The position numbers and the translations under genes were made by a program. Positions 1 to 64,000 of a DNA stretch of 64,000 nt are shown here, piece after piece (position 1 is the first letter of the stretch; every line of letters starts with the position of its first letter). Source of the DNA: an uncultured Nitrospiraceae bacterium (GTDB taxonomy: Bacteria > Nitrospirota > Nitrospiria > Nitrospirales > Nitrospiraceae). The notes below the pieces were generated by a model. That model did not search any database. It saw only the letters and a program-made list of their open reading frames with translations, and had not been told where the DNA came from. Location of the stretch: positions 224,001 through 288,000 of the forward strand of contig CAWJWJ010000002.1 of NCBI GenBank assembly GCA_963846575.1, in the 5' to 3' direction.

Positions 1-239
1 CTCGAGGTCCGCGCGTGGTCACGGAGCAGACCAAACAGGAAATGAAGAAGATTCTTGGAGAAATTCAGAGCGGCCAATTCGCGAAGGAGTGGGTGCTGGA
101 AAATCAGGCAAATCGGCCGGTCTATAATGCCTTGTTGAAAAAAGGCGAAGGCCATTCGATTGAGGACGTCGGCAGCCGACTACGGGCCATGATGCCCTGG
201 CTAAAAAAAGATCAGCTGGTCGACAAGAATAAAAACTAA
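1..239 (+). CDS. ilvC: Ketol-acid reductoisomerase, C-terminal part (truncated by window edge)
   Basis: [20 protein letters not shown]...[15 protein letters not shown] is the typical IlvC C-terminus; lies upstream of leu genes. Confidence 0.93.
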
Positions 240-289
240 CACCTGAGCAGGACTCTTCGTGATAGCATTTCAAAGGCGCCTGGAGGTGT

Positions 290-940
290 ATGGCTGATCG
301 AGCCGTTGGGATACCGATCGTAAAAGAGGGATGGCCGTTTGTCGGCAGTCTCGCAGCCGCTGCATTGCTATTCGGCGTGGCGGGTTGGATCATTCCCGCC
401 GGGGTGGTCGGCGGATTCACGTTGTTTACGGCCTGGTTCTTCAGAAATCCAGGACGCACGATCCCTCGGGACCTCAACGTGGTGGTGTCGCCGGGTGACG
501 GGAAAGTGATCGCGATCGAGGAAGAGTTTGAACCCCGCTACTTGAAGGAAAAAAGCATTCGACTGACTGTGTTTCTCAATGTGTTCGACGTGCATGTCAA
601 CCGTATGCCTTGTGCGGGAGTTGTGGAAAATATCAGTTATCAGCCTGGTCAGTTTCTGGTGGCCAGCAGGCCGGAGGCCACGCTTCGCAATGAACAGAAT
701 GCGGTGATGTTACAAGCCGAGTCCGGAGCCAAAGTGCTCTGCGTGCAGGTCGCGGGACTGATTGCCCGCCGGATCGTCTGTTGGGTCGGGCAGGGAGATC
801 GCGTCCTGCGTGGGGAGCGATTCGGACTGATTCGCTTCGGCTCGCGGATGGATACCTTTCTTCCGCTTGGCTCAAAAATATGCGTGGCAGTAGGTGACCG
901 GGTTAAGGGGGGAGAAACCATCGTGGGGGAACTCCGATGA
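290..940 (+). CDS. psd: Phosphatidylserine decarboxylase proenzyme (short type)
   Basis: FFRNP, SPGDGKV, FDVHVNR and self-cleavage motif RFGSRMD; overlaps pssA by ATGA. Confidence 0.93.
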   Translation: MADRAVGIPIVKEGWPFVGSLAAAALLFGVAGWIIPAGVVGGFTLFTAWFFRNPGRTIPRDLNVVVSPGDGKVIAIEEEFEPRYLKEKSIRLTVFLNVFDVHVNRMPCAGVVENISYQPGQFLVASRPEATLRNEQNAVMLQAESGAKVLCVQVAGLIARRIVCWVGQGDRVLRGERFGLIRFGSRMDTFLPLGSKICVAVGDRVKGGETIVGELR

Positions 941-1737
941 AATCATCAGCTATGCGAGCGCCATTCAACAAGGGGCATCGGAAGCGGCAAGCGATGTATC
1001 TGATTCCTAATCTCTGCACCACGGGCAATTTATTTTGCGGTGTTTTTGCCATCTTGTCGGTGTTTAACGGCCAGCATCTGGCCGCCGCGATCGCGATTCT
1101 GGTTGGCATGATCTTCGACATGTTAGACGGAAAGTTAGCTCGCCTGACGAATAGTACCGGCCAATTCGGGATCGAATATGATTCGCTCTCCGATGTCGTG
1201 TCATTCGGTGTCGCCCCTGGTGTTCTTATCTACTCCTATGCCTTGAGTGGCCAGGGGATGTTCGGAGTGGCAGTCATGTTTGCGTATGTGGCCATGGGAG
1301 CGGTGCGTCTCGCTCGATTCAATGCCACGGTCAGCACTTCGGACAGCAAGTATTTCACAGGCTTGGCTATTCCCGCAGCAGCCGGTGTTATTGCCTCGCT
1401 GGTGATTTTCGATCTCCACATCACCCAGATGGGCGCCGAGCTAAAGCCGGTTTTGATTCTGGTGATTACATTCTCACTTGCGTTTTTGATGGTGAGCACG
1501 ATCAAGTATCGGAGCTTCAAGGACATGAAGTTCAGGCGGGGCGATCACTTCACCTACCTGGTATGGGGCATTCTTGCCCTTATGTTGATTGTGGCCTGGC
1601 CGCAGGCTATGTTGTTTGTGACGTTCGCGGGTTACGCCTTGTCCGGCCCCGTTGCCCGGTTATGGACGGTGATGGCCAAGAGCACCGGAAAGCAGGCCGT
1701 GAAGCCTGAGACGCCGATTCTTGATACGAGAGAGTAG
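937..1737 (+). CDS. pssA: CDP-diacylglycerol-serine O-phosphatidyltransferase
   Basis: CDP-alcohol phosphotransferase motif DMLDGKLARLTNSTGQFGIEYDSLSD; RLARFN. Confidence 0.93.
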   Translation: MKSSAMRAPFNKGHRKRQAMYLIPNLCTTGNLFCGVFAILSVFNGQHLAAAIAILVGMIFDMLDGKLARLTNSTGQFGIEYDSLSDVVSFGVAPGVLIYSYALSGQGMFGVAVMFAYVAMGAVRLARFNATVSTSDSKYFTGLAIPAAAGVIASLVIFDLHITQMGAELKPVLILVITFSLAFLMVSTIKYRSFKDMKFRRGDHFTYLVWGILALMLIVAWPQAMLFVTFAGYALSGPVARLWTVMAKSTGKQAVKPETPILDTRE

Positions 1738-1740
1738 GAA

Positions 1741-1995
1741 AGGCTGTGATGAGGAGTAGTAGGCGGAACTCACCGAATCGAGAGAGCTGGTGGATGGTGC
1801 AAACCAGCCGGTGAGCTGCCGAACTCGCCTCTGAGCTGGACTTGTGAAGCCACGGTGGCGGTAGTAAGTCCCGAGTGGTCCACGTCACGGACGGAATTGA
1901 GGGCGGTCGGGTGGTATGGTCCATCCGCTGCTGAATCAGGGTGGTACCACGAAGTTCGCAAGGCCTTCGTCCCTGTCCAGGGCGGAGGCTTTTTT
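1741..1995 (+). ncRNA. T-box riboswitch (Leu specifier) upstream of leuA
   Basis: Stem I elements GCTGTGATGAGGAGTAGT, AGAGAGCTG...GGTGCAAACCAGC; specifier loop GAA-CTC (1821-1826, CUC=Leu); T-box AATCAGGGTGGTACCACG (1934-1951); antiterminator AGGG-TGGTACC-ACGAAG pairing with CTTCGT-CCCT; overlapping terminator. Confidence 0.92.
1963..1995 (+). terminator. Intrinsic terminator (attenuator) of the T-box leader
   Basis: GCCTTCGTCCCTG / CAGGGCGGAGGC stem followed by TTTTTT; mutually exclusive with the antiterminator. Confidence 0.88.
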
Positions 1996-2000
1996 ATTTG

Positions 2001-2125
2001 TAGAATGCTGAAACAGGTGTCCGGCGGCGTTCTCGGCGAGGAAACAGCCTCGACGTACCACATGGGTACGCTTTCGTTGAAGCCTTCGCCTGCGGCTTTG
2101 CCAGGTGACCCGTATGAGCGTTCTG
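2001..2125. repeat. Degenerate palindromic ~125-bp interspersed element (MITE/REP-like)
   Basis: Imperfect terminal inverted repeats TAGAATGCTGA...TGAGCGTTCTG and internal CGTACC-ACAT-GGGTACG. Resembles from memory an abundant Nitrospira repeat; only one copy seen in this window. Confidence 0.5.
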
Positions 2126-2157
2126 TCAAGTGCTGCTAATCGAACAGGAGGTACGCC

Positions 2158-3705
2158 ATGACCAGGATGATCAGAATATTCGACACGACGTTGCGGGATG
2201 GCGAACAATCGCCGGGGGCGAGCATGAACGTCGAAGAGAAACTTATGATCGCCAAGCAACTGGCCCGCCTCGGCGTGGATATCATTGAAGCTGGGTTTGC
2301 CTTCAGCTCGCCGGGAGACTTTGAGGCGGTGCGTCGAATCGCGCAGGAAGTGGAAGGGCCGGTAGTCTGCAGCCTTGCCCGGGCGAGACCAGAAGATATT
2401 AAGAGGGCTCACGAAGCGCTTCAGGGCGCTCCAAAGGTCCGGATCCATACATTCCTTTCTACCTCAGATATCCACCTCAAGCATCAGTTTCGCATGACGC
2501 GGGAAGAGGCGAAGCGACGTGCGGTGGAAATGGTGCAATTGGCGCGTACCTATGTTGACGATGTGGAATTTTCTCCCATGGATGCGAGCCGATCCGATCC
2601 GGAGTACCTGTGCGAGGTAATCGAAGCAGTTATTGCGGCAGGTGCTGGAACGGTCAATATTCCCGACACCGTGGGCTACGCTAACCCACAGGAATTTGGT
2701 GGCCTCATCAAGCGAATCAAGGACAGGGTGCCGAACAGCGGGCAGGCGGTGATTTCCGTCCATTGTCACAATGATTTGGGATTGGCGGTCGCCAATAGCC
2801 TCGCCGCGGTCATGGCGGGGGCGGGCCAGGTGGAATGTACGATCAATGGCATTGGCGAGCGCGCTGGCAACACCTCCCTCGAGGAGGTGGTGATGGGGCT
2901 CCGAACGCGCAAGGACTGGTACGGCGCCGATACCGAGGTCGCGACCGAAGAGATTTCAAAAACGAGCCGCTTGGTCAGCAAGATCACCGGCATGGTGATT
3001 CAGCCGAACAAGGCGATTGTCGGCGCGAATGCGTTTGCACATACCTCCGGGATTCACCAGGACGGACTGCTGAAGGACAAGACGACGTACGAGATCATGC
3101 GGCCGGAATCCATTGGACTCGAGCAGAATAAGTTGGTAATGGGGAAGTTGTCCGGTCGCCATGCGTTTCGTCAACGATTGGACGATCTGGGTTACAAATT
3201 AACCGAAGAAGAGGTCAATCACGCCTTTGAGCGATTCAAACGCCTGGCTGACCAGAAAAAAGAGATTTACGAAGAAGACCTCGAAGTCATCGTGTCTGAA
3301 GAAGTGGCCAAAATGTCCGAACGAATGGTGTTGAGATCGTTTGAAGTTGAAAGTGGCACCAACAAGATTCCCAAAGCCACGGTAGTTCTTGAAATCGATG
3401 GCAGGTCGATGACCGGCAGCGGGACAGGTGACGGCCCGGTGGATGCGGTTTATCGGACCATCGCTGCCATGACGCAGACGAAAAGCAAACTCCTGATGTT
3501 CGGGGTCAATGCTATTACCGGTGGCACGGATGCCCAAGGAGAGGTGTCTGTGCGACTGGAGGAAGACGGCCGGACGGTGTCGGGTCATGGGTCTGATACG
3601 GACATCATTACCGCTTCGGCACGAGCCTACCTGAATGCCCTCAATAAGCTGGCCTATTTCGCCTCCAAACAAGCGGAGGGGATTCAGAAGGTCAGCTTGA
3701 TTTGA
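2158..3705 (+). CDS. leuA: 2-isopropylmalate synthase
   Basis: [39 protein letters not shown]-terminal regulatory domain GDGPVDA; SD AGGAGG. Confidence 0.97.
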
Positions 3706-3830
3706 TCTCCACCACCAAGGTAGATTCCTCAGTCCTGGCACGGCGCATCCCGGCGGGCCAGGACTAGTCGAAGTTTCCCGATGTCGCCCATTCGAAGGTC
3801 TCCGTGCGTGAGACAAGGCATCATGGCGTC

Positions 3831-4193
3831 ATGCTGAGTACGCATCTCAATCAATGCCCTGAGTTTGTGGCGGGTGACCAGACGAGGTTGCGCGAACTGC
3901 TGCATCCTGCGAAGGCATCCCTTGCACTAGGCTACAGCCTGGCGCACGGATTTCTGGATCCTGGCGAGCAGTCACATTGGCACCGCTTGAAGTCCTCGGA
4001 GGTCTACTATTTCATTGCCGGATCCGGCGTGATGAGGATCGAGACAGAAGCTGTGGCCGTCGAGGCAGGATCAGTCATTTATGTGCCGCCTGGCGCCAAA
4101 CAATCGCTGCAGAATAACGGTCCAGATCCGATTGAGTTCCTGTGTCTGGTCGATCCGGCCTGGAGGCTGGAGGATGAGGTCATCGTTGAATAG
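3831..4193 (+). CDS. Cupin-domain protein
   Basis: Cupin motifs HWHRLKSSEVYYFIAGSG and GSVIYVPPGAKQSLQN; ATG 3831 chosen over GTG 3804. Confidence 0.8.
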   Translation: MLSTHLNQCPEFVAGDQTRLRELLHPAKASLALGYSLAHGFLDPGEQSHWHRLKSSEVYYFIAGSGVMRIETEAVAVEAGSVIYVPPGAKQSLQNNGPDPIEFLCLVDPAWRLEDEVIVE

Positions 4194-4211
4194 TCGAGAG
4201 GAGATGGACAG

Positions 4212-5288
4212 GTGAAAGCGAGAATCGCAGTCTTGGCCGGAGACGGCGTCGGTCGTGAAATTGTCCCAGAGGCCGTGAAGGTTTTGAAAACGGTGGCCGA
4301 GCGTTACGGCCATACGTTCGAATTTCTCGCCGGCGATGTCGGGGGTCATGCCCTCGATAAGGTCGGGGTGCCATTGCCGCAGGAGACGTTATCAATAGCC
4401 AAACAGAGCGATGCCGTTCTGCTAGGCGCGGTGGGTGGCCCCAAATGGGAAGGCTTGGAGTACAGTCTTCGCCCCGAGCGGGCACTACTGGGTTTGCGGG
4501 AACAACTTGGACTCTACGCGAATCTGCGACCGGCGAAACTCTATCCTATGCTCGCCGATGCCTCCACGCTACGCCGCGAGGTCATCGAGGGAATCGACAT
4601 CCTCGTGATCCGAGAACTGACCGGAGGGATATATTTCGGCAAGCCGAAGGGCATCGAAAAATTGGCCGGCGGAGGAGAACGCGGGTTCAATACCGAAGTC
4701 TATACGACGGATGAGATCCGTCGTATCGCCGTGGTGGCGTTCGATGCGGCACGTAAGCGTCGGAAGAAGGTCACTTCTGTGGATAAGGCCAATGTGCTGG
4801 AGTCGTCCGAATTGTGGCGCCGGGTGGTGACGGACGTGCAGAAAGACTATACGGACGTGGCCCTGAGCCACATCTATGTAGATAATTGCGCCATGCAACT
4901 GGTGCGTAATCCAAGGCAATTCGACGTCCTGCTGTGCAACAACATCTTCGGTGATATTTTGAGCGACGAAGCGGCCATGCTCACCGGTTCGATCGGTATG
5001 CTGCCATCCGCGAGCATTGGCGCGAAGGTAGGACTCTTCGAACCGATTCACGGTAGTGCGCCGGATATCGCGGGAAAAAATATCGCCAATCCGATTGCGA
5101 CGATTGCTTCAGCGGCGATGATGTTGTCCTACGCCTTCGGTCTTGAAAAAGAGGCGGACGCGATTGAACAGGCGATTGTTCAAGCGCTCGAACAAGGTCT
5201 TCGCACGAAGGACATTCATGCCGAGGGCATGCGACAGGTCAGCACTACGGAGATGGGCGATGCCATTGTGCGCAATCTGGCCCTGTGA
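4212..5288 (+). CDS. leuB: 3-isopropylmalate dehydrogenase
   Basis: [57 protein letters not shown]. Confidence 0.97.
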
Positions 5289-5294
5289 GTCACG

Positions 5295-6506
5295 ATGACA
5301 GGCGCGACGCAATCCGGGATGATTGGAACGGTGGCGGGCAACGGGGAGCCGGGGTACGCGGGAGATGGCGGGCCGGCCGCGGCGGCGTCGTTGAACGAGC
5401 CAAAAGGTCTCTGCGTCGACCGCGAGGGTAATCTATACATCGCGGATTCCGAAAACCATGTCGTGCGGCGCGTTGATCGGATGACGGGCGTCATCACGAC
5501 TGTGGCCGGCAGGATGGCTGGGAACAGGGTTGATCCGGCTCCATCGCGATCCGCAGCAGAAATGTCGTCAGCCGAGGATGATGATCCATTCGCCGACGCG
5601 TCGACTGACGCCACCAAGGCCTATACACAAGTCACCGATGTGAGCGGAACGGTGCGGTATGTGACTGGGGGACGGCTCACCGTTCAGCAGGATTCCGGAG
5701 ATGGTGGTCCTGCGCGTCAGGCACGGTTGAATTTTCCGAGCGCTCTGGCCGTCGATCGATCGGGGAACCTGTATGTGGCAGATACCATGAATCATCGGGT
5801 CAGAAAGGTCGAGGCGTCCACCGGTGTAATCACGACTGTGGCGGGGACAGGGCAGGCGCGTTATTCCGGAGACGGTGGCCCGGCGGCCCTTGCGGCACTC
5901 AATGAACCGACCGGCCTGGCAGTCAGTGAGGACGCGTTATACATTGCCGATCAAAGCAACAATCGAGTGCGTCGAGTGGAACTATCCACAGGGGTCATCA
6001 CGACCGTGGCTGGGGATGGAGCGGCTGCCTACAGTGGCGACGCAGTGTCTGCCGTGCAGGCCAGTCTCTCGGGACCTACTGGGGTGGCCGTATCGGAAGA
6101 GGGGCGGTTATACGTGGCGGACACCTTCAACAGCCGTATACGATCCGTGGATGCAACCACCGGGCTCATTACGACCGAGGTGGGAGATGGAGGAATGTAT
6201 CGTTATCAGGGGCCGGATGAGCCTAACTCGCTGAGTCTCTCCAGGCCTGCGGCGATCGCGGTGGGTCACGACGGGAAACTGTATTTGACCGATTCGGATA
6301 GCCACTTGATTCGGGTGTGGGATCCTCAGACGAAGACCGTGACCCGCGTCGCCGGGACGGGGGTGGCGCAATTTGGTGGAGACGGTGGGGAGGCCCTGTC
6401 GGCTAGTCTGAACTATCCGTTTGGCGTGGCAGTCGATTCGGCCGGAACCATTTATATCGCAGATACCTTTAACCACCGTATTAGAGTTTTGAGCGCAATC
6501 AGATGA
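5295..6506 (+). CDS. NHL-repeat beta-propeller protein
   Basis: About six repeats of GDGGPA..A.LN.P.G.AVD..G.LYIAD..NHRVR.VD..TG.ITTVAG; no signal peptide. Confidence 0.88.
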   Translation: MTGATQSGMIGTVAGNGEPGYAGDGGPAAAASLNEPKGLCVDREGNLYIADSENHVVRRVDRMTGVITTVAGRMAGNRVDPAPSRSAAEMSSAEDDDPFADASTDATKAYTQVTDVSGTVRYVTGGRLTVQQDSGDGGPARQARLNFPSALAVDRSGNLYVADTMNHRVRKVEASTGVITTVAGTGQARYSGDGGPAALAALNEPTGLAVSEDALYIADQSNNRVRRVELSTGVITTVAGDGAAAYSGDAVSAVQASLSGPTGVAVSEEGRLYVADTFNSRIRSVDATTGLITTEVGDGGMYRYQGPDEPNSLSLSRPAAIAVGHDGKLYLTDSDSHLIRVWDPQTKTVTRVAGTGVAQFGGDGGEALSASLNYPFGVAVDSAGTIYIADTFNHRIRVLSAIR

Positions 6507-6516
6507 GGACGGCATC

Positions 6517-7536
6517 ATGTTGAAGAAGAAAAAGACCTATACGGTGGCGGTGCTGGGCGCCACTGGGGCCGTCGGGAAAGAAAGCCTCGAGATCCTGGAG
6601 GAACGCAACTTTCCCCTGGAGACGCTACGCCTGTTCTCATCCAAACGGTCGGCGGGGGAGGTCTTGTCCTGTCAGGGGAAAGAGTACAAGGTCGAGGAGT
6701 TGACGGAATCGTCCTCCTTTGCCGGTGTGGACATCGCCTTTGTGTCCGCGACGGATGCCATCAGCCGGGACTATGGCGCCCGGTTGGGTGCGGCGGGCGT
6801 CGTTGTCATCGACGACAGCGCGGTGTTCCGCATGGACGGGGATGTCCCGCTCGTGGTGCCCGAGGTCAATGCGTCCGCTCTGCGATCGATGAAGCGCGGT
6901 ATTGTGGCCATTCCCAATTGCACAACGACTCCCCTCGTCATGGCGCTCAAACCGCTTCGCGACGCCGCCGGCATCAAGCGGGTCGTGGTGACGACCTTTC
7001 AGTCGGTTTCCGGAACAGGCTCTGCAGCCATGGATGAACTGGTCGACCAGACGAAGGCACTGATCTCCTTCCAGGATGTGAAAGTCCAGGTGTATCCGTA
7101 TCAAATCGCGTTCAATCTCCTCCCCGCTGTCGGGTCGTTCGGTGAGGGTGGCGACTGCTCGGAAGAGGTCAAGATCGTGCGGGAGACTCGAAAGATCCTC
7201 GACATGCCCTCTCTGCGCGTGACTGCAACGACGGTGCGGGTGCCTGTGTTGCGATGTCATTCCGAGGCCGTCAATGTGGAACTTGAACGGCCCTTGAAGG
7301 TGAATGATGCGCGCGCAGCCCTCGCGGAGATGCCGGGGGTCATTGTGTATGACGATCCGCTGAAAAAGCTCTATCCCATGCCGTTTGATGTGTCAGGCAA
7401 GGACGAGGTGTATGTCGGGCGTATTCGCGAGGATGAATCCATCACCAATGGTTTGAATATGTGGGTGGTGAGCGACAACCTCCGTAAGGGTGCCGCTCTC
7501 AATGCCGTTCAAATTGCCGAATGTCTGATACAATGA
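6517..7536 (+). CDS. asd: Aspartate-semialdehyde dehydrogenase
   Basis: GATGAVG, VPLVVPEVN, catalytic PNCTT, QSVSGTG, RVPVLRCHSE, DNLRKGAALNAVQIAE. Confidence 0.97.
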   Translation: MLKKKKTYTVAVLGATGAVGKESLEILEERNFPLETLRLFSSKRSAGEVLSCQGKEYKVEELTESSSFAGVDIAFVSATDAISRDYGARLGAAGVVVIDDSAVFRMDGDVPLVVPEVNASALRSMKRGIVAIPNCTTTPLVMALKPLRDAAGIKRVVVTTFQSVSGTGSAAMDELVDQTKALISFQDVKVQVYPYQIAFNLLPAVGSFGEGGDCSEEVKIVRETRKILDMPSLRVTATTVRVPVLRCHSEAVNVELERPLKVNDARAALAEMPGVIVYDDPLKKLYPMPFDVSGKDEVYVGRIREDESITNGLNMWVVSDNLRKGAALNAVQIAECLIQ

Positions 7537-7539
7537 ACG

Positions 7540-7794
7540 ATGGGTCTGTGGAGCGGTGCGGGACGATGGTTGATCCTGGTTGGACTGAGCCTGGCCGCGA
7601 TCGGAGTGCTCCTGGCGCTGGCAGAGAAATGGCCTAGTGTCGGGTCCGCGTTCAATTGGGTTGGTAAATTGCCCGGCGATCTTTCGATCAAGCGCGATGG
7701 ATTCAGCATCTATGTCCCGATCGCAACGAGTCTGGTATTCAGTCTTCTCTTGAGCCTTGTGTTCTATGTTCTCTCATGGCTCTTTCGCCGCTGA
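7540..7794 (+). CDS. Small membrane protein, DUF2905-like
   Basis: Two hydrophobic segments around GKLPGDLSIKRDGFSIYVPIATS. Confidence 0.8.
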   Translation: MGLWSGAGRWLILVGLSLAAIGVLLALAEKWPSVGSAFNWVGKLPGDLSIKRDGFSIYVPIATSLVFSLLLSLVFYVLSWLFRR

Positions 7795-9035
7795 TTCAAT
7801 ATAGAATCAAGATCTCGCCGATCATCGCGGGCGGCCTACTCCTGTGGTTTGCTTGCGCGCAGCCATCCTCCGCCGAAGTCATTCGGGTCTTGATGGCACA
7901 AGACGTTGTACTTTTAGAGGCGAGTTCCGACGGAAACCTGGCCATGGTGGATCAGGCCGGCGAGACGAAAATCTTGCGATCCCCGATTCGTATCTCAACA
8001 CGGGGAGAGAGATTGCAAGTCGACAGCCGGCGTGTAGCCGGGGAGCAGGTGCTGATCCGCCCTCTCAAGGGCACGCTTTCCCTGAGGATGGTTCAAGCCG
8101 GTGGGTCCGGTTCAGGGACTCGACCAATAAGATCGGGGCCGGGCGGTGTAGTGATTGCTCAGAGGCCCGCCCTCCCGATCAGCGGAGTCGTCCGAGTCTT
8201 GCGTAAGGGGCCTACGCTCTCCATTCTGAATCAGGTCGATCTGGAAGAATACGTGAAGGGCGTGGTTCCCTCAGAGGTGAGTTCCACCTGGCATCCGGAA
8301 ATGTTAAAGGTCCAGGCGGTGGCGGCGCGAACGTATGCACTGTATAACAAGATGCTGAGCCCGGCGCGTGAATATGATGTGGTGGCGACCATCCAAGACC
8401 AGGTCTATCGCGGACGTTCCGGTGTGGACCACCGAGTCGAGGAGGCTGTGGAGTCGACCAGAGGCATCGTGGTCACGCATCTGAAAGCACCCATCTATGC
8501 TGCGTTTTCGTCGACAGCGGCGGGCCCGACGGAAGATGCCGTGAATGTGTGGGCGAACAAGGATCTGCCTTATCTTAAAGGTGTCGAATGTCCGTTCGAT
8601 ATTGAGTCGCCCTACTATCAGTGGAAAGCCAGCGTGAAGATAGATCAACTTGAGCAGAACCTACGGCGCCAGGGATTTTCCGTCGGAACAATCGCGACCA
8701 TCACTCCCATCGTCTATAGCCGTGCGGGCCGCGTGGCGCGGCTCCGGATTTTGCACTCGACCGGCGAGACGGTGTTGCGAGGGGAAGATCTTCGGAAGGC
8801 CGTGGGCTATACCGTCATCCCGAGTACTCAGTTCGAGGTCGCATCGATCGGCGCCGAGGTAGTCTTTACCGGGTATGGCGCGGGCCATGCTGTGGGGCTC
8901 TGTCAATGGGGCGCGAAGGAGTTGGCGGAACTCGGGTATTCGTACAAGAGTATCCTTCAGTACTATTATCCGGGGACTGAGTTGCATAATTCGGCCCTTT
9001 CACAGTTGATGGCACCGGCCATTCCAGCCCCCTGA
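7776..9035 (+). CDS. SpoIID/LytB-family lytic transglycosylase
   Basis: LEEYVKGVVPSE, LKVQAVAARTYA, DQVYRG, GAGHAVGLCQWGA, ILQYYYPG; N-terminal signal-like segment. Confidence 0.9.
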   Translation: MALSPLIQYRIKISPIIAGGLLLWFACAQPSSAEVIRVLMAQDVVLLEASSDGNLAMVDQAGETKILRSPIRISTRGERLQVDSRRVAGEQVLIRPLKGTLSLRMVQAGGSGSGTRPIRSGPGGVVIAQRPALPISGVVRVLRKGPTLSILNQVDLEEYVKGVVPSEVSSTWHPEMLKVQAVAARTYALYNKMLSPAREYDVVATIQDQVYRGRSGVDHRVEEAVESTRGIVVTHLKAPIYAAFSSTAAGPTEDAVNVWANKDLPYLKGVECPFDIESPYYQWKASVKIDQLEQNLRRQGFSVGTIATITPIVYSRAGRVARLRILHSTGETVLRGEDLRKAVGYTVIPSTQFEVASIGAEVVFTGYGAGHAVGLCQWGAKELAELGYSYKSILQYYYPGTELHNSALSQLMAPAIPAP

Positions 9036-10075
9036 TGCTGCTGAGCGAATTCGATTTTCCTTTTGATCCTCTGTTGGTGGCCGATCAACCAGTCATGCCG
9101 CGGGATCGGGCGCGGATGCTGGTGGTGGATCGTGCAATCGGCGTGCGGGCCCATCGTCAGGTGGCTGATCTTCCCTCACTTCTGCAGGCGGGCGACCTCG
9201 TGGTGGTGAATGACACGAAGGTTATGCCGGCGCGAGTGCAGGCTCAAGTTCGGTCCACGGGAAAGCTTACTGATTTGCTCTTTGTTCAAGAACTCGGGCA
9301 GGGCCTCTGGGAAGTGCTCATCAAGGGACGCTTCAGGCTTGGCTCGATAGTGGAGTTCCCGGACGGCGGCGTGGGGGAGATTGTGGAACGCAGCCAGCTC
9401 CGAACGACGCTGAGGGTTACGGGCCCGGTCAGTGTATACGAACTCATGCAGGCAGCGGGCAGCATGCCACTGCCACCCTACATCAAGCGCCTCCCGACAC
9501 AGGATGATCGGCAATGGTACCAAACCATGTTCGCTCGACAGGAGGGGGCAATCGCCGCACCCACGGCTGGTCTGCATTTTACGCCGGAATTGGTGCAGGC
9601 ATTGAAGGGAAAGGGAGTTGAGTTGGCGCGAGTCACCTTGCACGTCGGTCCGGGCACGTTTCGAAGCGTGAAGAGTGAGCAGATCGAAGAGCACCGTATG
9701 TTGCCCGAACGGGTCGAGGTGTCCGCTCAGGCGGTGGACCAGATTTGCCGAACGCGGGAGCGTGGCAATCGTGTGGTGGCAATCGGAACGACCGTGGTGC
9801 GCGCCCTGGAAACGGCCGCACGAGGTGCAACGGGCATTCGTCCATTTCAGGGATCGGCTGAGTTGTTCATCACGCCCGGGTTTGAATTCCAGGTCATTGA
9901 CGCCCTCATGACGAATTTTCATCTGCCGCGCACCACGTTGTTAATGTTGGTGTCGGCCCTCGTGGGAGTAGCCCCTCTCCGCGCCGCATATGAGGAAGCG
10001 GTGGCGCAGCGCTATCGGTTTTATAGTTACGGTGATGCGATGCTGGTCGGGACAGGATGGGCAGGTACTACATAA
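9035..10075 (+). CDS. queA: S-adenosylmethionine:tRNA ribosyltransferase-isomerase
   Basis: VVNDTKVMPAR, MPLPPYIKR, AAPTAGLHFT, TLHVGPGTF, TNFHLPRTTL, YRFYSYGDAM. Confidence 0.97.
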   Translation: MLLSEFDFPFDPLLVADQPVMPRDRARMLVVDRAIGVRAHRQVADLPSLLQAGDLVVVNDTKVMPARVQAQVRSTGKLTDLLFVQELGQGLWEVLIKGRFRLGSIVEFPDGGVGEIVERSQLRTTLRVTGPVSVYELMQAAGSMPLPPYIKRLPTQDDRQWYQTMFARQEGAIAAPTAGLHFTPELVQALKGKGVELARVTLHVGPGTFRSVKSEQIEEHRMLPERVEVSAQAVDQICRTRERGNRVVAIGTTVVRALETAARGATGIRPFQGSAELFITPGFEFQVIDALMTNFHLPRTTLLMLVSALVGVAPLRAAYEEAVAQRYRFYSYGDAMLVGTGWAGTT

Positions 10076-10766
10076 GCTCTTTGTGAATCTTGACGGGCAC
10101 TTTGCTTTTCATCGATTCAGTGTAGGCCATCAAGGCGCGCTGCTGCTTCTGAAACAAGAAACTCTGAAAAATCCGCTCCTTGGCCGCATCTGCCTTGGCA
10201 GGATCCGATTCCCCCTGCCGGGTCACGAGAGCCTGCGCCTCTGAATACTCAGAGGGGGTGAGGGCGACCGCATCCATGACAACCAATCGAGCTTTATTGG
10301 TCAGAATGTCCTTGGCCTCCATGGCCTCGAACGACGAAGGAGTCAAATGGTTGGCCGCCAGCAGTCTGCGGTAGGCCTCGGGATCGAACGCCCCGTTCCG
10401 TTGGAACTCCGGTCGCTGCATGATGGCTTTGCGTAGGTCTTCATCCGAGACGGTGAGCCCCATATCCTTCGCCACATGCTGCCACATCCGATTGTCGATG
10501 AGTTGCTCCAGGACAAATTGTTTGAGGAATTCATCCTTGATGTCAGTCTGCCCTTTGTCCTTGTAGAAGCGATACGTATTTTCATAGGCGCGGCGAAATT
10601 CATCCAGCGGGACCAACTGGTCTCCGACGGAGGCAACGACATTGCCGCTTTGCTGGCCGAATCCCCACCAGCCCATGGTAATGACGAATGCCAGGGCGAG
10701 AATGCCCATGATGGACTTGAGAAACCACGGATAGTCATGTGCCGCTTCGCGTAACAGTTTAATCAT
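10068..10766 (-). CDS. SurA N-terminal-domain chaperone (PpiD-like, no parvulin domain visible)
   Basis: N-terminal TM anchor, VASVGDQ, LEQLID, GLTVSDEDL, FQRNGAFDPEAYRRLL. Confidence 0.8.
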   Translation of the reverse strand: MIKLLREAAHDYPWFLKSIMGILALAFVITMGWWGFGQQSGNVVASVGDQLVPLDEFRRAYENTYRFYKDKGQTDIKDEFLKQFVLEQLIDNRMWQHVAKDMGLTVSDEDLRKAIMQRPEFQRNGAFDPEAYRRLLAANHLTPSSFEAMEAKDILTNKARLVVMDAVALTPSEYSEAQALVTRQGESDPAKADAAKERIFQSFLFQKQQRALMAYTESMKSKVPVKIHKELM

Positions 10767-10927
10767 TCGGATCGCCTCTTGTGGGCAAGGTTTCGTGGAT
10801 TCTACTCAGGCGCTGACAAGAAAGGCAAGGCCAAGTGGAAGGGCGATTGGGGTCGGGTGAGATTGCGACTTTGTTTGTGCGGATCAGCGAGATTTGCTAT
10901 AGTGTGAACCAGTCGGGGAGATCTTCA

Positions 10928-11386
10928 TTGGCGGAAGAGGCAACCGGGCAAAGCCCACTGGAACTGGGCGTTTATCCGAAAGCCCAGGTGCTGAATCGGT
11001 TCATCGCGAAGCTGATCGATCTCCTGATTGTCGCTGCGGCAAGTAAACTGGTCCCGCCGGTTGGTGTTATCGCCGGATTGGCCTACATATTGCTGGCCGA
11101 CGGGTTTGGCGGCGGTCGCAGTGTTGGAAAGCGACTGATAGGGCTACAAACTATTGTGCCTCGCACGCGGGAGCCTGCAGGATTTCGTGAGTCTATTGTT
11201 CGCAATCTACCCTGTGCTCTCGCCCAGCTGGCGTTCGAAATACCTTATGTAGGATGGATGGGGTGGGGCGCAGTACTCTCGCTTGAAGCGCTACTCGTGA
11301 TCGGGAATGAACAGGGTCGGCGGTTAGGGGACGAGATTGCGAAGACCCAGGTGCTGGAGAGTGGACAGCTGGATGTGTCGGATTAG
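10928..11386 (+). CDS. RDD-family membrane protein
   Basis: RFIAKLIDLL, GRSVGKRLIGL, RRLGDEIAKT; TTG start at 10928 after GGGGAG. Confidence 0.8.
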   Translation: MAEEATGQSPLELGVYPKAQVLNRFIAKLIDLLIVAAASKLVPPVGVIAGLAYILLADGFGGGRSVGKRLIGLQTIVPRTREPAGFRESIVRNLPCALAQLAFEIPYVGWMGWGAVLSLEALLVIGNEQGRRLGDEIAKTQVLESGQLDVSD

Positions 11387-11404
11387 TGAAGACGTCGTTG
11401 TTGA

Positions 11405-12484
<1,080 letters not shown>

Positions 12485-12497
12485 GCTCCATCCCTGG

Positions 12498-13385
12498 GTG
12501 TGGATGGCTATATCGCGCTCGACATACGGCACCCGACGTCTCGCCATAGTCCTGTTCGTCCTGTTGCTTGCCGCTCTCTTTCTCCTCCCTAGTCAAAGCC
12601 AGGGCCTGCTGCAGTATGTTGGTGGCCCGCTCGGGCAGATCCTCAGTCTCCCGCTCGCCGCGTTCTCCTCTCTCGATCACGGCATTTCAGAAAGCTGGGA
12701 TGGATATATCGCCCTGCAGGGCGTCCGTGAAGAGAATCGCCAGCTCCGTCGCGATATCGAACTGCTGAAAGGCCAGAATAATCAGTTGCGAGGTTCTGTG
12801 GCGGCGACGCAACGGTATGAGACCTTGCTGAATTTCAAACAGCAATCTTCGTTCCGGGTGGTGGCGGCTCAGGTGATCGGGAGGGATGCCACCAATTGGT
12901 ACCGCGGGGTCATCCTTAACAAAGGTGAAAATGACGGGGTGCGTCCTGAAATGGGCGTGGTGACGCCTGCCGGGGTCGTGGGGCGAATCGTCAAAACCAA
13001 TTCCACCTCATCCGTGGTTTTACTGGTGACTGATCCGAACAATGCGATCGCAGGCCTGGTGCAGCGGACTCGCGATGAGGGGATTGTCGAAGGCACCAGT
13101 CACGGACGGGCGCGCATGAAATATATTCCTCTCCTGTCGCGGGTTCAACCGGGCGACAGAGTCGTGACTTCGGGGCTGACCGGTGCCTTTCCGCGCGGGT
13201 TGGCGATCGGCGGGCTGACGCAAGTGGAAAAGTCAGAGGGTGATTTGTTTCAGTCCGCGGAAATCGAGCCGGAGGTCGATCTTGCGAGACTTGATGAGGT
13301 GTTGGTGATTACAGCGCCATATGAAGACGCCGACGCTGCTCAGAAGTTATTGCAAGAGATCCACGGAGACCGCAAGAAGCCATGA
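12498..13385 (+). CDS. mreC: Rod shape-determining protein MreC
   Basis: TM helix, coiled coil, then INKG-like LNKG, GVVGRI, VTSGL.G.FP.G. Confidence 0.93.
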   Translation: MWMAISRSTYGTRRLAIVLFVLLLAALFLLPSQSQGLLQYVGGPLGQILSLPLAAFSSLDHGISESWDGYIALQGVREENRQLRRDIELLKGQNNQLRGSVAATQRYETLLNFKQQSSFRVVAAQVIGRDATNWYRGVILNKGENDGVRPEMGVVTPAGVVGRIVKTNSTSSVVLLVTDPNNAIAGLVQRTRDEGIVEGTSHGRARMKYIPLLSRVQPGDRVVTSGLTGAFPRGLAIGGLTQVEKSEGDLFQSAEIEPEVDLARLDEVLVITAPYEDADAAQKLLQEIHGDRKKP

Positions 13386-13882
13386 AGTTTCTCTTGTATG
13401 CCTTGCTGGCATTGGTGGTCGTGCCGTTGCAGACAACCTTATTGCATTATGTGAGTATTCTTGGCGTGAGACCCGATCTTGGTCTGGTCGCGGCGTGCCT
13501 GGTAGGATTTCTCGGGGGAGAGCTTGACGGGTTGATCCTTGGACTCATCCTGGGCTGTTTCCAGGACATGCTGTCCGCCGGGGATCTCTGGATTAATGTG
13601 GTCACAAAGGGGGGGGCCGGATTTCTGGCCGGACTGGCCGGTCGCCATATGGCCCATATTACGCCGGCTGTGTTGACTGTAGGCCTGGTCACCATCTCGT
13701 GTCTGTCGAGCGGTGTTTTTCTCTATGCGATGAATCCCGCGAGCATTGACGACATCTGGATGGGATTCCGCTCGACGGTCCTGGTTCAGGCGGCCTTCGA
13801 TGCCGCACTCGGCGCTGCTTTGTACGCGATATTTCGGCGACGGTGGTCTGATGATCGAATGGTGACCGAAGGGGCGCTGTAG
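13382..13882 (+). CDS. mreD: Rod shape-determining protein MreD
   Basis: Hydrophobic 166 aa with RPDLGL, GCFQD; between mreC and mrdA. Confidence 0.85.
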   Translation: MKFLLYALLALVVVPLQTTLLHYVSILGVRPDLGLVAACLVGFLGGELDGLILGLILGCFQDMLSAGDLWINVVTKGGAGFLAGLAGRHMAHITPAVLTVGLVTISCLSSGVFLYAMNPASIDDIWMGFRSTVLVQAAFDAALGAALYAIFRRRWSDDRMVTEGAL

Positions 13883-13932
13883 GATATGCAGATCCTGCGG
13901 CAGACGTCAGCGAGGGCTCGAGGGGTGCGGCG

Positions 13933-15810
13933 GTGATAGGGTTCAACGATTCGGATCTCCTCGACCTTCAGCGGCGCCTCGTCATCCTGCGCGTGGGCCT
14001 GTTATTGGTGGTGGCGCTGCTGGCCCTCCGTCTCTGGCACCTTCAGATCCGGGAGGGCCCCTATTATCGAGACCTCTCCGAGAACAATAGAACCCGCTCG
14101 GTCGTGCTTGAACCGGCCCGCGGTTTGATTTTCGACCGGAATGGAGTGTTACTGGCCAACAATGTCCCCAGCTTTGCTTTGTATGTGACCCTGGAAGACG
14201 TAAAGGACCGCCAGGCGCTGGTTGTTCAATTAGCTTCGCTCCTTGGACTTGACCCCGAGCTTATTCAAAAGAAGCTGTCGATGGGAAAGGGAAGCAAGCT
14301 GCAGCCCCGCAAGATTAAGGATCGGCTGACGCTCCGCGAAGCCACCCTGATCGAATCTCATCGATTGGATTTGCCCGGGGTGATGGTTCAAGTGGAGTCG
14401 CAACGGAACTATCCCGGCGGAGTCGTCGCCGCGCATTTGCTGGGCTATGTTGGGGAAGTGTCGGCGGATCAATTGGAAAGGCCGGATTTCGCGGATCTCC
14501 ACCAGGGCAGCATTGTGGGGCAATATGGAGTAGAAAAAACATTTGACCGGCAGATCCGCGGGCGTGCGGGACAAAAAAGTGTGGAGGTGGACGCGCTTGG
14601 TCATGAGAAACGTGCCGTGGTCGCAGAAAAGCCCCTGGCTGGGGACGATCTCTATCTCACCATTGACGTCCACTTGCAAAAAATCGCTGAAGATCTCCTG
14701 GGCGAGGAGACGGGTGCCATCGTGGCCCTGGATCCCACGACGGGGGACGTCTTGGCGATGGCCAGTCGGCCGGGGTTCGACCCGAATATGCTCTCGAAAG
14801 AACTGACGAACAAACAGTGGGTCGAAATCGTCCAGAATGAGGGACGGCCGCTCAATAACCGGGCCATGCAGGGCCAGTACCCTCCGGGGTCGACCTTCAA
14901 AGTTGTCATGGCAGCGGCCGCCCTTGAGTCCAACACCGTGATACCGTCTTCGACCGTTCGATGTAACGGTGGCTATCAGTTCGGTAATCGTTTGTTTCGT
15001 GACTGGAAAGCCGGCGGGCATGGATCGGTCGACATGAGCCAGGCGTTGATCCATTCCTGTGACGTTTATTTTTATACCGTCGGCCAGCGTATGGGAATCG
15101 ATACGATCGCCGAATACGCCAAGCAGTTCGGCCTCGGACAAGAAACCGGGGTGGAACTGGGGTCCGAGCGGGTTGGAATTGTTCCCTCCACCGCCTGGAA
15201 GCAAAAGGCCAGGAATCAACCCTGGTACCCGGGCGAAACGATCTCAGCCGCGATTGGCCAGGGATATGTCACGGTGACACCGTTGCAGATGGCGAATGTG
15301 ATCGGCACTGTGGCGAACGACGGCGTGTCCATGAAACCACGATTGGTTCAGGCCGTGATGAATCGTGTCACCGGAGAACGAGCGGAATTTCCTCCCACGA
15401 TCCGCGGCCAGGTGGCGGTCAAACCGGCGACTATGGCCCTGATCAAGGAGGCATTGGCAGATGTGGTGACAAAGGGGACGGCGACCCGGGCCAAGTCGGC
15501 ATTGGTGTCGATTGCGGGCAAGACGGGGACCGCCCAAACGGCTGCGCTGCGCACCGGTCCTGAAAAAGATATTCCCAAAAGGTTCCGCGACCATGCGTGG
15601 TTTGTCGCCTTTGCTCCGGTGGAAGCGCCTCGCATCGCCGTGGCTGTGCTTGCCGAACACATGGGCCATGGCGGGTCCGCTGCCGCACCTTTGGCCAAGG
15701 ATGTCATTGAGGCGTACGTCAAAGCCTACCCGCAGGTATTACAGGGATCGCCTGGTGGGAGCCGGAGGCAGTCCCCGGCCATCAGTGCCGAATCACGGCC
15801 GAGGACCTGA
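13933..15810 (+). CDS. mrdA: Penicillin-binding protein 2
   Basis: RGLIFDRNG, SxxK (STFK), SCD, KTGT. Confidence 0.96.
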   Translation: MIGFNDSDLLDLQRRLVILRVGLLLVVALLALRLWHLQIREGPYYRDLSENNRTRSVVLEPARGLIFDRNGVLLANNVPSFALYVTLEDVKDRQALVVQLASLLGLDPELIQKKLSMGKGSKLQPRKIKDRLTLREATLIESHRLDLPGVMVQVESQRNYPGGVVAAHLLGYVGEVSADQLERPDFADLHQGSIVGQYGVEKTFDRQIRGRAGQKSVEVDALGHEKRAVVAEKPLAGDDLYLTIDVHLQKIAEDLLGEETGAIVALDPTTGDVLAMASRPGFDPNMLSKELTNKQWVEIVQNEGRPLNNRAMQGQYPPGSTFKVVMAAAALESNTVIPSSTVRCNGGYQFGNRLFRDWKAGGHGSVDMSQALIHSCDVYFYTVGQRMGIDTIAEYAKQFGLGQETGVELGSERVGIVPSTAWKQKARNQPWYPGETISAAIGQGYVTVTPLQMANVIGTVANDGVSMKPRLVQAVMNRVTGERAEFPPTIRGQVAVKPATMALIKEALADVVTKGTATRAKSALVSIAGKTGTAQTAALRTGPEKDIPKRFRDHAWFVAFAPVEAPRIAVAVLAEHMGHGGSAAAPLAKDVIEAYVKAYPQVLQGSPGGSRRQSPAISAESRPRT

Positions 15811-16928
15811 TGATCGAACGTGTAATGGATAGCCGAGGGTTGGACAGTTTCGATCTCCGTTTTATGGGATTGATCGCGGTCATCCTGTCCCTCGGGGTGT
15901 TGTCGATCTATAGTGTGACACATGCGCAAGACACCGCCTTTCCCTTTTACCTCAAACAACTTGTGTGGATTCTTCTGGGGACGATCGCGTTTCTCGTGAT
16001 GTATCTTTCGGATTATCACAAGATTGCTCGCCTGGCATACCCGACCTATGTCGTGATCTTGATTATGTTGGCTGTGGTGCTGGTTATGGGCAAGTCCAGC
16101 CGGGGAGCCCAGCGATGGATTCCGATCGGACCCTTTGCCTTTCAGCCGTCGGAGTTTGCCAAGCTGGTGTTGGTCCTGGTGCTGGCGAACTACTATTCTC
16201 AAGTTTCTCGCGTGGGCTGGCTCCATCGCGTGGTCTTGCCGGGATTGATCGTCCTGCCGGGGCTGCTGCTGATTTTGAAGCAGCCGGATCTGGGGAGCGG
16301 CTTAAGTTTTCTCGCCGTCTATGCCGCCATGCTATTGATGGTGGGGGTCCGGTCGAAGGCCCTGGGCATTATTCTGCTTCTTTCCGTCATGTTGTTTCCG
16401 TTTGTCTGGGAAATGGTCTGGGCCTCGTTGCATGATTATCAACGACAGCGCGTCATGGCCTTCGTCGATCCGGACTACGATCCGGGCGGAAAAGGTTATC
16501 ACGCGCTGCAATCCAAGATTGCGATCGGTTCCGGGGAATTGTCCGGGAAGGGCTTGTATGGCGGCACGCAGAGTCAGTTGAAGTTTCTGCCGGAAGGCCA
16601 TACCGATTTTGTGTTTGCCGTGTATGCGGAGGAGTGGGGCTTCGTCGGGGTCCTGGTGTTGTTGGCCCTCTTCATTGCGCTGATATGGGTCTCACTGGAA
16701 ATTGCCGGACGCGCGAAGGACACGCTGGGCGCGCTCCTCGCGGCCGGCATTGTGGCAATGTTGTGTTTTTGCGTGGTGGTCAATATCGGGATGACCGCAG
16801 GGATGTTTCCTATCGTCGGAATCCCGCTTCCGTTAGTGAGTTACGGAGGTAGCGCGACCATCATGACCATGGCTTCGTTAGGTTTATTGTTGAACGTAAA
16901 ACGACGACGGTTGACGCTGTTTTACTAG
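15810..16928 (+). CDS. rodA: SEDS peptidoglycan glycosyltransferase RodA
   Basis: GAQRWI, QPSEFAK, QPDLG, PEGHTDFVF, LPLVSYGGS. Confidence 0.96.
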   Translation: MIERVMDSRGLDSFDLRFMGLIAVILSLGVLSIYSVTHAQDTAFPFYLKQLVWILLGTIAFLVMYLSDYHKIARLAYPTYVVILIMLAVVLVMGKSSRGAQRWIPIGPFAFQPSEFAKLVLVLVLANYYSQVSRVGWLHRVVLPGLIVLPGLLLILKQPDLGSGLSFLAVYAAMLLMVGVRSKALGIILLLSVMLFPFVWEMVWASLHDYQRQRVMAFVDPDYDPGGKGYHALQSKIAIGSGELSGKGLYGGTQSQLKFLPEGHTDFVFAVYAEEWGFVGVLVLLALFIALIWVSLEIAGRAKDTLGALLAAGIVAMLCFCVVVNIGMTAGMFPIVGIPLPLVSYGGSATIMTMASLGLLLNVKRRRLTLFY

Positions 16929-17073
16929 GTGATGCCTGGACAGCGGTCGACGCGATATGAAATAACCATAGGAATCAGACCGGCGCCGGACCAACGGCGA
17001 GACGAGAAAGAACCCGGGCCATGCGTCCGCGTTCGTCTGCCGATCCGCCCGATCTGAGTGTAAAGGAGTTTGT

Positions 17074-18585
17074 ATGGGTGTTGAGATAGCGATCAGTATA
17101 GCGCGGGAGGAGACCCGCGTGGCGGTGCTGGATAACGGGGTCGTCACGGACCTCTATGGTGACCGCGCCAAGGACCAGGATTTCGTAGGAAACATATATA
17201 AGGGGCGTGTGGCCAAGGTACTGCCAGGGATGCAGGCTGCCTTCATCGATATCGGCTTGGAAAAGGCCGCATTTGTGCATGTCTCCGATCTCTCCTTGGA
17301 CCTAGAGTCGGGCGATACGCTCGTGGAAGGTGACGACGACGATAATAAGGACTCGGAGGTTCCAAAACCAAAACGACAGAACTCAAAGCCTATCGAAGAG
17401 TTGCTGTCCGAAGGTCAGGAAGTGATGGTGCAAATCTCCAAAGGACCGATCGGCACCAAAGGATCCCGGGTTACGACCTACGTGTCATTGCCCGGGCGAT
17501 ATCTGGTATTTATGCCGACCGTCGAGCATATCGGGGTCTCTCGCCGTATTCCCCGGGACGAAGAACGCGCCCGGCTGAAAGAAATCATGAAGCGTGCGCG
17601 CCGTCCGGGGTTCGGATACATCGTTCGCACGGTGAGTGAAGGTGTGAAAGAAGAAGAACTTCGATCCGATGTCGAATTTCTCCATGTCTTGTGGCAGGAC
17701 GTCTTGACCAAGCGTGATCAGCAGCCGGCGCCCAGTTTGTTGCACAGCGATTTGAGTTTGAGCTTTCGCGTCGTCCGCGACCTTTTTGGCCGCCGGGTCG
17801 ATCGGCTGTTGATCGATAACCGCGAGGAGTACAACGCGATCAAAAACTTTGTTCAGCGGTTTTCGCCTGAACAAACGTCGCGCATCCATTTCTACGACAA
17901 AGAGGAATCCCTATTCGACTATCTCGGGGTAGAGCAGGAAATAGCCCGTGCGATGAGTCGTAAGGTCTGGCTTAAGTCCGGTGGGTACTTGGTGATCGAT
18001 CATACCGAGGCGATGACCGTCATCGACGTGAACACAGGCCGGTTTGTCGGGAAGCGCGATCAGGAAGAAACGATCCTCCGGAACAATTTGGAGGCTGCGA
18101 GGGAAATCGCCTATCAGGTCAAATTGCGCGGCATCGGCGGCATCATCATCGTGGATTTCATCGATATGGAACGGGAGAAGAATCGCGACAAGGTCTACCA
18201 CGCATTGGTAGATGCTATGGCCGCCGATAAGGCGCGCACACGGGTTTCCAGGGTGTCGGATCTCGGCCTGATCGAAATCTCACGAGAGCGTGTGCGAGAG
18301 GATCTCTTGCGATCACTGTCGGAGCCTTGTCATTATTGCGACGGTCGGGGTTATACGAAGTCGCCCATGTCGGTGGCCTATGAAATTTTCCGTGAAGTGC
18401 GACGACTCGGCCATGAAATCGAGCAGCAGCGGGTTGTCGTCGGAGCGCATCCGGCCGTCGCCCAACTGCTGCAGGAACAGGAACAGCCTGGTGTGGAAGA
18501 ACTTGAGCGGCGGTATGGCGCCAAAATCCTGGTCACCGCCGATGACCGGTTGCATCTGGAGCAGTTCGATCTCGTGGTAATGTAA
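17074..18585 (+). CDS. rng: Ribonuclease G (Rne/Rng family)
   Basis: GNIYKGRVAKVLPGMQAAFIDIG, IDVNTG, IIVDFIDM, CxxC Zn-link CHYC. Confidence 0.93.
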   Translation: MGVEIAISIAREETRVAVLDNGVVTDLYGDRAKDQDFVGNIYKGRVAKVLPGMQAAFIDIGLEKAAFVHVSDLSLDLESGDTLVEGDDDDNKDSEVPKPKRQNSKPIEELLSEGQEVMVQISKGPIGTKGSRVTTYVSLPGRYLVFMPTVEHIGVSRRIPRDEERARLKEIMKRARRPGFGYIVRTVSEGVKEEELRSDVEFLHVLWQDVLTKRDQQPAPSLLHSDLSLSFRVVRDLFGRRVDRLLIDNREEYNAIKNFVQRFSPEQTSRIHFYDKEESLFDYLGVEQEIARAMSRKVWLKSGGYLVIDHTEAMTVIDVNTGRFVGKRDQEETILRNNLEAAREIAYQVKLRGIGGIIIVDFIDMEREKNRDKVYHALVDAMAADKARTRVSRVSDLGLIEISRERVREDLLRSLSEPCHYCDGRGYTKSPMSVAYEIFREVRRLGHEIEQQRVVVGAHPAVAQLLQEQEQPGVEELERRYGAKILVTADDRLHLEQFDLVVM

Positions 18586-18751
18586 GCAGATCCCCGCAGC
18601 ATCCGGCCGACGCGGATATAATTAGCTGTGACAATCGACTGCTGAGACGGTGGACTGCGAATATCCCACCGGATGTCCTCCCTCAGCTGTCTTTTCCGAA
18701 TAGAATGGCAGCCGGCTTCGTATCGACTACGCGTGATGAGCTGAGCCGAGA

Positions 18752-19888
18752 GTGAGCAGCCGATCTCTTCGTCCCTGGTTGATGTTGCGCGCCATCCCCG
18801 GTATAGGCGACGCCATCCTGCTCAAGCTTGTGCAGGCGTTAGGGACGCCCGAAGCTGTCCTCGGGGCGACGTCGGCCACACTAGAACAGATTGGCTGCCG
18901 GCCGCCTTTGATCGAAGCGATTCACAAGGGACCTGATGCCGCGGCGGTCCGGCAACTCGACCAAGAAGTGATGCGGTTGGAACGCCGGCAGGTCACAGTG
19001 CTGACGTATTCGAGTCCGCAGTATCCGGCGCTTCTCCGGGCCATTCCCGATCCTCCTCCGTTGCTCTATTACCAGGGCACACTGTTGGAGACTGATCGTC
19101 ATGCTGTGGCCATTGTCGGCACCAGGAAGGTCAGCGCGGCCGGACGGGTTTTGGCAGAAGAGTTGGCGCGCGATCTGGCCGCCATGGGTTTCACGATCGT
19201 CAGTGGTCTTGCACGCGGGGTAGACGCGGCTGCGCATCGTGGTGCCATCGCGGGAAAGGGACGGACTCTCGCGGTGATGGGGTGCGGGTTGGATCGGACT
19301 TACCCTGCGGACCATCGATCGTTGCGTCAGGCTATCGAGCGCCAGGGCGCCGTCTTGTCAGAGCTTCCGTTAGGAGCGGCTCCACACAGTTATCATTTCC
19401 CTCGACGTAACCGGATCATTAGCGGGCTTTCGTTGGGGGTTATCGTGACGGAGGCAGCCATGGAGAGCGGCTCGCTCATTACGGCGCGATTGGCAGGTGA
19501 ACAGGGACGAGAGGTGTTCGCGGTGCCCGGATTCGTGAAGGCCGAACATAGCCGCGGGCCCAACAGTTTGATAAAAGACGGTGCCAGGCTAGTGGAATCT
19601 GCTGAGGATGTGCTTAACGAATTGCGTCCGCAGCTCGACGCAGCATTCCAGAGCCGGATTAAGACGCCAATGAATGCCGAAGCGGCAACACAGGTGCAAC
19701 TGGGAACAGAGGAGGCGCTGGTGTATGATGCCCTTCACTCAGTGCCGCAATCCGTGGATGAGGTGATTCGACAGACCCGACTTGCGGCGGCCCAGGTGAC
19801 GGCGGCCTTGCTCTCATTGGAACTCAAGAATTGCGTTCGCCAGTTGCCGGGCAATGAGTATGTGAGATGTTCGCGCTGGCCTGATTGA
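18752..19888 (+). CDS. dprA: DNA-processing protein DprA
   Basis: IVSGLARGVDAAAH, HFPRRNRIISGLS, SGSLITA, GREVFAVPG, C-terminal winged helix. Confidence 0.95.
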   Translation: MSSRSLRPWLMLRAIPGIGDAILLKLVQALGTPEAVLGATSATLEQIGCRPPLIEAIHKGPDAAAVRQLDQEVMRLERRQVTVLTYSSPQYPALLRAIPDPPPLLYYQGTLLETDRHAVAIVGTRKVSAAGRVLAEELARDLAAMGFTIVSGLARGVDAAAHRGAIAGKGRTLAVMGCGLDRTYPADHRSLRQAIERQGAVLSELPLGAAPHSYHFPRRNRIISGLSLGVIVTEAAMESGSLITARLAGEQGREVFAVPGFVKAEHSRGPNSLIKDGARLVESAEDVLNELRPQLDAAFQSRIKTPMNAEAATQVQLGTEEALVYDALHSVPQSVDEVIRQTRLAAAQVTAALLSLELKNCVRQLPGNEYVRCSRWPD

Positions 19889-19970
19889 GGGATTAGGCCT
19901 GACAGGCGCTCGGTAAGTGTTATAGTGGGTATGGTACTGTGCATCTAGTTCGAGACACACACGGGGCCCC

Positions 19971-22307
19971 ATGGCTAAATCTCTGATAATTGTCGAATCT
20001 CCAACCAAAGCCCGGACGATCACTAAATACCTGGGCCGTGGTTATTCCGTCATGGCGTCAGTCGGTCATGTCAAAGACTTGCCCACCAGCAAACTGGGCG
20101 TTGATTTGGAGCACGATTTTGAACCCCAGTACGTCACGATTAAGGGAAAATCCAAAGTCCTCGCCGACATCAAGAAGAAGGCGAAGGAGGTCGACACGAT
20201 CTTCCTGGCGCCGGACCCTGACCGCGAAGGCGAGGCGATTGCCTGGCATATCGCACAGGAATTGGACGGCAAAGGAAAAAAGAAAGGCAGCAAGATCTTT
20301 CGAGTGCTTTTCAACGAGATCACCGAGGCGGCCATTAAACGTGCACTCAAGACGCCGGGTGAAATTGACCTGAAACTTGTGCAGGCCCAACAGGCCCGAC
20401 GGGTGCTCGATCGCATCGTCGGCTATCAAGGCAGTCAGCTGCTCTGGAAAAAGGTCCGGCGCGGTCTCAGCATGGGACGAGTCCAATCGGTAGCCGTACG
20501 TTTGATCTGCGATCGCGAAAAAGAACGGGAAGCGTTTCGTGCCGAAGAGTACTGGTCCATCGTGGCGCTGTTGACCGGAGATAACCCGCCTGCTTTTGAA
20601 GCGAAGTTGCATTCCGTCAATGGGCAAGATGCGGACATAGGGACAGGGGAGGCGGCTGAACGGATTCTCGCTGCCGTTCAAGGGAAAGCGTTTGTCGTCC
20701 AGTCGATTGAGCGCAAAGAGAAGAAACGAAATCCTGTCGCGCCTTTCATTACCAGTCGGCTACAGCAGGAAGCTGCGAGGAAACTGCATTTTACGCCCAA
20801 AAAGACCATGACCCTAGCTCAGCAGCTGTACGAGGGGGTGGAAATCGGAGCGGAAGGGGCGACGGGTCTCATTACCTACATGCGGACGGATTCCCCGCGA
20901 ATTTCACAAGAAGCGATGGAAGACGCCAGGGTAGTGATTCAAGAGCGATTCGGGATCGACTATCTGCCCGCGACGCCCAATGTGTACAAAACCCAAAAAG
21001 CTGCACAGGAAGCGCACGAAGCCATTCGCCCGACCGCGGCGGCTCGAGATCCAGAGACGATCCGGCAATATCTGGAGCCGGATCAATATCAGCTGTACAA
21101 ATTGATCTGGAACCGATTCGTGGCTTCCCAAATGGTGCCGGCCATTCTGGATGTGACACGGGTGGACTCCACTCCGCTGGAAACCAAGGATCGGTATGTG
21201 TTTCGGACCACAGGTACGGTGGTCAAGTTTGCCGGCCACACGGCTGTGTACCTGGAGGGAACCGATAAGGAGTTGTCATCGCAGAAGCCCAAGAACGACC
21301 AGGAGGCGGATGACGAATCGGACCGCCAGTTACCCGCGCTCACCGAAGGCCAAGCGCTGAGTTTGGTAGCCCAGGATGGCCAAACCTTGCCAGGCTTGCT
21401 CTCCAAACAGCATTTTACGCAACCACCGCCACGTTACAATGAAGCGTTGTTAATCCGGGAGTTGGAGGAAAAAGGCATTGGCCGTCCCTCCACCTACGCG
21501 TCGATCATTTCCACGATCCAGGACCGCAAGTATGTCGATAAGGTTGAAGGACGATTCCTTCCGACCGAAACGGGCAAGACGGTCAACGAGTTTCTACTGA
21601 AAGGGTTCCCGGATCTCCTGGATACTGAGTTCACCTCCCATATGGAGGAGCAGCTTGACGAAGTGGAAGAAGGCACGAAGCCGTGGGTAGCGGCTGTCCG
21701 TGATTTTTATACTCCATTTGTGAAAGACCTGGAACTTGCTCAGAGTATTCCAGGACCCAAAGATATTGTCGAGCCGCCTACCAATCTTCCTTGTGAAAAA
21801 TGCGGCCGCATGTTGGAGATCAAGTGGGGGCGGAACGGCAAATTCCTGGCATGTCCCGGATACAAGGATGACCCGCCGTGTAAGAACACTCAAAACTTTG
21901 AAAAGTTGCCCGATGGAACGATTAAGATCGTGCCCAAGCTGGAAGAGACGACGGACGAGAAGTGTGAGAAATGTTCGAGTCCAATGGTGGTGAAATCAGG
22001 CCGTTTCGGAAAATTCCTGGCTTGTTCCGCCTACCCCGAGTGCAAGACGACCAAACCCATCGCCCTCGGGGTCAAGTGCCCGCAACCTGACTGCGGTGGA
22101 GATCTGGTTCAGAAACGGACGAAAAAGGGGAGGAATTTCTATTCCTGTAGCCGCTATCCGCAATGTGAATTTGCACTGTGGGATAGACCCGTTAACAAGC
22201 CCTGCCCTACCTGCCATGCCCCATTTCTCATCGAAAAAGTCAGCAAGCAGGCTGGACGATCCGTCCAATGCCGCAACGAAGAGTGCGGCTATCGAGACGC
22301 CGGCTGA
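19971..22307 (+). CDS. topA: DNA topoisomerase I
   Basis: IIVESPTKA, PDPDREGEAI, GRVQS, ITYMRTDS, GIGRPSTYA, C-terminal C4 zinc ribbons. Confidence 0.98.
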   Translation: MAKSLIIVESPTKARTITKYLGRGYSVMASVGHVKDLPTSKLGVDLEHDFEPQYVTIKGKSKVLADIKKKAKEVDTIFLAPDPDREGEAIAWHIAQELDGKGKKKGSKIFRVLFNEITEAAIKRALKTPGEIDLKLVQAQQARRVLDRIVGYQGSQLLWKKVRRGLSMGRVQSVAVRLICDREKEREAFRAEEYWSIVALLTGDNPPAFEAKLHSVNGQDADIGTGEAAERILAAVQGKAFVVQSIERKEKKRNPVAPFITSRLQQEAARKLHFTPKKTMTLAQQLYEGVEIGAEGATGLITYMRTDSPRISQEAMEDARVVIQERFGIDYLPATPNVYKTQKAAQEAHEAIRPTAAARDPETIRQYLEPDQYQLYKLIWNRFVASQMVPAILDVTRVDSTPLETKDRYVFRTTGTVVKFAGHTAVYLEGTDKELSSQKPKNDQEADDESDRQLPALTEGQALSLVAQDGQTLPGLLSKQHFTQPPPRYNEALLIRELEEKGIGRPSTYASIISTIQDRKYVDKVEGRFLPTETGKTVNEFLLKGFPDLLDTEFTSHMEEQLDEVEEGTKPWVAAVRDFYTPFVKDLELAQSIPGPKDIVEPPTNLPCEKCGRMLEIKWGRNGKFLACPGYKDDPPCKNTQNFEKLPDGTIKIVPKLEETTDEKCEKCSSPMVVKSGRFGKFLACSAYPECKTTKPIALGVKCPQPDCGGDLVQKRTKKGRNFYSCSRYPQCEFALWDRPVNKPCPTCHAPFLIEKVSKQAGRSVQCRNEECGYRDAG

Positions 22308-22440
22308 TTGTCCTCACTCCCGCGTGTGCCCCTCCAAACTCCACACTCCAGGCCCGGCTGACAGCCTCCACGGGGACTCCGTCGGCGTCTTCACTGCTCC
22401 AACGGCTGTCCGATAGTCGACAATGAGATCCGTTTTCAGC

Positions 22441-22459
22441 GAAGTTGAGAATGGTAGTC
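22441..22459. promoter_or_regulatory. Fur-box-like site upstream of bfr genes
   Basis: GAAGTTGAGAATGGTAGTC, 11/19 match to GATAATGATAATCATTATC; shares GAARTTGAKAA with the sites at 28759 and 36623; TTGACA at 22480-22485. Confidence 0.6.
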
Positions 22460-22598
22460 AAATCTACGTAACTTAAGACTTGACAACACCCACCCGTTCT
22501 TCATACAGATACTCATATGAGTAGGGGTGTCGAGGCGACGACTGGGCAATGAGGCCGGTCGCGCGGCCATAACGGGTGCTCTCGGAAGGAGGGAAGCG

Positions 22599-23075
22599 AT
22601 GAAGGCTAAGCAGGGGGTCATCGAGCTGCTGAACAAGGTGCTCACGGCGGATCTGACCGCTATCAACCAATATTTTGTGCATGCCAAGATGTGCTCGAAT
22701 TGGGGCTATGACCGATTGCATCACCATGTGCGGCAGCGTTCGTTCGATGAAATGAAGGATGCTGAGGAATTGATCGAGCATATCCTATATCTGGAAGGCG
22801 TCCCGAATTTGCAGCGCATGAACACGGTGCATGTTGGAGAAACCGTGCCCGAACAGTTCAAGGCGGACCTGAAAGCCGAACAGGAGATGCTGAGCCTCTT
22901 GAGTGAAGGCGTGGTGCACTGCACAAAGGTGGGTGACTTTACGACACGCCATATGTTTGAAGACATGGTGAAGGATGTCGATCAGCATATCGATTGGATC
23001 GAGACCCAGATGGAGACGGTCAAGCAAATCGGTCTTGAAATGTATTTGGCTGAGCAGATTAAGAAGGAAAGCTAA
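22599..23075 (+). CDS. bfr: Bacterioferritin subunit, heme-binding type
   Basis: Colinear with E. coli Bfr numbering; Met52 kept, ferroxidase ligands altered (E18D, H54D, E127V); ATG 22599 after AGGAGG. Confidence 0.93.
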   Translation: MKAKQGVIELLNKVLTADLTAINQYFVHAKMCSNWGYDRLHHHVRQRSFDEMKDAEELIEHILYLEGVPNLQRMNTVHVGETVPEQFKADLKAEQEMLSLLSEGVVHCTKVGDFTTRHMFEDMVKDVDQHIDWIETQMETVKQIGLEMYLAEQIKKES

Positions 23076-23082
23076 CTGAATT

Positions 23083-23562
23083 ATGAAAGCGAAAGCAGGG
23101 GTCATTGAGTTCCTGAATCAGGTTTTGAAGTCGGAATTGACGGCAGTGCATCAATATCTACTGCACTCTGCCATGTGCAAAAGTTGGGGGTATGGACGGC
23201 TCCATGAGCATTTTCAACACCTTGCCAATGAGGAGGTCGGCCATTCTTCTGGTTTGATCGATCATCTTCTCTATCTCGAGGGGACTCCTGATGTCGCGCA
23301 TCTTGATCAGGTCAGCGGAGGGAGCACGGTGGCGGACCTGTTGAAGGCGGATCTTGAATTCGAGCGTGAGGATGTGGAACTGCTTCGGGAGGCTGTTGCG
23401 CACTGCTCTAAGGCGGGCGATTTTACGACGCGGCATCTGTTCGAGCACATGATCATCGATACCGAAGAACACATCGACTGGTTCGAAACACAGCTGCGCA
23501 CGATCGACCAGGTGGGACTGCCTGCCTATTTGGCCGAGCACATTAAAGCCGACAAAAATTAA
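23083..23562 (+). CDS. bfr: Bacterioferritin subunit, ferroxidase type
   Basis: E18, E51, H54, E94, H130 kept; Met52 replaced by Val; position 127 is Thr. Confidence 0.93.
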   Translation: MKAKAGVIEFLNQVLKSELTAVHQYLLHSAMCKSWGYGRLHEHFQHLANEEVGHSSGLIDHLLYLEGTPDVAHLDQVSGGSTVADLLKADLEFEREDVELLREAVAHCSKAGDFTTRHLFEHMIIDTEEHIDWFETQLRTIDQVGLPAYLAEHIKADKN

Positions 23563-23578
23563 TGGATGGACCCGCATC

Positions 23579-23620
23579 AAGGCCGGCCGTCTTGCCCGTT
23601 TGATGCAGACGGCTGGCCTT
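23579..23620. terminator. Hairpin between convergent bfr and AraC genes
   Basis: AAGGCCGGCCGTCT / AGACGGCTGGCCTT 14-bp stem with one G-U; no long U tract. Confidence 0.55.
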
Positions 23621-23809
23621 ATCCTCGGCTACGCGGGGCTGTTCCTCCTACCGAATAGTTGACCTCCGTTCATTTCAGCGTCTGCTTGAGGCTTCCACGC
23701 TCGCTTCCCTGGTTCTTCGCTCGACCTGCCTTCCATGACCAACGCAGACTTATCTTGGATGTCAGCAATCCGAGTGATACGGCTCTCCGAGGAGTCAAAC
23801 CACGCGCCA

Positions 23810-24319
23810 CTAGGCCGGACGGTGCTGCTGCGCCCGAAATCCAAGAGGCGAGTGCCCGGTGGCACGTTTAAAAAAATGGCTGAAAGCGATTTGATTCCTG
23901 AACCCCAATGCCACCGCAATTTCCGATACCGTGTGTCCGGTGGTGGCCAATAACATTCCGGCCTGTTCGACACGTTGCCGTTTGACATAGCCAGAAAACG
24001 ATTCCCCCATTACTCTGTGAAAAAGGCCGGAGGAATACTTTTCCGAGTAGCCCAGGAAACGCGCCAAAATTTTGAGTGTGATCCCCCTGTTGAGATTCTT
24101 GCTGATGTACCGGGCGATGGTCTCGGACAGCGCGTCGCCCGCGGGCGGGGTCTCTCTTTCCTGCTCCAGCGAATTTTCCAGATTGAAGAGAAGGCACACA
24201 AGGTTGAGCAAATCCTGTTTCGAGCGGGCTTGGCTGATACGGTCGGCCCAGTGGGGCGCATGCGGTCGGAGTTCCGAGGAGAGTGCTTCCAGTCGAGCAA
24301 GGGGAATGATTGGAGTCAT
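23810..24319 (-). CDS. Short AraC-family transcriptional regulator
   Basis: Double HTH: ITLKILARFLGYSEKYSSGLF...VSEIAVALGFRNQIAFSHFFKRATGHSPLGFR; ATGA overlap with HD-GYP gene. Confidence 0.85.
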   Translation of the reverse strand: MTPIIPLARLEALSSELRPHAPHWADRISQARSKQDLLNLVCLLFNLENSLEQERETPPAGDALSETIARYISKNLNRGITLKILARFLGYSEKYSSGLFHRVMGESFSGYVKRQRVEQAGMLLATTGHTVSEIAVALGFRNQIAFSHFFKRATGHSPLGFRAQQHRPA

Positions 24320-25173
24320 CGTTTGGCCGTTCGTGAGAAGTAAAGGTTGCTATCTCGTTGCTTCGGGGATTCGTGAGAGGCCGTTCTCGTGCTCTGAGCG
24401 GGCCCTCGGGTTGCCTGGGGAAGAAAGGAAAACTGGTTGAGTGCTTGCTCGTCGAGTAAGCGGCTGAAGGTTGCGAGCAGAGCCGGGTCGAATTGTGTCC
24501 CTGAGGATGCACGAAGAGTTCGCAGCGCAGCGTCAAGCGACTCCGATCGACTGGCGATTGCGTCGAAGCTGTCCGCGATGGCAAGGATTCTGGCTGCTAG
24601 AGGAATGTAGGTGCCCCGGAGTCCATAGGGGTACCCTGCTCCGTCCCAGCGCTCGTGATGATGAGCGATGAGCATTGCCGACTCAGAGAGAAATCGATAG
24701 GGACTCAAGAGTGCCGCACCCGCACGGGGGTGGCTCTGGACAAGGACATATTCTTCCAAAGTTAGAGACGAGGCCTCGTCGAGAAGCCCGGCGGGGAGGG
24801 TCAAGAGTCCAATGTCGTGGAGAAGCGCCGCATACTGTAAGGAGGTCACCTCTTCGTCGGTCAAACCGACCGCATGAGACATGACCTCAGCATAGTGGGC
24901 CGTACGTTCTCCGTGACCCACATGGTCGGGGAACGACGCTTCGAGTTGTCGTGCCACATGTCTGAGTTCCTGCAGCCGGACCTGCTTCAGCAGTTCATCA
25001 GGCAACCGTCGCTCATTCAGAGCCGTCAGCTGTGACGCGATTTCCCGCATGAGGTCTATGGTGCAGTTAGGGGCTTCTCTCGAAGTCAGCATAAGTAGGT
25101 TCCCCGGAAAGGCAGAGCCCGAGAACACTGTTGTGATCTCGGGCTCTGGGTGCAAACCTCTGGCCGCAGTCAT
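24316..25173 (-). CDS. Stand-alone HD-GYP domain protein
   Basis: GHGERTA, LLHDIG, QSHP, HHERWDGAGYP, IADSFD, GTQFDP; exact start uncertain. Confidence 0.88.
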   Translation of the reverse strand: MTAARGLHPEPEITTVFSGSAFPGNLLMLTSREAPNCTIDLMREIASQLTALNERRLPDELLKQVRLQELRHVARQLEASFPDHVGHGERTAHYAEVMSHAVGLTDEEVTSLQYAALLHDIGLLTLPAGLLDEASSLTLEEYVLVQSHPRAGAALLSPYRFLSESAMLIAHHHERWDGAGYPYGLRGTYIPLAARILAIADSFDAIASRSESLDAALRTLRASSGTQFDPALLATFSRLLDEQALNQFSFLPQATRGPAQSTRTASHESPKQRDSNLYFSRTAKR

Positions 25174-25201
25174 AACCGGAATTAAATGTTTCGTTAGGTC
25201 A

Positions 25202-25717
25202 TCAGTGCTCTGTGCGCTTCCCCGCCATTAGGGGTTGTTTGAGCACCCACATCTCATAGATGGGGATCACAAACATGATCAAAAAACCGACTGTCATGAA
25301 CGTATCCCCCGTAAGCATGGTGAGGACAAAAAAAGGAGACACGTAACTGATCATCCAAGGGGAGACGAGATCCAGCATGACTCCACCGAATGAAATCCAT
25401 GTCGTAACCACCTTGAGGCGGTTACTGGTATTGGTGAGATAGAGTACGTGCACCAGGATGATGAAGACCACGGGCATCGTGAACAAGTGAAAGTGTGTGA
25501 TCTCGGCGAGCTCGCGGAATGACATGGGCTCGCCGAATGTCGCGTTGGAACCACGGTAGTGATCGGCAATGCCTTGAGGCGACAATCCGGTCATACTGTG
25601 AGCCCAGAAAAAGGAGAATGTGAAGCCGGCTAACATCAGGGCGAGGAAAAAGGTGTAGACCAACCGGATATGGCGATCCGAGTCCCGGAGGCGAAAACGA
25701 GAGTTAAAATTGCGCAT
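25202..25717 (-). CDS. Four-TM inner-membrane protein with histidines H40, H53, H75, H77, H90
   Basis: Four hydrophobic segments; ADHYRG and ELAEITHFHLFTMP...LVH; 12 bp from the FMN-binding gene. Confidence 0.8.
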   Translation of the reverse strand: MRNFNSRFRLRDSDRHIRLVYTFFLALMLAGFTFSFFWAHSMTGLSPQGIADHYRGSNATFGEPMSFRELAEITHFHLFTMPVVFIILVHVLYLTNTSNRLKVVTTWISFGGVMLDLVSPWMISYVSPFFVLTMLTGDTFMTVGFLIMFVIPIYEMWVLKQPLMAGKRTEH

Positions 25718-25729
25718 CTCGGGTGAGGC

Positions 25730-26407
25730 TCAGTTTCCAAAAATAGATTTGAAGAAGCCCTTCTCGGATTTTTGGGCTGTAATAGTGTCGCTGCCTTGAC
25801 CCATGGGTTTGAGGTAAAACTCATCGACGAGCACTAACACTCGTTTAATTCCGGCGCTCATGGAACGGACAGACATGGTGGCTCCGCTGATATTGATGAT
25901 ATCTTTATTAATTCGCACCGGATCCAATACCGATTTGCCTTCGTATTGTGAGTTAAAACGCTTTGTCCGTACCTCGCTCCCACGTGCTTCCCGGAAGATG
26001 AGGAGCTCAATATTCGAGACGCGGCCTCGAGCATCCACCCCGACCATATATGTCATGGGCTTGTGTTTGCCGATGGTATTCTGTATGAAGGCATAGCCAT
26101 CGACGTGCCCGCCGGTCTCGCCAATATACACATCAAATGCTTCCTCGGGAAACTTCCAGCCGATTCGGTCTTCGATTACCGATTTCTTGTCTATCGGAAC
26201 CTGTAGCTGTTCCTTTCTGATATGTCCGGACTTCGGAAACATCAGTTTAACTGCCTCATCCTCTGTCAGGTATACTTCGGCCATCAGCATTTCTTGATCG
26301 GTTAAATAGCGCTTGAGCTCGCTATCCCAAACGCGCTCTGCAAACACTTCGACCGGAGATAGCGCGAAGACTATTATCAGCCAGATAATGAGCGGTAGAG
26401 CCTTCAT
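25730..26407 (-). CDS. Exported FMN-binding-domain protein (ApbE flavinylation substrate)
   Basis: Signal peptide; TIGKHKPMTYMVGVD..G.V..IE, F.SQYEGKS and the flavinylation motif ISGATMS (Thr177). Confidence 0.88.
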   Translation of the reverse strand: MKALPLIIWLIIVFALSPVEVFAERVWDSELKRYLTDQEMLMAEVYLTEDEAVKLMFPKSGHIRKEQLQVPIDKKSVIEDRIGWKFPEEAFDVYIGETGGHVDGYAFIQNTIGKHKPMTYMVGVDARGRVSNIELLIFREARGSEVRTKRFNSQYEGKSVLDPVRINKDIINISGATMSVRSMSAGIKRVLVLVDEFYLKPMGQGSDTITAQKSEKGFFKSIFGN

Positions 26408-26868
26408 GTGGGCACACAGCCTTGTTCGGTTAGCTTTGCGTTGATTCTATCGATGATTTGATTCGTGGCCTCTTCCGATGGTTCTGCGGGCCACCATTTG
26501 GTGGCTTGTGACGTCGCTCCGCCGCGGGCGTGCCATCGCTGCCGGGTTTCCAAGACACTTACAGAGGCCACGTCGTTCGTTCGCTTCACGGCCACGCTCA
26601 TGCGGGCTCGTTCCCTATTCCCAAAGCCTTCGCGGCTAAAGATTCCAAACGATCGCTCTGAGAGAGGTGCGACATCCATCCATGCACCTTCGATCAGCCC
26701 TTTGCCCTTGTCGGACGAAGCAACGGATTGCCCCTTCATGGTATCGAGTGCGGCATCCCATACCACGTCATAAGAGCACACATAATATTGGTCCCGGCTC
26801 CCGCTCAGGGCGGCGCAGCCAGACAAGAGAATGGTAAGAGCTGTTACTGCAAGGCGTGAGGTGCGCAC
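26404..26868 (-). CDS. Lipoprotein of unknown function
   Basis: GTG at 26868 after AAGGAG gives MRTSRLAVTALTILLSGC (lipobox LSGC); ATGA overlap with the FMN-binding gene. Confidence 0.78.
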   Translation of the reverse strand: MRTSRLAVTALTILLSGCAALSGSRDQYYVCSYDVVWDAALDTMKGQSVASSDKGKGLIEGAWMDVAPLSERSFGIFSREGFGNRERARMSVAVKRTNDVASVSVLETRQRWHARGGATSQATKWWPAEPSEEATNQIIDRINAKLTEQGCVPT

Positions 26869-26893
26869 GGCGTCTGCTACTCCTTGTAATTCG

Positions 26894-26926
26894 GAGCGAT
26901 CCCTCCCTAGGAGAGAGGGATCGCTC
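26894..26926. other. Perfect 12-bp intercistronic hairpin after the porin gene
   Basis: GAGCGATCCCTC-N9-GAGGGATCGCTC; no U tract. Confidence 0.7.
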
Positions 26927-26935
26927 GCGTCGAGG

Positions 26936-28411
26936 CTAGAAATACGTTGCTGCTGAAAGCACAACTGCACTGTCGTGAATTCGTTCCCCGGTATTCGGAT
27001 TAAATGCCTTGGGCATGTACTGATAGCTGATCTTAAAGACCGCATCCTCGACGGGGCGATAATTCAGGCCGAAGGAGATTTGCTCCAACTCTCCCTGATT
27101 TTCGCCGCGATTATCGCGGTTTAAATTTACGCGGTCATACCGAACCACAGCCGTGAATGTGGATCCTTCTCCAAATCGCCTCGGTGAAAATTTAGACAGA
27201 AACGCCGGCATGAAGTGGTAGTTGCCTTGGACGTAGAACCCTTGCATTCGCTGCGGAGGGGCAGCAAATGAGTTCAATGTGTTCAGACCACTCAGCAACG
27301 TGCCAGGGGTTTGGAAAGTTGCACCTTGAATTGCACGAGAGTTGCCTCTCGAATACGCCCAAGCCGCTTCGCCGATAAGCTCGAACGGCCCCCGTTGAAG
27401 CGTCCAGTCTACTGCTGCGATGCTCAGTGGGTTGTAACTGGTGGGAGATGCATTCCCGAAGTAGCCGGACCCTGCGATCTCGACGCCGAGCATAGGGCTG
27501 TAGGCCATGCGACCGGATACAGCTTTGCCATTATTAATGTCAAAACCGTCATCTGATCCACATTTGCGTTGACGGGAATTCTTTGTGCCGTTCTCCTCAC
27601 TGATACGTGGAGAGCCATCTTGATTGTAACCGCAAGGACCTGTGGTCACATAGAACTCATAGTCCAACTTGCTCGTGCGGCCCGGATAGAGGGTGCCGTA
27701 AAACCCAGCGCCCGTTTCGGACATTGTTGACGGGATGATCAAGCGGCTGACAATTGGCCGATCGGTCAAATCGTTCAAAGGCGAGTCATGCAGCAAGTTA
27801 AATTTGCCGATGGGAATCAGCAAGATACCTGCTCGGATGTTAAAAGGTTCATTTACAAGATAGTCGATATGGGCGAACTCCAGGCTGATTTCGTTGTCAC
27901 TGGTCCCTCTAATCCCATGCTCGATTTCGATTTCAGAGGCAAACTTCACATGCTCCGTAATGTCTGCATAAATGAAGGGCACGAAACGCTGTTGATCGAA
28001 TCCGTTCGTCGTACCATTGCCGAAGCCGCCGGTCTCTAGGACGCCTCTACGGTGCGAGCGGTACTGGATGTCCATGTAGCCGCCCACAATAGCTTTTGGA
28101 GCTGCGACGAAGGGCTTTGCGTATACGAGGCGGCCCGAACCAGTTGAACCAAAGCCCAGGGCAGGTTGTTTGTCAGCCCGTCGTTCTTTGCCTACATCAG
28201 GAAGGTTGCCAATCCCGGGTTCCTCAGCCTCTGCGATCGGGCGCTCCCGTCGCTCCATGACACCTTCCCGTCGGTCGTGCTCGTGCAACCGCTGTTCTAC
28301 TGCTTCATCTACTAACTTTTTGATTTCCTCCGGGGTCATGTTTTCCGCCAATGCCGGCATGGCCGGTAATGTAGCCAGAACGAGAGCCCCGAGGAGTGCC
28401 CGCATCTTCAT
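26936..28411 (-). CDS. Outer-membrane beta-barrel porin-like protein (491 aa)
   Basis: ATG 28411 after GGAGG; signal peptide ending ALA; short coiled coil; amphipathic strands; C-terminal SAATYF barrel signal. Confidence 0.85.
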   Translation of the reverse strand: MKMRALLGALVLATLPAMPALAENMTPEEIKKLVDEAVEQRLHEHDRREGVMERRERPIAEAEEPGIGNLPDVGKERRADKQPALGFGSTGSGRLVYAKPFVAAPKAIVGGYMDIQYRSHRRGVLETGGFGNGTTNGFDQQRFVPFIYADITEHVKFASEIEIEHGIRGTSDNEISLEFAHIDYLVNEPFNIRAGILLIPIGKFNLLHDSPLNDLTDRPIVSRLIIPSTMSETGAGFYGTLYPGRTSKLDYEFYVTTGPCGYNQDGSPRISEENGTKNSRQRKCGSDDGFDINNGKAVSGRMAYSPMLGVEIAGSGYFGNASPTSYNPLSIAAVDWTLQRGPFELIGEAAWAYSRGNSRAIQGATFQTPGTLLSGLNTLNSFAAPPQRMQGFYVQGNYHFMPAFLSKFSPRRFGEGSTFTAVVRYDRVNLNRDNRGENQGELEQISFGLNYRPVEDAVFKISYQYMPKAFNPNTGERIHDSAVVLSAATYF

Positions 28412-28545
28412 GGGTATCCTCCATCCGCGAGTTAGGGTTAGGTGTGACTCGGGACTCAAAGGTCTCTGGTCTATAAAGAAAACATGAGTATGAGATCGAT
28501 GATCTGGATGTGTGCCGGTGACGATGCCTCCTTTGCTATGTCGAA

Positions 28546-28725
28546 TCATGCTGTGACGGTGCCCCAGCCTTCGATCGAGGTGAATGGAATGACGACGATG
28601 CGTTTGCAACGTTTGCATTTCAACTCAAGCCCTTGCCCGCGAACCTTGGCGATCAGCTGCCCGCATTCGCAACGAGTCTCACTGCCATGACAGGACGGGA
28701 GCGTCGGGGGCGTCGTGTCGATCAT
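28546..28725 (-). CDS. 59-aa zinc-ribbon protein (Com-like), not in the ORF track
   Basis: Hand translation: MIDTTPPTLPSCHGSETRCECGQLIAKVRGQGLELKCKRCKRIVVIPFTSIEGWGTVTA; CxC-x15-CxxC; weak SD. Confidence 0.72.
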   Translation of the reverse strand: MIDTTPPTLPSCHGSETRCECGQLIAKVRGQGLELKCKRCKRIVVIPFTSIEGWGTVTA

Positions 28726-28758
28726 AGGTTCGGCTATTCTTCTGCTGTGGTTTTAGAT

Positions 28759-28805
28759 GAAATTGAGAACGATTATTAGTATCTCGATGGAGTCTGGAAT
28801 GTCAA
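28759..28805 (-). promoter_or_regulatory. Sigma70-type promoter with overlapping Fur-box-like site for the zinc-ribbon/porin operon
   Basis: Minus strand TTGACA (28805-28800)-N16-GATACT; box GAAATTGAGAACGATTATT (28759-28777), 13/19 to the Fur consensus. Confidence 0.72.
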
Positions 28806-28873
28806 GTCTGTTGTGCGGGTCGTTCAGGCCCTGCCGGCGTGCATTCTTGAACTGCGGTACCTATAATTAGTTT

Positions 28874-29500
28874 ATGGTTCGACATATGCTTGGGCCCGTG
28901 TGCTGGCTGGTGATGGCGCTCACAGTCTGGTTGGGCGGCCCGTCGGGGTGCATCCGGGAGGTCTCGGCCGTCGCTAATCCAGAGGCAGGTCCGACCGTGC
29001 TGGTCGTGGGGCGCGCCCTGTCAGTGATCACCGGGGACCGTTCCCGGCGGTTTGAGCCGGAAGTGCGTCGCATGGAGCTCATGCAACGCCGGACCGGTCA
29101 GCGATACCGTGTGATGGTCAAGGGAGAGGATAAAATGTTTGCCTTTTTTCTTCCGGCAGGAGACTACGACATTACGCGAGTGCAAATTAACGAAGGGCCT
29201 TTTCTGTCCATGGCGAAGATGTCCTCCTCCTTCACGCTAGGACGTGATCCTGTCGCGTATGTCGGGGACTGGCGTTTTGGAGTCGAGTCACCGCGGTATG
29301 GACGTATGATGCTGGTGTCCATGGAAGCTCAAGACGACACGCGAGAAGTCGTCGTGCGCAAGATTCGAGAGGAGTATCCTGACCTCGCCGCGGCACCCCT
29401 GACCACCGTAATCCCTTCTCCCGCAGAATCACAGACCCGGCTTTTCGAAGTGTCGCCCTATCCCCGAGTCCCCAAATATTTTCAACGCCATAACTGGTAG
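28874..29500 (+). CDS. Exported protein or probable lipoprotein of unknown function
   Basis: Hydrophobic N-terminus ending PSGC; beta-rich F.LPAGDY motif; 10 bp upstream of apbE. Confidence 0.72.
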   Translation: MVRHMLGPVCWLVMALTVWLGGPSGCIREVSAVANPEAGPTVLVVGRALSVITGDRSRRFEPEVRRMELMQRRTGQRYRVMVKGEDKMFAFFLPAGDYDITRVQINEGPFLSMAKMSSSFTLGRDPVAYVGDWRFGVESPRYGRMMLVSMEAQDDTREVVVRKIREEYPDLAAAPLTTVIPSPAESQTRLFEVSPYPRVPKYFQRHNW

Positions 29501-29510
29501 GAGGGGTTTC

Positions 29511-30542
29511 GTGCCGATTGTGAATTCCACCATCGCGAATGGTCTTATGCTCGTGCTTCTGTTGGGGACGGGATGCGCCGGCGGCGAGGTCCGCCCTACC
29601 CCGGTGGTGGTCAAGCGCACCCAGATGCATATGGGCACTCTTGTCACGGTGACGGCGGTTGCACCCAACAGGTCCGGCGCGCAAGAGGCGGCGTCCGCGG
29701 GATTTCGAGAGATCCATCGGCTGGAAGAGTTGCTCAGTACATGGATCGCGACCAGCGAAGTGTCTCGTGTGAATGCAAAGGCCGGGAGGGAGGTTGTCGC
29801 AGTCGGTGCGGATACGATGCGTCTTCTGGAAAAGTCGCTCGAAATGGCTCGATTGACGGAGGGCGGCTTTAATGTCCTGGTGGGGCCCGCCGTTGAGGCG
29901 TGGAGCGTGATAGATCGGCAGCAAGTTCCATCGGACGCGACTCTGCATGCGATTCGCCCGCTCACGGATCTGAGATCGCTGCACCTGAATCCCGAGCAGG
30001 GGACAGTCTATCTGGCGAAGACGGGTATGCGGGTGGATGTCGGCGGTATTGGAAAAGGGTATGCCGCTGACATGGCTGTCGCTGCGATGCAGAAGAGCGG
30101 AGCGACGGCGGGGGTCGTCGCCATATCCGGTGATATCAAGACGTTTGGAAGGCTTCCCGGCGGCACCAAATTTCCCTTCGGCATTCGCCATCCCCGGCGA
30201 GAGGACACTGTCCTGGGATTCATCGATCTTCAGGACGAAGCGATTTCGACGGCTGGAGACTATGAACGGTATTTCGAACGGGACGGGGTACGCTACCATC
30301 ACATTCTTGATCCGGTGACCCTGCAGCCGGCACGTGATTGTCAAAGCGTCACGATCGTCGCCCGGGATGGGATCACGGCGGATGGGTTGGATACCGGGGT
30401 TTTCGTGATGGGGCGGGAGCGGGGGCTGGCCCTGATTGAACAGTTGCCGGGAGTCGGCGCGGTTATCGTAGATCGCGAGGGAAAGGTTTGGGTCTCTTCG
30501 TATCTCGCAGGGAGGATGAGGATCAATGATGTTCGCGAGTAA
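29511..30542 (+). CDS. apbE: FAD:protein FMN transferase (ApbE family), lipoprotein
   Basis: Lipobox GTGC; MGT, SEVSRVN, DVGGIGKGYAAD, STAGDYER, HHILDP, ADGLDT. Confidence 0.95.
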   Translation: MPIVNSTIANGLMLVLLLGTGCAGGEVRPTPVVVKRTQMHMGTLVTVTAVAPNRSGAQEAASAGFREIHRLEELLSTWIATSEVSRVNAKAGREVVAVGADTMRLLEKSLEMARLTEGGFNVLVGPAVEAWSVIDRQQVPSDATLHAIRPLTDLRSLHLNPEQGTVYLAKTGMRVDVGGIGKGYAADMAVAAMQKSGATAGVVAISGDIKTFGRLPGGTKFPFGIRHPRREDTVLGFIDLQDEAISTAGDYERYFERDGVRYHHILDPVTLQPARDCQSVTIVARDGITADGLDTGVFVMGRERGLALIEQLPGVGAVIVDREGKVWVSSYLAGRMRINDVRE

Positions 30543-30909
30543 GTGGCCCGGTTGCGACCGTTTCCGCCTGTATCTGGTTGGGACGCCGTTCGAGGGAATT
30601 CGGCAGCCGAAAAGGGTATTCGGTTCGATCCTGGCTGGAGTGGTCATGCTGGTGGCCTGCAGCTCGGGCGGTAAATATTTCCAAGACGGCGTGAATGAGG
30701 CGACGCAAGCCATGGTTGGCAAGCGGTACGGCACGCCTCACAAGGTTCGCTCCTACGACGGCGGTGAAACCTGGACCTATTTCGAGCGTGGGAGTGGGAC
30801 CGCAGGGTTCAGCGGGCAGGTGCGAAGTGCTGCATGTCAGGCGTATGTCCTGACGTTCGATACGCAGACCGTGTTGCGAGGCTGGCAGAAGCAGCCTTGT
30901 GAAGGTTAG
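30526..30909 (+). CDS. Small lipoprotein, SmpA/OmlA(BamE)-like fold
   Basis: Lipobox LVAC; V...YGTP......ETWTY pattern; true start probably downstream of 30526. Confidence 0.6.
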   Translation: MMFASKWPGCDRFRLYLVGTPFEGIRQPKRVFGSILAGVVMLVACSSGGKYFQDGVNEATQAMVGKRYGTPHKVRSYDGGETWTYFERGSGTAGFSGQVRSAACQAYVLTFDTQTVLRGWQKQPCEG

Positions 30910-30920
30910 TCGGTTCCCTG

Positions 30921-31880
30921 TTACCGGCCAAGGCGGTAACTGAGGGGAATCTGAATCGTCACCGGGGATTTCTCGAGCGGCCGCGATAACGCGATCGGTG
31001 AGGCTCGACGGAGTGTGTCGAGTGCGGCCTGATCGAGGACGTCGTGCCCGGAGCTCTTTGCAATCGCGATAGAGGCGATCCTCCCGTCATCTTCGATCAC
31101 AATTCTCAGGATCACGCGACCTTCCAGATGGTTCAGTCGTGCGGAGGCAGGATATTGCTTCAGCGATTCGATTCTCTGGAGAAGGGAATCGGCGAGCCAT
31201 CCGTAGTCGGGTTTCCGGACCCCGGGGGGCGCGATCGCTGGCGAAGGTACCGACGCGACGTGCGGATTTGAAGTTTCCGGGTGAGGCGCCGCCGCTGACT
31301 CCGGCAACCGGGTGGACGGATCAACAGGAGGAGAAGCATGCGCTTCCAGCGGAGCCGGTGTCTGCTGAAGAGCAGGCAGATCCTCAGGGGTTGCCGTTGA
31401 CGGCATCCCTCCAGAGTGTGGAACGTCCGGCTCACTTGTCATCCGCTGCTGTTCCTGAACAGGCTCAGGTGTGCTCTCAGCTAAGGGCTGTCGAGATTCA
31501 ACATATTGAGGTGTGGGCTCTGAATTGTGGGGCGGATGGCCGGGAGCTGTGGTCGTCAGGGGCGGTACCGGTGCGGCTTGGGACGGTTTGACGGATGGAC
31601 TGCTGCGTGCCTTCTTAGCAGACGGGCCTGGAGGTCTTGGTTTAGGATTCTCGGGAGCAGCGGTCGCTTCGGAGGGCCCCGGCTCCCCGGTGCCGGGGTC
31701 TGCTGGATGAACAACCGTCACATCCCATTGAAACAACGGAGAGGGAGGCGCCAGGCGGATTTTAGCTACCAGGAGGCCTGCCAGGAAGATGATACCGACA
31801 TGGAGAGATAGTGAGACGATCCACCCGCTGGTCCGGAGTCGGAACAGGTCGCCGGGTATCCCGGGGTGCTGGGTGGTCAC
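30921..31880 (-). CDS. tonB: Energy transducer TonB
   Basis: TM with SLSLH, Pro-rich linker, C-terminal YPASARLNHLEGRV...SSGHDVLDQAAL. Confidence 0.92.
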   Translation of the reverse strand: MTTQHPGIPGDLFRLRTSGWIVSLSLHVGIIFLAGLLVAKIRLAPPSPLFQWDVTVVHPADPGTGEPGPSEATAAPENPKPRPPGPSAKKARSSPSVKPSQAAPVPPLTTTAPGHPPHNSEPTPQYVESRQPLAESTPEPVQEQQRMTSEPDVPHSGGMPSTATPEDLPALQQTPAPLEAHASPPVDPSTRLPESAAAPHPETSNPHVASVPSPAIAPPGVRKPDYGWLADSLLQRIESLKQYPASARLNHLEGRVILRIVIEDDGRIASIAIAKSSGHDVLDQAALDTLRRASPIALSRPLEKSPVTIQIPLSYRLGR

Positions 31881-32251
31881 AAACGCACAACCTCCAGACT
31901 CACAGATTGAAATCCCAATCCTCGTATCTCGTCTACGACTGAGACGAACCGCTCCAACATCGTCACTTTGTCGGCTCGGACGACGACCAGCGATTCACGG
32001 GGGTGCGCCAAAAGTACGGTTTTGAGGCCGTCCGCCGGTACCGGGCGATCGTTGAGAAAAAGTTCTCCCGATGCAGTCAGCGTAACCACCACCGGTACAT
32101 CTTTGCGGTCTCCGGCTTCCTTCGCTTTAGCAAGATTCACGGGGATCTGGCCGGTGCTGATGAAGGTTGCAGTGGTCAGCACGATGACGAGCAACACCAA
32201 CATCACATCTACCAGAGGAATGACGTTGATCTGATTGACCTCACGTTCCAT
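31877..32251 (-). CDS. exbD: Biopolymer transport protein ExbD
   Basis: INVIPLVDVMLVLLVI, VVRADK. Confidence 0.95.
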   Translation of the reverse strand: MEREVNQINVIPLVDVMLVLLVIVLTTATFISTGQIPVNLAKAKEAGDRKDVPVVVTLTASGELFLNDRPVPADGLKTVLLAHPRESLVVVRADKVTMLERFVSVVDEIRGLGFQSVSLEVVRL

Positions 32252-32666
32252 GTTGAGCCCTATACGTGGTCAGCAGTTCCGCCACTCGGCGCCGCAACAC
32301 ATTGTTCATGACGACGCAGGGAATGGCGACGAGCAGGCCGACGGCGGTGGCCTTCAGGGCTAGGCTCAAGCCGATCATGATGGTATTGACCGCCATCGTG
32401 CCGGAGGTCCCCATCGTGTGGAACGTCATCATAATTCCGAGCACGGTCCCCAGCAGCCCGATATAGGGGGCATTGGCGGCCACCGTGCCAATGATGACCA
32501 ACCTTTTCGTCAGCGCCATTTCGAAAGTCTGCGCATCGGAAAATTGTGACGGATCCACACGTCTATAATAGAGCCACCGCTCAACGGCGACTGCGACCGA
32601 CCACACGCTCAGTGCAATCAGGAGCCCGATAATTCCATATTCCACTGCATTTTTCAGCGCGTCCAT
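32241..32666 (-). CDS. exbB: TonB-system energizer ExbB (short form)
   Basis: NAPYIGLLGTVLGIM, LSLALKATAVGLLVAIP; ATG 32666 after GGAGG. Confidence 0.94.
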   Translation of the reverse strand: MDALKNAVEYGIIGLLIALSVWSVAVAVERWLYYRRVDPSQFSDAQTFEMALTKRLVIIGTVAANAPYIGLLGTVLGIMMTFHTMGTSGTMAVNTIMIGLSLALKATAVGLLVAIPCVVMNNVLRRRVAELLTTYRAQHGT

Positions 32667-32776
32667 TCGTCGATCCTCCACCTCTCAAGTTTTTATCTTG
32701 TCGCCCGGCGGGACATTCCATTGATTTCGGCCTTATGCCGCGGACCTGCGACGGGCCTTAGCTTCCATCGGGCCGC

Positions 32777-33925
32777 TTACGTGTCCGGACGTGAGTCGGA
32801 CGGCTGTGGAAAAAGCACCGTATGCGTGGCCACCACATGCAACGCAATGGCCGTTCCCACCTCATAAATGCTCAGGGACGACTCGCTGCTATGGATGAGT
32901 TGTCCCGACTGGAGTTGAATCGTGTAAAGATTCTCGGATCCCTTGAACTGTCTCCCCAGGATGCGGGCATTCGCTCCCTTGGCAGGGGTGATGTGAATAT
33001 CATCCGGACGAATCATGACATGTACCCTGGTGCCCGTGGAGAAATTCCTGGTGTTGGGGAATTGTCCGATTTCGGTCGTAACCTGGTCACCCGTGACGAG
33101 ACCGGAGATGAAGTCCGCTTGTCCGACAAAGTCTGCCACGAATGGGGTGGTCGGCAGGTGATAAATTGCCTCAGGGGTGTCGAATTGCTCCAATCGGCCA
33201 CGGTGTAACACTGCGATCCGGTCCGCCATGGCGAAGGCTTCGTCGTGGTCATGCGTGACCAGAATCGCCGTCGTTTTTGTTTGTCGTAGCAGGGTGTGAA
33301 GATCCTGCCGCATTCGACTGGCCATGTCAGGGTCGAGGTTGCTGAATGGTTCGTCCAGCAGCAAGAGCACCGGTCGGGGGGCCAATGCACGGGCGAGTGC
33401 GACGCGTTGCTGTTGCCCCCCGGAGAGTTCGTGCGGATAACGCTGTTCGAGGCCGCGCAACCCGGTGAGCGTGAGCAGATCATCAACCACAGCCTTCTGC
33501 TGAGAACGCGACAGATGATGGAGCCCGAAGGCGATATTCTTCTCGACGCGCAAATGGGGAAATAATGCATATTCCTGGAATACCATGCCGATGTGACGCT
33601 GCTCGGTCGGAACCAGGGTGTCACTCGAAGACACCAGCTGTCCCGATAAGGCAATGCTACCGGCGACGACCCTCTCAAATCCCGCAATTGCGCGTAAGAT
33701 CGTAGTCTTGCCACATCCGGAGGGACCCAGGAGGCAGAGGATTTCTCCTTGCTGGACCGTAAAGGTAATCTCTTCGACCGCCGGTCTGGCCGGCTCGTAC
33801 GCACAGGCAACCTCCCGCAATTCAAGGACGGGTGAATGCGTGACGGTCAGGTCGTCGGCCTCCGGCGAGGGGACTGTCGTAAGACCTGGTGGTTTGCTGG
33901 GGCTCGAGTCCCTCAAGTCATTCAC
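32777..33925 (-). CDS. Fe(III) ABC transporter ATP-binding subunit (FbpC/FutC-like)
   Basis: GPSGCGKT, LSGGQQQR, LLLDEP, TOBE tail; GTG start overlaps the permease stop (GTGA). Confidence 0.9.
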   Translation of the reverse strand: MNDLRDSSPSKPPGLTTVPSPEADDLTVTHSPVLELREVACAYEPARPAVEEITFTVQQGEILCLLGPSGCGKTTILRAIAGFERVVAGSIALSGQLVSSSDTLVPTEQRHIGMVFQEYALFPHLRVEKNIAFGLHHLSRSQQKAVVDDLLTLTGLRGLEQRYPHELSGGQQQRVALARALAPRPVLLLLDEPFSNLDPDMASRMRQDLHTLLRQTKTTAILVTHDHDEAFAMADRIAVLHRGRLEQFDTPEAIYHLPTTPFVADFVGQADFISGLVTGDQVTTEIGQFPNTRNFSTGTRVHVMIRPDDIHITPAKGANARILGRQFKGSENLYTIQLQSGQLIHSSESSLSIYEVGTAIALHVVATHTVLFPQPSDSRPDT

Positions 33926-35526
33926 GTGACGATCTCCCGCTCTTGCCCTCGCCAATCCCTGGCGACCAACAGAAGTAATGCCGGTAGGCTCAGGAGGACA
34001 ATCAGCAGGGCGGCAGGCGCGGCCAGTTGATAATATTCCTCGCTGGCTTCTAACCAGACTCGAATAGCCAGTGTATCAAATCCGACCGGGCGCAGTAGAA
34101 GGGTGGCTGGAAGTTCCTTCATGGTCTGTAGAAACATTAAGACCCACGCGGTGATACAGCCACTCTGGATCAGGGGAAGCGTGACACGCCGCAGAGTCTG
34201 GCGAATTGTGCAGCCCAATGTCCGTGCGACTTCCTCCACATTGGGCGTCACCTGTTGCAGGGCCGGCTCCATGGATTGGAGCCCGACCGGAATGAAATGT
34301 AGGACGTAGGCGATGAGCAATACGATGATGGAGCCGTACAGGGCTGGCACGAACTGGGTGAAGAGCACAAGGACGGCGAGAGCGGTGACCGGCCCGGGTA
34401 GCGCGTACCCCGCATAGGCGGCCTGAAGACAGGCGAGGTTAAGCCGCGATGGCCGCCGGCTGGCCAGGTAGGCTAGCGGGAGGCCGATCAGAACGGCCGC
34501 TCCGGCGGCCGAAGCCGACAAAAAAGCACTATTCCAGACAAAGCCGAAAAACCGCGCATCCAAGGCTCCCTGCGAAACGGCTGCCACACTCCACTGAATC
34601 AACATAACCGCGGGAATTCCGAAAGAGACCCCGAAGACGAGCATGACGTAGGCGGTCAGGAGCGCGGTCCCGAGGGGGCCTTCGCGACGACGGGCCGAAC
34701 TGCGGTATCGGCCGGAAGTCTGGTAAAAACGACTGCGTTGACGAAACCATCGTTCAGTCACGAGAAAAACAATGGCCATCAGGACGAGCAGGACACTGAG
34801 GATGCTGGCCGCGCTCTGATCGTACCGGCCGGTCATCTGTTGATAGACCGCATAGGTCAGCGTTTGGTAACGGAGAAGCGATACGGCTCCGAAATCCGAC
34901 ACGACATACAAAATCACGAGCGCAAGCCCTGCGGCAATGGCAGGACGAATCAGCGGCAGAGTCACGCGCCACAGTGTCTTCCAGGCCGGGACGCCGCAGG
35001 CTCGTGCCACCTCTTCGAAGGAGACATTGAGATTGACAAGGGCGCTTCGAGCCAGCAGGTAGACGAATGGAAAGGTATCGAGGGCCATGATGACCGTGAC
35101 GCCGAGGAAGCTGTTGGGAGAAATGAGCCTCGCATCAGGTCCCCAAAGGGACTGCCACCACTCTTCCACAGGGCCGCCCATGCCCATGAGATGGGCATAC
35201 ACATAGGCCAGCACATAGGTCGGCATGGCAAGGGGAAGCACGATGGCCCATTCCCAGATCCGGCGGCCGGGAAACTCATAACGAACCATGATCCAGGCCA
35301 GGGAGACGCCGAGCACGAGCGTGGTCATGGCTACGCTCGTGGCGAGGGAGAGAGTGTTCCATAACAGTTCGGGAATGCGCGTCGACAGGAGGCGGTGCCA
35401 TACCGCCGGGGCAGCGGTCAGCGCCGTGTAGATAATATAAATTGTGGGAAGAATCAGGCATCCGGCAGTGATCAGGCTGATCCACTGGAGGGGAGAGGGT
35501 AGGCTGAACCTCGTGGCGGTGACCAT
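33922..35526 (-). CDS. Fe(III) ABC transporter permease (FbpB/FutB-like)
   Basis: Two EAA-like loops (EEVARACG, EEVARTLG), DFGAV, MKELPATLLLRP. Confidence 0.92.
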   Translation of the reverse strand: MVTATRFSLPSPLQWISLITAGCLILPTIYIIYTALTAAPAVWHRLLSTRIPELLWNTLSLATSVAMTTLVLGVSLAWIMVRYEFPGRRIWEWAIVLPLAMPTYVLAYVYAHLMGMGGPVEEWWQSLWGPDARLISPNSFLGVTVIMALDTFPFVYLLARSALVNLNVSFEEVARACGVPAWKTLWRVTLPLIRPAIAAGLALVILYVVSDFGAVSLLRYQTLTYAVYQQMTGRYDQSAASILSVLLVLMAIVFLVTERWFRQRSRFYQTSGRYRSSARRREGPLGTALLTAYVMLVFGVSFGIPAVMLIQWSVAAVSQGALDARFFGFVWNSAFLSASAAGAAVLIGLPLAYLASRRPSRLNLACLQAAYAGYALPGPVTALAVLVLFTQFVPALYGSIIVLLIAYVLHFIPVGLQSMEPALQQVTPNVEEVARTLGCTIRQTLRRVTLPLIQSGCITAWVLMFLQTMKELPATLLLRPVGFDTLAIRVWLEASEEYYQLAAPAALLIVLLSLPALLLLVARDWRGQEREIVT

Positions 35527-35544
35527 AAGTGTTACAGGATGTGT

Positions 35545-36576
35545 TCAGCGAAGGCCGACCTGCTCGATCAGGGTGAGGGTCGGCTCCCGCAATTCCGCGA
35601 GTCGAGCGAGGGGAACCAGAGCCGCGCGGAAGGAGTGTCGGTCGACGAGGGCTGGATCCGCTTTGACGTCCGGATGAAGCGGATATTCTTTGTCAAGATC
35701 CGCAAACAGTTTCTGGCCGGCTTGCGCAACCAGAAATTCAATGAGCAGTTTGGCGCTGTCGACGTGCTTGGAGGCTCGCGTCACCCCGATTCCCGATACG
35801 TTCATAATCGCTCCCATGCCGCCCTCCTGCTGATCGGGCATGATCGCTGCGATCGGTGCGGTGGGTTGTGCGGCGAGATGACGATAAATGTAGTAGTGGT
35901 TGACGATGCCTGCCGCGACCTGACCTTTGGCCACAGCCTCTACAATCTGCGAGCTTTTCTGATAGACCTGTGTGCCGGCATTGGCCTTAAGACCCTGGAG
36001 GAATTGTTTGGTGCGGTCATCTCCGACGGTCGCCTTAATGACGGACACGCCCGCTTGGAGATATTCACTGCCGGAATTGGGAATCGCAATTTTGTCTTTC
36101 CACTGCGGTTGTGCCAGGTCAAGCAACGATTTGATCTGATCGGGCTTCACGAGGGCCGTGTTGTACGCCACAATCCAGAAGCGGCCGGACAGGCCGATCC
36201 AACTATTGTCGGATGCGCGGTATTGAGAGGGAATCGCCCGTTCAACCTCCCGCATATTCATCGGCCTCAAGAGTTTGAGTTCCCGTGCCCGCTCAAGGCT
36301 GCCGGCGTCGTTCGTAAGGAAAACATCAGCGGGAGTGCGGTCACCTTCTGCCTGCAGGCGGTTGACAAGTTCGGTCGTGCCCGAGGACAGCAGTTCCACC
36401 TGGATGCCGCTTTTCGATTGGAATTCATCCAGGACGGGTTTGATGAGGCGCTCGGCTCGTCCCGAATACACGACCAGTTTGTCGGCGGCAAGCGCGGGGG
36501 ACGAGCTGGATGGAAAGAGGCTCAGGGTTCCTAGAATGACAGTCAGGACAAGAAATGTGCGGGGAGATGAAGCCAT
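35545..36576 (-). CDS. Fe(III) ABC transporter substrate-binding protein (FbpA/FutA-like)
   Basis: Signal peptide, VYSGR, EGDRTPADVF, tandem Tyr ligands in VNHYY, EYP. Confidence 0.92.
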   Translation of the reverse strand: MASSPRTFLVLTVILGTLSLFPSSSSPALAADKLVVYSGRAERLIKPVLDEFQSKSGIQVELLSSGTTELVNRLQAEGDRTPADVFLTNDAGSLERARELKLLRPMNMREVERAIPSQYRASDNSWIGLSGRFWIVAYNTALVKPDQIKSLLDLAQPQWKDKIAIPNSGSEYLQAGVSVIKATVGDDRTKQFLQGLKANAGTQVYQKSSQIVEAVAKGQVAAGIVNHYYIYRHLAAQPTAPIAAIMPDQQEGGMGAIMNVSGIGVTRASKHVDSAKLLIEFLVAQAGQKLFADLDKEYPLHPDVKADPALVDRHSFRAALVPLARLAELREPTLTLIEQVGLR

Positions 36577-36622
36577 GCGGCATGCCTCCAGATCGTCGGA
36601 CAGCCCGCTGGCCGCCTTATTT

Positions 36623-36673
36623 GAAATTGATAAGCCGTCTCAAGATGATACTGGATGCGAAGCGGTTCGTCAA
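36623..36673 (-). promoter_or_regulatory. Sigma70 promoter plus Fur-box-like site for the Fe ABC-exbBD-tonB operon
   Basis: Minus strand TTGACG (36673-36668)-N17-TATCAT (36650-36645); box GAAATTGATAAGCCGTCTC (36623-36641), 13/19 to consensus, just downstream of the -10. Confidence 0.8.
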
Positions 36674-37101
36674 TGCCGGCAACGCGAACAAAGGCCGTAC
36701 AGTTCGAGTCGATGGGTTTGTATGACAAAGCCGTTCTTGGTGGCGACCTCTTCCTGCAACCGTTCGATCTCGCAATTTTCGAACTCCACAATGGTTCCGC
36801 AGCCGGTGCAGATGAGGTGGTCGTGATGACCCTTGTGCGAGATGTTGTCGTACTGCGTCTGGGTGCCGAAATGTCGGGCTTGGGCGATTCCGGCTTCGCA
36901 GAACAGGTTTAGGGTGCGGTAGATGGTGGCCAGGCCGAGGTGGGGATCTTTCTTGGCGAGCTGATGATACATCGATTCCGCCGTGATGTGTTCCTGTCGG
37001 AGAAATGCCGTCAGGATCAGTTCCCGCTGGCGGGTCAGCTTGAGTTGATGCTTTGCCAGGTGCTGGCGAAGCACGTCCATTTCTTTAATGGTTTTAGTCA
37101 T
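36670..37101 (-). CDS. fur: Ferric uptake regulator
   Basis: TRQRELIL, ATIYRTL, HHDHLICTGC, C-terminal CSRC; sits in an iron-uptake locus. Confidence 0.92.
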   Translation of the reverse strand: MTKTIKEMDVLRQHLAKHQLKLTRQRELILTAFLRQEHITAESMYHQLAKKDPHLGLATIYRTLNLFCEAGIAQARHFGTQTQYDNISHKGHHDHLICTGCGTIVEFENCEIERLQEEVATKNGFVIQTHRLELYGLCSRCRH

Positions 37102-37253
37102 GGCATGGCTCAGTATGAGCGAGGCCCATTAAAGACGAAACTGCCACGATGGGTCAAGGGGGCGAAGAAGATGGGCGCCCTGACGATTGACGAACAGAAA
37201 TGCTCCTGGCTATAGTCCTACCCGGTTGCGGAATACCGAAGGAGATCTGACAC

Positions 37254-37817
37254 GTGCGGAAACCTCATGAAATGACAATCGATAGAGCACTGCTGTTGTA
37301 CGTCTTATCGCAGGCCGAGCCCTACGGGTTGCTGAGCGATGTCAAACTCCAGCAGCTCTGTTTTCTGTGCGAACTCCAGATGTTCGGAAAGGGCGTGAAG
37401 GGGTTCCATTTTGAATTCGTTCGGTTTGCTTATGGGGCCTTCAGTCGGGATCTCGACAACGATTTGACCTCGCTTCGGCGCAAAGAGCGGGTTGAAAACT
37501 TCAGTCCCTCCGACCAGGTCCGCGATGAGGTGATTCCGCTGCTCTTGAAAGCGATCGAAGGGAATGAGACCAACGAGCAAGTGCGGGATCTTATGCAAGC
37601 GGTCATCACCACGTACGGCCCTCAGGACGTCACGGCCATTACACAATCTGTCGAATCCGTGGAATTAAGTACGCCGCAACAGCCGGACTTTAAAATACCG
37701 ATTCGCGACATTGTGTTTCACACGACGTTACTGGTTCCTGCCCGGATTGAAGTGACCACAGAATTTACGCTCCCGGCGAATTATGCCGCCAAGCTGAATC
37801 TCGGGATGGGCTACTAG
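37254..37817 (+). CDS. Panacea (DUF4065/SocA)-like domain protein
   Basis: KLQQLCFLCE...FHFEFVRFAYGAFSRDL resembles the KLQKLLY...F....YGP.S pattern; promoter-like TTGACG-N18-TATAGT at 37187-37216. Confidence 0.6.
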   Translation: MRKPHEMTIDRALLLYVLSQAEPYGLLSDVKLQQLCFLCELQMFGKGVKGFHFEFVRFAYGAFSRDLDNDLTSLRRKERVENFSPSDQVRDEVIPLLLKAIEGNETNEQVRDLMQAVITTYGPQDVTAITQSVESVELSTPQQPDFKIPIRDIVFHTTLLVPARIEVTTEFTLPANYAAKLNLGMGY

Positions 37818-38047
37818 CGCCGAGTCAGAGCAGGAGCCTTCTCGTAGAGTGCCAGCGTTCGTGTGCGCCGCTCACTCATTTCGCATCCGGTATGTCCCCC
37901 CTCGACACACCCAGCTTCTCAAATCAGATCATGGCAGGGCCCGCTTCCACAGGCGAGCGACGAGATTCATCGGCAATCGCGCGGCGGCTCGGGTCAGGGG
38001 GGCACAGCGCCATGCGGACCTGGCAGAAGTTGGGGTCGAGATGGAGG

Positions 38048-38434
38048 TCAGCCGCGCCTGGGCAGAGCCAATGCCGCCTGAATCGTTTGAAGGATTGAGC
38101 TGGTTGCAACCGGTTCGACCAGGCAGTACTCGATCTGGAGCTCGCGAACGACCCGCTGAAACTTTTCACCCTCCCGGGCGGGATCGTGGAGGGCAGCTGT
38201 GACAATCAGACGGGCGGTTGGAAAGGTCTGCCGGAGTTCCACCAGGTCCTCCGGTCCCTGATCGTCGTCAGCCACAAGCCGTGCAATGACGAGATCCAGC
38301 TTGGAGGCCACGAGTTGACTGTGGGCTGCCTGAAGGCTGTCAGTATGGCGCACAAAATGCTCCATCCCCGGCAGCGCCAGCTTGACGAGCCGCTTCAGAT
38401 TGGGATCGGCATTGACGACGAGAATATTAGCCAT
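38048..38434 (-). CDS. Single-domain pseudo-receiver (CheY-like)
   Basis: ILVVNAD, LDLVIAR (phospho-Asp replaced by Ala), CLVEP (Lys replaced by Glu). Confidence 0.72.
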   Translation of the reverse strand: MANILVVNADPNLKRLVKLALPGMEHFVRHTDSLQAAHSQLVASKLDLVIARLVADDDQGPEDLVELRQTFPTARLIVTAALHDPAREGEKFQRVVRELQIEYCLVEPVATSSILQTIQAALALPRRG

Positions 38435-38571
38435 AGTCAACAATGAGAGTCGAACTACATCGTGAGTGATGCTGACGCATTGTCACGGAGGCGACGCCGG
38501 CAGTTGTTCTCACCCCATCGGCCTGTCCTGATGAATCGTCTCGCTGTCACATCTACCATATACCCATAGTA

Positions 38572-39261
38572 TCAGACTAACTGGTGATCCAACGCATACC
38601 GCACCAGGTCCGCCGTTGTTCTCAATCCCAGCTTCATGAGGAGTCGCGAGCGGTACGTGCTGACCGTTTTAATGCTCAGGTTCAGTTCCTCGGCAATGTC
38701 GGTCAAGCGTCGCCCCCGTGCGATCCATTGCAGTATCTCGAATTCCCGGTCGGACAACATCGTCGGGAGGGCGTTCGTGCATGGGGTGCGCGACTTCGGC
38801 ATGCCGGATTGGAGGTCTGTGGTTGTTTCATTCTGATGATACTGTTCCCCTCGAAGCAGACGGGCGATCGCAGAGCGGAGTTCTTCGGGGCCTGCGTCTT
38901 TGGTCAGATAGCCGCGCGCGCCGGCTCGAACTACGCGGGCGGCATAGTGTTCTTCGGCGTAAATGCTCATCACGAGGACGGCTGCTGTCGGTTGGACGGA
39001 CTTCAGAATGCGAAGCATTTCCAAGCCCGGCATGTCAGGGAGGTTCAGATCAACAATCACAAGATTCCAGGCTGCGGCGTGCAGATGCCTGATGGCCTCA
39101 TGAGCCGATCCTGTTTCGACGATGCGAAGGGCTAAACCATCTTCGACGGAAAAGTCCTGGAGGAACTCCCGCAGGCCTCGACGGACCAGAGCATGATCGT
39201 CCACGATCAAAATATGGATATCCGCTTGTAAACAAGCGGTTCCTTGATCCCGTTCCATCAT
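38572..39261 (-). CDS. NarL/UvrY-family response regulator
   Basis: ILIVDDH, VIVDLNLPDMPG, YLTK, LuxR HTH LSDREFEIL...LSIKTVSTYRSR. Confidence 0.93.
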   Translation of the reverse strand: MMERDQGTACLQADIHILIVDDHALVRRGLREFLQDFSVEDGLALRIVETGSAHEAIRHLHAAAWNLVIVDLNLPDMPGLEMLRILKSVQPTAAVLVMSIYAEEHYAARVVRAGARGYLTKDAGPEELRSAIARLLRGEQYHQNETTTDLQSGMPKSRTPCTNALPTMLSDREFEILQWIARGRRLTDIAEELNLSIKTVSTYRSRLLMKLGLRTTADLVRYALDHQLV

Positions 39262-39412
39262 GAATCCTCGTTACGTCTCAGCACATCTCACGCCCGGCTT
39301 GAGCGGGGTCATGGAGACTCGACCACACGGTTGCGTCAGCGTAGCCCCTGCCTCATTGGTGCTCACGGGGAACCATGACGACCAAGTGCGACAGGTATAG
39401 CAGAAGCGTTGA

Positions 39413-39448
39413 CGGACATCATAGAGCTGTTCGGCTCTATGATGTCCG
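39413..39448. other. Perfect 15-bp inverted repeat with 6-nt spacer
   Basis: CGGACATCATAGAGC-TGTTCG-GCTCTATGATGTCCG. Confidence 0.8.
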
Positions 39449-39581
39449 CTGGAACAGGCCGGGTTATCGTACCAGGGTGAGCGACTGAGGCGATCCCTAG
39501 GTCAGTACGGGGGGAGAGATCGTTCGAGGAAAAGAGTTCATTGAGGGGCAGCGGAGGGCCGCCGGAGAGTGGCGGGCTGGT

Positions 39582-41114
39582 TCAGAGTCGATAGAGCAAC
39601 CGGTACTTTTCTTCAAGGTAACGCAGGAACGGCTCCGGGTCCACTCCCGATCCCGTGACGCGACGAGCCAGATGATCGGGCGTGAACATCCGTCCCCATC
39701 GATGGATTTTCTGTTCAAGCCACCGTCGGAGCGGCAGCAGATGTCCGGCCTCAATTTCTTCGTCCAACTGCGGCAGCTCCTGTTTGGCCTGCTCGAAGAA
39801 CTGTACTGAGTAAAGATTGCCCAACGTATAGGTGGGGAAGTAGCCAAATGCCCCCATCGACCAGTGGACGTCCTGAAGGACACCCTCGGCATCCTGCCCC
39901 GGCACGATGCCCAAATAGGACTGCATCTTTTCATTCCAAATGCCGGGCAAGTCCTCCGCCTGTGTCCGTCCCTCGACGAGGGCCTGCTCGATCTCGACGC
40001 GGAGCATGATGTGCAGGTTATACGTTAGCTCATCGGCTTCGACTCGGATCAATGAAGGGGCGGCGCGGTTAATCGCGGCATAGAATCGATCGAGCGGCAC
40101 GGTTGCGAGCTGTTGCGGAAATGTGTGCTGCAGGATCGGATAGAAGCAGCGCCAGAACGGCAACGACCGGCCCACGCAATTCTCCCAGAGCCGCGACTGG
40201 CTCTCATGAAAACCCAAGGACAGGGACTCACCCAGGGGTGTGCCGTAGTAGCGTGGATCCAGTCCCTGATCGTAGAGGCCATGGCCCCCCTCATGGATGC
40301 AGCTGAACAGGCACGAGGGCAGATCCTTCTCGAAGACCCGGGTCGTCACCCGGACATCGGTAGGATGAAAAGAGGTAGTGAAGGGGTGGGCGGAGAGGTC
40401 CAGCCTTCCGCGGTCGAAATCATATCCCATGGCCGTGAGGACGAGTCGTCCGAACTCGACCTGCTTGGCCTGATCGAAGCTCTGGTGCAGGCAACTGTCG
40501 TCAATGGTCACGGCACTGCCTTGGACGCGCTGCAGGAGCGGAACGAGGCGTTCGCGTAGCCGTGTCAACAGTGGCGTCAGTTGGGCAACCGTGGCTCCCG
40601 GCTCATAGGTATCCAGCAGCGCATCATACGGGGAGTGTTCATAGCCCAAATACTGAGCCTCCTCCCGTTTGAGGCCCAGCACCGTCTTGAGCGAAGGCAG
40701 GAATTTCGAAAAGCGGCTCTCTTCCCGTGCCGTCACCCAGGCCTGTTGGGCCAAGGAACACTCACGACTCAGCCGGATCACAAAGTCGGACGGCAGTTTC
40801 TTGGCTCGGTCGAAATCGCGGCTGGCTTCCCGCAACAGGGCGCGTGACGGTTCGTCCCAACTTTCGCCTTGAGATTCGGCAGCCTCTCCGGACGCGGGGT
40901 CCACCCACTGGGCGAGAAGCCGTTCGACCTCCCCCGATACGAGTTTCTGGTGGGCGAGGCCCTCCAGCGTCGCGATCTGCTCGGCGCGAGCCGCGCCGCC
41001 GCCCGCAGGCATGTAGGTTTCCTGATCCCAGGACAAGACCGACGCGGCGCTCTGGATACGCCGGATTTCCAGGAGTCGAGTCGTCAGAGGATCCAATGTC
41101 GCCAATGTCTTCAC
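39582..41114 (-). CDS. Carboxypeptidase, family M32
   Basis: WDQETYMP, HPF, DVRVTT, HEGGH, HESQS, IRVEAD, GVLQDVHW, FGYFPTY; GTG start 41114 after AAGGAG. Confidence 0.95.
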   Translation of the reverse strand: MKTLATLDPLTTRLLEIRRIQSAASVLSWDQETYMPAGGGAARAEQIATLEGLAHQKLVSGEVERLLAQWVDPASGEAAESQGESWDEPSRALLREASRDFDRAKKLPSDFVIRLSRECSLAQQAWVTAREESRFSKFLPSLKTVLGLKREEAQYLGYEHSPYDALLDTYEPGATVAQLTPLLTRLRERLVPLLQRVQGSAVTIDDSCLHQSFDQAKQVEFGRLVLTAMGYDFDRGRLDLSAHPFTTSFHPTDVRVTTRVFEKDLPSCLFSCIHEGGHGLYDQGLDPRYYGTPLGESLSLGFHESQSRLWENCVGRSLPFWRCFYPILQHTFPQQLATVPLDRFYAAINRAAPSLIRVEADELTYNLHIMLRVEIEQALVEGRTQAEDLPGIWNEKMQSYLGIVPGQDAEGVLQDVHWSMGAFGYFPTYTLGNLYSVQFFEQAKQELPQLDEEIEAGHLLPLRRWLEQKIHRWGRMFTPDHLARRVTGSGVDPEPFLRYLEEKYRLLYRL

Positions 41115-41198
41115 CTTCGCGCTCCTTCTTCCAGGATGACGTGATATGATCCTGCGGCCGAGGCGATTGTCGCACAACTCTCTGACGGAGCGAAACCC

Positions 41199-41876
41199 AT
41201 GACCGAGCTCGTGCTGCCGAAGATCGACGCCTATGCCGCTGCCCATTCTCTGCCGGAATCACCGGTTCGCCGCGCGCTTCGAGAAGAAACGGAACGGACG
41301 ATGGAGTATGCCCGCATGCTGGTCGGCCCGCTGGAGGGAGCGTTTTTGCATGTAATGACCCGTCTCGCGCGGGCTACCCGAGTGCTCGAAATCGGGATGT
41401 TCACGGGGTATAGCGCGCTCTGTTTTGCCGAAGCACTGCCCGACCGGGGACGTGTGACGACCTGCGAGGTGGACGAGGAGTCGGCGGCCGTGGCCCGTCG
41501 TTTTTTCGATCAGTCACCCCATGGTCACAAGATCGAGATTTGCATGGGCCCCGCCCTGGATACGATGGCCGGACTGCAGGAGCCCTTCGATCTGATCTTT
41601 ATCGATGCCGACAAAGTCAACTATCTCAATTACTACCGGCGTGCGTTGGAGCTACTGTCGCCTCGCGGTGTGATGCTCATCGACAATGTGTTATGGGATG
41701 GAGAAGTCCTGCACGATCCCCCACCGGACGACCGTACCGCGGCCATTCAGGAGCTCAATCGAGTCGTCACCGCCGATCCACGCGTGACCGCCGTGCTGGC
41801 GACGATTCGAGATGGCATTTGGGTGATCACCCCCTCTCCGTCGTTCCAGACTGCGGACCCACCGGCAGCGTCATGA
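41199..41876 (+). CDS. Class I SAM-dependent O-methyltransferase (caffeoyl-CoA OMT-like)
   Basis: VLEIGMFTGYS, FIDADK, IDNVLWDG. Confidence 0.92.
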   Translation: MTELVLPKIDAYAAAHSLPESPVRRALREETERTMEYARMLVGPLEGAFLHVMTRLARATRVLEIGMFTGYSALCFAEALPDRGRVTTCEVDEESAAVARRFFDQSPHGHKIEICMGPALDTMAGLQEPFDLIFIDADKVNYLNYYRRALELLSPRGVMLIDNVLWDGEVLHDPPPDDRTAAIQELNRVVTADPRVTAVLATIRDGIWVITPSPSFQTADPPAAS

Positions 41877-41905
41877 GAAGTTTCATCACATTCAGGTGAG
41901 GGATC

Positions 41906-42823
41906 GTGCCCATGGAGAAACCCACCACGTTCGCGGCCTATACGGCGCTCACCACCTCGGCGCTGGTCTGGGGCGGCTCTATCGTGGGTCAGAAATTGGC
42001 GCTCGGGGCATTTTCAGCGGTGGAGACCTCGGTCCTCAGAGCCCTTGGCGCATTAGCGATCTTGATTCCGCTCTGGTGGTGGACCGAAGGAGGGCGGACG
42101 ACGGTGTCCACGCGCGACCTCAAGCTCTTGTCCCTACTGGGGCTCGGGGTGTTGGGGAATCATCTCCTAACGCTGTTCGGCCTCCGGTATGTCAGTGCGT
42201 CGACCGCCGGGGTCATCATTGGCGCCAGCCCGGCCATCACGGCATTACTTTCCTCACTGCTCGTGCGCGATATTCCGTTTAGGACCGTGGCGGCCGGCTG
42301 TGCGGTATCCTTTGCGGGAGTAGCCCTCGTGTCCGGCGTCGGAGGCGCTACGCCGAGCGGGGACAGTCCCTGGCTGGGCGGCATGCTGGTTCTGCTGGGT
42401 CTGGTCAGCTGGGCGCTCTATTCTATCGGTGGCCGCGAAGTCATGGTGCGGCTATCGCCATTAACCGTCAACTGGACGACGCTGCTCGTTTCCCTGCTCC
42501 TGCAAATTCCGTTACTGTGGACCGATCAAAAGCTGCTGTTGTCCGGAACGACTGTGGTGCCTTTCTCAGGCTGGCTGGCCTTGCTCTACCTGATCGTGTT
42601 TGCGACGGCGCTTGGGCAACAGGCGTGGTTGTATGGAGTGCAAGGGGTCGGACCTTCACGGGCCGGGGTATTCGTCAACCTGATTCCGGTCTCGGCGCTT
42701 CTCCTCTCGGCCTTGGTGCTGGGTGACGCGATCGGGGTGAGGGAAATCGCGGGCATAGTTCTCATCCTGACCGGCGTCTGGCTGGTCGGCTGGCAGTCTG
42801 CCAGGTACAAACAATTCGCATAA
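41906..42823 (+). CDS. DMT/EamA-family transporter
   Basis: About 10 TM segments, two EamA repeats (LVWGGS; SWALYS; FVNLIPV). Confidence 0.9.
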   Translation: MPMEKPTTFAAYTALTTSALVWGGSIVGQKLALGAFSAVETSVLRALGALAILIPLWWWTEGGRTTVSTRDLKLLSLLGLGVLGNHLLTLFGLRYVSASTAGVIIGASPAITALLSSLLVRDIPFRTVAAGCAVSFAGVALVSGVGGATPSGDSPWLGGMLVLLGLVSWALYSIGGREVMVRLSPLTVNWTTLLVSLLLQIPLLWTDQKLLLSGTTVVPFSGWLALLYLIVFATALGQQAWLYGVQGVGPSRAGVFVNLIPVSALLLSALVLGDAIGVREIAGIVLILTGVWLVGWQSARYKQFA

Positions 42824-43868
42824 CATGGAATTGGCCGGGTGTTCTTTACCGCAGCCTTGGCCGGCCTGTGCAACGGCCGAGGCAGCATACTGTGCAGAGG
42901 TGGGGCCGCGGAGAAGAACGGGACCGATCTGTATGAAACGATCGAGGCATTGGGCTGGTGTTTGGAACAGCTTCAGACGGTGTGTGTCTCGCTGACGACC
43001 CCTCATGGACATTTGTTCGGAGAAGACCAAGTCGATGCCCGCCGCCTCTTTGCAGGCGAGATGCGATGAGGGGATAAGGGAGGCACGACTTGGTTCGTCA
43101 ATGGCCAGGCGTGGCCGGCCTGGCCCCATGGTCTCGCGAACTCGTGTTCTGCAAGGGGAGCTGCTCGGGGAGTGACAGGGACAAGCATAGTACGGCGGAA
43201 GAATCAGCACACAGGCGGCACGGTGATCAGCATGGGCCAGCACCCGTCCTCTCCCCAAGTCGAAGGATAGAATGTTTTGGTCAGATGGTCGACTGACTCT
43301 CCTGAGATTGCCCCCGCCGGCATCTTGCCTGCCGCGCTTCGTGCATGCGCCGAGTTAGCCTCTGCATCTGCAGCTGTCCGAGACTGCGTCCTGCGTCGAT
43401 CTGCAGTGATACCAATTCCGTTTTACTTTCTCCACATGAAGCAGCCCTCGGTAAGAGACTGTGTCACACCTGGAACGATAAGGGGGTGACACAACAATGA
43501 CACGCCGACCCGCGCCAGAAATTTGACGAGTCTTTGAAGCAAGCGCATGGCAGTCGTGGAAAATCCCGCAGAAATGCGATTGTTCAACGGAATCTTGTGC
43601 GGCATGATCCTTGATATCACAAGAGACAATGGTTGGAGCCGAGAGCGGTACGAAGCATCAGATGCGAGCGCAAAGGGAAGTGGAAATTCCATTGTGTGTG
43701 AATTTGCCGATCGCCATGAAGGCCCGAACGTCACGACTCACCGCGAGCACATCTGCGTGAATCTGTGTACCATCCGCCGCCCGGTTGAGGGTCTGAAATC
43801 TCGGTCCCACGTTCGACTCGGAGCTCTCCACGGTGAAGATACATCATTACGAACAAGGAGAACTGATT

Positions 43869-44186
43869 ATGTGGAATGATAAGGTGGATCTGATGCGGTT
43901 TGATCATGAGGCGGGGACAGGGGCACTTCCGGAGAGGGCGGAGGCAGGGAGGGCTGGAGTAACCGCCAAGCGACGACCGGAGGAGTTGACCCCCCGGGAA
44001 CACGAGATCCTGCAATTGGTGTGGGCCGGGTTCACGAATCGCACAATTGCGGAGCAACTGCATATCAGCGTCAAGACGGCGGAGGCACATCGTGCCAATA
44101 TGATGAAAAAACTTCGCGTCTCCAATATCGCGCAACTGCTGAAGACGGCTCTGGAAGAGGGGCTGCTTGCTACCCATGTGAGTTAA
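43869..44186 (+). CDS. Stand-alone LuxR-type HTH protein
   Basis: LTPREHEIL...NRTIAEQLHISVKTAEAHRANMMKKL; ATG 43869 after AAGGAG. Confidence 0.88.
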   Translation: MWNDKVDLMRFDHEAGTGALPERAEAGRAGVTAKRRPEELTPREHEILQLVWAGFTNRTIAEQLHISVKTAEAHRANMMKKLRVSNIAQLLKTALEEGLLATHVS

Positions 44187-44332
44187 CGGGATACGCGGCG
44201 ACCTGCGGCTTCGGGAGAAGTCCCACTCCCGAGGATGGTAGCTCCCCGCGAATCCGCCCTTCTTACAGTACAATTCATCTCGCGCCGGAGATGGTGTTTG
44301 CAGTACAATGCCGCACTATTTCCGGAGCAGCC

Positions 44333-44725
44333 GTGGTCGAACAGCGAATCGAAGAAATTACGCGCGCGAATCTCGCTTTCTATGCCGCTTTTGAAAGTCT
44401 GGACATGCTCCAGATGGACAAAGTGTGGGCTCATCTCGAATATGTGACTTGTATCCATCCGGGCTGGAACCTTCGTAGCGACTGGCCGGCGGTTCGCGAC
44501 TCCTGGGTCTTGATTTTCAACAACACCTTTTCCATGAAATTCGAGCTCACCGACGTCCAGGTCCAGGTCGCTGGCGATCTGGGCTGGGTGATCTGTACGG
44601 AGCATCTCACCAGCCGGCAGGACGACCAGCCGGTCGAAACCCGCGTCCTCGCTACCAATCTATTTGAGCGTATCGGCGATGAGTGGTTGATGATTCACCA
44701 CCATGGAAGCCCGGTGATGGGCTAG
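44333..44725 (+). CDS. SnoaL/NTF2-like protein
   Basis: ANLAFYAAF, CIHPGW, ATNLFER, WLMIHHHGS; GTG 44333 after GGAG. Confidence 0.85.
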   Translation: MVEQRIEEITRANLAFYAAFESLDMLQMDKVWAHLEYVTCIHPGWNLRSDWPAVRDSWVLIFNNTFSMKFELTDVQVQVAGDLGWVICTEHLTSRQDDQPVETRVLATNLFERIGDEWLMIHHHGSPVMG

Positions 44726-45323
44726 CGGAGCCCGGGCGATGCGGTTCGTTGGTGCCATGCGAACGCCGCATCGAGAAGCAGCTCTCCCTCCGATTTGACT
44801 GGACCAATGCAGCTGCCTCCCCCGAAAGCCGATATTGTCCGGTGGGCAGTCCATTCGGACCACAACTCTACGCCGGCTCATTCAAGGCCGGCGGGGAAGT
44901 CACCCTCACGTCACCGCCGCTCTACTGAAATCACTGCGCTGGATCGTTCAGGACGGATGGCGGACACCGTGATTCCAAGAGTAACAAACCCCCGTTGGAC
45001 GGACGTCGGGCTGACCCATCGATCCTGGTCTGAGACGTGTTTTTTATGTCCAGCATTGCTGGACATATGCTAATCTACGGCTGGTTTTCCGTGCAGAACC
45101 GCGAGCATGAACGGTTCTCTTCCCGCGAGCCCGAGTCTTGGCACGATGGAATGGAAAGGCTTCTGAATGGTGGATCGCGAACCCGGCTCAGTCGGCCCGG
45201 AGTACCACACAGTATTCATGAAGCTGTCCTCTAGTGATGTGCGTCCCGCCCTGATATGCAGCGCAGTTTCTCAACACAGCTCCCGGTCAGTTACTCAAAA
45301 CAATTCCGAGTAGGTGCGAGACG

Positions 45324-45956
45324 ATGAACGTTCGACCGATGCTCGCTCACGTGACCGACAAGCCAGTGTTAGGGGCGATGGTGCGATTGTGCCGAGGGGT
45401 GAGGGAGCTGATCGGTCAGATCCATGAAGACTGGACGGTGAACAGCCGGGACTGGACGATGCCCGGCTTTCGCGCCCTTACCGTTCACCGCATAGGTACC
45501 TGGGTTTCCAACAGACGCGGAAGCATCCTGAAGTCGGGCATGCTTCTGCTGTACGGGATGATGTATCGATACGTGCGGAATCACTACGGCGTTGAAATAC
45601 CATTGACGACCACGATAGGACGAAGAATGCTGCTTGTCCATCAACATGGGATCGTGTTCCATTGGAAAGCTGTCGTAGGGGATGACTGTGTGATCCGACA
45701 CAATGCCACGATAGGCGCGGGATACGGGGGAGCCAAAACCCTTCACAAGGGGCCAAAACTTGGAAATCGGGTGGAAGTCGGCCCTGGCGCCGTGATCTTT
45801 GCCGCCGTCAAGATCGGGGATGGGGCGGTGATTGGACCGAATGCCGTGGTCATGTCCGATGTGCCGGCGGGGGCCCGAGTCTTTGCTGAGGCGCCACGTG
45901 TCATTTGCCTGCCTAACCAGACCCAGGGGAAATCAGTTTTAGCTGGGACCAGCTAG
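45324..45956 (+). CDS. Hexapeptide-repeat O-acetyltransferase (CysE/WcaB-like)
   Basis: Left-handed beta-helix: TTIGRR, HQHGIV, VVGDDCVI, KLGNRVEVGPGA, KIGDGAVIGPNAVV, DVP. Confidence 0.88.
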   Translation: MNVRPMLAHVTDKPVLGAMVRLCRGVRELIGQIHEDWTVNSRDWTMPGFRALTVHRIGTWVSNRRGSILKSGMLLLYGMMYRYVRNHYGVEIPLTTTIGRRMLLVHQHGIVFHWKAVVGDDCVIRHNATIGAGYGGAKTLHKGPKLGNRVEVGPGAVIFAAVKIGDGAVIGPNAVVMSDVPAGARVFAEAPRVICLPNQTQGKSVLAGTS

Positions 45957-45996
45957 TCGGAGGATTTCTACAGTTCGACTAGGGAGTTTCCTAGTC

Positions 45997-48051
45997 ATGC
46001 CTGCCTTCCTGCTGAGTCAAATTGTGCACCGCCAGAATGATATGTCGCTTCTCGGAAAAATAGAATCGACCTCGGGCACTTCATCGCCCGCCACTCCGGA
46101 GGTTCGCGGCGATGCCTATCGGAAGTCTGGCCTCATCGCACAGGCGATTCAGGCGTATCTGGAAGGTGTGATCCATCCGGCCCCGGCCGGACTGTGCCTC
46201 AAGCTTGCGCGGAGTTACGAAGAGATTCAGAATTATGCAGAGGCCAGCCGTTGGGCGCTCGCTATTGTCGATTCGGGCGATGATTTTACGGCATGGCAGA
46301 ATGGCTGGTCCCTGTTCCGGCGGGTGGCGTCGAAGGCTAACCGGCCGATAGTTCGGAAGGCCAAAGTCGCGCTTCTCGGCAGCTACACGACCACCCAATT
46401 TGGTGCCATGTTGTGTTTTGCGGCGAGTCGATTCGGCATTGCGGTCGACCTCTATGAAAGCCATTACGGACAGTTTCAGCAGGAGATCATCGATCCCGCG
46501 AGCGGCCTCTATGCCTTCCGGCCCGAGATCGTCCTGCTCGCCGTGCACGAAAAGGATCTCCGACTGCCTGAATACAGCCAGCACCCGGAGGCGGATATCC
46601 GTCAGGAAGTCGGCCGCTGGACAGCGCTGTGGAAAATGGTGGAAGAACGCTCCGGGGCTCGTGTCATACAGCATAACTTCGCCCTGCCTTGCGAGATTCC
46701 TGCCGGCCATCTCGCGACGCGTCTCTCCGGGTCCCGATACATGATGGCACAAGCCGTCAACGCAGGGCTTGGACGAGCGGCGGCAAATTCGGTGTCATTG
46801 GTCGATTGCGAACGGCTGTCCGCGTACATCGGTAAGCAGCGATGGTGCGACCCCCGCTATTGGAACCTCTCCAAACAAGCCGTTGCACTGGAGGCTGTTC
46901 CCTTACTCGCCCGGCACACCGCGGCCGTCATGGCAGCCGCTTTGGGGGCGAGCCGGAAATGTCTCGTGCTCGATCTGGACAACACTCTGTGGGGCGGGGT
47001 TATCGCGGAAGACGGGTTGGCGGGAATTCGATTGGGCAATGGGGTCGAAGGTGAGGCCTTCGTCGCCTTTCAAGAGTATCTTCTTCGGCTCAAGGAAAAG
47101 GGCGTGATCCTGGTAGTCTGCTCGAAGAATAACCATGCCGACGCGATCCAGCCTTTCGAAAAGCATTCCGAAATGCGACTGAAGCTCGGGGATATTGCCC
47201 TGTTTCTTGCCAACTGGGAATCGAAACCCGACAACATCCGCCGGATAGCCAAGACGCTGCAGATCGGGTTGGACTCACTGGTGTTTGTCGATGACAACCC
47301 GGTCGAGCGGGAGATCGTCCGCAAGTTTCTGCCTGAAGTTGACGTGATACCGCTTCCCGAGGACCCGTCCTATTATCTCAGAGCGCTCTCTCAATACCTC
47401 TTACTCGAGACGAGCGCGTTTACGGCCGAGGATAGTCAACGGACCGATCAATATCGAGCCCGGGCTCAGATCTTGGAACTGGAAACGTCCGCCGGGTCCA
47501 TTGAAGACTTTTATCGAGGGCTCCAGATGCAGGCCATCGTGGCTCCTTTCGATGCGGAGCAGTTGCCGCGGATCGCCCAGCTCATCGGGAAGACGAATCA
47601 ATTCAACCTCACGACTCGCCGTCACGGCATGGCGCAACTCGAAGAGTGTATGCAGGATGCGCACTGCGTACATCTCGCCCTGCGGTTGAGGGATCGTTAT
47701 GCAGACCACGGGTTGGTGAGTTTGATGATTGCGCGGCAACAGGGTGCCGTGCTGGATATCGATACGTGGCTCATGAGCTGCCGGGTCATCGGTCGGACCG
47801 TCGAACGGACGATGCTGGCGCACCTCTGCCGGCGGGCCGCGCAGCTCGGCTGTGCCACCCTTCAAGGTACCTATGTCCCGACGGAAAAGAATGCGATGGC
47901 CGCAGACGCCTATGCGAAGTGCGGATTTGAGCTGCTCCATCGGAATGACGGCCACGAGATCTGGACCTACGATCTTCCTTCCAAGGGCATGCTCACGAAT
48001 GAGTTCGTGAAATCGGTCCAGTCCTGGGAATTCGCTGATGGCGCCGGCTGA
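45997..48051 (+). CDS. FkbH-like HAD-IIIC glyceryl transferase/phosphatase with N-terminal extension
   Basis: DLDNTLWGG, CSKNN, NWESK, FVDDNPVER, KTNQFN, LMSCRVIGR. Confidence 0.93.
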   Translation: MPAFLLSQIVHRQNDMSLLGKIESTSGTSSPATPEVRGDAYRKSGLIAQAIQAYLEGVIHPAPAGLCLKLARSYEEIQNYAEASRWALAIVDSGDDFTAWQNGWSLFRRVASKANRPIVRKAKVALLGSYTTTQFGAMLCFAASRFGIAVDLYESHYGQFQQEIIDPASGLYAFRPEIVLLAVHEKDLRLPEYSQHPEADIRQEVGRWTALWKMVEERSGARVIQHNFALPCEIPAGHLATRLSGSRYMMAQAVNAGLGRAAANSVSLVDCERLSAYIGKQRWCDPRYWNLSKQAVALEAVPLLARHTAAVMAAALGASRKCLVLDLDNTLWGGVIAEDGLAGIRLGNGVEGEAFVAFQEYLLRLKEKGVILVVCSKNNHADAIQPFEKHSEMRLKLGDIALFLANWESKPDNIRRIAKTLQIGLDSLVFVDDNPVEREIVRKFLPEVDVIPLPEDPSYYLRALSQYLLLETSAFTAEDSQRTDQYRARAQILELETSAGSIEDFYRGLQMQAIVAPFDAEQLPRIAQLIGKTNQFNLTTRRHGMAQLEECMQDAHCVHLALRLRDRYADHGLVSLMIARQQGAVLDIDTWLMSCRVIGRTVERTMLAHLCRRAAQLGCATLQGTYVPTEKNAMAADAYAKCGFELLHRNDGHEIWTYDLPSKGMLTNEFVKSVQSWEFADGAG

Positions 48052-49573
48052 TCCCTCCTCTCCCCCGCAAGAACCGCCCACGGTGTGTTTCACGACTCAG
48101 GACCTGACGCTGTTCAGTGCAGCCAGCCACGACACGAATCCTCTGCATGTCTCTCAGGAATACGCGCGGGCCACGCCCTACGGGGAGCCCGTGGTGTTTG
48201 GGGTGCTCGGTGGCTTGGCTGCACTTGGGCATCTTCCGGAACGCGAAGACCAGGTTCTGCACAATCTCTCGCTGGAGTTTCGCAACCCCCTCACCGTCGG
48301 AGTACCGTACCGCCTGGAAGTCAGCGAGCCGATGGCCACGCAGGCACTCGTAAAACTCTACGACGCGGGTCGATTGATGATAAAGGCGACTTTTATCTTT
48401 ATGCCTAGGCCAGCGGGCGTGGATTCATCAATGGTCTCCGCTGTGCCTGGTCCTCTGGAAGCGGCGGATCGGACGAGGGACAGCTTTATTGCGGGGGACC
48501 ACCTGTCCGGCACCTACGGCCCATCCCGTGCTGAGTTGGAACAGGTGGTTGAGCGTTGGGGGCTATCCGCCAAGGGAGCGACATCGGTCCACATTGCAGC
48601 GATGATGTGGGCAAGTTTCATCGTCGGTATGGAGCTTCCTGGGAAACGGGCGATTTTCTGGCGGCTGGTACTCGATTTTGAGCCAGCAGAGGGGCCTCGA
48701 CAGGGGCCGCTCTCCTATGATGTCACGATAGATAATTTCGACGAGCGGTTCGATCTTCTCCACACCACGGGGAATCTTTCATGCGGCACCAGCCCCTGTG
48801 CGACGGCTCGGATGTGGGCCTTCGTGCGAAAGGACTCTCCGCGCTCCTCTCTTCAACAGATTACGGATCTTCTGCCATGCTCCGAACAGCTCAAAGGGAA
48901 GGTTGCGTTGGTGATCGGAGGCAGTCGGGGACTGGGCGCCGCGATCACCCTGGCATTGGTGTCACAGGGCTGTTCCGTGCTGATGAATTTCCGTCACTCC
49001 CGGTCTGAGGCCGAGCGGCTTGTGGCGAGTCTGGCGGGAGCATCCGGCCTCATCGAGCTGGTGCAGGGTGATGCGGCTGATGTTGAATGGTGCCGGGCGG
49101 TCCAGCGGAATATCCTGGACCGGTACGGCAGGCTTGATGTGCTGGTGTGCAACGCCTCACCGCCCATCCGTCCGCTGCCCTTCGTGCCGGAGAAGGCCAT
49201 CCAGTTTCAACAGTTCCTTCTCGACAGCGTCGCGTTGATCAGTCTCCCGATGTCGTGTTTTCTCGATTCATTGTCTGAACGTTCCGGATGGAATGTTGTG
49301 GTATCTTCGGCGTTCGTCAAGGATCTTCCAGAGGACTGGCCGCACTATGTCACTGCCAAATGCGCTGTTGAGGGATTGGTGCAATGGGCCGCGCTGCATT
49401 ACCCCAAGGTTCACGGTCTTCTAGTCAGGCCTCCGAAATTGCTAACCGATCAGACCAATACGACGCTGGGCAGACAGGGGGCCATGCGTGTTGAGCAAGT
49501 GGCCGCTGCCGTAGTCGGGCAGCTCTGTCATGCCGCGTCGTCACAGACGGTGCGGATATTGGAAGATTTTTAA
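48038..49573 (+). CDS. MaoC-like dehydratase fused to an SDR reductase
   Basis: N-terminal hydratase motif SHDTNPLH, second hot-dog-like region, then GGSRGLG, NAS, YVTAK (YxxxK); overlaps the fkbH stop. Confidence 0.85.
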   Translation: MAPADPSSPPQEPPTVCFTTQDLTLFSAASHDTNPLHVSQEYARATPYGEPVVFGVLGGLAALGHLPEREDQVLHNLSLEFRNPLTVGVPYRLEVSEPMATQALVKLYDAGRLMIKATFIFMPRPAGVDSSMVSAVPGPLEAADRTRDSFIAGDHLSGTYGPSRAELEQVVERWGLSAKGATSVHIAAMMWASFIVGMELPGKRAIFWRLVLDFEPAEGPRQGPLSYDVTIDNFDERFDLLHTTGNLSCGTSPCATARMWAFVRKDSPRSSLQQITDLLPCSEQLKGKVALVIGGSRGLGAAITLALVSQGCSVLMNFRHSRSEAERLVASLAGASGLIELVQGDAADVEWCRAVQRNILDRYGRLDVLVCNASPPIRPLPFVPEKAIQFQQFLLDSVALISLPMSCFLDSLSERSGWNVVVSSAFVKDLPEDWPHYVTAKCAVEGLVQWAALHYPKVHGLLVRPPKLLTDQTNTTLGRQGAMRVEQVAAAVVGQLCHAASSQTVRILEDF

Positions 49574-49777
49574 CAAGGAGTACGACTTGGCATCTCGCGG
49601 TCGCTCATGACTGATGCGATGCCAGGTGTGGCGGTTGGGCACAGGGTGTGTCGAGAGGGAAATCACCCGGGGGGGCGTCATCTCTCGAGGTCTTTGCACG
49701 ATATATGGTGGGCGTAGCGGCTTGACCGCATGCTACGACGATCGTACATTCATACCGACGCAGCTAGGAGCATACAC

Positions 49778-50014
49778 ATGGAGTTGCACGAACGACTGGA
49801 AGAGGTGTTTCGCCAAGTGTTCGACAATGAAAACCTCACGCTGACGGATGAGATGATGGCCACGGACATACAAGGCTGGGACTCCGTGGCACACATTAAT
49901 CTCATGTTTGGCATCGAACAGGCATTTCGAGTCCGATTCAAGGGCAACGAACTGGCTGACATGAAGAACATCGGCGAATTGAAGCGGTTCCTGGCCGGCA
50001 ATGGGAAACATTAA
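49778..50014 (+). CDS. Acyl carrier protein
   Basis: 78 aa, acidic, GWDS36 phosphopantetheine site; ATG after AGGAG. Confidence 0.92.
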   Translation: MELHERLEEVFRQVFDNENLTLTDEMMATDIQGWDSVAHINLMFGIEQAFRVRFKGNELADMKNIGELKRFLAGNGKH

Positions 50015-50123
50015 CTGCCGAACTGCGGAGCGTGCAGGGCAGAATCGGATGGTATGTTCCGCCCCTCGATCGCGGCTGCCGTTATTGGGGAGGGCGGAGC
50101 GAACCTTCGCCGATCTAATCTGA

Positions 50124-51401
50124 ATGGGTGACATTGCGATCCACGTTGACAGCTTGCATAAACTCTATCGTCTGGGAGCCATGCATGCTCAGGACGGGTC
50201 CTTGGCCAGCGTGCTCTCGCGTGGACTCCGCCGGTTGACAGGACGGCGGGCCGGCGGCGCCACGGGGGCTACAGAGGCCATCTGGGCCTTGCGCGACGTC
50301 TCCTTCGAGATCAAGCGGGGTGAAGTGTTCGGAGTTATCGGCACCAATGGCTCGGGGAAAAGTACGCTCCTTAAAATCCTCTCCCGGGTGACGGAACCCA
50401 CGAAGGGGCGGGCGGTCATCCATGGGCGCTTTTGCGGCCTCCTGGAAGTGGGGACGGGGTTCCATCCGGAATTGACCGGCCGCGATAACGTGTACATGAG
50501 CGGCGCCATTTTGGGGATGAAACGGCAGGAAATTACCAGGAAATTCGACGAGATCGTGGCCTTTGCCGAAGTGGAACAGTTTATCGATACGCCGGTGAAA
50601 CACTATTCCAGCGGGATGTATGTCCGACTGGGGTTTTCGGTCCTGGCCCATATGGATCCGGACATTCTCATCGTCGATGAGGTGTTGGCGGTGGGAGACG
50701 TGCGCTTTCAAAAAAAGTGTATGGGCAAGATGGAGGATGTGGGACAGCATGGGCGGACGGTGATCCTTGTGTCTCACGACATGCCGGCGATTACCCGGAT
50801 GTGCAAACGGGCGATTCTGCTCAACAAGGGGGAGATCGTGCAGGCGGGGGCGGCGCACGATGTCGTTCGGCACTATCTCCAGGCGGGTCATATCCAGCCC
50901 TCTGTCGGATGGCCGGATCTCACCCAAGCACCGGGGAATGAGGTCGTGCGCTTGCGGGCCGTACGGGTTCAGACCGAATCCGGATCGGTTATGGATCGAT
51001 TTGACATCCGACGGCCGATCGAACTCGAGGTAGAGTTCGATGTTATAAAACCCGGACATGTCTTCGTCCCGGTGTTTAATCTGCATAGCGAGGAAGATCA
51101 GGTTATCTTCATCGCGCATGATCGCGATCCGGCATGGCAACGCACTCCACGCCCCATGGGTCGGTATGTGTCTTCTGCTTGTGTGCCGGGAAACCTGCTC
51201 GCTGAAGGCATCGTGACAGTCGCAGCCCTCATAATGACCGAGAGTCCGTTTCGGATGCATGCCCACGTTCCGCGCGTGATTGGCTTCCGGGTGGATGATC
51301 CCGGCGTGGGAGACTCGGCACGCGGGGACTTCCACGGTCGATGGCCTGGGGTCGTGCGCCCCTTATTGAAGTGGCGGACAAGGTTCTCGCCCGCGGATTA
51401 A
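50124..51401 (+). CDS. wzt: Polysaccharide ABC exporter ATP-binding subunit with C-terminal Wzt_C-like domain
   Basis: GTNGSGKST, GFHPELTGRDN, YSSGMYVRL, VDEVLAVGD..FQKKC, beta-rich C-terminal domain. Confidence 0.9.
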   Translation: MGDIAIHVDSLHKLYRLGAMHAQDGSLASVLSRGLRRLTGRRAGGATGATEAIWALRDVSFEIKRGEVFGVIGTNGSGKSTLLKILSRVTEPTKGRAVIHGRFCGLLEVGTGFHPELTGRDNVYMSGAILGMKRQEITRKFDEIVAFAEVEQFIDTPVKHYSSGMYVRLGFSVLAHMDPDILIVDEVLAVGDVRFQKKCMGKMEDVGQHGRTVILVSHDMPAITRMCKRAILLNKGEIVQAGAAHDVVRHYLQAGHIQPSVGWPDLTQAPGNEVVRLRAVRVQTESGSVMDRFDIRRPIELEVEFDVIKPGHVFVPVFNLHSEEDQVIFIAHDRDPAWQRTPRPMGRYVSSACVPGNLLAEGIVTVAALIMTESPFRMHAHVPRVIGFRVDDPGVGDSARGDFHGRWPGVVRPLLKWRTRFSPAD

Positions 51402-51580
51402 CCCCGATCGCCCACGTTCTATAACCGCTTCTACTTCTGATCCTATTCATCCGTGCGACCGCCCCGGATTGACAGGGTGTAGATTTTTGGCTAGGGTCCG
51501 CCCGCCGTGGACTGCAGCCGACAGGTCATGAGGGTGGGTTCGGTGCTGATTCACGGGGTTTCAAGTGGCAGGAGGCCGAT

Positions 51581-51979
51581 ATGGAACGAGGGTGCGTCCG
51601 ATTAGCCGGGGCGGGCCTGGTCATCGTGTTTCTGAACGGTTGCACGACGGTGGCGCAGGTGACGACATTGGCTGAAGAGACTTGTCATCACAAGGTGCGG
51701 GACCAGCTAGAATCAATCCTCACTGAGGAGAATGAAAAACCTGACATCGCCAATCGGCTCGCGGTGAATACGACCACGGTCCTCGCGACCGGTGCGCTCG
51801 GTCCTCGTCCATTCGGGATCTCGTCGCCGTCAGGGGCCGACTATAGTTTCTTTATCCAGCGTAGGGGCGGCGAATGTTGGCTGCGGCTCTATGGCCGGCA
51901 GAAGGGATTTACCCGTTATACGAACAACCTCACCCATATCGCCACACGTTCACTGGAAGGCTGCGCCTGTGCCGAATGA
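51581..51979 (+). CDS. Lipoprotein of unknown function
   Basis: Lipobox LNGC; SD AGGAGG; upstream TTGACA-N17-TAGGGT (51469-51497). Confidence 0.75.
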   Translation: MERGCVRLAGAGLVIVFLNGCTTVAQVTTLAEETCHHKVRDQLESILTEENEKPDIANRLAVNTTTVLATGALGPRPFGISSPSGADYSFFIQRRGGECWLRLYGRQKGFTRYTNNLTHIATRSLEGCACAE

Positions 51980-52277
51980 GTCCGTTATGGATGGCGGATC
52001 CGCCCCGCGAGGGTGACTGTGATGTCGATTCAGATTCCGGTCCTGATTTTTGTGTGCACGACGGGGATGCGAGGGGCTTTCCTGGCCTGATCGTGCGTGA
52101 GCGGGCAGGGTCTTGAAACAGACTGACACCGTCGACACAGCCTCATCCAACTAAAAATCTGCGCTGTGCTCTGCCAGCGAGAGGAGATAGCCCTCTCCTC
52201 GCGTGCGCGTCAGATCTTTCCTTCGAGGAAGGGGGCTGACGATCATATTTCGCAGGATGGACTGACGACGACGTGAA

Positions 52278-52514
52278 TTAACGTCCGGGAACGGGGTGAG
52301 GCAGATCCTTGGCGCCTAAGGTCTGACGCCACTCAGCGGTGATCTCGTCGCGTTCTTCCATGGTCATGCCCGCGTATTTACGGAACATCTGAGGCCCTCG
52401 TCGGCGGCGCCACGTGAGAAAGCTGAGAAAGTGGTCTTTACAGACAGATTGGGTCCCGGCCGGCGCATAGACCCTCCCTTGACATCCTTCGATTAAACAG
52501 ATCTGTCCGCTCAT
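52278..52514 (-). CDS. 78-aa protein with a C-x4-C-x13-C-x2-H putative zinc finger
   Basis: MSGQICLIEGCQGRVYAPAGTQSVCKDH...; strong SD AGGGAGG. Confidence 0.7.
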   Translation of the reverse strand: MSGQICLIEGCQGRVYAPAGTQSVCKDHFLSFLTWRRRRGPQMFRKYAGMTMEERDEITAEWRQTLGAKDLPHPVPGR

Positions 52515-52756
52515 CGGTGCCTCCCTTGAATTTGGCAAAGTATGCAGGAGATCGCGTTGCAAATGCAATGTCAGTCCAGCCGCGTGAGGCCGGAAGCCGG
52601 ACGCTCGGGCTTGCGACAGGCGCGGGGTTGAGCGGTCACACAGTTCGCGGGGAGACGCTCCTCGTGAGTCTGACGGAGGGAAATTCCGCTTGCAATCGCA
52701 ACGAGCGGCCAGGTACCGTACCGCGTTCCCCCGCATAGTTTAGGATCACGTGTGGC

Positions 52757-53011
52757 ATGGCGATGCAGGTCATTTCGGTGGTCGGAGCTCTGATGGTGCT
52801 TATCGCCTATGGCCTGATCCAAGCCGGAACCTGGCGTGAGTTGGACGCGGGATATCTGGCGCTGAACATCATCGGTTCACTACTCTTGGGAATCGTCGCC
52901 ATAGAAGACCGACGCGTGGGATTCGTCCTGCTGGAATTCGCCTGGGCCGGGATTGCAATGATCGGAGTCGCGCGGGCTGTTCGAGCCAGACGCGTTGCAC
53001 GTGGCCTGTAA
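52757..53011 (+). CDS. Small 3-TM membrane protein (CBU_0592-like)
   Basis: GALMVLIAY, YLALNIIGS, FVLLEFAW pattern. Confidence 0.75.
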   Translation: MAMQVISVVGALMVLIAYGLIQAGTWRELDAGYLALNIIGSLLLGIVAIEDRRVGFVLLEFAWAGIAMIGVARAVRARRVARGL

Positions 53012-53073
53012 CGGGTGACCGCAGGATACACAACAGACATCGGATAGTCTTGTAACGAAGGAGTAAAGGAACT

Positions 53074-53556
53074 ATGGCAGGGTTATTGTCGGCAGATGAC
53101 ATATTCGAGCAGGCCAGAAACGCAGCCGCTGCGGCCACGAATCAGGACGAGAAGCCGCTTCAGATCGACTATGAGGCGTTACAACTCAAATTTCGCGCGG
53201 CCCTCGGCGATCGCAAGGTGGCGCGATGCCACATCAACAAGTTTCTGCCGGAAGGATACGAAGACCAGGGGCGCTTCAATCTCATGATCCTGACCGTCGG
53301 CAACGTCATCTTTGATATCGTAATCGGAGATTCGTATTTCCGCTACGACGTGGTATCCGTTGGGCAGTTGGATAAAGTCCAGGTCATCGATGCGATGTGG
53401 GACAATCGTGAGAAACGCCAGGAGGAGCCGTTCCTGAGCCTCCGGCTGATGCACGCTGAGGAAACCCATTTGTTGCTGGCATTGGGCGACAACGAGCGGA
53501 AGAGCCTGCTGGACTTCGCATCGGCCGTGTCCGCCGTGCGAAACCCCGAAAAGTAA
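53074..53556 (+). CDS. Hypothetical protein
   Basis: 160-aa ORF with SD and natural-looking composition; no family recognised. Confidence 0.72.
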   Translation: MAGLLSADDIFEQARNAAAAATNQDEKPLQIDYEALQLKFRAALGDRKVARCHINKFLPEGYEDQGRFNLMILTVGNVIFDIVIGDSYFRYDVVSVGQLDKVQVIDAMWDNREKRQEEPFLSLRLMHAEETHLLLALGDNERKSLLDFASAVSAVRNPEK

Positions 53557-53562
53557 CTGGGG

Positions 53563-54654
53563 TCAGGCGCGGACGTAGAACGGGAGGGCATGGACGGTCG
53601 CCGAATGGCGCGTCCCTGCCACTTCCACGGTCAGATTCGTATCGGGCGCTGAAAAATCCCGCAGTGGAAATCCGAATGCGAGTACGGCGTTGCGTTGCGG
53701 GGAAAAGGCCGCGCTGCTGATCCAACCCACCTCACGCTCACCGCTGAACAGCTTGGACCCTTTGGGCGGGACCGTCTTGTCCTGAAGGATCAATCCGACC
53801 AGGTGTCGGCGAACGTTCCCATAGGTATCCATTCTGGCCACGACCTCCTGTCCCGGATAGCAGCCCTTGGACAAGCTGAAGGCCTTTCCTTCCAGATTGG
53901 CTTCCGGCGGGACGATCTCCTCATTCAGGTCAGGGCCTGTCTTGGGCAGGCCGGCTTCGATCCTCAGGGCTTCCCTGGCCTGGGCACCTACCGGCTTGAG
54001 GCCGAAGGTTGAACCGGCGGACATCAACTGCTCCCATGCGGCCGTAAGGCCTTCACTAGGGATGAGCACTTCAAAATCTTGCTCACCCGTTTCTTCGGTG
54101 CGGATGAGCCAGGCCGGCTGTCCGCCGATGGTGCATGACAACATATGCAGGAGATCCAGCGAACGCACGTCCGTGCCGAAGGCCGCCGTCACCACCTCAG
54201 CCGATCTCGGGCCGCTCACCACCAGCAATCCCCAACTGTCCGTGCAATTTTCCATCTTGGCTTTGGTGCCGTAGAGCAGAAACTTCCGCAACGCGTGGAA
54301 CGTGGTGTCCCCTACTTCGCCCACATCTTCTATCCAGACGGCATCCGATTGGACATAGACCCGGAAGTAGCCGAGCATCTTCCCCTTATGGGTGAGAAAG
54401 CTGGAGTAGCGTCCCTGTCCGGCTTGGAGCGGGAGAAGGTCGTTGCTGATGATGCTCTGCAGCCACTTGATCCGGTCATCGCCCGTCACCCGGATCTTCC
54501 CCCGGTGAGACAGATCGGAGAGGCCGGCCGCCTGGCGAACGGCCGCATGTTCCACCGTGACCTGATCGTAGTGCGCCGGGACGGACGAACCCGATATCTC
54601 TTCAAAGGTAGCGCCGAGCTGCACATGCAGATTGTGAAGAGGAGATTCTTTCAT
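53563..54654 (-). CDS. ygfZ: YgfZ/GcvT-family folate-binding protein
   Basis: DLSHRGKI, LRIEAG and YgfZ signature KGCYPGQE; ATG 54654. Confidence 0.85.
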   Translation of the reverse strand: MKESPLHNLHVQLGATFEEISGSSVPAHYDQVTVEHAAVRQAAGLSDLSHRGKIRVTGDDRIKWLQSIISNDLLPLQAGQGRYSSFLTHKGKMLGYFRVYVQSDAVWIEDVGEVGDTTFHALRKFLLYGTKAKMENCTDSWGLLVVSGPRSAEVVTAAFGTDVRSLDLLHMLSCTIGGQPAWLIRTEETGEQDFEVLIPSEGLTAAWEQLMSAGSTFGLKPVGAQAREALRIEAGLPKTGPDLNEEIVPPEANLEGKAFSLSKGCYPGQEVVARMDTYGNVRRHLVGLILQDKTVPPKGSKLFSGEREVGWISSAAFSPQRNAVLAFGFPLRDFSAPDTNLTVEVAGTRHSATVHALPFYVRA

Positions 54655-54688
54655 GCTGGGATGCGCGCTTTCTCTCTGGTGATCAGCG

Positions 54689-55072
54689 TCACGGCTGTGC
54701 AGACGGCTGATGGTGAATAAGGTCTTCAACGAGATCTTTGGTGCGCGAGGAAAACTCGTTCCGGGATACCACCTTCGTGACCCCGAGTTCCTTGGCGCGT
54801 TTCCATGTGTCCACTTCCTCGTGATTGGCGAAGGCGAGGATAGGAAATCGAAGGGCGGCATCGGCCTGAAGGGATTCGAGCGCTTTGAAGGCATCGATGC
54901 CCAGGTCGTTCATATTGATGATCATGGCTGCGGGCGTGGCCGACCCGGCTTTCTGCAGCACGTCTTCCTGATTGCGGATCCGCTCCAGCGTATAGCCCTG
55001 CGGTCGTAAGGCGTCACGCACCTTCGTGTAGAAAAATATGTCGGTGACCGCCACTAAGATGGTGGTGCTCAT
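54689..55072 (-). CDS. Receiver-like (pseudo-receiver) protein
   Basis: Alpha/beta CheY-like pattern ILVAVTD, MIINMND, ILAF, AKELGVTKVV; Asn at the phospho-Asp position. Confidence 0.65.
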   Translation of the reverse strand: MSTTILVAVTDIFFYTKVRDALRPQGYTLERIRNQEDVLQKAGSATPAAMIINMNDLGIDAFKALESLQADAALRFPILAFANHEEVDTWKRAKELGVTKVVSRNEFSSRTKDLVEDLIHHQPSAQP

Positions 55073-55085
55073 AGGGCTGATGCTC

Positions 55086-55601
55086 CTAATTGAGAGAGCT
55101 GACGAGACGCCCGAGGGCCTTTTTTGCCAGGGTGTAATCGGGATTGAGGGCGAGGGCCTGCTTGTAACAGTCGATGGCCTCGCTCCACTTGCCCTGGCGC
55201 TCGTACACGCGGCCGAGGTTCAGATGGGGAAAGGCGGGACTCTCATACCGCCTGGCCTGCATGGCCTTTTGAAACCAGGGTATGGCCTCGTCCAGATCAC
55301 CTTTTTCGATCAGATAGGCCCCGATGTCGTTATAGGGGTTCCCGAAGTCCGGATCACAGGAGATCGCCTTGTGGCACTCATCGATCGCCTCGTCCAGCTT
55401 GCCCATGAAACTATAGGTCCATCCGAGGAACGTGTAAGCTTCCGCCGTACGGTGCGTCGCCAGGGACAGTTTGTAGAGGCTGACGGCTTCCTCCAGTTGC
55501 CCCTTCATTTGCTGCTCGTAGGCTTGCTGAAAGAGCTGCCAGGCTTCGCGCTTATCGGCCTCGCTGCCGTCGCCCTGTACGAGAAAGTCCTGTACATCCA
55601 T
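55086..55601 (-). CDS. Tetratricopeptide-repeat protein
   Basis: About four TPRs (AYTFLG..Y..MGKLDEAI; PYNDIG; PHLNLG). Confidence 0.9.
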   Translation of the reverse strand: MDVQDFLVQGDGSEADKREAWQLFQQAYEQQMKGQLEEAVSLYKLSLATHRTAEAYTFLGWTYSFMGKLDEAIDECHKAISCDPDFGNPYNDIGAYLIEKGDLDEAIPWFQKAMQARRYESPAFPHLNLGRVYERQGKWSEAIDCYKQALALNPDYTLAKKALGRLVSSLN

Positions 55602-55625
55602 GGTCCGTCTCTTTTCTCTCTCGAG

Positions 55626-56426
55626 CTATCGCGTCGCCAGTTTCTTCTGAATCAACTCCGCACCATAACGTCCGGACAGGAGCATCGAGCCGAAGGCCGG
55701 TCCCATGCGTGGGGTGCCGAAAACCGCCGCAACAGCCAATCCGATGACAAAGCAGTTCGCGTAGACTTCCCCGGTCCGGTCCATGACCTCTTCTTCCGAG
55801 CGAGACACCCACATGGCGCCATTACCAGGCACGGATTGATACAGATTGCGTTTGTTCAAAAGATTGACCACGACCGCGTCATGTCCGGTCGCATCCACGA
55901 CGATTTTACTCTCCAGCGCGATGGGATCAACATGAATAATATCGTGGCCGGCCATTTCAGCCGTCGTGCTATTCACGACCACCCCCTCGAGCACGGCATC
56001 CCGCCGCAAGATCAAATCGACCACACGTGTCAGGTTCATAATCTTCGCACCGGCGCTGTAGGCGGCGGCAATTAACGCGCCCGTGGCATGGGGAGGGTCG
56101 ACCATGTACATGCCGGGACATTCCTTGATCTGCTTGCAGGGCACACCTACTTCTTTCAGGATCTTGTGCGCGGGGGCGCAAATGGTGGCCTTGTTCATCA
56201 AGTACCCGCCGGACCAGAACCCTCCGCCCAAGGCCAGGCTTTGTTCGACGATGAGCGTCTTGACACCCATCCTGGCCAGGTCGTGAGCGCAGATCAACCC
56301 CGACGGACCGGCGCCGACGATGATGACGTCGCTCTCGATGAGCTGGTCGAATTCCTTATAATATTCCCGCGCGATATGACGGGTGATGTCGCGCTCGCGT
56401 AACGGCGCCGGTTTTGGCTTGCCCAT
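55626..56426 (-). CDS. thi4: Sulfide-dependent (non-Cys) thiazole synthase, Thi4 family
   Basis: GAGPSGL, GGGFWSGG, HVDP (His at the sacrificial-Cys position), DATGHD, RMGPAFGSMLLSG; ATG 56426. Confidence 0.93.
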   Translation of the reverse strand: MGKPKPAPLRERDITRHIAREYYKEFDQLIESDVIIVGAGPSGLICAHDLARMGVKTLIVEQSLALGGGFWSGGYLMNKATICAPAHKILKEVGVPCKQIKECPGMYMVDPPHATGALIAAAYSAGAKIMNLTRVVDLILRRDAVLEGVVVNSTTAEMAGHDIIHVDPIALESKIVVDATGHDAVVVNLLNKRNLYQSVPGNGAMWVSRSEEEVMDRTGEVYANCFVIGLAVAAVFGTPRMGPAFGSMLLSGRYGAELIQKKLATR

Positions 56427-56557
56427 GCAGTCTTCTCCCTCGTCGGCAGTCGATCGTGGCTCCCAGCCTCCTGCTGAGCTCTGCCAAAGCCTCAGCGTCT
56501 CCCGGGGTTGCGCTGAATCTTGGAATTGCCCGGCCCTGGGTGGCCTCTTGACCAGCC

Positions 56558-58561
<2,004 letters not shown>

Positions 58562-58582
58562 TCACGAAGCCAGTAGATCGGT

Positions 58583-58666
58583 CGCTTCCCTACGCTGGTA
58601 TTACCCAGGTCAGGTTGTGAGGGTCGCCCGATCGCTCGGACTCTCAGCCGGATGGCACCCCTAGCT
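58583..58666 (-). ncRNA. TPP riboswitch
   Basis: Minus strand CTAGGGGTGC...GCTGAGA...ACCC...AACCTGACCTGGGTAATACCAGCGTAGGGAAG, upstream of thiC. Confidence 0.96.
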
Positions 58667-58676
58667 GTCGCAGGTG

Positions 58677-58705
58677 ATCGTACTCACCTGTCGGCACGAA
58701 GTCAA
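58677..58705 (-). promoter_or_regulatory. Sigma70 promoter of the thiC leader
   Basis: TTGACT-N17-TACGAT about 10 nt upstream of the aptamer. Confidence 0.7.
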
Positions 58706-58735
58706 TCTTCTGGAAGGCCTAGAGGCCGAGGGCCT

Positions 58736-59758
58736 TCAGGGGTAAAGCATTGAGCCGGATGATTTCGTGTTATCACGACGGACCGCCCGACCCGAGACTG
58801 ATTTCGAGTGGTTGCGGAAACGGGCCGGCGGCAGCCTGAACTCACGTTTGAAGGCCCGGTTAAAGGCCGCCTCCGATTCATAACCGACCTCCGCGGCGAT
58901 TTCGGCCACGCTCCGGCTGGTGGATTTCAGGATCTGCGCGCCGAGCTGCAATCGCCAGCGCGTGAGGTAGGCAATGGGTGTCTCCGAAAGGTACCGTCGA
59001 AAACGCTCGGCCAGGACGGAGCGGGACATGCCGACCTCATTCGCGAGCGTGGCAATCGTCCAAGGATGGGCCGGTTGTCGGTGCAGCAGGGCCAAGGCCT
59101 TTCCGACTTCCGGGTCGCGAATGCCGGCCAGCCAGCCGGTGTGTTCCGGTGGGAGTAAGGCAATATAACGCCGCAACGTTTCAACGAAGAGGACTTCGGA
59201 CAGCTTGGCGAGCACGGCTTCTTCCCCAGGCCTGGAGGCATCCGCATTATTCACCGAATACCGGATGGAGTTTTCCAGCCACTGACCGGACGCGTCCTGG
59301 CGAATGTTGACCTTCAGGATGGGCGGCAGCCCGCCGAGGAAGATCCGGCTGAGTTGAGGTTCGCAGGTCAGGTAGCCGCAGATGAGTTTAGTGAGTTCTC
59401 CCCCTCCGCCCAGGCGGGAAACCTTGAGGCCTTCGGACAGGATCCTGTGCAGCTCTTGCGAGCTGTCGACCGGCGTGACAGGCGCGCCGTTTCCCATCAC
59501 GTGCGCATCACCGTGCGGCAGGATCACGATGTCCCCCGCCTGCAGGGGAAGCGACCGATCGTCTCCCTCGAGATGCACGTAGCCGCGGCCCTCGGTTAAT
59601 AAATGATAAATGATGACGTGCCTGGACTCCGGGGAAAGATACGGAGCCATGGCGTGGGAGGCAGGTTGACCAACGCACCAGGGCGCTGAAAACTCGGCAT
59701 TGTAATACAGGGCGCCGTCGAGCCTGACGGCCTTGAGGACCTCGGACAAGACATCCAT
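58736..59758 (-). CDS. AraC-family regulator with Cupin_6-type N-terminal domain
   Basis: MDVLSEVL, APW, GDIVILPHG, LICGY, PWTIATLA, GYESEAAFNRAFKR. Confidence 0.92.
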   Translation of the reverse strand: MDVLSEVLKAVRLDGALYYNAEFSAPWCVGQPASHAMAPYLSPESRHVIIYHLLTEGRGYVHLEGDDRSLPLQAGDIVILPHGDAHVMGNGAPVTPVDSSQELHRILSEGLKVSRLGGGGELTKLICGYLTCEPQLSRIFLGGLPPILKVNIRQDASGQWLENSIRYSVNNADASRPGEEAVLAKLSEVLFVETLRRYIALLPPEHTGWLAGIRDPEVGKALALLHRQPAHPWTIATLANEVGMSRSVLAERFRRYLSETPIAYLTRWRLQLGAQILKSTSRSVAEIAAEVGYESEAAFNRAFKREFRLPPARFRNHSKSVSGRAVRRDNTKSSGSMLYP

Positions 59759-59954
59759 GCGCGCTCCCTGCTGAGGCGGCGTCGTTTCGGCAAACATTAT
59801 CGGACGCCTAGGCAAGTCGCGCGCAGCCTAACATGCTCCTGCAAAGAGAACCAGACTCCCGGATAAGGCATGAACCGGCGATCCGCCTATACTGCGACCG
59901 TGGTTGAGGCGGCGAGGCCAATCTATTATTCCACAACACGAAGGGAGGGACACC

Positions 59955-60776
59955 ATGTTGACCCGCGCACGATTAGCTGAGGCCGAGACTGTGAAGACGC
60001 GTCTTAAGCAGACCTGGATGGCCGGCGACTACGACCGCTTCTCGCGTTACATGGAAGGCGGTGCAAGGGAGTTCTACGAGCGCCTTACGCTTGCTCAGGG
60101 CTGCCGCCTCCTGGACGTGGGCTGTGGCTCAGGCCAATTGGCTCTCATGGCTGCGAAGGATGGTTTGGACGTGACCGGTGTGGACATCGCCGGCAATCTG
60201 GTGGAACGGGCCCGGGCGCGTGCGGAGGCGGAGGGCCTGCCGGCCCGGTTCGAGGAAGGCGATGCGGAGGCGCTCCCCTTCGAGGATGCGAGTTTCGATG
60301 TGGTGGCGAGCCTCATCGCGGCGATGTTCGCGCCACGGCCGGATCTGGTGGCTCTGGAACTCCTGCGGGTGTGCAGGCCCGGCGGCACGATTGCCATGGC
60401 CAATTGGACGCCGCAGGGATTCGTGGGGCAAATGTTCAAGACTGTTTCCGCCTTTATTGCGCCCTCCGGGATGCCCTCTCCGGTTCTCTGGGGAGATGAA
60501 GCCACCGTCCGTGAGAGGCTCGGCGAGGGACTGTCCGATCTCAAGCTGGCCAGGCGCGAGTACAGGCTGACTTACCCCTTTACTGCTTCCGAAGTGGTGG
60601 AGTTTTTCCGCCTGTATTATGGCCCCATCAATCGCGCGTTTGCTTCCCTTGATGCCGGGGGCGGCAGCCGCCTTCGTCAGGAGCTTGAAGCGCTCTGGTC
60701 TGTCCACAACCGAGCGGGAAGCGGCTGCACCACCGTTTTTGCTGAATATCTGGAAGTTGTCGGCATTCGAGCGTGA
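59955..60776 (+). CDS. Class I SAM-dependent methyltransferase
   Basis: LLDVGCGSG, GVDIA, GDAEALPFEDASFDVV; ATG after AGGGAGG; divergent from AraC. Confidence 0.9.
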   Translation: MLTRARLAEAETVKTRLKQTWMAGDYDRFSRYMEGGAREFYERLTLAQGCRLLDVGCGSGQLALMAAKDGLDVTGVDIAGNLVERARARAEAEGLPARFEEGDAEALPFEDASFDVVASLIAAMFAPRPDLVALELLRVCRPGGTIAMANWTPQGFVGQMFKTVSAFIAPSGMPSPVLWGDEATVRERLGEGLSDLKLARREYRLTYPFTASEVVEFFRLYYGPINRAFASLDAGGGSRLRQELEALWSVHNRAGSGCTTVFAEYLEVVGIRA

Positions 60777-61214
60777 CCGAGTTGCAAGAGAATCCGAGGG
60801 AGATCCGCACCTCCGGGCGGCTATCCTGGCAGAGGATGGCCGCCTGTTCAATGTAGCCTGATGCAGGTCGCACGGCGCCGTTCCTGCTTGATCGCCTCCC
60901 CGTCGTCGTCACTCTTTCGTGTGCCGATTTTCCGTCTGTACGAGCCCCCTTCTTCCTTCTTTATCTGCCCCTGAACCCCCTGCCGCGTGTCGATGACTCT
61001 TCAAGCGGTTCGCGAGACACCTGTGTCTGATTCTCAAGAAGCTCCGGACCATCCGTCTCGATGCAGCGCTGTTGCGCGGCCATTATTGTTTTCGCGTTTT
61101 GTAGAGAGTGGCATCGACCGGCAGGGTTCATCTCGATTTGCCGGATGAGCGGGGGGTAAGATTGACGTAACGATTCGCTGAGGGACATGCGAAAACAGAA
61201 ATGGAGACCGTATC

Positions 61215-61811
61215 ATGAAGGGTGGAGGATTCTGGATTGGACTCGCAGTGGGAGCGATCGCAATGGGTCTCCTCGGTCAGCGCAGTCCTGCTGTCGCAAG
61301 CAAGGAGGTCACTCCACCCGCATGCGTACGAGCCGAAGCCGTTGCCGACTACATCCATAGTGTGATCCAAGCGGATCGGACGTTTTATACGACCGACGTC
61401 GTTGAGCGGATGCAGATGCGGGGCATCGTCTTCGCCGGGGAGAACTGGCGAGAGAGTTCGCGGCTTCCCCTCCCGGCTCAGTTCCTGTTGGAGGCGGGAC
61501 GGCTCGTGGCAGGAGGACATAGCGGGCTTCGATACCGGTTGGTCAGCAATTGGGCGATTAACAGTAAAAACAGCCCGGCCACTGACTTCGAGAGAACCGG
61601 CCTGAAGGAGGTGCTGGTGAACCCAAGCCAGCCCTACACGGCTGTCACGACAGAGGGTGGAACCTCCGTATTTCAGGCACTCTATGCAGATCGAGCCATG
61701 TCCCAGTCCTGCGTGGGGTGCCATAATGCCCATCCCAACAGCCCCAAAAAAGACTTCAAGCCGCGGGACGTCATGGGGGGGATTGTGGTGACCATTCCCC
61801 TGTCCCGATAG
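61215..61811 (+). CDS. Exported c-type heme protein (DUF3365/Tll0287-like)
   Basis: Signal peptide, PLPAQF, NSKNSP..FE, CVGCH heme motif, DVMGGIVVTIP. Confidence 0.85.
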   Translation: MKGGGFWIGLAVGAIAMGLLGQRSPAVASKEVTPPACVRAEAVADYIHSVIQADRTFYTTDVVERMQMRGIVFAGENWRESSRLPLPAQFLLEAGRLVAGGHSGLRYRLVSNWAINSKNSPATDFERTGLKEVLVNPSQPYTAVTTEGGTSVFQALYADRAMSQSCVGCHNAHPNSPKKDFKPRDVMGGIVVTIPLSR

Positions 61812-61921
61812 CCGCTTTGGTCGGACTCGCCTTAGGGGGAGCGCGTTTGATGTCGGCGCGAGCGGGCGAAGCAGGATCGTGGCCCGTTGCGACCCACAGA
61901 CCTGCCGGAAATTCTTCTCGG

Positions 61922-62125
61922 TTAGCCGGCCTGCCGTTTTTTCCAGTCGTCCGTCAATAACCCTTCGAATCCCCAGTTCTCTTCGGAGATTTCTTGAATG
62001 ACGATGTGAATGTGCTCCGGCTTCTTCTGGAGGATACGGCCGAGCGAGGCCGTTACCTCTTTCACGAGTTCAGCCTTCTGCGCCCTCGTGGCACCCGTGG
62101 TGATCTGAACGTTCACATAAGGCAT
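61922..62125 (-). CDS. 4-oxalocrotonate tautomerase family protein
   Basis: N-terminal Pro after Met, QKAELV, IHIVIQEISEENWGFEG. Confidence 0.9.
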   Translation of the reverse strand: MPYVNVQITTGATRAQKAELVKEVTASLGRILQKKPEHIHIVIQEISEENWGFEGLLTDDWKKRQAG

Positions 62126-62215
62126 GATGCTCCTCTTCGATTGGTTGGGCCGGCCAAGGCACCGGAAATGATGCCGGCCGATGGCAGCAGTCGCCGTGCA
62201 GCCTGCTAATGCAGA

Positions 62216-62563
62216 TTAAAGAGTCGGAGGAGGGGCGGACTCGCCCGTCCCGGTCTTAGACGGGACAGCCACATGCACCGTCTGCTCAGGATTGTTTCGT
62301 CTTTGTCGGCGCCGGTCCAGCCACCAGGCCAGGAGGGGAAACAGAGCGAAGGAGCCCGGAGCCAGTAAGACTAGAAGGTAGGGACTGAGCGACGTCAGGT
62401 TGCGTAGATGGCTGCGAAGCTGCGCCCGTTCCGCGGGGGTCCATCGGCTGCCGTTGCGCTGCTTCATTAACAATGGCAACAGTCCTTGCATGCCTTGCAT
62501 CTCAGCCCTGATGCGATCCCGCTCCCGGCCGAGGGGAGCAACAAAACAGCGAGGGATATTCAC
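62216..62563 (-). CDS. Hypothetical protein with one hydrophobic segment
   Basis: LLPLLMKQRNG..WT..ER...LLAPGSFALFPLLAWWLDRRR. Confidence 0.6.
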   Translation of the reverse strand: MNIPRCFVAPLGRERDRIRAEMQGMQGLLPLLMKQRNGSRWTPAERAQLRSHLRNLTSLSPYLLVLLAPGSFALFPLLAWWLDRRRQRRNNPEQTVHVAVPSKTGTGESAPPPTL

Positions 62564-62866
62564 GACAATCCTTTCACGGGGGTGCGGTGCACCGGGCTCG
62601 TATGCAGAGCCCGGCCCATTCTACGTGTTCGGATCCGTTTGGTCTATCGCGGTCGACGTGCACGATGAAGGCTGGGGACAGAGGGCGTTACCGCATCGGA
62701 CGGGTACGGTTGCAGGCTGCGCGTATGGAGCGCAACATGACGGGCTTCTGGCCCCTTCGACCCATCTCCATGGCCATCCATAGGCCATCTTCTCATGGAT
62801 GGTTCAATTGATTGTGGGGGAGGGGGTGTCGTAGAATTATCAACGAGATGTCGGCTGCAATAAAGG

Positions 62867-63997
62867 GTGTCTGACTCAACCGAAAGGCTGCAGGTGAAAA
62901 CGGTCGCCACGCTTCCTCGTCCCATCACGGACTACCAGTCACTGTCTGCCGAAGAATTGTTCGAGCGGACCTGTGCGGCGAAACGCCTCCTCGGCGATCG
63001 TGTCATGATTCTCGGGCATAACTACCAGCGCGATGAAGTGATACAACATGCCGATTTCCGTGGCGATTCCCTCATCCTTTCGCAGGTGGCCGAGCAAAAA
63101 TCCGATCGCCCCTATGTCGTGTTTTGCGGCGTGCATTTCATGGCGGAAACCGCGGATGTGTTGAGCCGCTCCAACCAAACGGTCATTCTTCCGGACATGG
63201 CGGCCGGCTGTTCCATGGCCGACATGGCAGCGATCGAGCAGGTGGAGCAGTGCTGGGATGCGCTGGGCCGGATCGTCCCGGTTGAGGAGACAGTCATGCC
63301 GGCGGTCTATGTGAATTCGGCGGCGGTCCTGAAGGCCTTCTGCGGCGAACACGGCGGGCTGACGTGCACCTCGTCCAACGCCCGCAAGGTCATCGAATGG
63401 AGTTGGGCGCGCCGGGAGAAGATTCTGTTTTTCCCTGACGAACATCTTGGCCGCAACACGGCCAACAAAATGGGCATCCCCCGTGAGCAGATGATTGTCT
63501 GGGATCCCTACATGCCACGCGGCGGCAATTCGATTGAGGCGATCCAGCGGGCCAGGCTGATTCTGTGGAAGGGCCATTGCAGCGTGCACCAGATGTTTCA
63601 ACCGTCCCACGTGGACTATTTCCGCAAGCAATACCCCGGGGGCCAGGTCATCGTCCATCCGGAATGCCATGAGGATGTGGTCAACAGGGCGGACCTGGTG
63701 GGCTCGACCGAATTCATCATTCGCACCATCACTGCGGCGCCTGCCGGCACGACCTGGGCCGTGGGGACGGAATTGAATCTGGTCAACCGGCTGAAGCAGG
63801 AGCAGACCGACAAGAAGGTGTTTTTCCTATCCTCAACCGTGTGCCAATGTGCCACGATGTACCGCATCGATGCCCCGCACCTGTGCTGGGCGCTGGAAAA
63901 CCTGGTGGACGGCCATGTCGTGAATCAGATCGTCGTGCCGGACGACGAAAAGCAGTGGGCCAAGGTAGCGCTCGACCGCATGATGGCCCTTAGCTAG
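62867..63997 (+). CDS. nadA: Quinolinate synthase
   Basis: ILGHNYQ, FCGVHFMAETA, AGCSMA, YVNS, CTSSNA, CSVH, HPEC, GST, CATM. Confidence 0.97.
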   Translation: MSDSTERLQVKTVATLPRPITDYQSLSAEELFERTCAAKRLLGDRVMILGHNYQRDEVIQHADFRGDSLILSQVAEQKSDRPYVVFCGVHFMAETADVLSRSNQTVILPDMAAGCSMADMAAIEQVEQCWDALGRIVPVEETVMPAVYVNSAAVLKAFCGEHGGLTCTSSNARKVIEWSWARREKILFFPDEHLGRNTANKMGIPREQMIVWDPYMPRGGNSIEAIQRARLILWKGHCSVHQMFQPSHVDYFRKQYPGGQVIVHPECHEDVVNRADLVGSTEFIIRTITAAPAGTTWAVGTELNLVNRLKQEQTDKKVFFLSSTVCQCATMYRIDAPHLCWALENLVDGHVVNQIVVPDDEKQWAKVALDRMMALS

Positions 63998-64000
63998 CCA

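Follow-up and report, generated by a model that had tools for sequence, protein, structure and literature searches.

Comparative analysis of a locus from an uncultured Nitrospiraceae bacterium led us to a conserved module whose core consists of an outer-membrane porin, an RnfG-like FMN-binding protein, a four-helix inner-membrane protein and the flavin transferase ApbE. The porin-flavoprotein-membrane protein combination recurs across many bacterial phyla, and in this genome it is predicted to be part of the Fur regulon. On balance we read the module as an iron-repressed periplasmic ferric reductase. Literature searches recovered no description of it; the full cluster list of Meheust 2021, which lay outside those searches, may hold such loci as unassigned rows.

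Composition and conservation of the module

The analysed DNA, a stretch of 64,000 nucleotides hereafter called the window, contains the following features (fractions give the Nitrospirales loci in which a gene was found):

22600..23562, plus strand: two bacterioferritin genes (Ferritin matches; 11/20), context
23810..24319, minus strand: AraC-family regulator (family match; 7/20), accessory
24316..25173, minus strand: HD-GYP-type protein (HD_5, E 1.7e-35; 11/20), accessory
25202..25717, minus strand: core inner-membrane protein, 171 aa, four helices (PF27139, Aq_1264_TM, a Pfam family without known function)
25730..26407, minus strand: core secreted RnfG-like FMN-binding protein, 225 aa (PF04205, 31 bits, cut-off 22)
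26404..26868, minus strand: lipoprotein, 154 aa, with an LSGC lipobox, weakly DUF3576/NlpB-like (19/20)
26936..28411, minus strand: core porin of the outer membrane (491 aa), with a predicted barrel of 16 strands resembling OprO/OprP (Porin_O_P, 27.5 bits)
28546..28725, minus strand: CxC...CxxC zinc-ribbon protein, 59 aa, first gene of the operon (19/20)
28762..28780, no strand: predicted Fur-type box between the divergent units, over the -10 end of the minus-strand promoter
28778..28805, minus strand: predicted sigma70-type promoter, TTGACA-16-GATACT, called from its consensus match (10/12), such sites being overall no commoner than in shuffled sequence (5 vs 4.7)
28874..29500, plus strand: exported protein or lipoprotein before apbE (13/20), accessory
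29511..30542, plus strand: core ApbE flavin transferase, a lipoprotein (PF02424, 263 bits; 19/20)
30526..30909, plus strand: small lipoprotein after apbE (6/20), accessory
30921..37101, minus strand: tonB, exbD, exbB, an Fe(III) ABC transporter (fbpC, fbpB, fbpA) and fur (family matches), context

A preliminary description of this DNA had placed ten open reading frames here, all of which we recover at the same places and on the same strands, along with the two ATGA overlaps (lipoprotein and FMN genes, 26404-26407; HD and AraC genes, 24316-24319). The longest-frame starts of the porin and the first lipoprotein give way to 28411 and a GTG at 26868, respectively. Family matches were obtained within the cluster to HTH_18/AraC, HD_5, FMN_bind, Porin_O_P and ApbE, and in the flanks to Ferritin (twice), TonB_C, ExbD, ExbB, ABC_tran, BPD_transp_1, SBP and FUR.

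A gene-neighborhood search for the co-occurrence proposed in that description found the porin, FMN and membrane-protein genes linked in all 20 Nitrospirales loci. The same trio is seen in 6 of 7 distant Nitrospirota loci and, in a fixed order, in 13 of 14 loci from other phyla. The proposed system accordingly stands as a conserved, undescribed flavinylation module with a Fur-type box, but not with the full gene set first drawn: the accessory genes occur in 6-13 of 20 loci and exbBD-tonB in 10-12 of 20 (exbBD in 12), and on this co-occurrence we excluded from the core the HD-GYP and AraC proteins, both lipoproteins next to apbE, and exbBD-tonB. Within the same 20-kb loci fbpB is present in 15 of 20. 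Among the distant Nitrospirota loci, 5 of 7 have fur, bfr, feoB or DtxR-FeoA as neighbors, which favors a role in iron metabolism; against it, just 3 of the 13 trios in other phyla adjoin a recognized iron gene (fur, FTR1 or feoB). Pfam and NCBIfam searches with the protein encoded before apbE returned no match, and the signal of its homologs bears a cysteine; the small lipoprotein after apbE showed no family match above noise.

The porin, the flavoprotein and the PF27139 protein

The only sequence match of the porin in PDB is OprP/OprO (E 1.2e-5), and its predicted structure also has OprP as its best structural match (Z 27.4, rmsd 3.2, 311 residues aligned), with which it shares 16 strands and conserved arginines. 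It differs from these phosphate porins in being 14% identical to them, in its Fur-type rather than phosphate-type context, and in having additional invariant Glu and His residues: a comparison of 39 sequences revealed E160, E164, E178, H208 and six arginines as invariant. Phosphate uptake as its function was rejected, for although the fold fits, the gene context is that of iron. The lipoprotein encoded downstream varies in identity with the porin subtype and is likely a partner of the porin.

ApbE attaches FMN to [S/T]GA[S/T] motifs of extracytosolic redox proteins such as RnfG, NqrC and NosR. The motif I-S-G-A-T177-M-S reported for the FMN-binding protein is indeed present in its translated sequence, with T177 (codon 25877-25879) as the predicted flavinylation site; across 42 sequences of the family G175 and A176 are invariant and T177 is retained in at least 90%. 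The protein has a hydrophobic N-terminus (residues 4-22) predicted to be a cleavable signal; its C-terminus is conserved in Nitrospirales and looks amphipathic. Two marks of an ApbE flavinylation system are present, namely apbE clustered with an exported substrate and an FMN_bind protein bearing the motif and an export signal, and the genome encodes a single ApbE and a single FMN_bind protein, both at this locus. Attachment of FMN to T177 by ApbE is predicted, as it follows from the established chemistry of the enzyme and the intact motif. Furthermore, ApbE is fused to the FMN-binding protein in other lineages, in either order (ApbE-FMN in locus L053; FMN-ApbE in L086 and L087), and to the membrane protein in 5 of 28 long matches scanned, among the 150 matches listed; these fusions tie ApbE to both proteins.

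The PF27139 family, which comprises 1,135 clusters at 50% identity, displays conserved Y54, G56, E72, H75, H77, H90 and W121, with E72 and the three histidines lining one helix across the membrane. Non-redundant sequences retain H75 in 103 of 104 cases, H77 in 102 of 104 and H90 in 91 of 104; the label "His-rich" previously given to the protein is overstated, since of its seven histidines only these three are conserved. Two variants of the family are informative: in all 12 tandem duplicates H75 is kept in repeat 1, and H77 and H90 in repeat 2, whereas all 10 paralogs of a second type have a CxxCH motif in the periplasmic loop and retain H75 and H77. The loci of these 10 paralogs yielded no match to FMN, ApbE or porin genes, so that cytochrome c appears in place of the FMN partner, an exchange between flavin and cytochrome of the kind that Meheust 2021 reports (PMC8238504). 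Taken together, the conserved histidines, their division between tandem repeats and the cytochrome c-bearing paralogs point to a predicted oligomeric haem or metal site.

The membrane protein has no sequence match in PDB; a fold search with its model gave generic bundles (best Z 8.3), with which 7deg_D ties (Z 7.2, rmsd 4.1, 135 aligned), and Foldseek gave nothing at E 0.001 or better, blanks that indicate neither a new nor a different fold. As no solved structure matches it, haem binding is predicted from the sequence pattern. The HFH motif had raised the idea of a repeat of haem-copper oxidase subunit I; hhalign against 30 COX1 sequences lent it no support, the probability of 0.1% being no higher than for fbpB and exbB, two unrelated controls. 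A predicted complex of two copies of the membrane protein with the FMN protein and haem scored 0.02, which is uninformative either way.

The Fur-type box and relationships to known systems

As proposed earlier, the predicted promoter of the porin operon is overlapped at its -10 end by a Fur-like box, which matches the Fur 7-1-7 core at 11 of 14 positions, a score equalled in 0 of 200 shuffles. It is the best of four sites above 22 bits in the genome (a shuffled genome gives none), and two of the other three precede bfd and the araC-tonB-fecIR-TBDR/NRPS siderophore cluster. Sites at the 5% level are present in 16 of 19 Nitrospirales loci, and a box lies upstream of the module in 8 of 12 loci from other phyla; a search of L053-L055, L081, L085 and L086 found none. 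The box marks iron genes in this genome, and the module is predicted to belong to the Fur regulon. In the transcript data for N. moscoviensis (supplement 2 of PMC6606698), the module was looked for between bfrB and fur in 9 of 9 rows tagged 088x and 12 of 27 tagged 089x-091x, and was not among them.

Membrane cytochromes of the PepSY, MsrQ and DUF4405 types, together with ApbE, have been linked to iron reduction (PMC8238504; PMC11334425). The module resembles the PepSY-like (FoxB/VciB), MsrQ-like and DUF4405/FezC clusters in combining ApbE with an extracytosolic flavinylated carrier and a histidine-bearing membrane protein, and the PepSY clusters further in the Fur control and iron-uptake neighbors reported for them (PMC8238504; PMC11334425). 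It differs in that its membrane partner, PF27139, matches none of PF03929, PF01794 and PF14358 and is absent from the systems of both these flavinylation surveys, in that its HxH...H pattern lies on one helix and is predicted to be shared between subunits, and in that the outer-membrane component of its core is a general-diffusion porin of the OprO/P type instead of a TonB receptor. In FezC the haem sites arise from central histidines through homodimerization, and the complementation of histidines between the tandem repeats would fit such an interface site.

The known partners had been described as missing from the window. This extends genome-wide for the MsrQ-like six-helix di-haem (PF01794), DUF4405 (PF14358) and NapH/NosR-like Fe-S (PF12801) proteins, each with 0 matches, and for FTR1, but not for PepSY_TM and RnfD-like proteins, which occur elsewhere in the genome. 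The cluster has no PF03929 membrane protein, the single PepSY_TM gene belonging to the siderophore cluster, at a distance of about 0.95 Mb; the RnfD-like gene (PF03116) is one partial match 137 kb away that lacks the flavinylation motif, with no Rnf-like neighbors seen near it and no Rnf/Nqr operon. No cluster protein matched the DUF2271 substrate. The FMN protein itself is like RnfG nearly end to end (9eri_G, E 2.7e-16) and shares the motif of RnfG/NqrC, but has a predicted cleavable signal and stands outside any Rnf or Na+-NQR operon. The P19/FTR1 (Fet) clusters likewise place an FMN-binding protein within an iron-uptake cluster (PMC8238504), and FTR1 adjoins the module in one foreign locus (L079), but this genome is without FTR1 and the window has no P19-type gene among its genes.

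Iron reduction, iron import and alternative readings

In the reading that we favor, iron shortage would release Fur from the box at 28762-28780, turning on the porin operon and probably also the divergent apbE unit. Small Fe(III) chelates may then enter through the 16-strand porin, as its fold and conserved pore residues suggest, while ApbE would load FMN onto T177. The membrane protein would oligomerize such that, toward the periplasm, H75 and the H77 of a neighboring subunit hold haem b and, toward the cytoplasm, H90 holds a second cofactor, carrying electrons across the membrane to the FMN protein, whose reduced flavin would convert Fe(III) to Fe(II), released from its ligand for import. 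The core genes encode no cytoplasmic electron donor. This scheme needs an Fe(II) importer, yet FeoB, FTR1, Nramp and ZIP were all searched for in this genome and not found (VIT1 is present once), a gap that weighs against the reading, as does the importer adjoining the module, which is of the Fe(III) ABC type.

One answer, which we regard as unlikely, is that Fe(II) passes through the four-helix oligomer, acting as a channel whether or not it holds haem, which would make the module a complete reductase-permease that replaces Feo in Nitrospirales. In the two main families of Nitrospirales, 46 of 50 and 24 of 24 genomes have the membrane-protein gene, whereas in the order FeoB is found in 0 of 61 genomes and FTR1 in 6 of 61, and E72, H75, H77 and H90 follow a single membrane-crossing helix. 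The report on N. marina, in which iron demand of these nitrifiers is described as high, states that this organism lacks the Fe(III) ABC system, and its authors propose that iron is reduced in the periplasm and imported by components yet to be identified (10.1101/2020.07.02.185504). Conversely, a permease would be redundant where the trio adjoins feoB or FTR1, as it does in L057, L060, L079 and L085, all outside Nitrospirales; moreover, the cytochrome c-fused paralogs indicate electron transfer, and tandem proteins that lose one of two sites are easier to reconcile with cofactor binding than with a symmetric pore. A combined proposal, to which we give similarly low credence, would make PF27139 a novel kind of membrane cytochrome, its oligomer serving both to supply the flavinylated carrier with electrons and to import the resulting Fe(II). 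If true, the porin, the flavoprotein and the four-helix protein would together amount to a reductive iron importer that is self-contained and independent of TonB; it would be the principal entry point for iron in the nitrite-oxidizing and comammox Nitrospirales, in which Feo is lacking, and would be common to many uncultured phyla. The module is a candidate answer to how Nitrospirales acquire iron without FeoB, and the unstudied family PF27139 gains a candidate function.

Readings that dispense with iron reduction fare less well. That a flavoprotein merely replaces a haem c carrier at low iron, with the porin passing some other anion, would accommodate the paralogs in which cytochrome c takes the place of the FMN partner, the kinship of the porin to anion-selective OprP/OprO with six invariant arginines, and the absence of an adjacent iron transporter from most loci in other phyla. 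Such sparing is nevertheless decidedly improbable: invariant Glu and His residues are present in the porin too, the membrane protein probably requires haem itself, this genome has no cytochrome c-fused PF27139 paralog to be replaced, and the fixed porin-FMN-TM order in foreign loci would go unexplained. Electrons could also flow the other way, with periplasmic Fe(II) oxidized via FMN into the membrane and Fe(III) passed to FbpABC or FTR1, as the fbpB genes adjoining most Nitrospirales copies, an FTR1-cytochrome c in L079, a cupredoxin in L053 and the lack of Feo in the order might suggest; we consider this very improbable, since feoB-linked loci need Fe(II) and covalent FMN domains have low potentials suited to iron reduction (-184 mV in one example, PMC12052999). 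Least probable of all is that another of the three Fur-family proteins encoded in the genome reads the box and that the module works on another metal or in envelope redox repair; HupE/UreJ neighbors in L075 and L077 would agree with this, but bfd and the siderophore genes carry the same motif upstream, and the Nitrospirota neighbors are iron genes.

For the proposed ferric reductase, H75, H77, H90 and T177 emerge as targets for mutation from the tandem proteins and those fused to cytochrome c. The siderophore cluster of this genome also encodes paralogs of the AraC regulator (44% identity over 106 aa) and of the zinc-ribbon protein, the latter showing a weak likeness to the Com translational regulators of phage Mu (PHROG matches, E 3e-4 and 2.5e-3).

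Composition and conservation of the locus

Every gene listed in the preliminary description is present in the window, whose genome is of the Nitrospira type, with Nitrospira supplying the named close homologues. They form a minus-strand run, in which both ATGA overlaps noted earlier are real, and a plus-strand unit containing apbE:

Genes of the module and its immediate neighbors
28725-28546, minus: zinc ribbon
28411-26936, minus: porin
26868-26404, minus: first lipoprotein
26407-25730, minus: FMN-binding protein
25717-25202, minus: four-helix membrane (TM) protein
25173-24316, minus: HD-GYP
24319-23810, minus: AraC
28874-29500, plus: exported protein (second lipoprotein)
29511-30542, plus: apbE
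30526-30909, plus: third lipoprotein

A perfect 12-bp inverted repeat read from the sequence in the gap separating the porin and first lipoprotein reading frames (26894-26926) could stabilize the porin portion of the mRNA. Elsewhere in the window, a 187-aa ORF divergent from fur (37254-37817; best match only weakly DarG-like, E 0.015) also lies next to fur in two other fetched loci (L035 and L038; 71-74%).

The four-helix gene was matched in 100 of 301 genomes of the phylum, and from this pool we took 20 loci of 20 kb centered on it, from Nitrospirales genomes picked across genera. The linkage foreseen in the preliminary description is conserved: the porin, FMN and TM genes occur in all 20 loci and the zinc ribbon, first lipoprotein and apbE in 19 each, followed by fbpB (15), the second lipoprotein (13), exbBD (12), bfr and HD-GYP (11 each), AraC (7) and the third lipoprotein (6), these counts serving as description only because related genomes are not independent. 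Seven loci of more distant Nitrospirota encode the TM protein at full length; the FMN gene adjoins it in all seven and the porin in six, with fur, bfr, feoB or DtxR-FeoA close by in five. A scan of GTDB genomes yielded at least 595 pattern matches and at least 15 confirmed loci, one a duplicate of an earlier locus. Among the matches listed, the order porin-FMN-TM recurs in 13 of the other 14, which come from other phyla, with sources in Deltaproteobacteria, Myxococcota, Binatia, Thermodesulfobacteriota, Pseudomonadales, Methylococcales, Latescibacterota, Brocadiales and Planctomycetes; a recognized iron gene (fur, FTR1 or feoB) stands beside the trio in only 3 of 13 such foreign loci, as scanned over 74 greedily chosen ORFs.

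Across the fetched loci L033-L052 the porin and first lipoprotein fall into two co-varying subtypes (about 40-55% versus 68-88% identity to the window for the porin, and 37-41% versus 53-81% for the lipoprotein), whereas the TM gene remains at 69-93%, which suggests that the outer-membrane part is exchanged as a cassette. One of these loci (L036) carries two zinc ribbon-porin-lipoprotein-FMN sets, and another (L043) a second porin.

We tested the cluster for the Rnf/Nqr, PepSY, MsrQ, NapH, DUF4405 and FTR1 families and identified none of them, in agreement with the earlier remark that known flavinylation partners are not visible in the window. The available text of two surveys (PMC8238504, PMC11334425) covers ten systems plus DUF4405/FezC, none of them with PF27139 or a core OprO/P-type porin. 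We found no description of the module in literature lying mostly outside subscription papers, the cluster table of Meheust 2021 apart. In its probable mode of action the module resembles the iron-reducing flavinylation clusters of the PepSY, MsrQ and DUF4405 types while belonging to none of them. The module is real, widely conserved and apparently undescribed.

Flavinylated carrier, membrane protein and porin

The FMN protein resembles RnfG (E 2.7e-16), and the Thr of its flavinylation motif is indeed residue 177: across 42 sequences G175 and A176 never vary, and at least 90% retain T177. As the genome holds a single FMN_bind gene and a single apbE, the two would pair as substrate and enzyme by elimination, DUF2271 and DUF3570 substrates being outside this count. 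Fusions join ApbE to the FMN domain in three loci (L053, L086 and L087), and 5 of 28 long matches scanned among the 150 listed unite it with the TM protein. In the first of these loci (L053:10217-11752) the ApbE part is without an evident N-terminal signal, and an Arg-rich segment, Tat-like or an anchor, separates it from the FMN domain; similar segments occur in L054-L056. Two single cases join the TM protein to a DtxR-FeoA protein (P0230) and to a PilZ domain (P0211), and may be read-through artefacts.

The TM protein belongs to PF27139 (Aq_1264_TM), a family of 1,135 clusters at 50% identity. Its model (pLDDT 92) consists of four long helices, with a short helix in a loop at 47-55, and charge distribution places both ends inside; neither sequence nor fold searches matched a solved structure. 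Among 104 non-redundant sequences the conserved residues are G56 (104), H75 (103), H77 (102), Y54 (95), W121 (92), H90 (91) and E72 (86), with no conservation of H16, H40, H53 or H171. We aligned 12 tandem duplicates, some of them from Aquificaceae and Kryptonia clusters, leaving out a 13th that is also fused to ApbE. Repeat 1 keeps the equivalent of H75 in 12/12, and H77 and H90 in none; repeat 2 keeps H77 and H90 in 12/12 and H75 in one, although these proteins are perhaps of one ancestry and the split could reflect a single event. Being two residues apart, H75 and H77 face opposite sides of the helix, and the simplest reading of the split is that H75 of one subunit and H77 of its neighbor make up one site, like an interface bis-His heme. 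H90 lies 13-15 residues beyond them, the spacing of di-heme cytochromes b; the fixed-length N-terminus is a candidate source of its partner ligand.

Ten paralogs of 240-270 aa from other Nitrospirota loci (L058:2700-3482, L061:9425-10177, L066:9306-10109, L072:9851-10624 and six more) retain H75 and H77, lack H90, and without exception have a CxxCH motif in the loop facing the periplasm; they gave no Pfam match above cut-off. Their loci gave no match to FMN, apbE or porin genes nearby, and a heme c domain would thus stand in for the FMN partner. The available text of Meheust 2021 (PMC8238504) describes a modular swap of this type for other flavinylation systems. Taken together, the tandem split and these paralogs point to electron transfer as the family's likely role.

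The porin model (pLDDT 75, 16 strands) best matches OprP (Z 27.4, rmsd 3.2, 311 aligned). R142, R193, R218, R301, R424, E160, E164, E178 and H208 are retained across 39 sequences, and a pore mixing Arg, Glu and His would fit a metal-carboxylate chelate.

Predicted Fur-type sites

The Fur-like box noted earlier over the promoter (28762-28780) agrees with the Fur core at 11 of 14 positions, as 0 of 200 shuffles do, and overlaps the predicted -10 element. Such a box reaches significance at the 5% level in 16 of 19 Nitrospirales loci. Among the matches listed, 8 of the 12 loci examined from other phyla also have a significant one ahead of the operon; the upstream scan recovered none in L053-L055, L081, L085 and L086, and L076 and L059 are borderline. 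With a matrix trained on sites of 12 relatives and a threshold of 22 bits, the genome has four sites, this box included, versus none in a locally shuffled copy. One precedes bfd (G000:C2:2449196, L088), which here lies directly 3' of a molybdopterin oxidoreductase alpha/beta pair resembling nxrAB. Another is flanked by an araC-tonB-fecI-fecR-TBDR unit on one side and an NRPS on the other. The siderophore cluster at G000:C2:1194200-1211000 (L089, L091) encodes NRPS, TBDR, FecIR, two TonB, ExbB, PepSY_TM and a second Fur, along with paralogs of AraC and of the zinc-ribbon gene; the Com-like zinc ribbon may generally accompany iron operons in Nitrospira. The remaining site (G000:C1:417054, L090:6055; 22.7 bits), without a convincing downstream ORF, is a candidate control element of a Fur-repressed small RNA or small protein, and a 50-aa CxxC...CxxC ORF lies nearby (L090:6565-6717). 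A weaker site upstream of the bfr pair (22444-22462, 15.5 bits) is in the range of shuffle noise.

Proposed function and the route of iron

Taking the observed genes, motifs, linkage, fusions, box conservation and histidine patterns together, we consider it on balance probable that the module is a Fur-repressed periplasmic ferric reductase. Under the predicted box, the operon would be repressed by Fur; a chelate would enter through the porin; ApbE, by its established chemistry, would modify the motif threonine of the FMN protein; electrons would pass outward via one or more TM hemes to T177-FMN upon contact between the partners; and Fe(II) would be released after reduction. That the same components instead form an iron-sparing electron carrier seems distinctly unlikely. 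Reverse flow, with oxidation of Fe(II), is more doubtful again, and service to another metal marginally more so.

The ferric reductase reading leaves the entry of Fe(II) to be accounted for. The genome, 99.9% complete, has no FeoB (GTPase cross-matches only), FTR1, Nramp or ZIP, and holds one VIT1 and the FbpABC adjoining the module. Fe(II) might come in through FbpABC, through VIT1 or with a carrier of the Mg type, or else through the TM oligomer itself; the latter, a reductase-permease carrying Fe(II) inward, we regard as rather unlikely, though the foremost of the alternatives. Across 61 Nitrospirales genomes FeoB is found in none and FTR1 in six. The available text of the N. marina genome paper (10.1101/2020.07.02.185504) notes that an Fe(III) ABC system is lacking and proposes reduction in the periplasm, with the reductase unnamed. 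The TM gene occurs in nearly all genomes of the two main Nitrospirales families (46/50 and 24/24).

Follow-up and report, generated by a model that had tools for sequence, protein, structure and literature searches.

Five genes on the forward strand, coding for a hexapeptide acyltransferase, an FkbH protein, a MaoC-SDR fusion (DH-KR), an acyl carrier protein (ACP) and Wzt, form a cassette in the 64,000-nucleotide stretch of DNA analysed here (the window; table 1). An ORF and motif check recovered all five reading frames, on one strand throughout, with the motifs described in the initial annotation; the FkbH and MaoC-SDR frames overlapped by 14 nt. The order hexapeptide-FkbH-DH-KR-ACP was found in 20/20 stretches from relatives, fetched around DH-KR matches, and is therefore not due to chance, and in 19 of these 20 wzt followed, either complete or truncated at the end of a contig. 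All parts were under purifying selection (dN/dS 0.03–0.30, five pairs). Within the window, neither wzm nor a glycosyltransferase gene lay beside the cassette, the neighbours being housekeeping genes; no tRNA was found there, and promoter and terminator scans gave results close to chance. Tblastn with four PKS/NRPS queries matched, within the window, only the DH-KR and FkbH genes, in agreement with the earlier statement that the window holds no ketosynthase or NRPS; with glycan or housekeeping genes as neighbours, the cassette has no adjacent PKS or NRPS to which it could deliver.

Table 1. Features of the cassette and its twin wzt.
Feature	Coordinates	Strand	Remarks
Hexapeptide (left-handed beta-helix) acyltransferase, CysE/WcaB-like	45324..45956	+	PF00132, E 7.6e-11
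FkbH glyceryl-ACP loader with FkbH_N domain	45997..48051	+	TIGR01686, PF21211
MaoC-SDR fusion, DH-KR didomain of the lactyl-starter family	48038..49573	+	PF01575, PF00106
Dedicated ACP	49778..50014	+	Ser36 in GWDS; weak ACP-model matches below cut-off
Remnant of wzm 3' end	50089..50123	+	in frame; stop just before wzt start; matches cluster wzm end
Wzt, whole gene	50124-51401	+	Walker A, signature, Walker B and H-loop intact
Wzt ATPase half	50124..50953	+	near-identical to main-cluster wzt
Wzt C-terminal carbohydrate-binding domain, divergent part (cassette class)	50954..51401	+	predicted fold
Main polysaccharide cluster wzt	G000:C2:2203399-2204673	-	twin of cassette wzt

The FkbH protein, the only one in the whole genome, scored 291.7 bits against TIGR01686 (cut-off 146.65) and carried DLDNT at 326 and SCR at 594. 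Alignments with orthologues began at residues 7–37, and the true start may lie 10–30 codons further in. For the ACP, the real start was placed at the Met at 49778 (78 aa), where 27/27 aligned copies begin; the WDS motif, including Ser36, was invariant in all of them, and a cognate ACP was encoded with FkbH in each of the 20 relative stretches. FkbH proteins load glycerate from 1,3-bisphosphoglycerate onto ACP, according to an excerpt of PMC7489565.

The acyl group and its transfer

The DH-KR fusion carried DTNPLH at 32, GGSRGLG at 294, S423 and YVTAK at 437, and residues D32, H37, S423, Y437 and K441 were invariant in 37/37 sequences. It was 29–38% identical, over 468–505 residues, to N-terminal didomains of PKSs and to a free-standing enzyme encoded on a Streptomyces plasmid, and nested among these in a tree; 11/11 long relatives had DH-KR with FkbH after it. 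The full-length homology, the catalytic residues and the tree lend independent sequence-based support to the lactyl- or glyceryl-ACP chemistry proposed initially. FkbH would put glycerate on the ACP, the DH would turn glyceryl-ACP into pyruvyl-ACP and the KR would turn this into lactyl-ACP; given the likeness to polyketide loading didomains, lactyl-ACP is very probably the product of the two steps. The four enzymes form a small soluble set that could be rebuilt in vitro.

Lactyl-starter modules are known from FR901464/spliceostatin, bryostatin and tartrolon, and their biochemistry is said to have been described by He et al. in 2014. In the trans-AT PKS modules encoded on a plasmid of Burkholderia sp. 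FERM BP-3421, the DH-KR was alike from end to end (34%, E 3e-64), catalytic residues included, and the FkbH core was 34% identical to the cassette FkbH; in the cassette, by contrast, the parts are separate genes that have no ketosynthase after them and are accompanied by genes for a hexapeptide transferase and Wzt. On Streptomyces griseofuscus pSGRIFU1, at a locus which we take to be the lankacidin cluster, a discrete DH-KR (38%, E 7e-82), an ACP and FkbH lie within four genes, flanked by a PKS and a PQQ dehydrogenase, whereas the cassette would serve a glycan cluster. The stand-alone form of the DH-KR is thus not new, free-standing enzymes being already known in polyketide clusters. The distinct DH-KR loci opened outside Nitrospiraceae all lay in PKS/NRPS clusters (9/9: L001, L052, H1–H6 and the region of H3), a count drawn from loci more distant than the homologues of 43–54% identity in cyanobacteria and Chloroflexota. 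The initial annotation had taken homologues consistently beside PKS/NRPS genes as evidence against its proposal; the distant loci count against it in this way in part, and the orthologues were glycan-associated. A scan of GTDB contigs with a single DH-KR protein gave one locus, and a metagenome scan with a DH-KR alignment returned mostly generic SDRs, with 3/80 loci spanning the whole didomain.

For the last step, the initial annotation had left the choice between the hexapeptide enzyme and an unlinked MBOAT. No MBOAT (PF03062) was found in the one genome searched (99.9% complete; the control was positive in 3/14), and the balance tilts to the hexapeptide enzyme through its fusions. Relatives of this enzyme were fused to FkbH plus ACP, ACP, GT2, WecG, a flippase, Wzm and an exosortase; P0405 and P0406 are single chains of hexapeptide-FkbH-ACP, and P0372 is a hexapeptide-ACP chain. 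The fusions to FkbH plus ACP, to ACP and to glycosyltransferases make the enzyme the best candidate for the final acyl-ACP-to-sugar transferase, and on the same evidence it would probably act on the cytoplasmic side, where lactyl would pass from ACP to a hydroxyl or amine of a sugar. Its His106 aligned with the histidine of the CysE DHxxG motif and was invariant (26/26).

Alternatively, lactyl-ACP could still be made for a glycan while the hexapeptide enzyme acts as a plain acetyl-CoA-dependent acetyltransferase, transfer being left to a FemAB/GNAT-, SGNH- or asparagine-synthase-like enzyme of the main polysaccharide cluster. The nearest named families of the hexapeptide enzyme are indeed CysE, EpsC and WcaB, although it scored below their curated cut-offs (79.3 versus 210.65, 80.4 versus 150 and 66.9 versus 196, respectively) and a closer CysE-like gene lies elsewhere in the genome (C2:2263584-2264246). 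Most of its long fusions join glycosyltransferases (GT2) without an ACP, which fits an ordinary acetyltransferase equally well, and genes for a FemAB-like protein, two SGNH proteins and an amidotransferase are present in the cluster. The hexapeptide gene nevertheless heads the cassette in each of the 20 stretches, as it does in the sister genus, the three-domain chains exist, and G018 and G014 retain the cassette without the SGNH block of the cluster; we consider this alternative unlikely.

Acyl-ACP- or ACP-fed acylation of sugars and polymers is known from LpxA/LpxD, which are left-handed beta-helix enzymes able to use acyl-ACP, from Dlt and from the tetronate genes of Vibrio cholerae O1. Compared with these, the cassette has no MBOAT or adenylation enzyme, its transferase is CysE/WcaB-like and its C3 acyl group would come from glycolysis; it may represent a new donor use for CysE-like enzymes. 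Bacterial glycans can bear lactyl and glyceryl groups. In the literature found, subscription papers lying mostly outside the search, no genetic route to such glycans through FkbH and ACP was described, and FkbH-fed glycan acylation appeared only in the mention, in an excerpt of PMC7099621, of Campylobacter cj1302 as an FkbH gene in a flagellar glycan locus.

The group delivered could also be glyceryl or pyruvyl, the DH-KR being an optional branch. The cassette lacks DH-KR in G001, G007, G017 and four of the five sister-genus genomes that carry it, and the DH domain had the highest dN/dS (0.18–0.30). Against this, neither domain shows any variation at its catalytic residues, 26/38 genomes of the genus retain DH-KR, and decayed DH remnants in G007 and G017 point to secondary loss in these two. 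For the present genome this reading is distinctly unlikely; lineages without DH-KR would attach glyceryl, and the natural lactyl and glyceryl versions allow comparison.

Twin wzt genes

The identification of Wzt stood, but a partly homogenised twin in the main polysaccharide cluster had been overlooked. In G000 the first 476 nt of the two genes were identical, identity per 60-nt bin was 88–100% up to nt 840, and the proteins shared identical residues 1–261, whereas the parts coding for the carbohydrate-binding domain (CBD) were 56% identical at the DNA level. The ATPase halves were 97.8–100% identical within 7/8 genomes, the exception being G030 (92.9%), which showed no homogenisation; across the eight, CBD DNA identity between cassette and cluster was 55.7–61.8%. 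The CBDs form two old classes; for the divergent part of the cassette-class CBD, dN/dS was 0.06–0.22. The arrangement, one motor with two recognition domains, appears to be new; no paper on a twin exporter or on wzt gene conversion was found in a search that mostly did not cover subscription literature.

Profile searches of PDB sequences returned no Wzt, and no sequence-level match of the cassette CBD was found in Pfam or among PDB CBDs. An alignment-based model (pLDDT 88; 32 for a single-sequence model) gave the Wzt CBDs 6o14, 8dl0, 2r5o and 5hno as best folds (Foldseek E 6e-7; VIA Z 13.4, rmsd 2.5, 122 aligned). The predicted architecture, an ATPase followed by a C-terminal beta-sandwich CBD, is that of the cap-recognising exporters of Aquifex aeolicus and of the E. 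coli O9a and O12 types; here, unlike there, one genome has two Wzt, with homogenised ATPase halves and different CBDs. Wzt CBDs recognise chain caps, those listed in an excerpt of PMC9445017 being methyl, phospho-methyl or Kdo and none an ACP-derived acyl group. In the Pseudomonas syringae TET operon, as given in an excerpt of PMC7820976, wzm is conserved, and wzt varies en bloc with the chain-terminating genes; those are strain-to-strain swaps at one locus, whereas here two versions occupy two loci of one chromosome.

In the window, wzm was reduced to a 35-nt remnant; a full wzm occupies this place in seven relatives, and another lies in the cluster. The remnant also directly precedes wzt in G038, G031 and G020, lies further upstream in G015 and is missing in 5/10 genomes examined. 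Neither wzm nor wzt is present in the clusters of G018 and G014, whose cassettes carry both genes. A dependence of homogenisation on one common wzm found no support: G001 and G007 each possess a wzm of their own, which is homogenised as well (99% and 100%).

An assembly artefact behind the wzt identity was rejected: the same pattern, with genome-specific sequence, occurred in six further genomes, 1.6% of positions within nt 151–780 differ between the two copies in G000, and seven other assemblies break inside the repeat. Contigs from two low-share DNA sequencing runs were short and did not span it; no RNA run was among those listed. G009, probably misjoined at the repeat, and G029, frameshifted throughout, were left out.

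One Wzm would serve both the cassette and the cluster Wzt, recombination keeping the ATPase halves alike. The cassette CBD would then bind chains with a different terminus, in the simplest case an acylated one, a ligand assignment that is plausible though slightly short of probable. Export of two caps, a lactyl end and the product of the GINT1-like/GT4 block, each through its own Wzt with a common Wzm, is possible but doubtful; identical ATPase halves would then reflect gene conversion and distinct CBDs selection, and the same inverted repeats might double as a switch. The twin Wzt offer a natural pair for asking whether an acyl group can be an export cap.

The copies might instead constitute an inversion switch, in which recombination between inverted repeats exchanges the CBD and downstream genes behind each promoter and makes the surface glycan phase-variable. 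They are inverted in 5/5 genomes with both on one contig, an orientation that long-repeat stability likewise favours, and share identical runs of 215–722 nt in seven genomes. A recombinant join, cluster wzm-ATPase-cassette CBD, occurs in G027, but that assembly has 40 contigs and the join may be false; the parental join was found in 8/8 genomes with both copies whole, and a flip in G000 would invert 1.93 Mb, leaving the replichores unbalanced. We regard such a switch as most unlikely.

Main polysaccharide cluster and distribution

The main XrtA/PEP-CTERM-type polysaccharide cluster lies at C2 2,165–2,213 kb and also encodes Wza/Wzc and a ligase/polymerase-like gene. In the sister genus (G207, G228 and G237), the cassette lies within the orthologous cluster, after a GINT1-like and GT4 pair (mapped over 20 kb), and in closed G228 synteny of the cluster extends from wza via wzm-wzt as far as the genes for FemAB and the ligase. 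This synteny and the common transporter support, from outside the window, the glycan destination first proposed, and the acceptor is, with high probability, the glycan of this cluster. The reading of the cassette as a tailoring-and-export module that has become detached from the genus's main cluster is, taken as a whole, somewhat probable. Such bacteria take part in nitrification, where their flocs and biofilms matter.

Provision of lactyl-ACP in trans as a starter to an NRPS/PKS elsewhere in the genome (clusters at C2 1,089–1,097 kb and 1,205–1,253 kb) is scarcely credible: distant homologues feed PKS/NRPS and condensation domains occur in 39/39 genomes of the genus, but the conserved NRPS starts with an AMP-binding domain of fatty-acyl-activating type plus carrier of its own and has a terminal thioesterase, its own exporter and its own PPTase, the large cluster begins in the same way and is patchy across the genus, and the cassette is never beside either cluster and, in the sister genus, forms part of the glycan cluster.

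In favour of the module reading, closed G004 has the cluster without an FkbH orthologue, DH-KR or cassette-class CBD, and G028 has lost the cassette and kept a frameshifted CBD remnant. Several observations count against it. The cassette was found in only 5/121 sister-genus genomes, one of these five with DH-KR; G038 (96% complete) carries the cassette but no wzm, and marker genes of the cluster were not found in it; and G026 has a cassette-class CBD without an FkbH orthologue. The Wza/Wzc and ligase/polymerase-like genes of the cluster also weigh against it, as they weaken the assignment of a glycan to Wzm-Wzt.

The cassette and its conservation

Re-examination of the window bore out the five open reading frames, their strand, the overlap and the motifs described in the initial annotation for the cassette of hexapeptide, FkbH, DH-KR (a MaoC-SDR fusion), ACP and wzt genes, as well as the lack of ketosynthase and NRPS genes in the window (0 PKS or NRPS matches); two NRPS/PKS clusters of the source genome, G000, both lie outside it. 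By their source names, the closest proteins indicate Nitrospira. Neither wzm nor a glycosyltransferase was present when these were looked for within the window, so that the window by itself argues weakly for a glycan role. The cassette is closely preceded, on the same strand, by genes for a LuxR-type regulator and a SnoaL-like protein, and counterparts also flank the cassette in four relatives (G038, G049, G001 and G007).

DH-KR was present in 28 of the 151 genomes searched, G000 counted, with 26 of 38 positive in its own genus and one of two in one other genus. Stretches of 20 kb were examined for 20 of the 30 DH-KR matches, selected for longer contigs. The order hexapeptide-FkbH-DH-KR-ACP was kept in all 20, and the block ran on into wzt in 19, whole in 12 and broken off within the ATPase part in 7. 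The chromosomal surroundings of the block differed between relatives, and dN/dS was 0.03–0.30 across all cassette parts (five pairs). Cassettes without an intact DH-KR were found in G001, G007 and G017, the latter two with DH-KR remnants. Two cassette copies were present in G006 (contigs C89 and C101) and a second, split FkbH in G034 (C19); the G029 cassette (stretch L044) carries a frameshift in every gene.

The cassette parts are individually already known. In the literature searched, with limited coverage of subscription papers, neither an FkbH-fed glycan acylation route nor wzt gene conversion was found; a flagellar glycan locus that includes an FkbH gene is mentioned in PMC7099621, and wzt-block alleles differing between strains are described in PMC7820976.

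Coordinates of the features (C, contig; L, fetched stretch).
Feature	Genome or source	Position	Alternative position
Whole window	G000	C2:224001–288000	
Cassette (+ strand)	G000	window 45324–51401	
ACP start	G000	window 49778	
LuxR-type and SnoaL-like genes	G000	window 43833–44725	
Main polysaccharide cluster	G000	C2 2,165–2,213 kb	
Best match, GINT1-like	G000	C2:2193303	
Best match, GT4	G000	C2:2192104	
Further wzt genes	G000	C2 1,976, 2,631, 2,868 and 2,882 kb; C1 1,054 kb	
Conserved NRPS	G000	C2:1088554–1097925	L242:8554–17925
Large NRPS/PKS cluster	G000	C2:1205000–1253000	L183
Recombinant join	G027	C34	L231:2912–14199
Extra wzt	G026	C9	L201:13908–15179
Extra wzt	G005	C28	L202:1828–3099
Free-standing DH-KR	Streptomyces atratus plasmids		L179:14968–16464
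Free-standing DH-KR	Amycolatopsis		L001:10025–11476

Predicted product and glycan acceptor

Alignments of DH-KR to PKS-associated homologues spanned 468–505 residues. A match of 38% was obtained to a free-standing enzyme of a Streptomyces griseofuscus plasmid, whose gene has ACP, FkbH-type phosphatase and PKS genes beside it. Matches of 34%, 29% and 35% were obtained to PKS N-termini from Burkholderia sp. FERM BP-3421, Ensifer and a metagenome contig, respectively. Among 141 new profile-search matches, all 11 proteins longer than 700 aa contained DH-KR and then FkbH. In a tree whose branch support consists of FastTree supports, the window DH-KR nested among these PKS-type homologues, separate from another MaoC-SDR fusion type, and D32, H37, S423, Y437 and K441 were invariant in 37 of 37 sequences. 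For FR901464 and lankacidin, conversion of glyceryl- via pyruvyl- to lactyl-ACP has reportedly been proven in vitro. Judged by these sequence relationships, lactyl-ACP is very probably formed by the G000 cassette. The FkbH loading step rests on established knowledge of the family: FkbH is given as the maker of glyceryl-ACP in PMC7489565, and lactate-ACP as the product of FkbH loading modules in a table of PMC7901079. Free-standing DH-KR genes were also found with an NRPS and deoxysugar genes on plasmids of S. atratus and, in Amycolatopsis, in divergent orientation to an NRPS; both loci are candidates for lactyl-bearing natural products.

The initial annotation had weighed PKS/NRPS genes against glycan genes as the surroundings of homologues, and both were found. 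Outside Nitrospiraceae, 9 of 9 distinct loci opened for distant DH-KR homologues lay in PKS/NRPS clusters, which counts against a glycan destination, whereas sister-genus orthologues lay inside a glycan cluster. These FkbH orthologues (67–70%) were obtained in 5 of 121 genomes by a family-wide FkbH search. In the three loci mapped across 20 kb (G207, G228 and G237), hexapeptide, FkbH and ACP genes lie immediately 3' of a GINT1-like gene and a GT4 gene, with GT2, amidotransferase and GT4 genes downstream; DH-KR is in the cassette of G207 only. In G335 and G330, whose loci are shorter, the same GT2 again lies 3' of the cassette. In closed G228, the entire cluster is syntenic with the main XrtA/PEP-CTERM-type polysaccharide cluster of G000, which encodes Wza, Wzc, an initiating transferase, Wzm-Wzt, nucleotide-sugar enzymes, a C-methyltransferase, several glycosyltransferases, a DegT aminotransferase and a ligase-like protein, and in which three XrtA/PEP-CTERM models scored above cut-off. 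On the strength of this gene order, the glycan of the G000 cluster would in all likelihood be the acceptor of the acyl group. Distant FkbH genes (29–40%) were found in glycan loci of other Nitrospiraceae (L219–L228), with MBOAT in G057, G265 and G011, also with MaoC, methyltransferase, hexapeptide and DegT genes in G057, and with another MaoC-SDR fusion alongside in G070.

Candidate acyltransferase and alternative roles

Of the two final transferases put forward in the initial annotation, the unlinked MBOAT was not found on search of G000. The hexapeptide protein scored below the CysE, EpsC and WcaB cut-offs and keeps the catalytic His. Among the 27 longer relatives surveyed, two (P0405 and P0406) carry hexapeptide, FkbH (229 and 232 bits) and WDS ACP in a single chain in operon order, and one (P0396) is a fusion to the N-terminal part of FkbH; P0372 is a fusion to ACP. 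These fusions favour the hexapeptide enzyme as the user of acyl-ACP and make it the probable transferase. Plain acetylation by the same enzyme is the less likely role. GT2 was the partner in most other longer relatives, with WecG, flippase, Wzm and exosortase once each (exosortase and Wzm in P0386 and P0404).

Supply of lactyl-ACP in trans as a starter to an NRPS or PKS elsewhere in the genome is highly improbable: condensation domains occur in 39 of 39 genomes, but the conserved NRPS has its own exporter and PPTase and comprises a DIP2-like AMP-binding start, presumably a fatty-acyl-AMP ligase, three carriers, two condensation domains and a thioesterase, so that an outside starter is unneeded. 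This two-module NRPS has 3,123 aa in G000, and a protein of about that length recurs across the genus. The large NRPS/PKS cluster, with TonB-receptor-like, FecR-like and ECF-sigma-like neighbours (labels from a look at the sequence), probably directs synthesis of a siderophore. At least 12 condensation domains were present in about 17 of 39 genomes.

Twin wzt genes

The wzt genes of the cassette and the cluster share 476 identical nt and identical residues 1–261, with about 56% identity beyond. In the eight genomes with both copies whole, DNA identity of the ATPase region (nt 151–780) was 98.4, 99.5, 97.9, 100, 99.2, 99.5, 97.8 and 92.9% within genomes, the last being G030, an exception without homogenisation, and 80–97% between genomes. 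The C-terminal parts were 55.7–61.8% identical within a genome and grouped by locus, not genome. The twin genes thus evolve in concert up to a boundary that is fixed near nt 800–840. The copies were inverted in 5 of 5 genomes with both on one contig, and joins at the copies were parental in 8 of 8. In G027, the cluster front and wzm are joined to the cassette-class carbohydrate-binding domain (CBD) and its flank; the remainder of the cluster was not found on search of this genome, and the join may be real recombination or misassembly.

The C-terminal domain of the cassette Wzt is predicted to fold as a Wzt CBD. Full wzm lies within the cassette in seven relatives, and G000 retains its last 35 nt. 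In G018 and G014, both wzm-wzt and the GINT1/GT4/SGNH block have been lost from the cluster, and wzm-wzt is present in the cassette. Of 39 genomes, 21 gave a cluster-class CBD and 23 a GINT1-like gene, with 20 positive for both; this is a pattern among kin and no test, as the genomes are not independent. Cassette and cassette-class CBD are both absent from G004, and G028 keeps a broken remnant. Exceptions were G038 (96% complete), with a cassette without wzm and with cluster marker genes not found, and G026, with a cassette-class CBD without an FkbH orthologue. Cap recognition by the CBD is established knowledge, described for studied systems in PMC9445017. The acyl group could be the cap that the cassette CBD recognises, a tentative assignment; more doubtful is an arrangement in which each Wzt would serve one chain cap (lactyl or the GINT1-like/GT4 product) with a shared Wzm.

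At least five more wzt genes of G000 are 46–53% identical, with homogenised DNA in none (68–74%). Extra wzt copies of the same ATPase type in G026 and G005 carry a third, intermediate CBD (63–68% to the cassette class) and adjoin different glycan genes, the G026 copy lying beside an integrase-like island.
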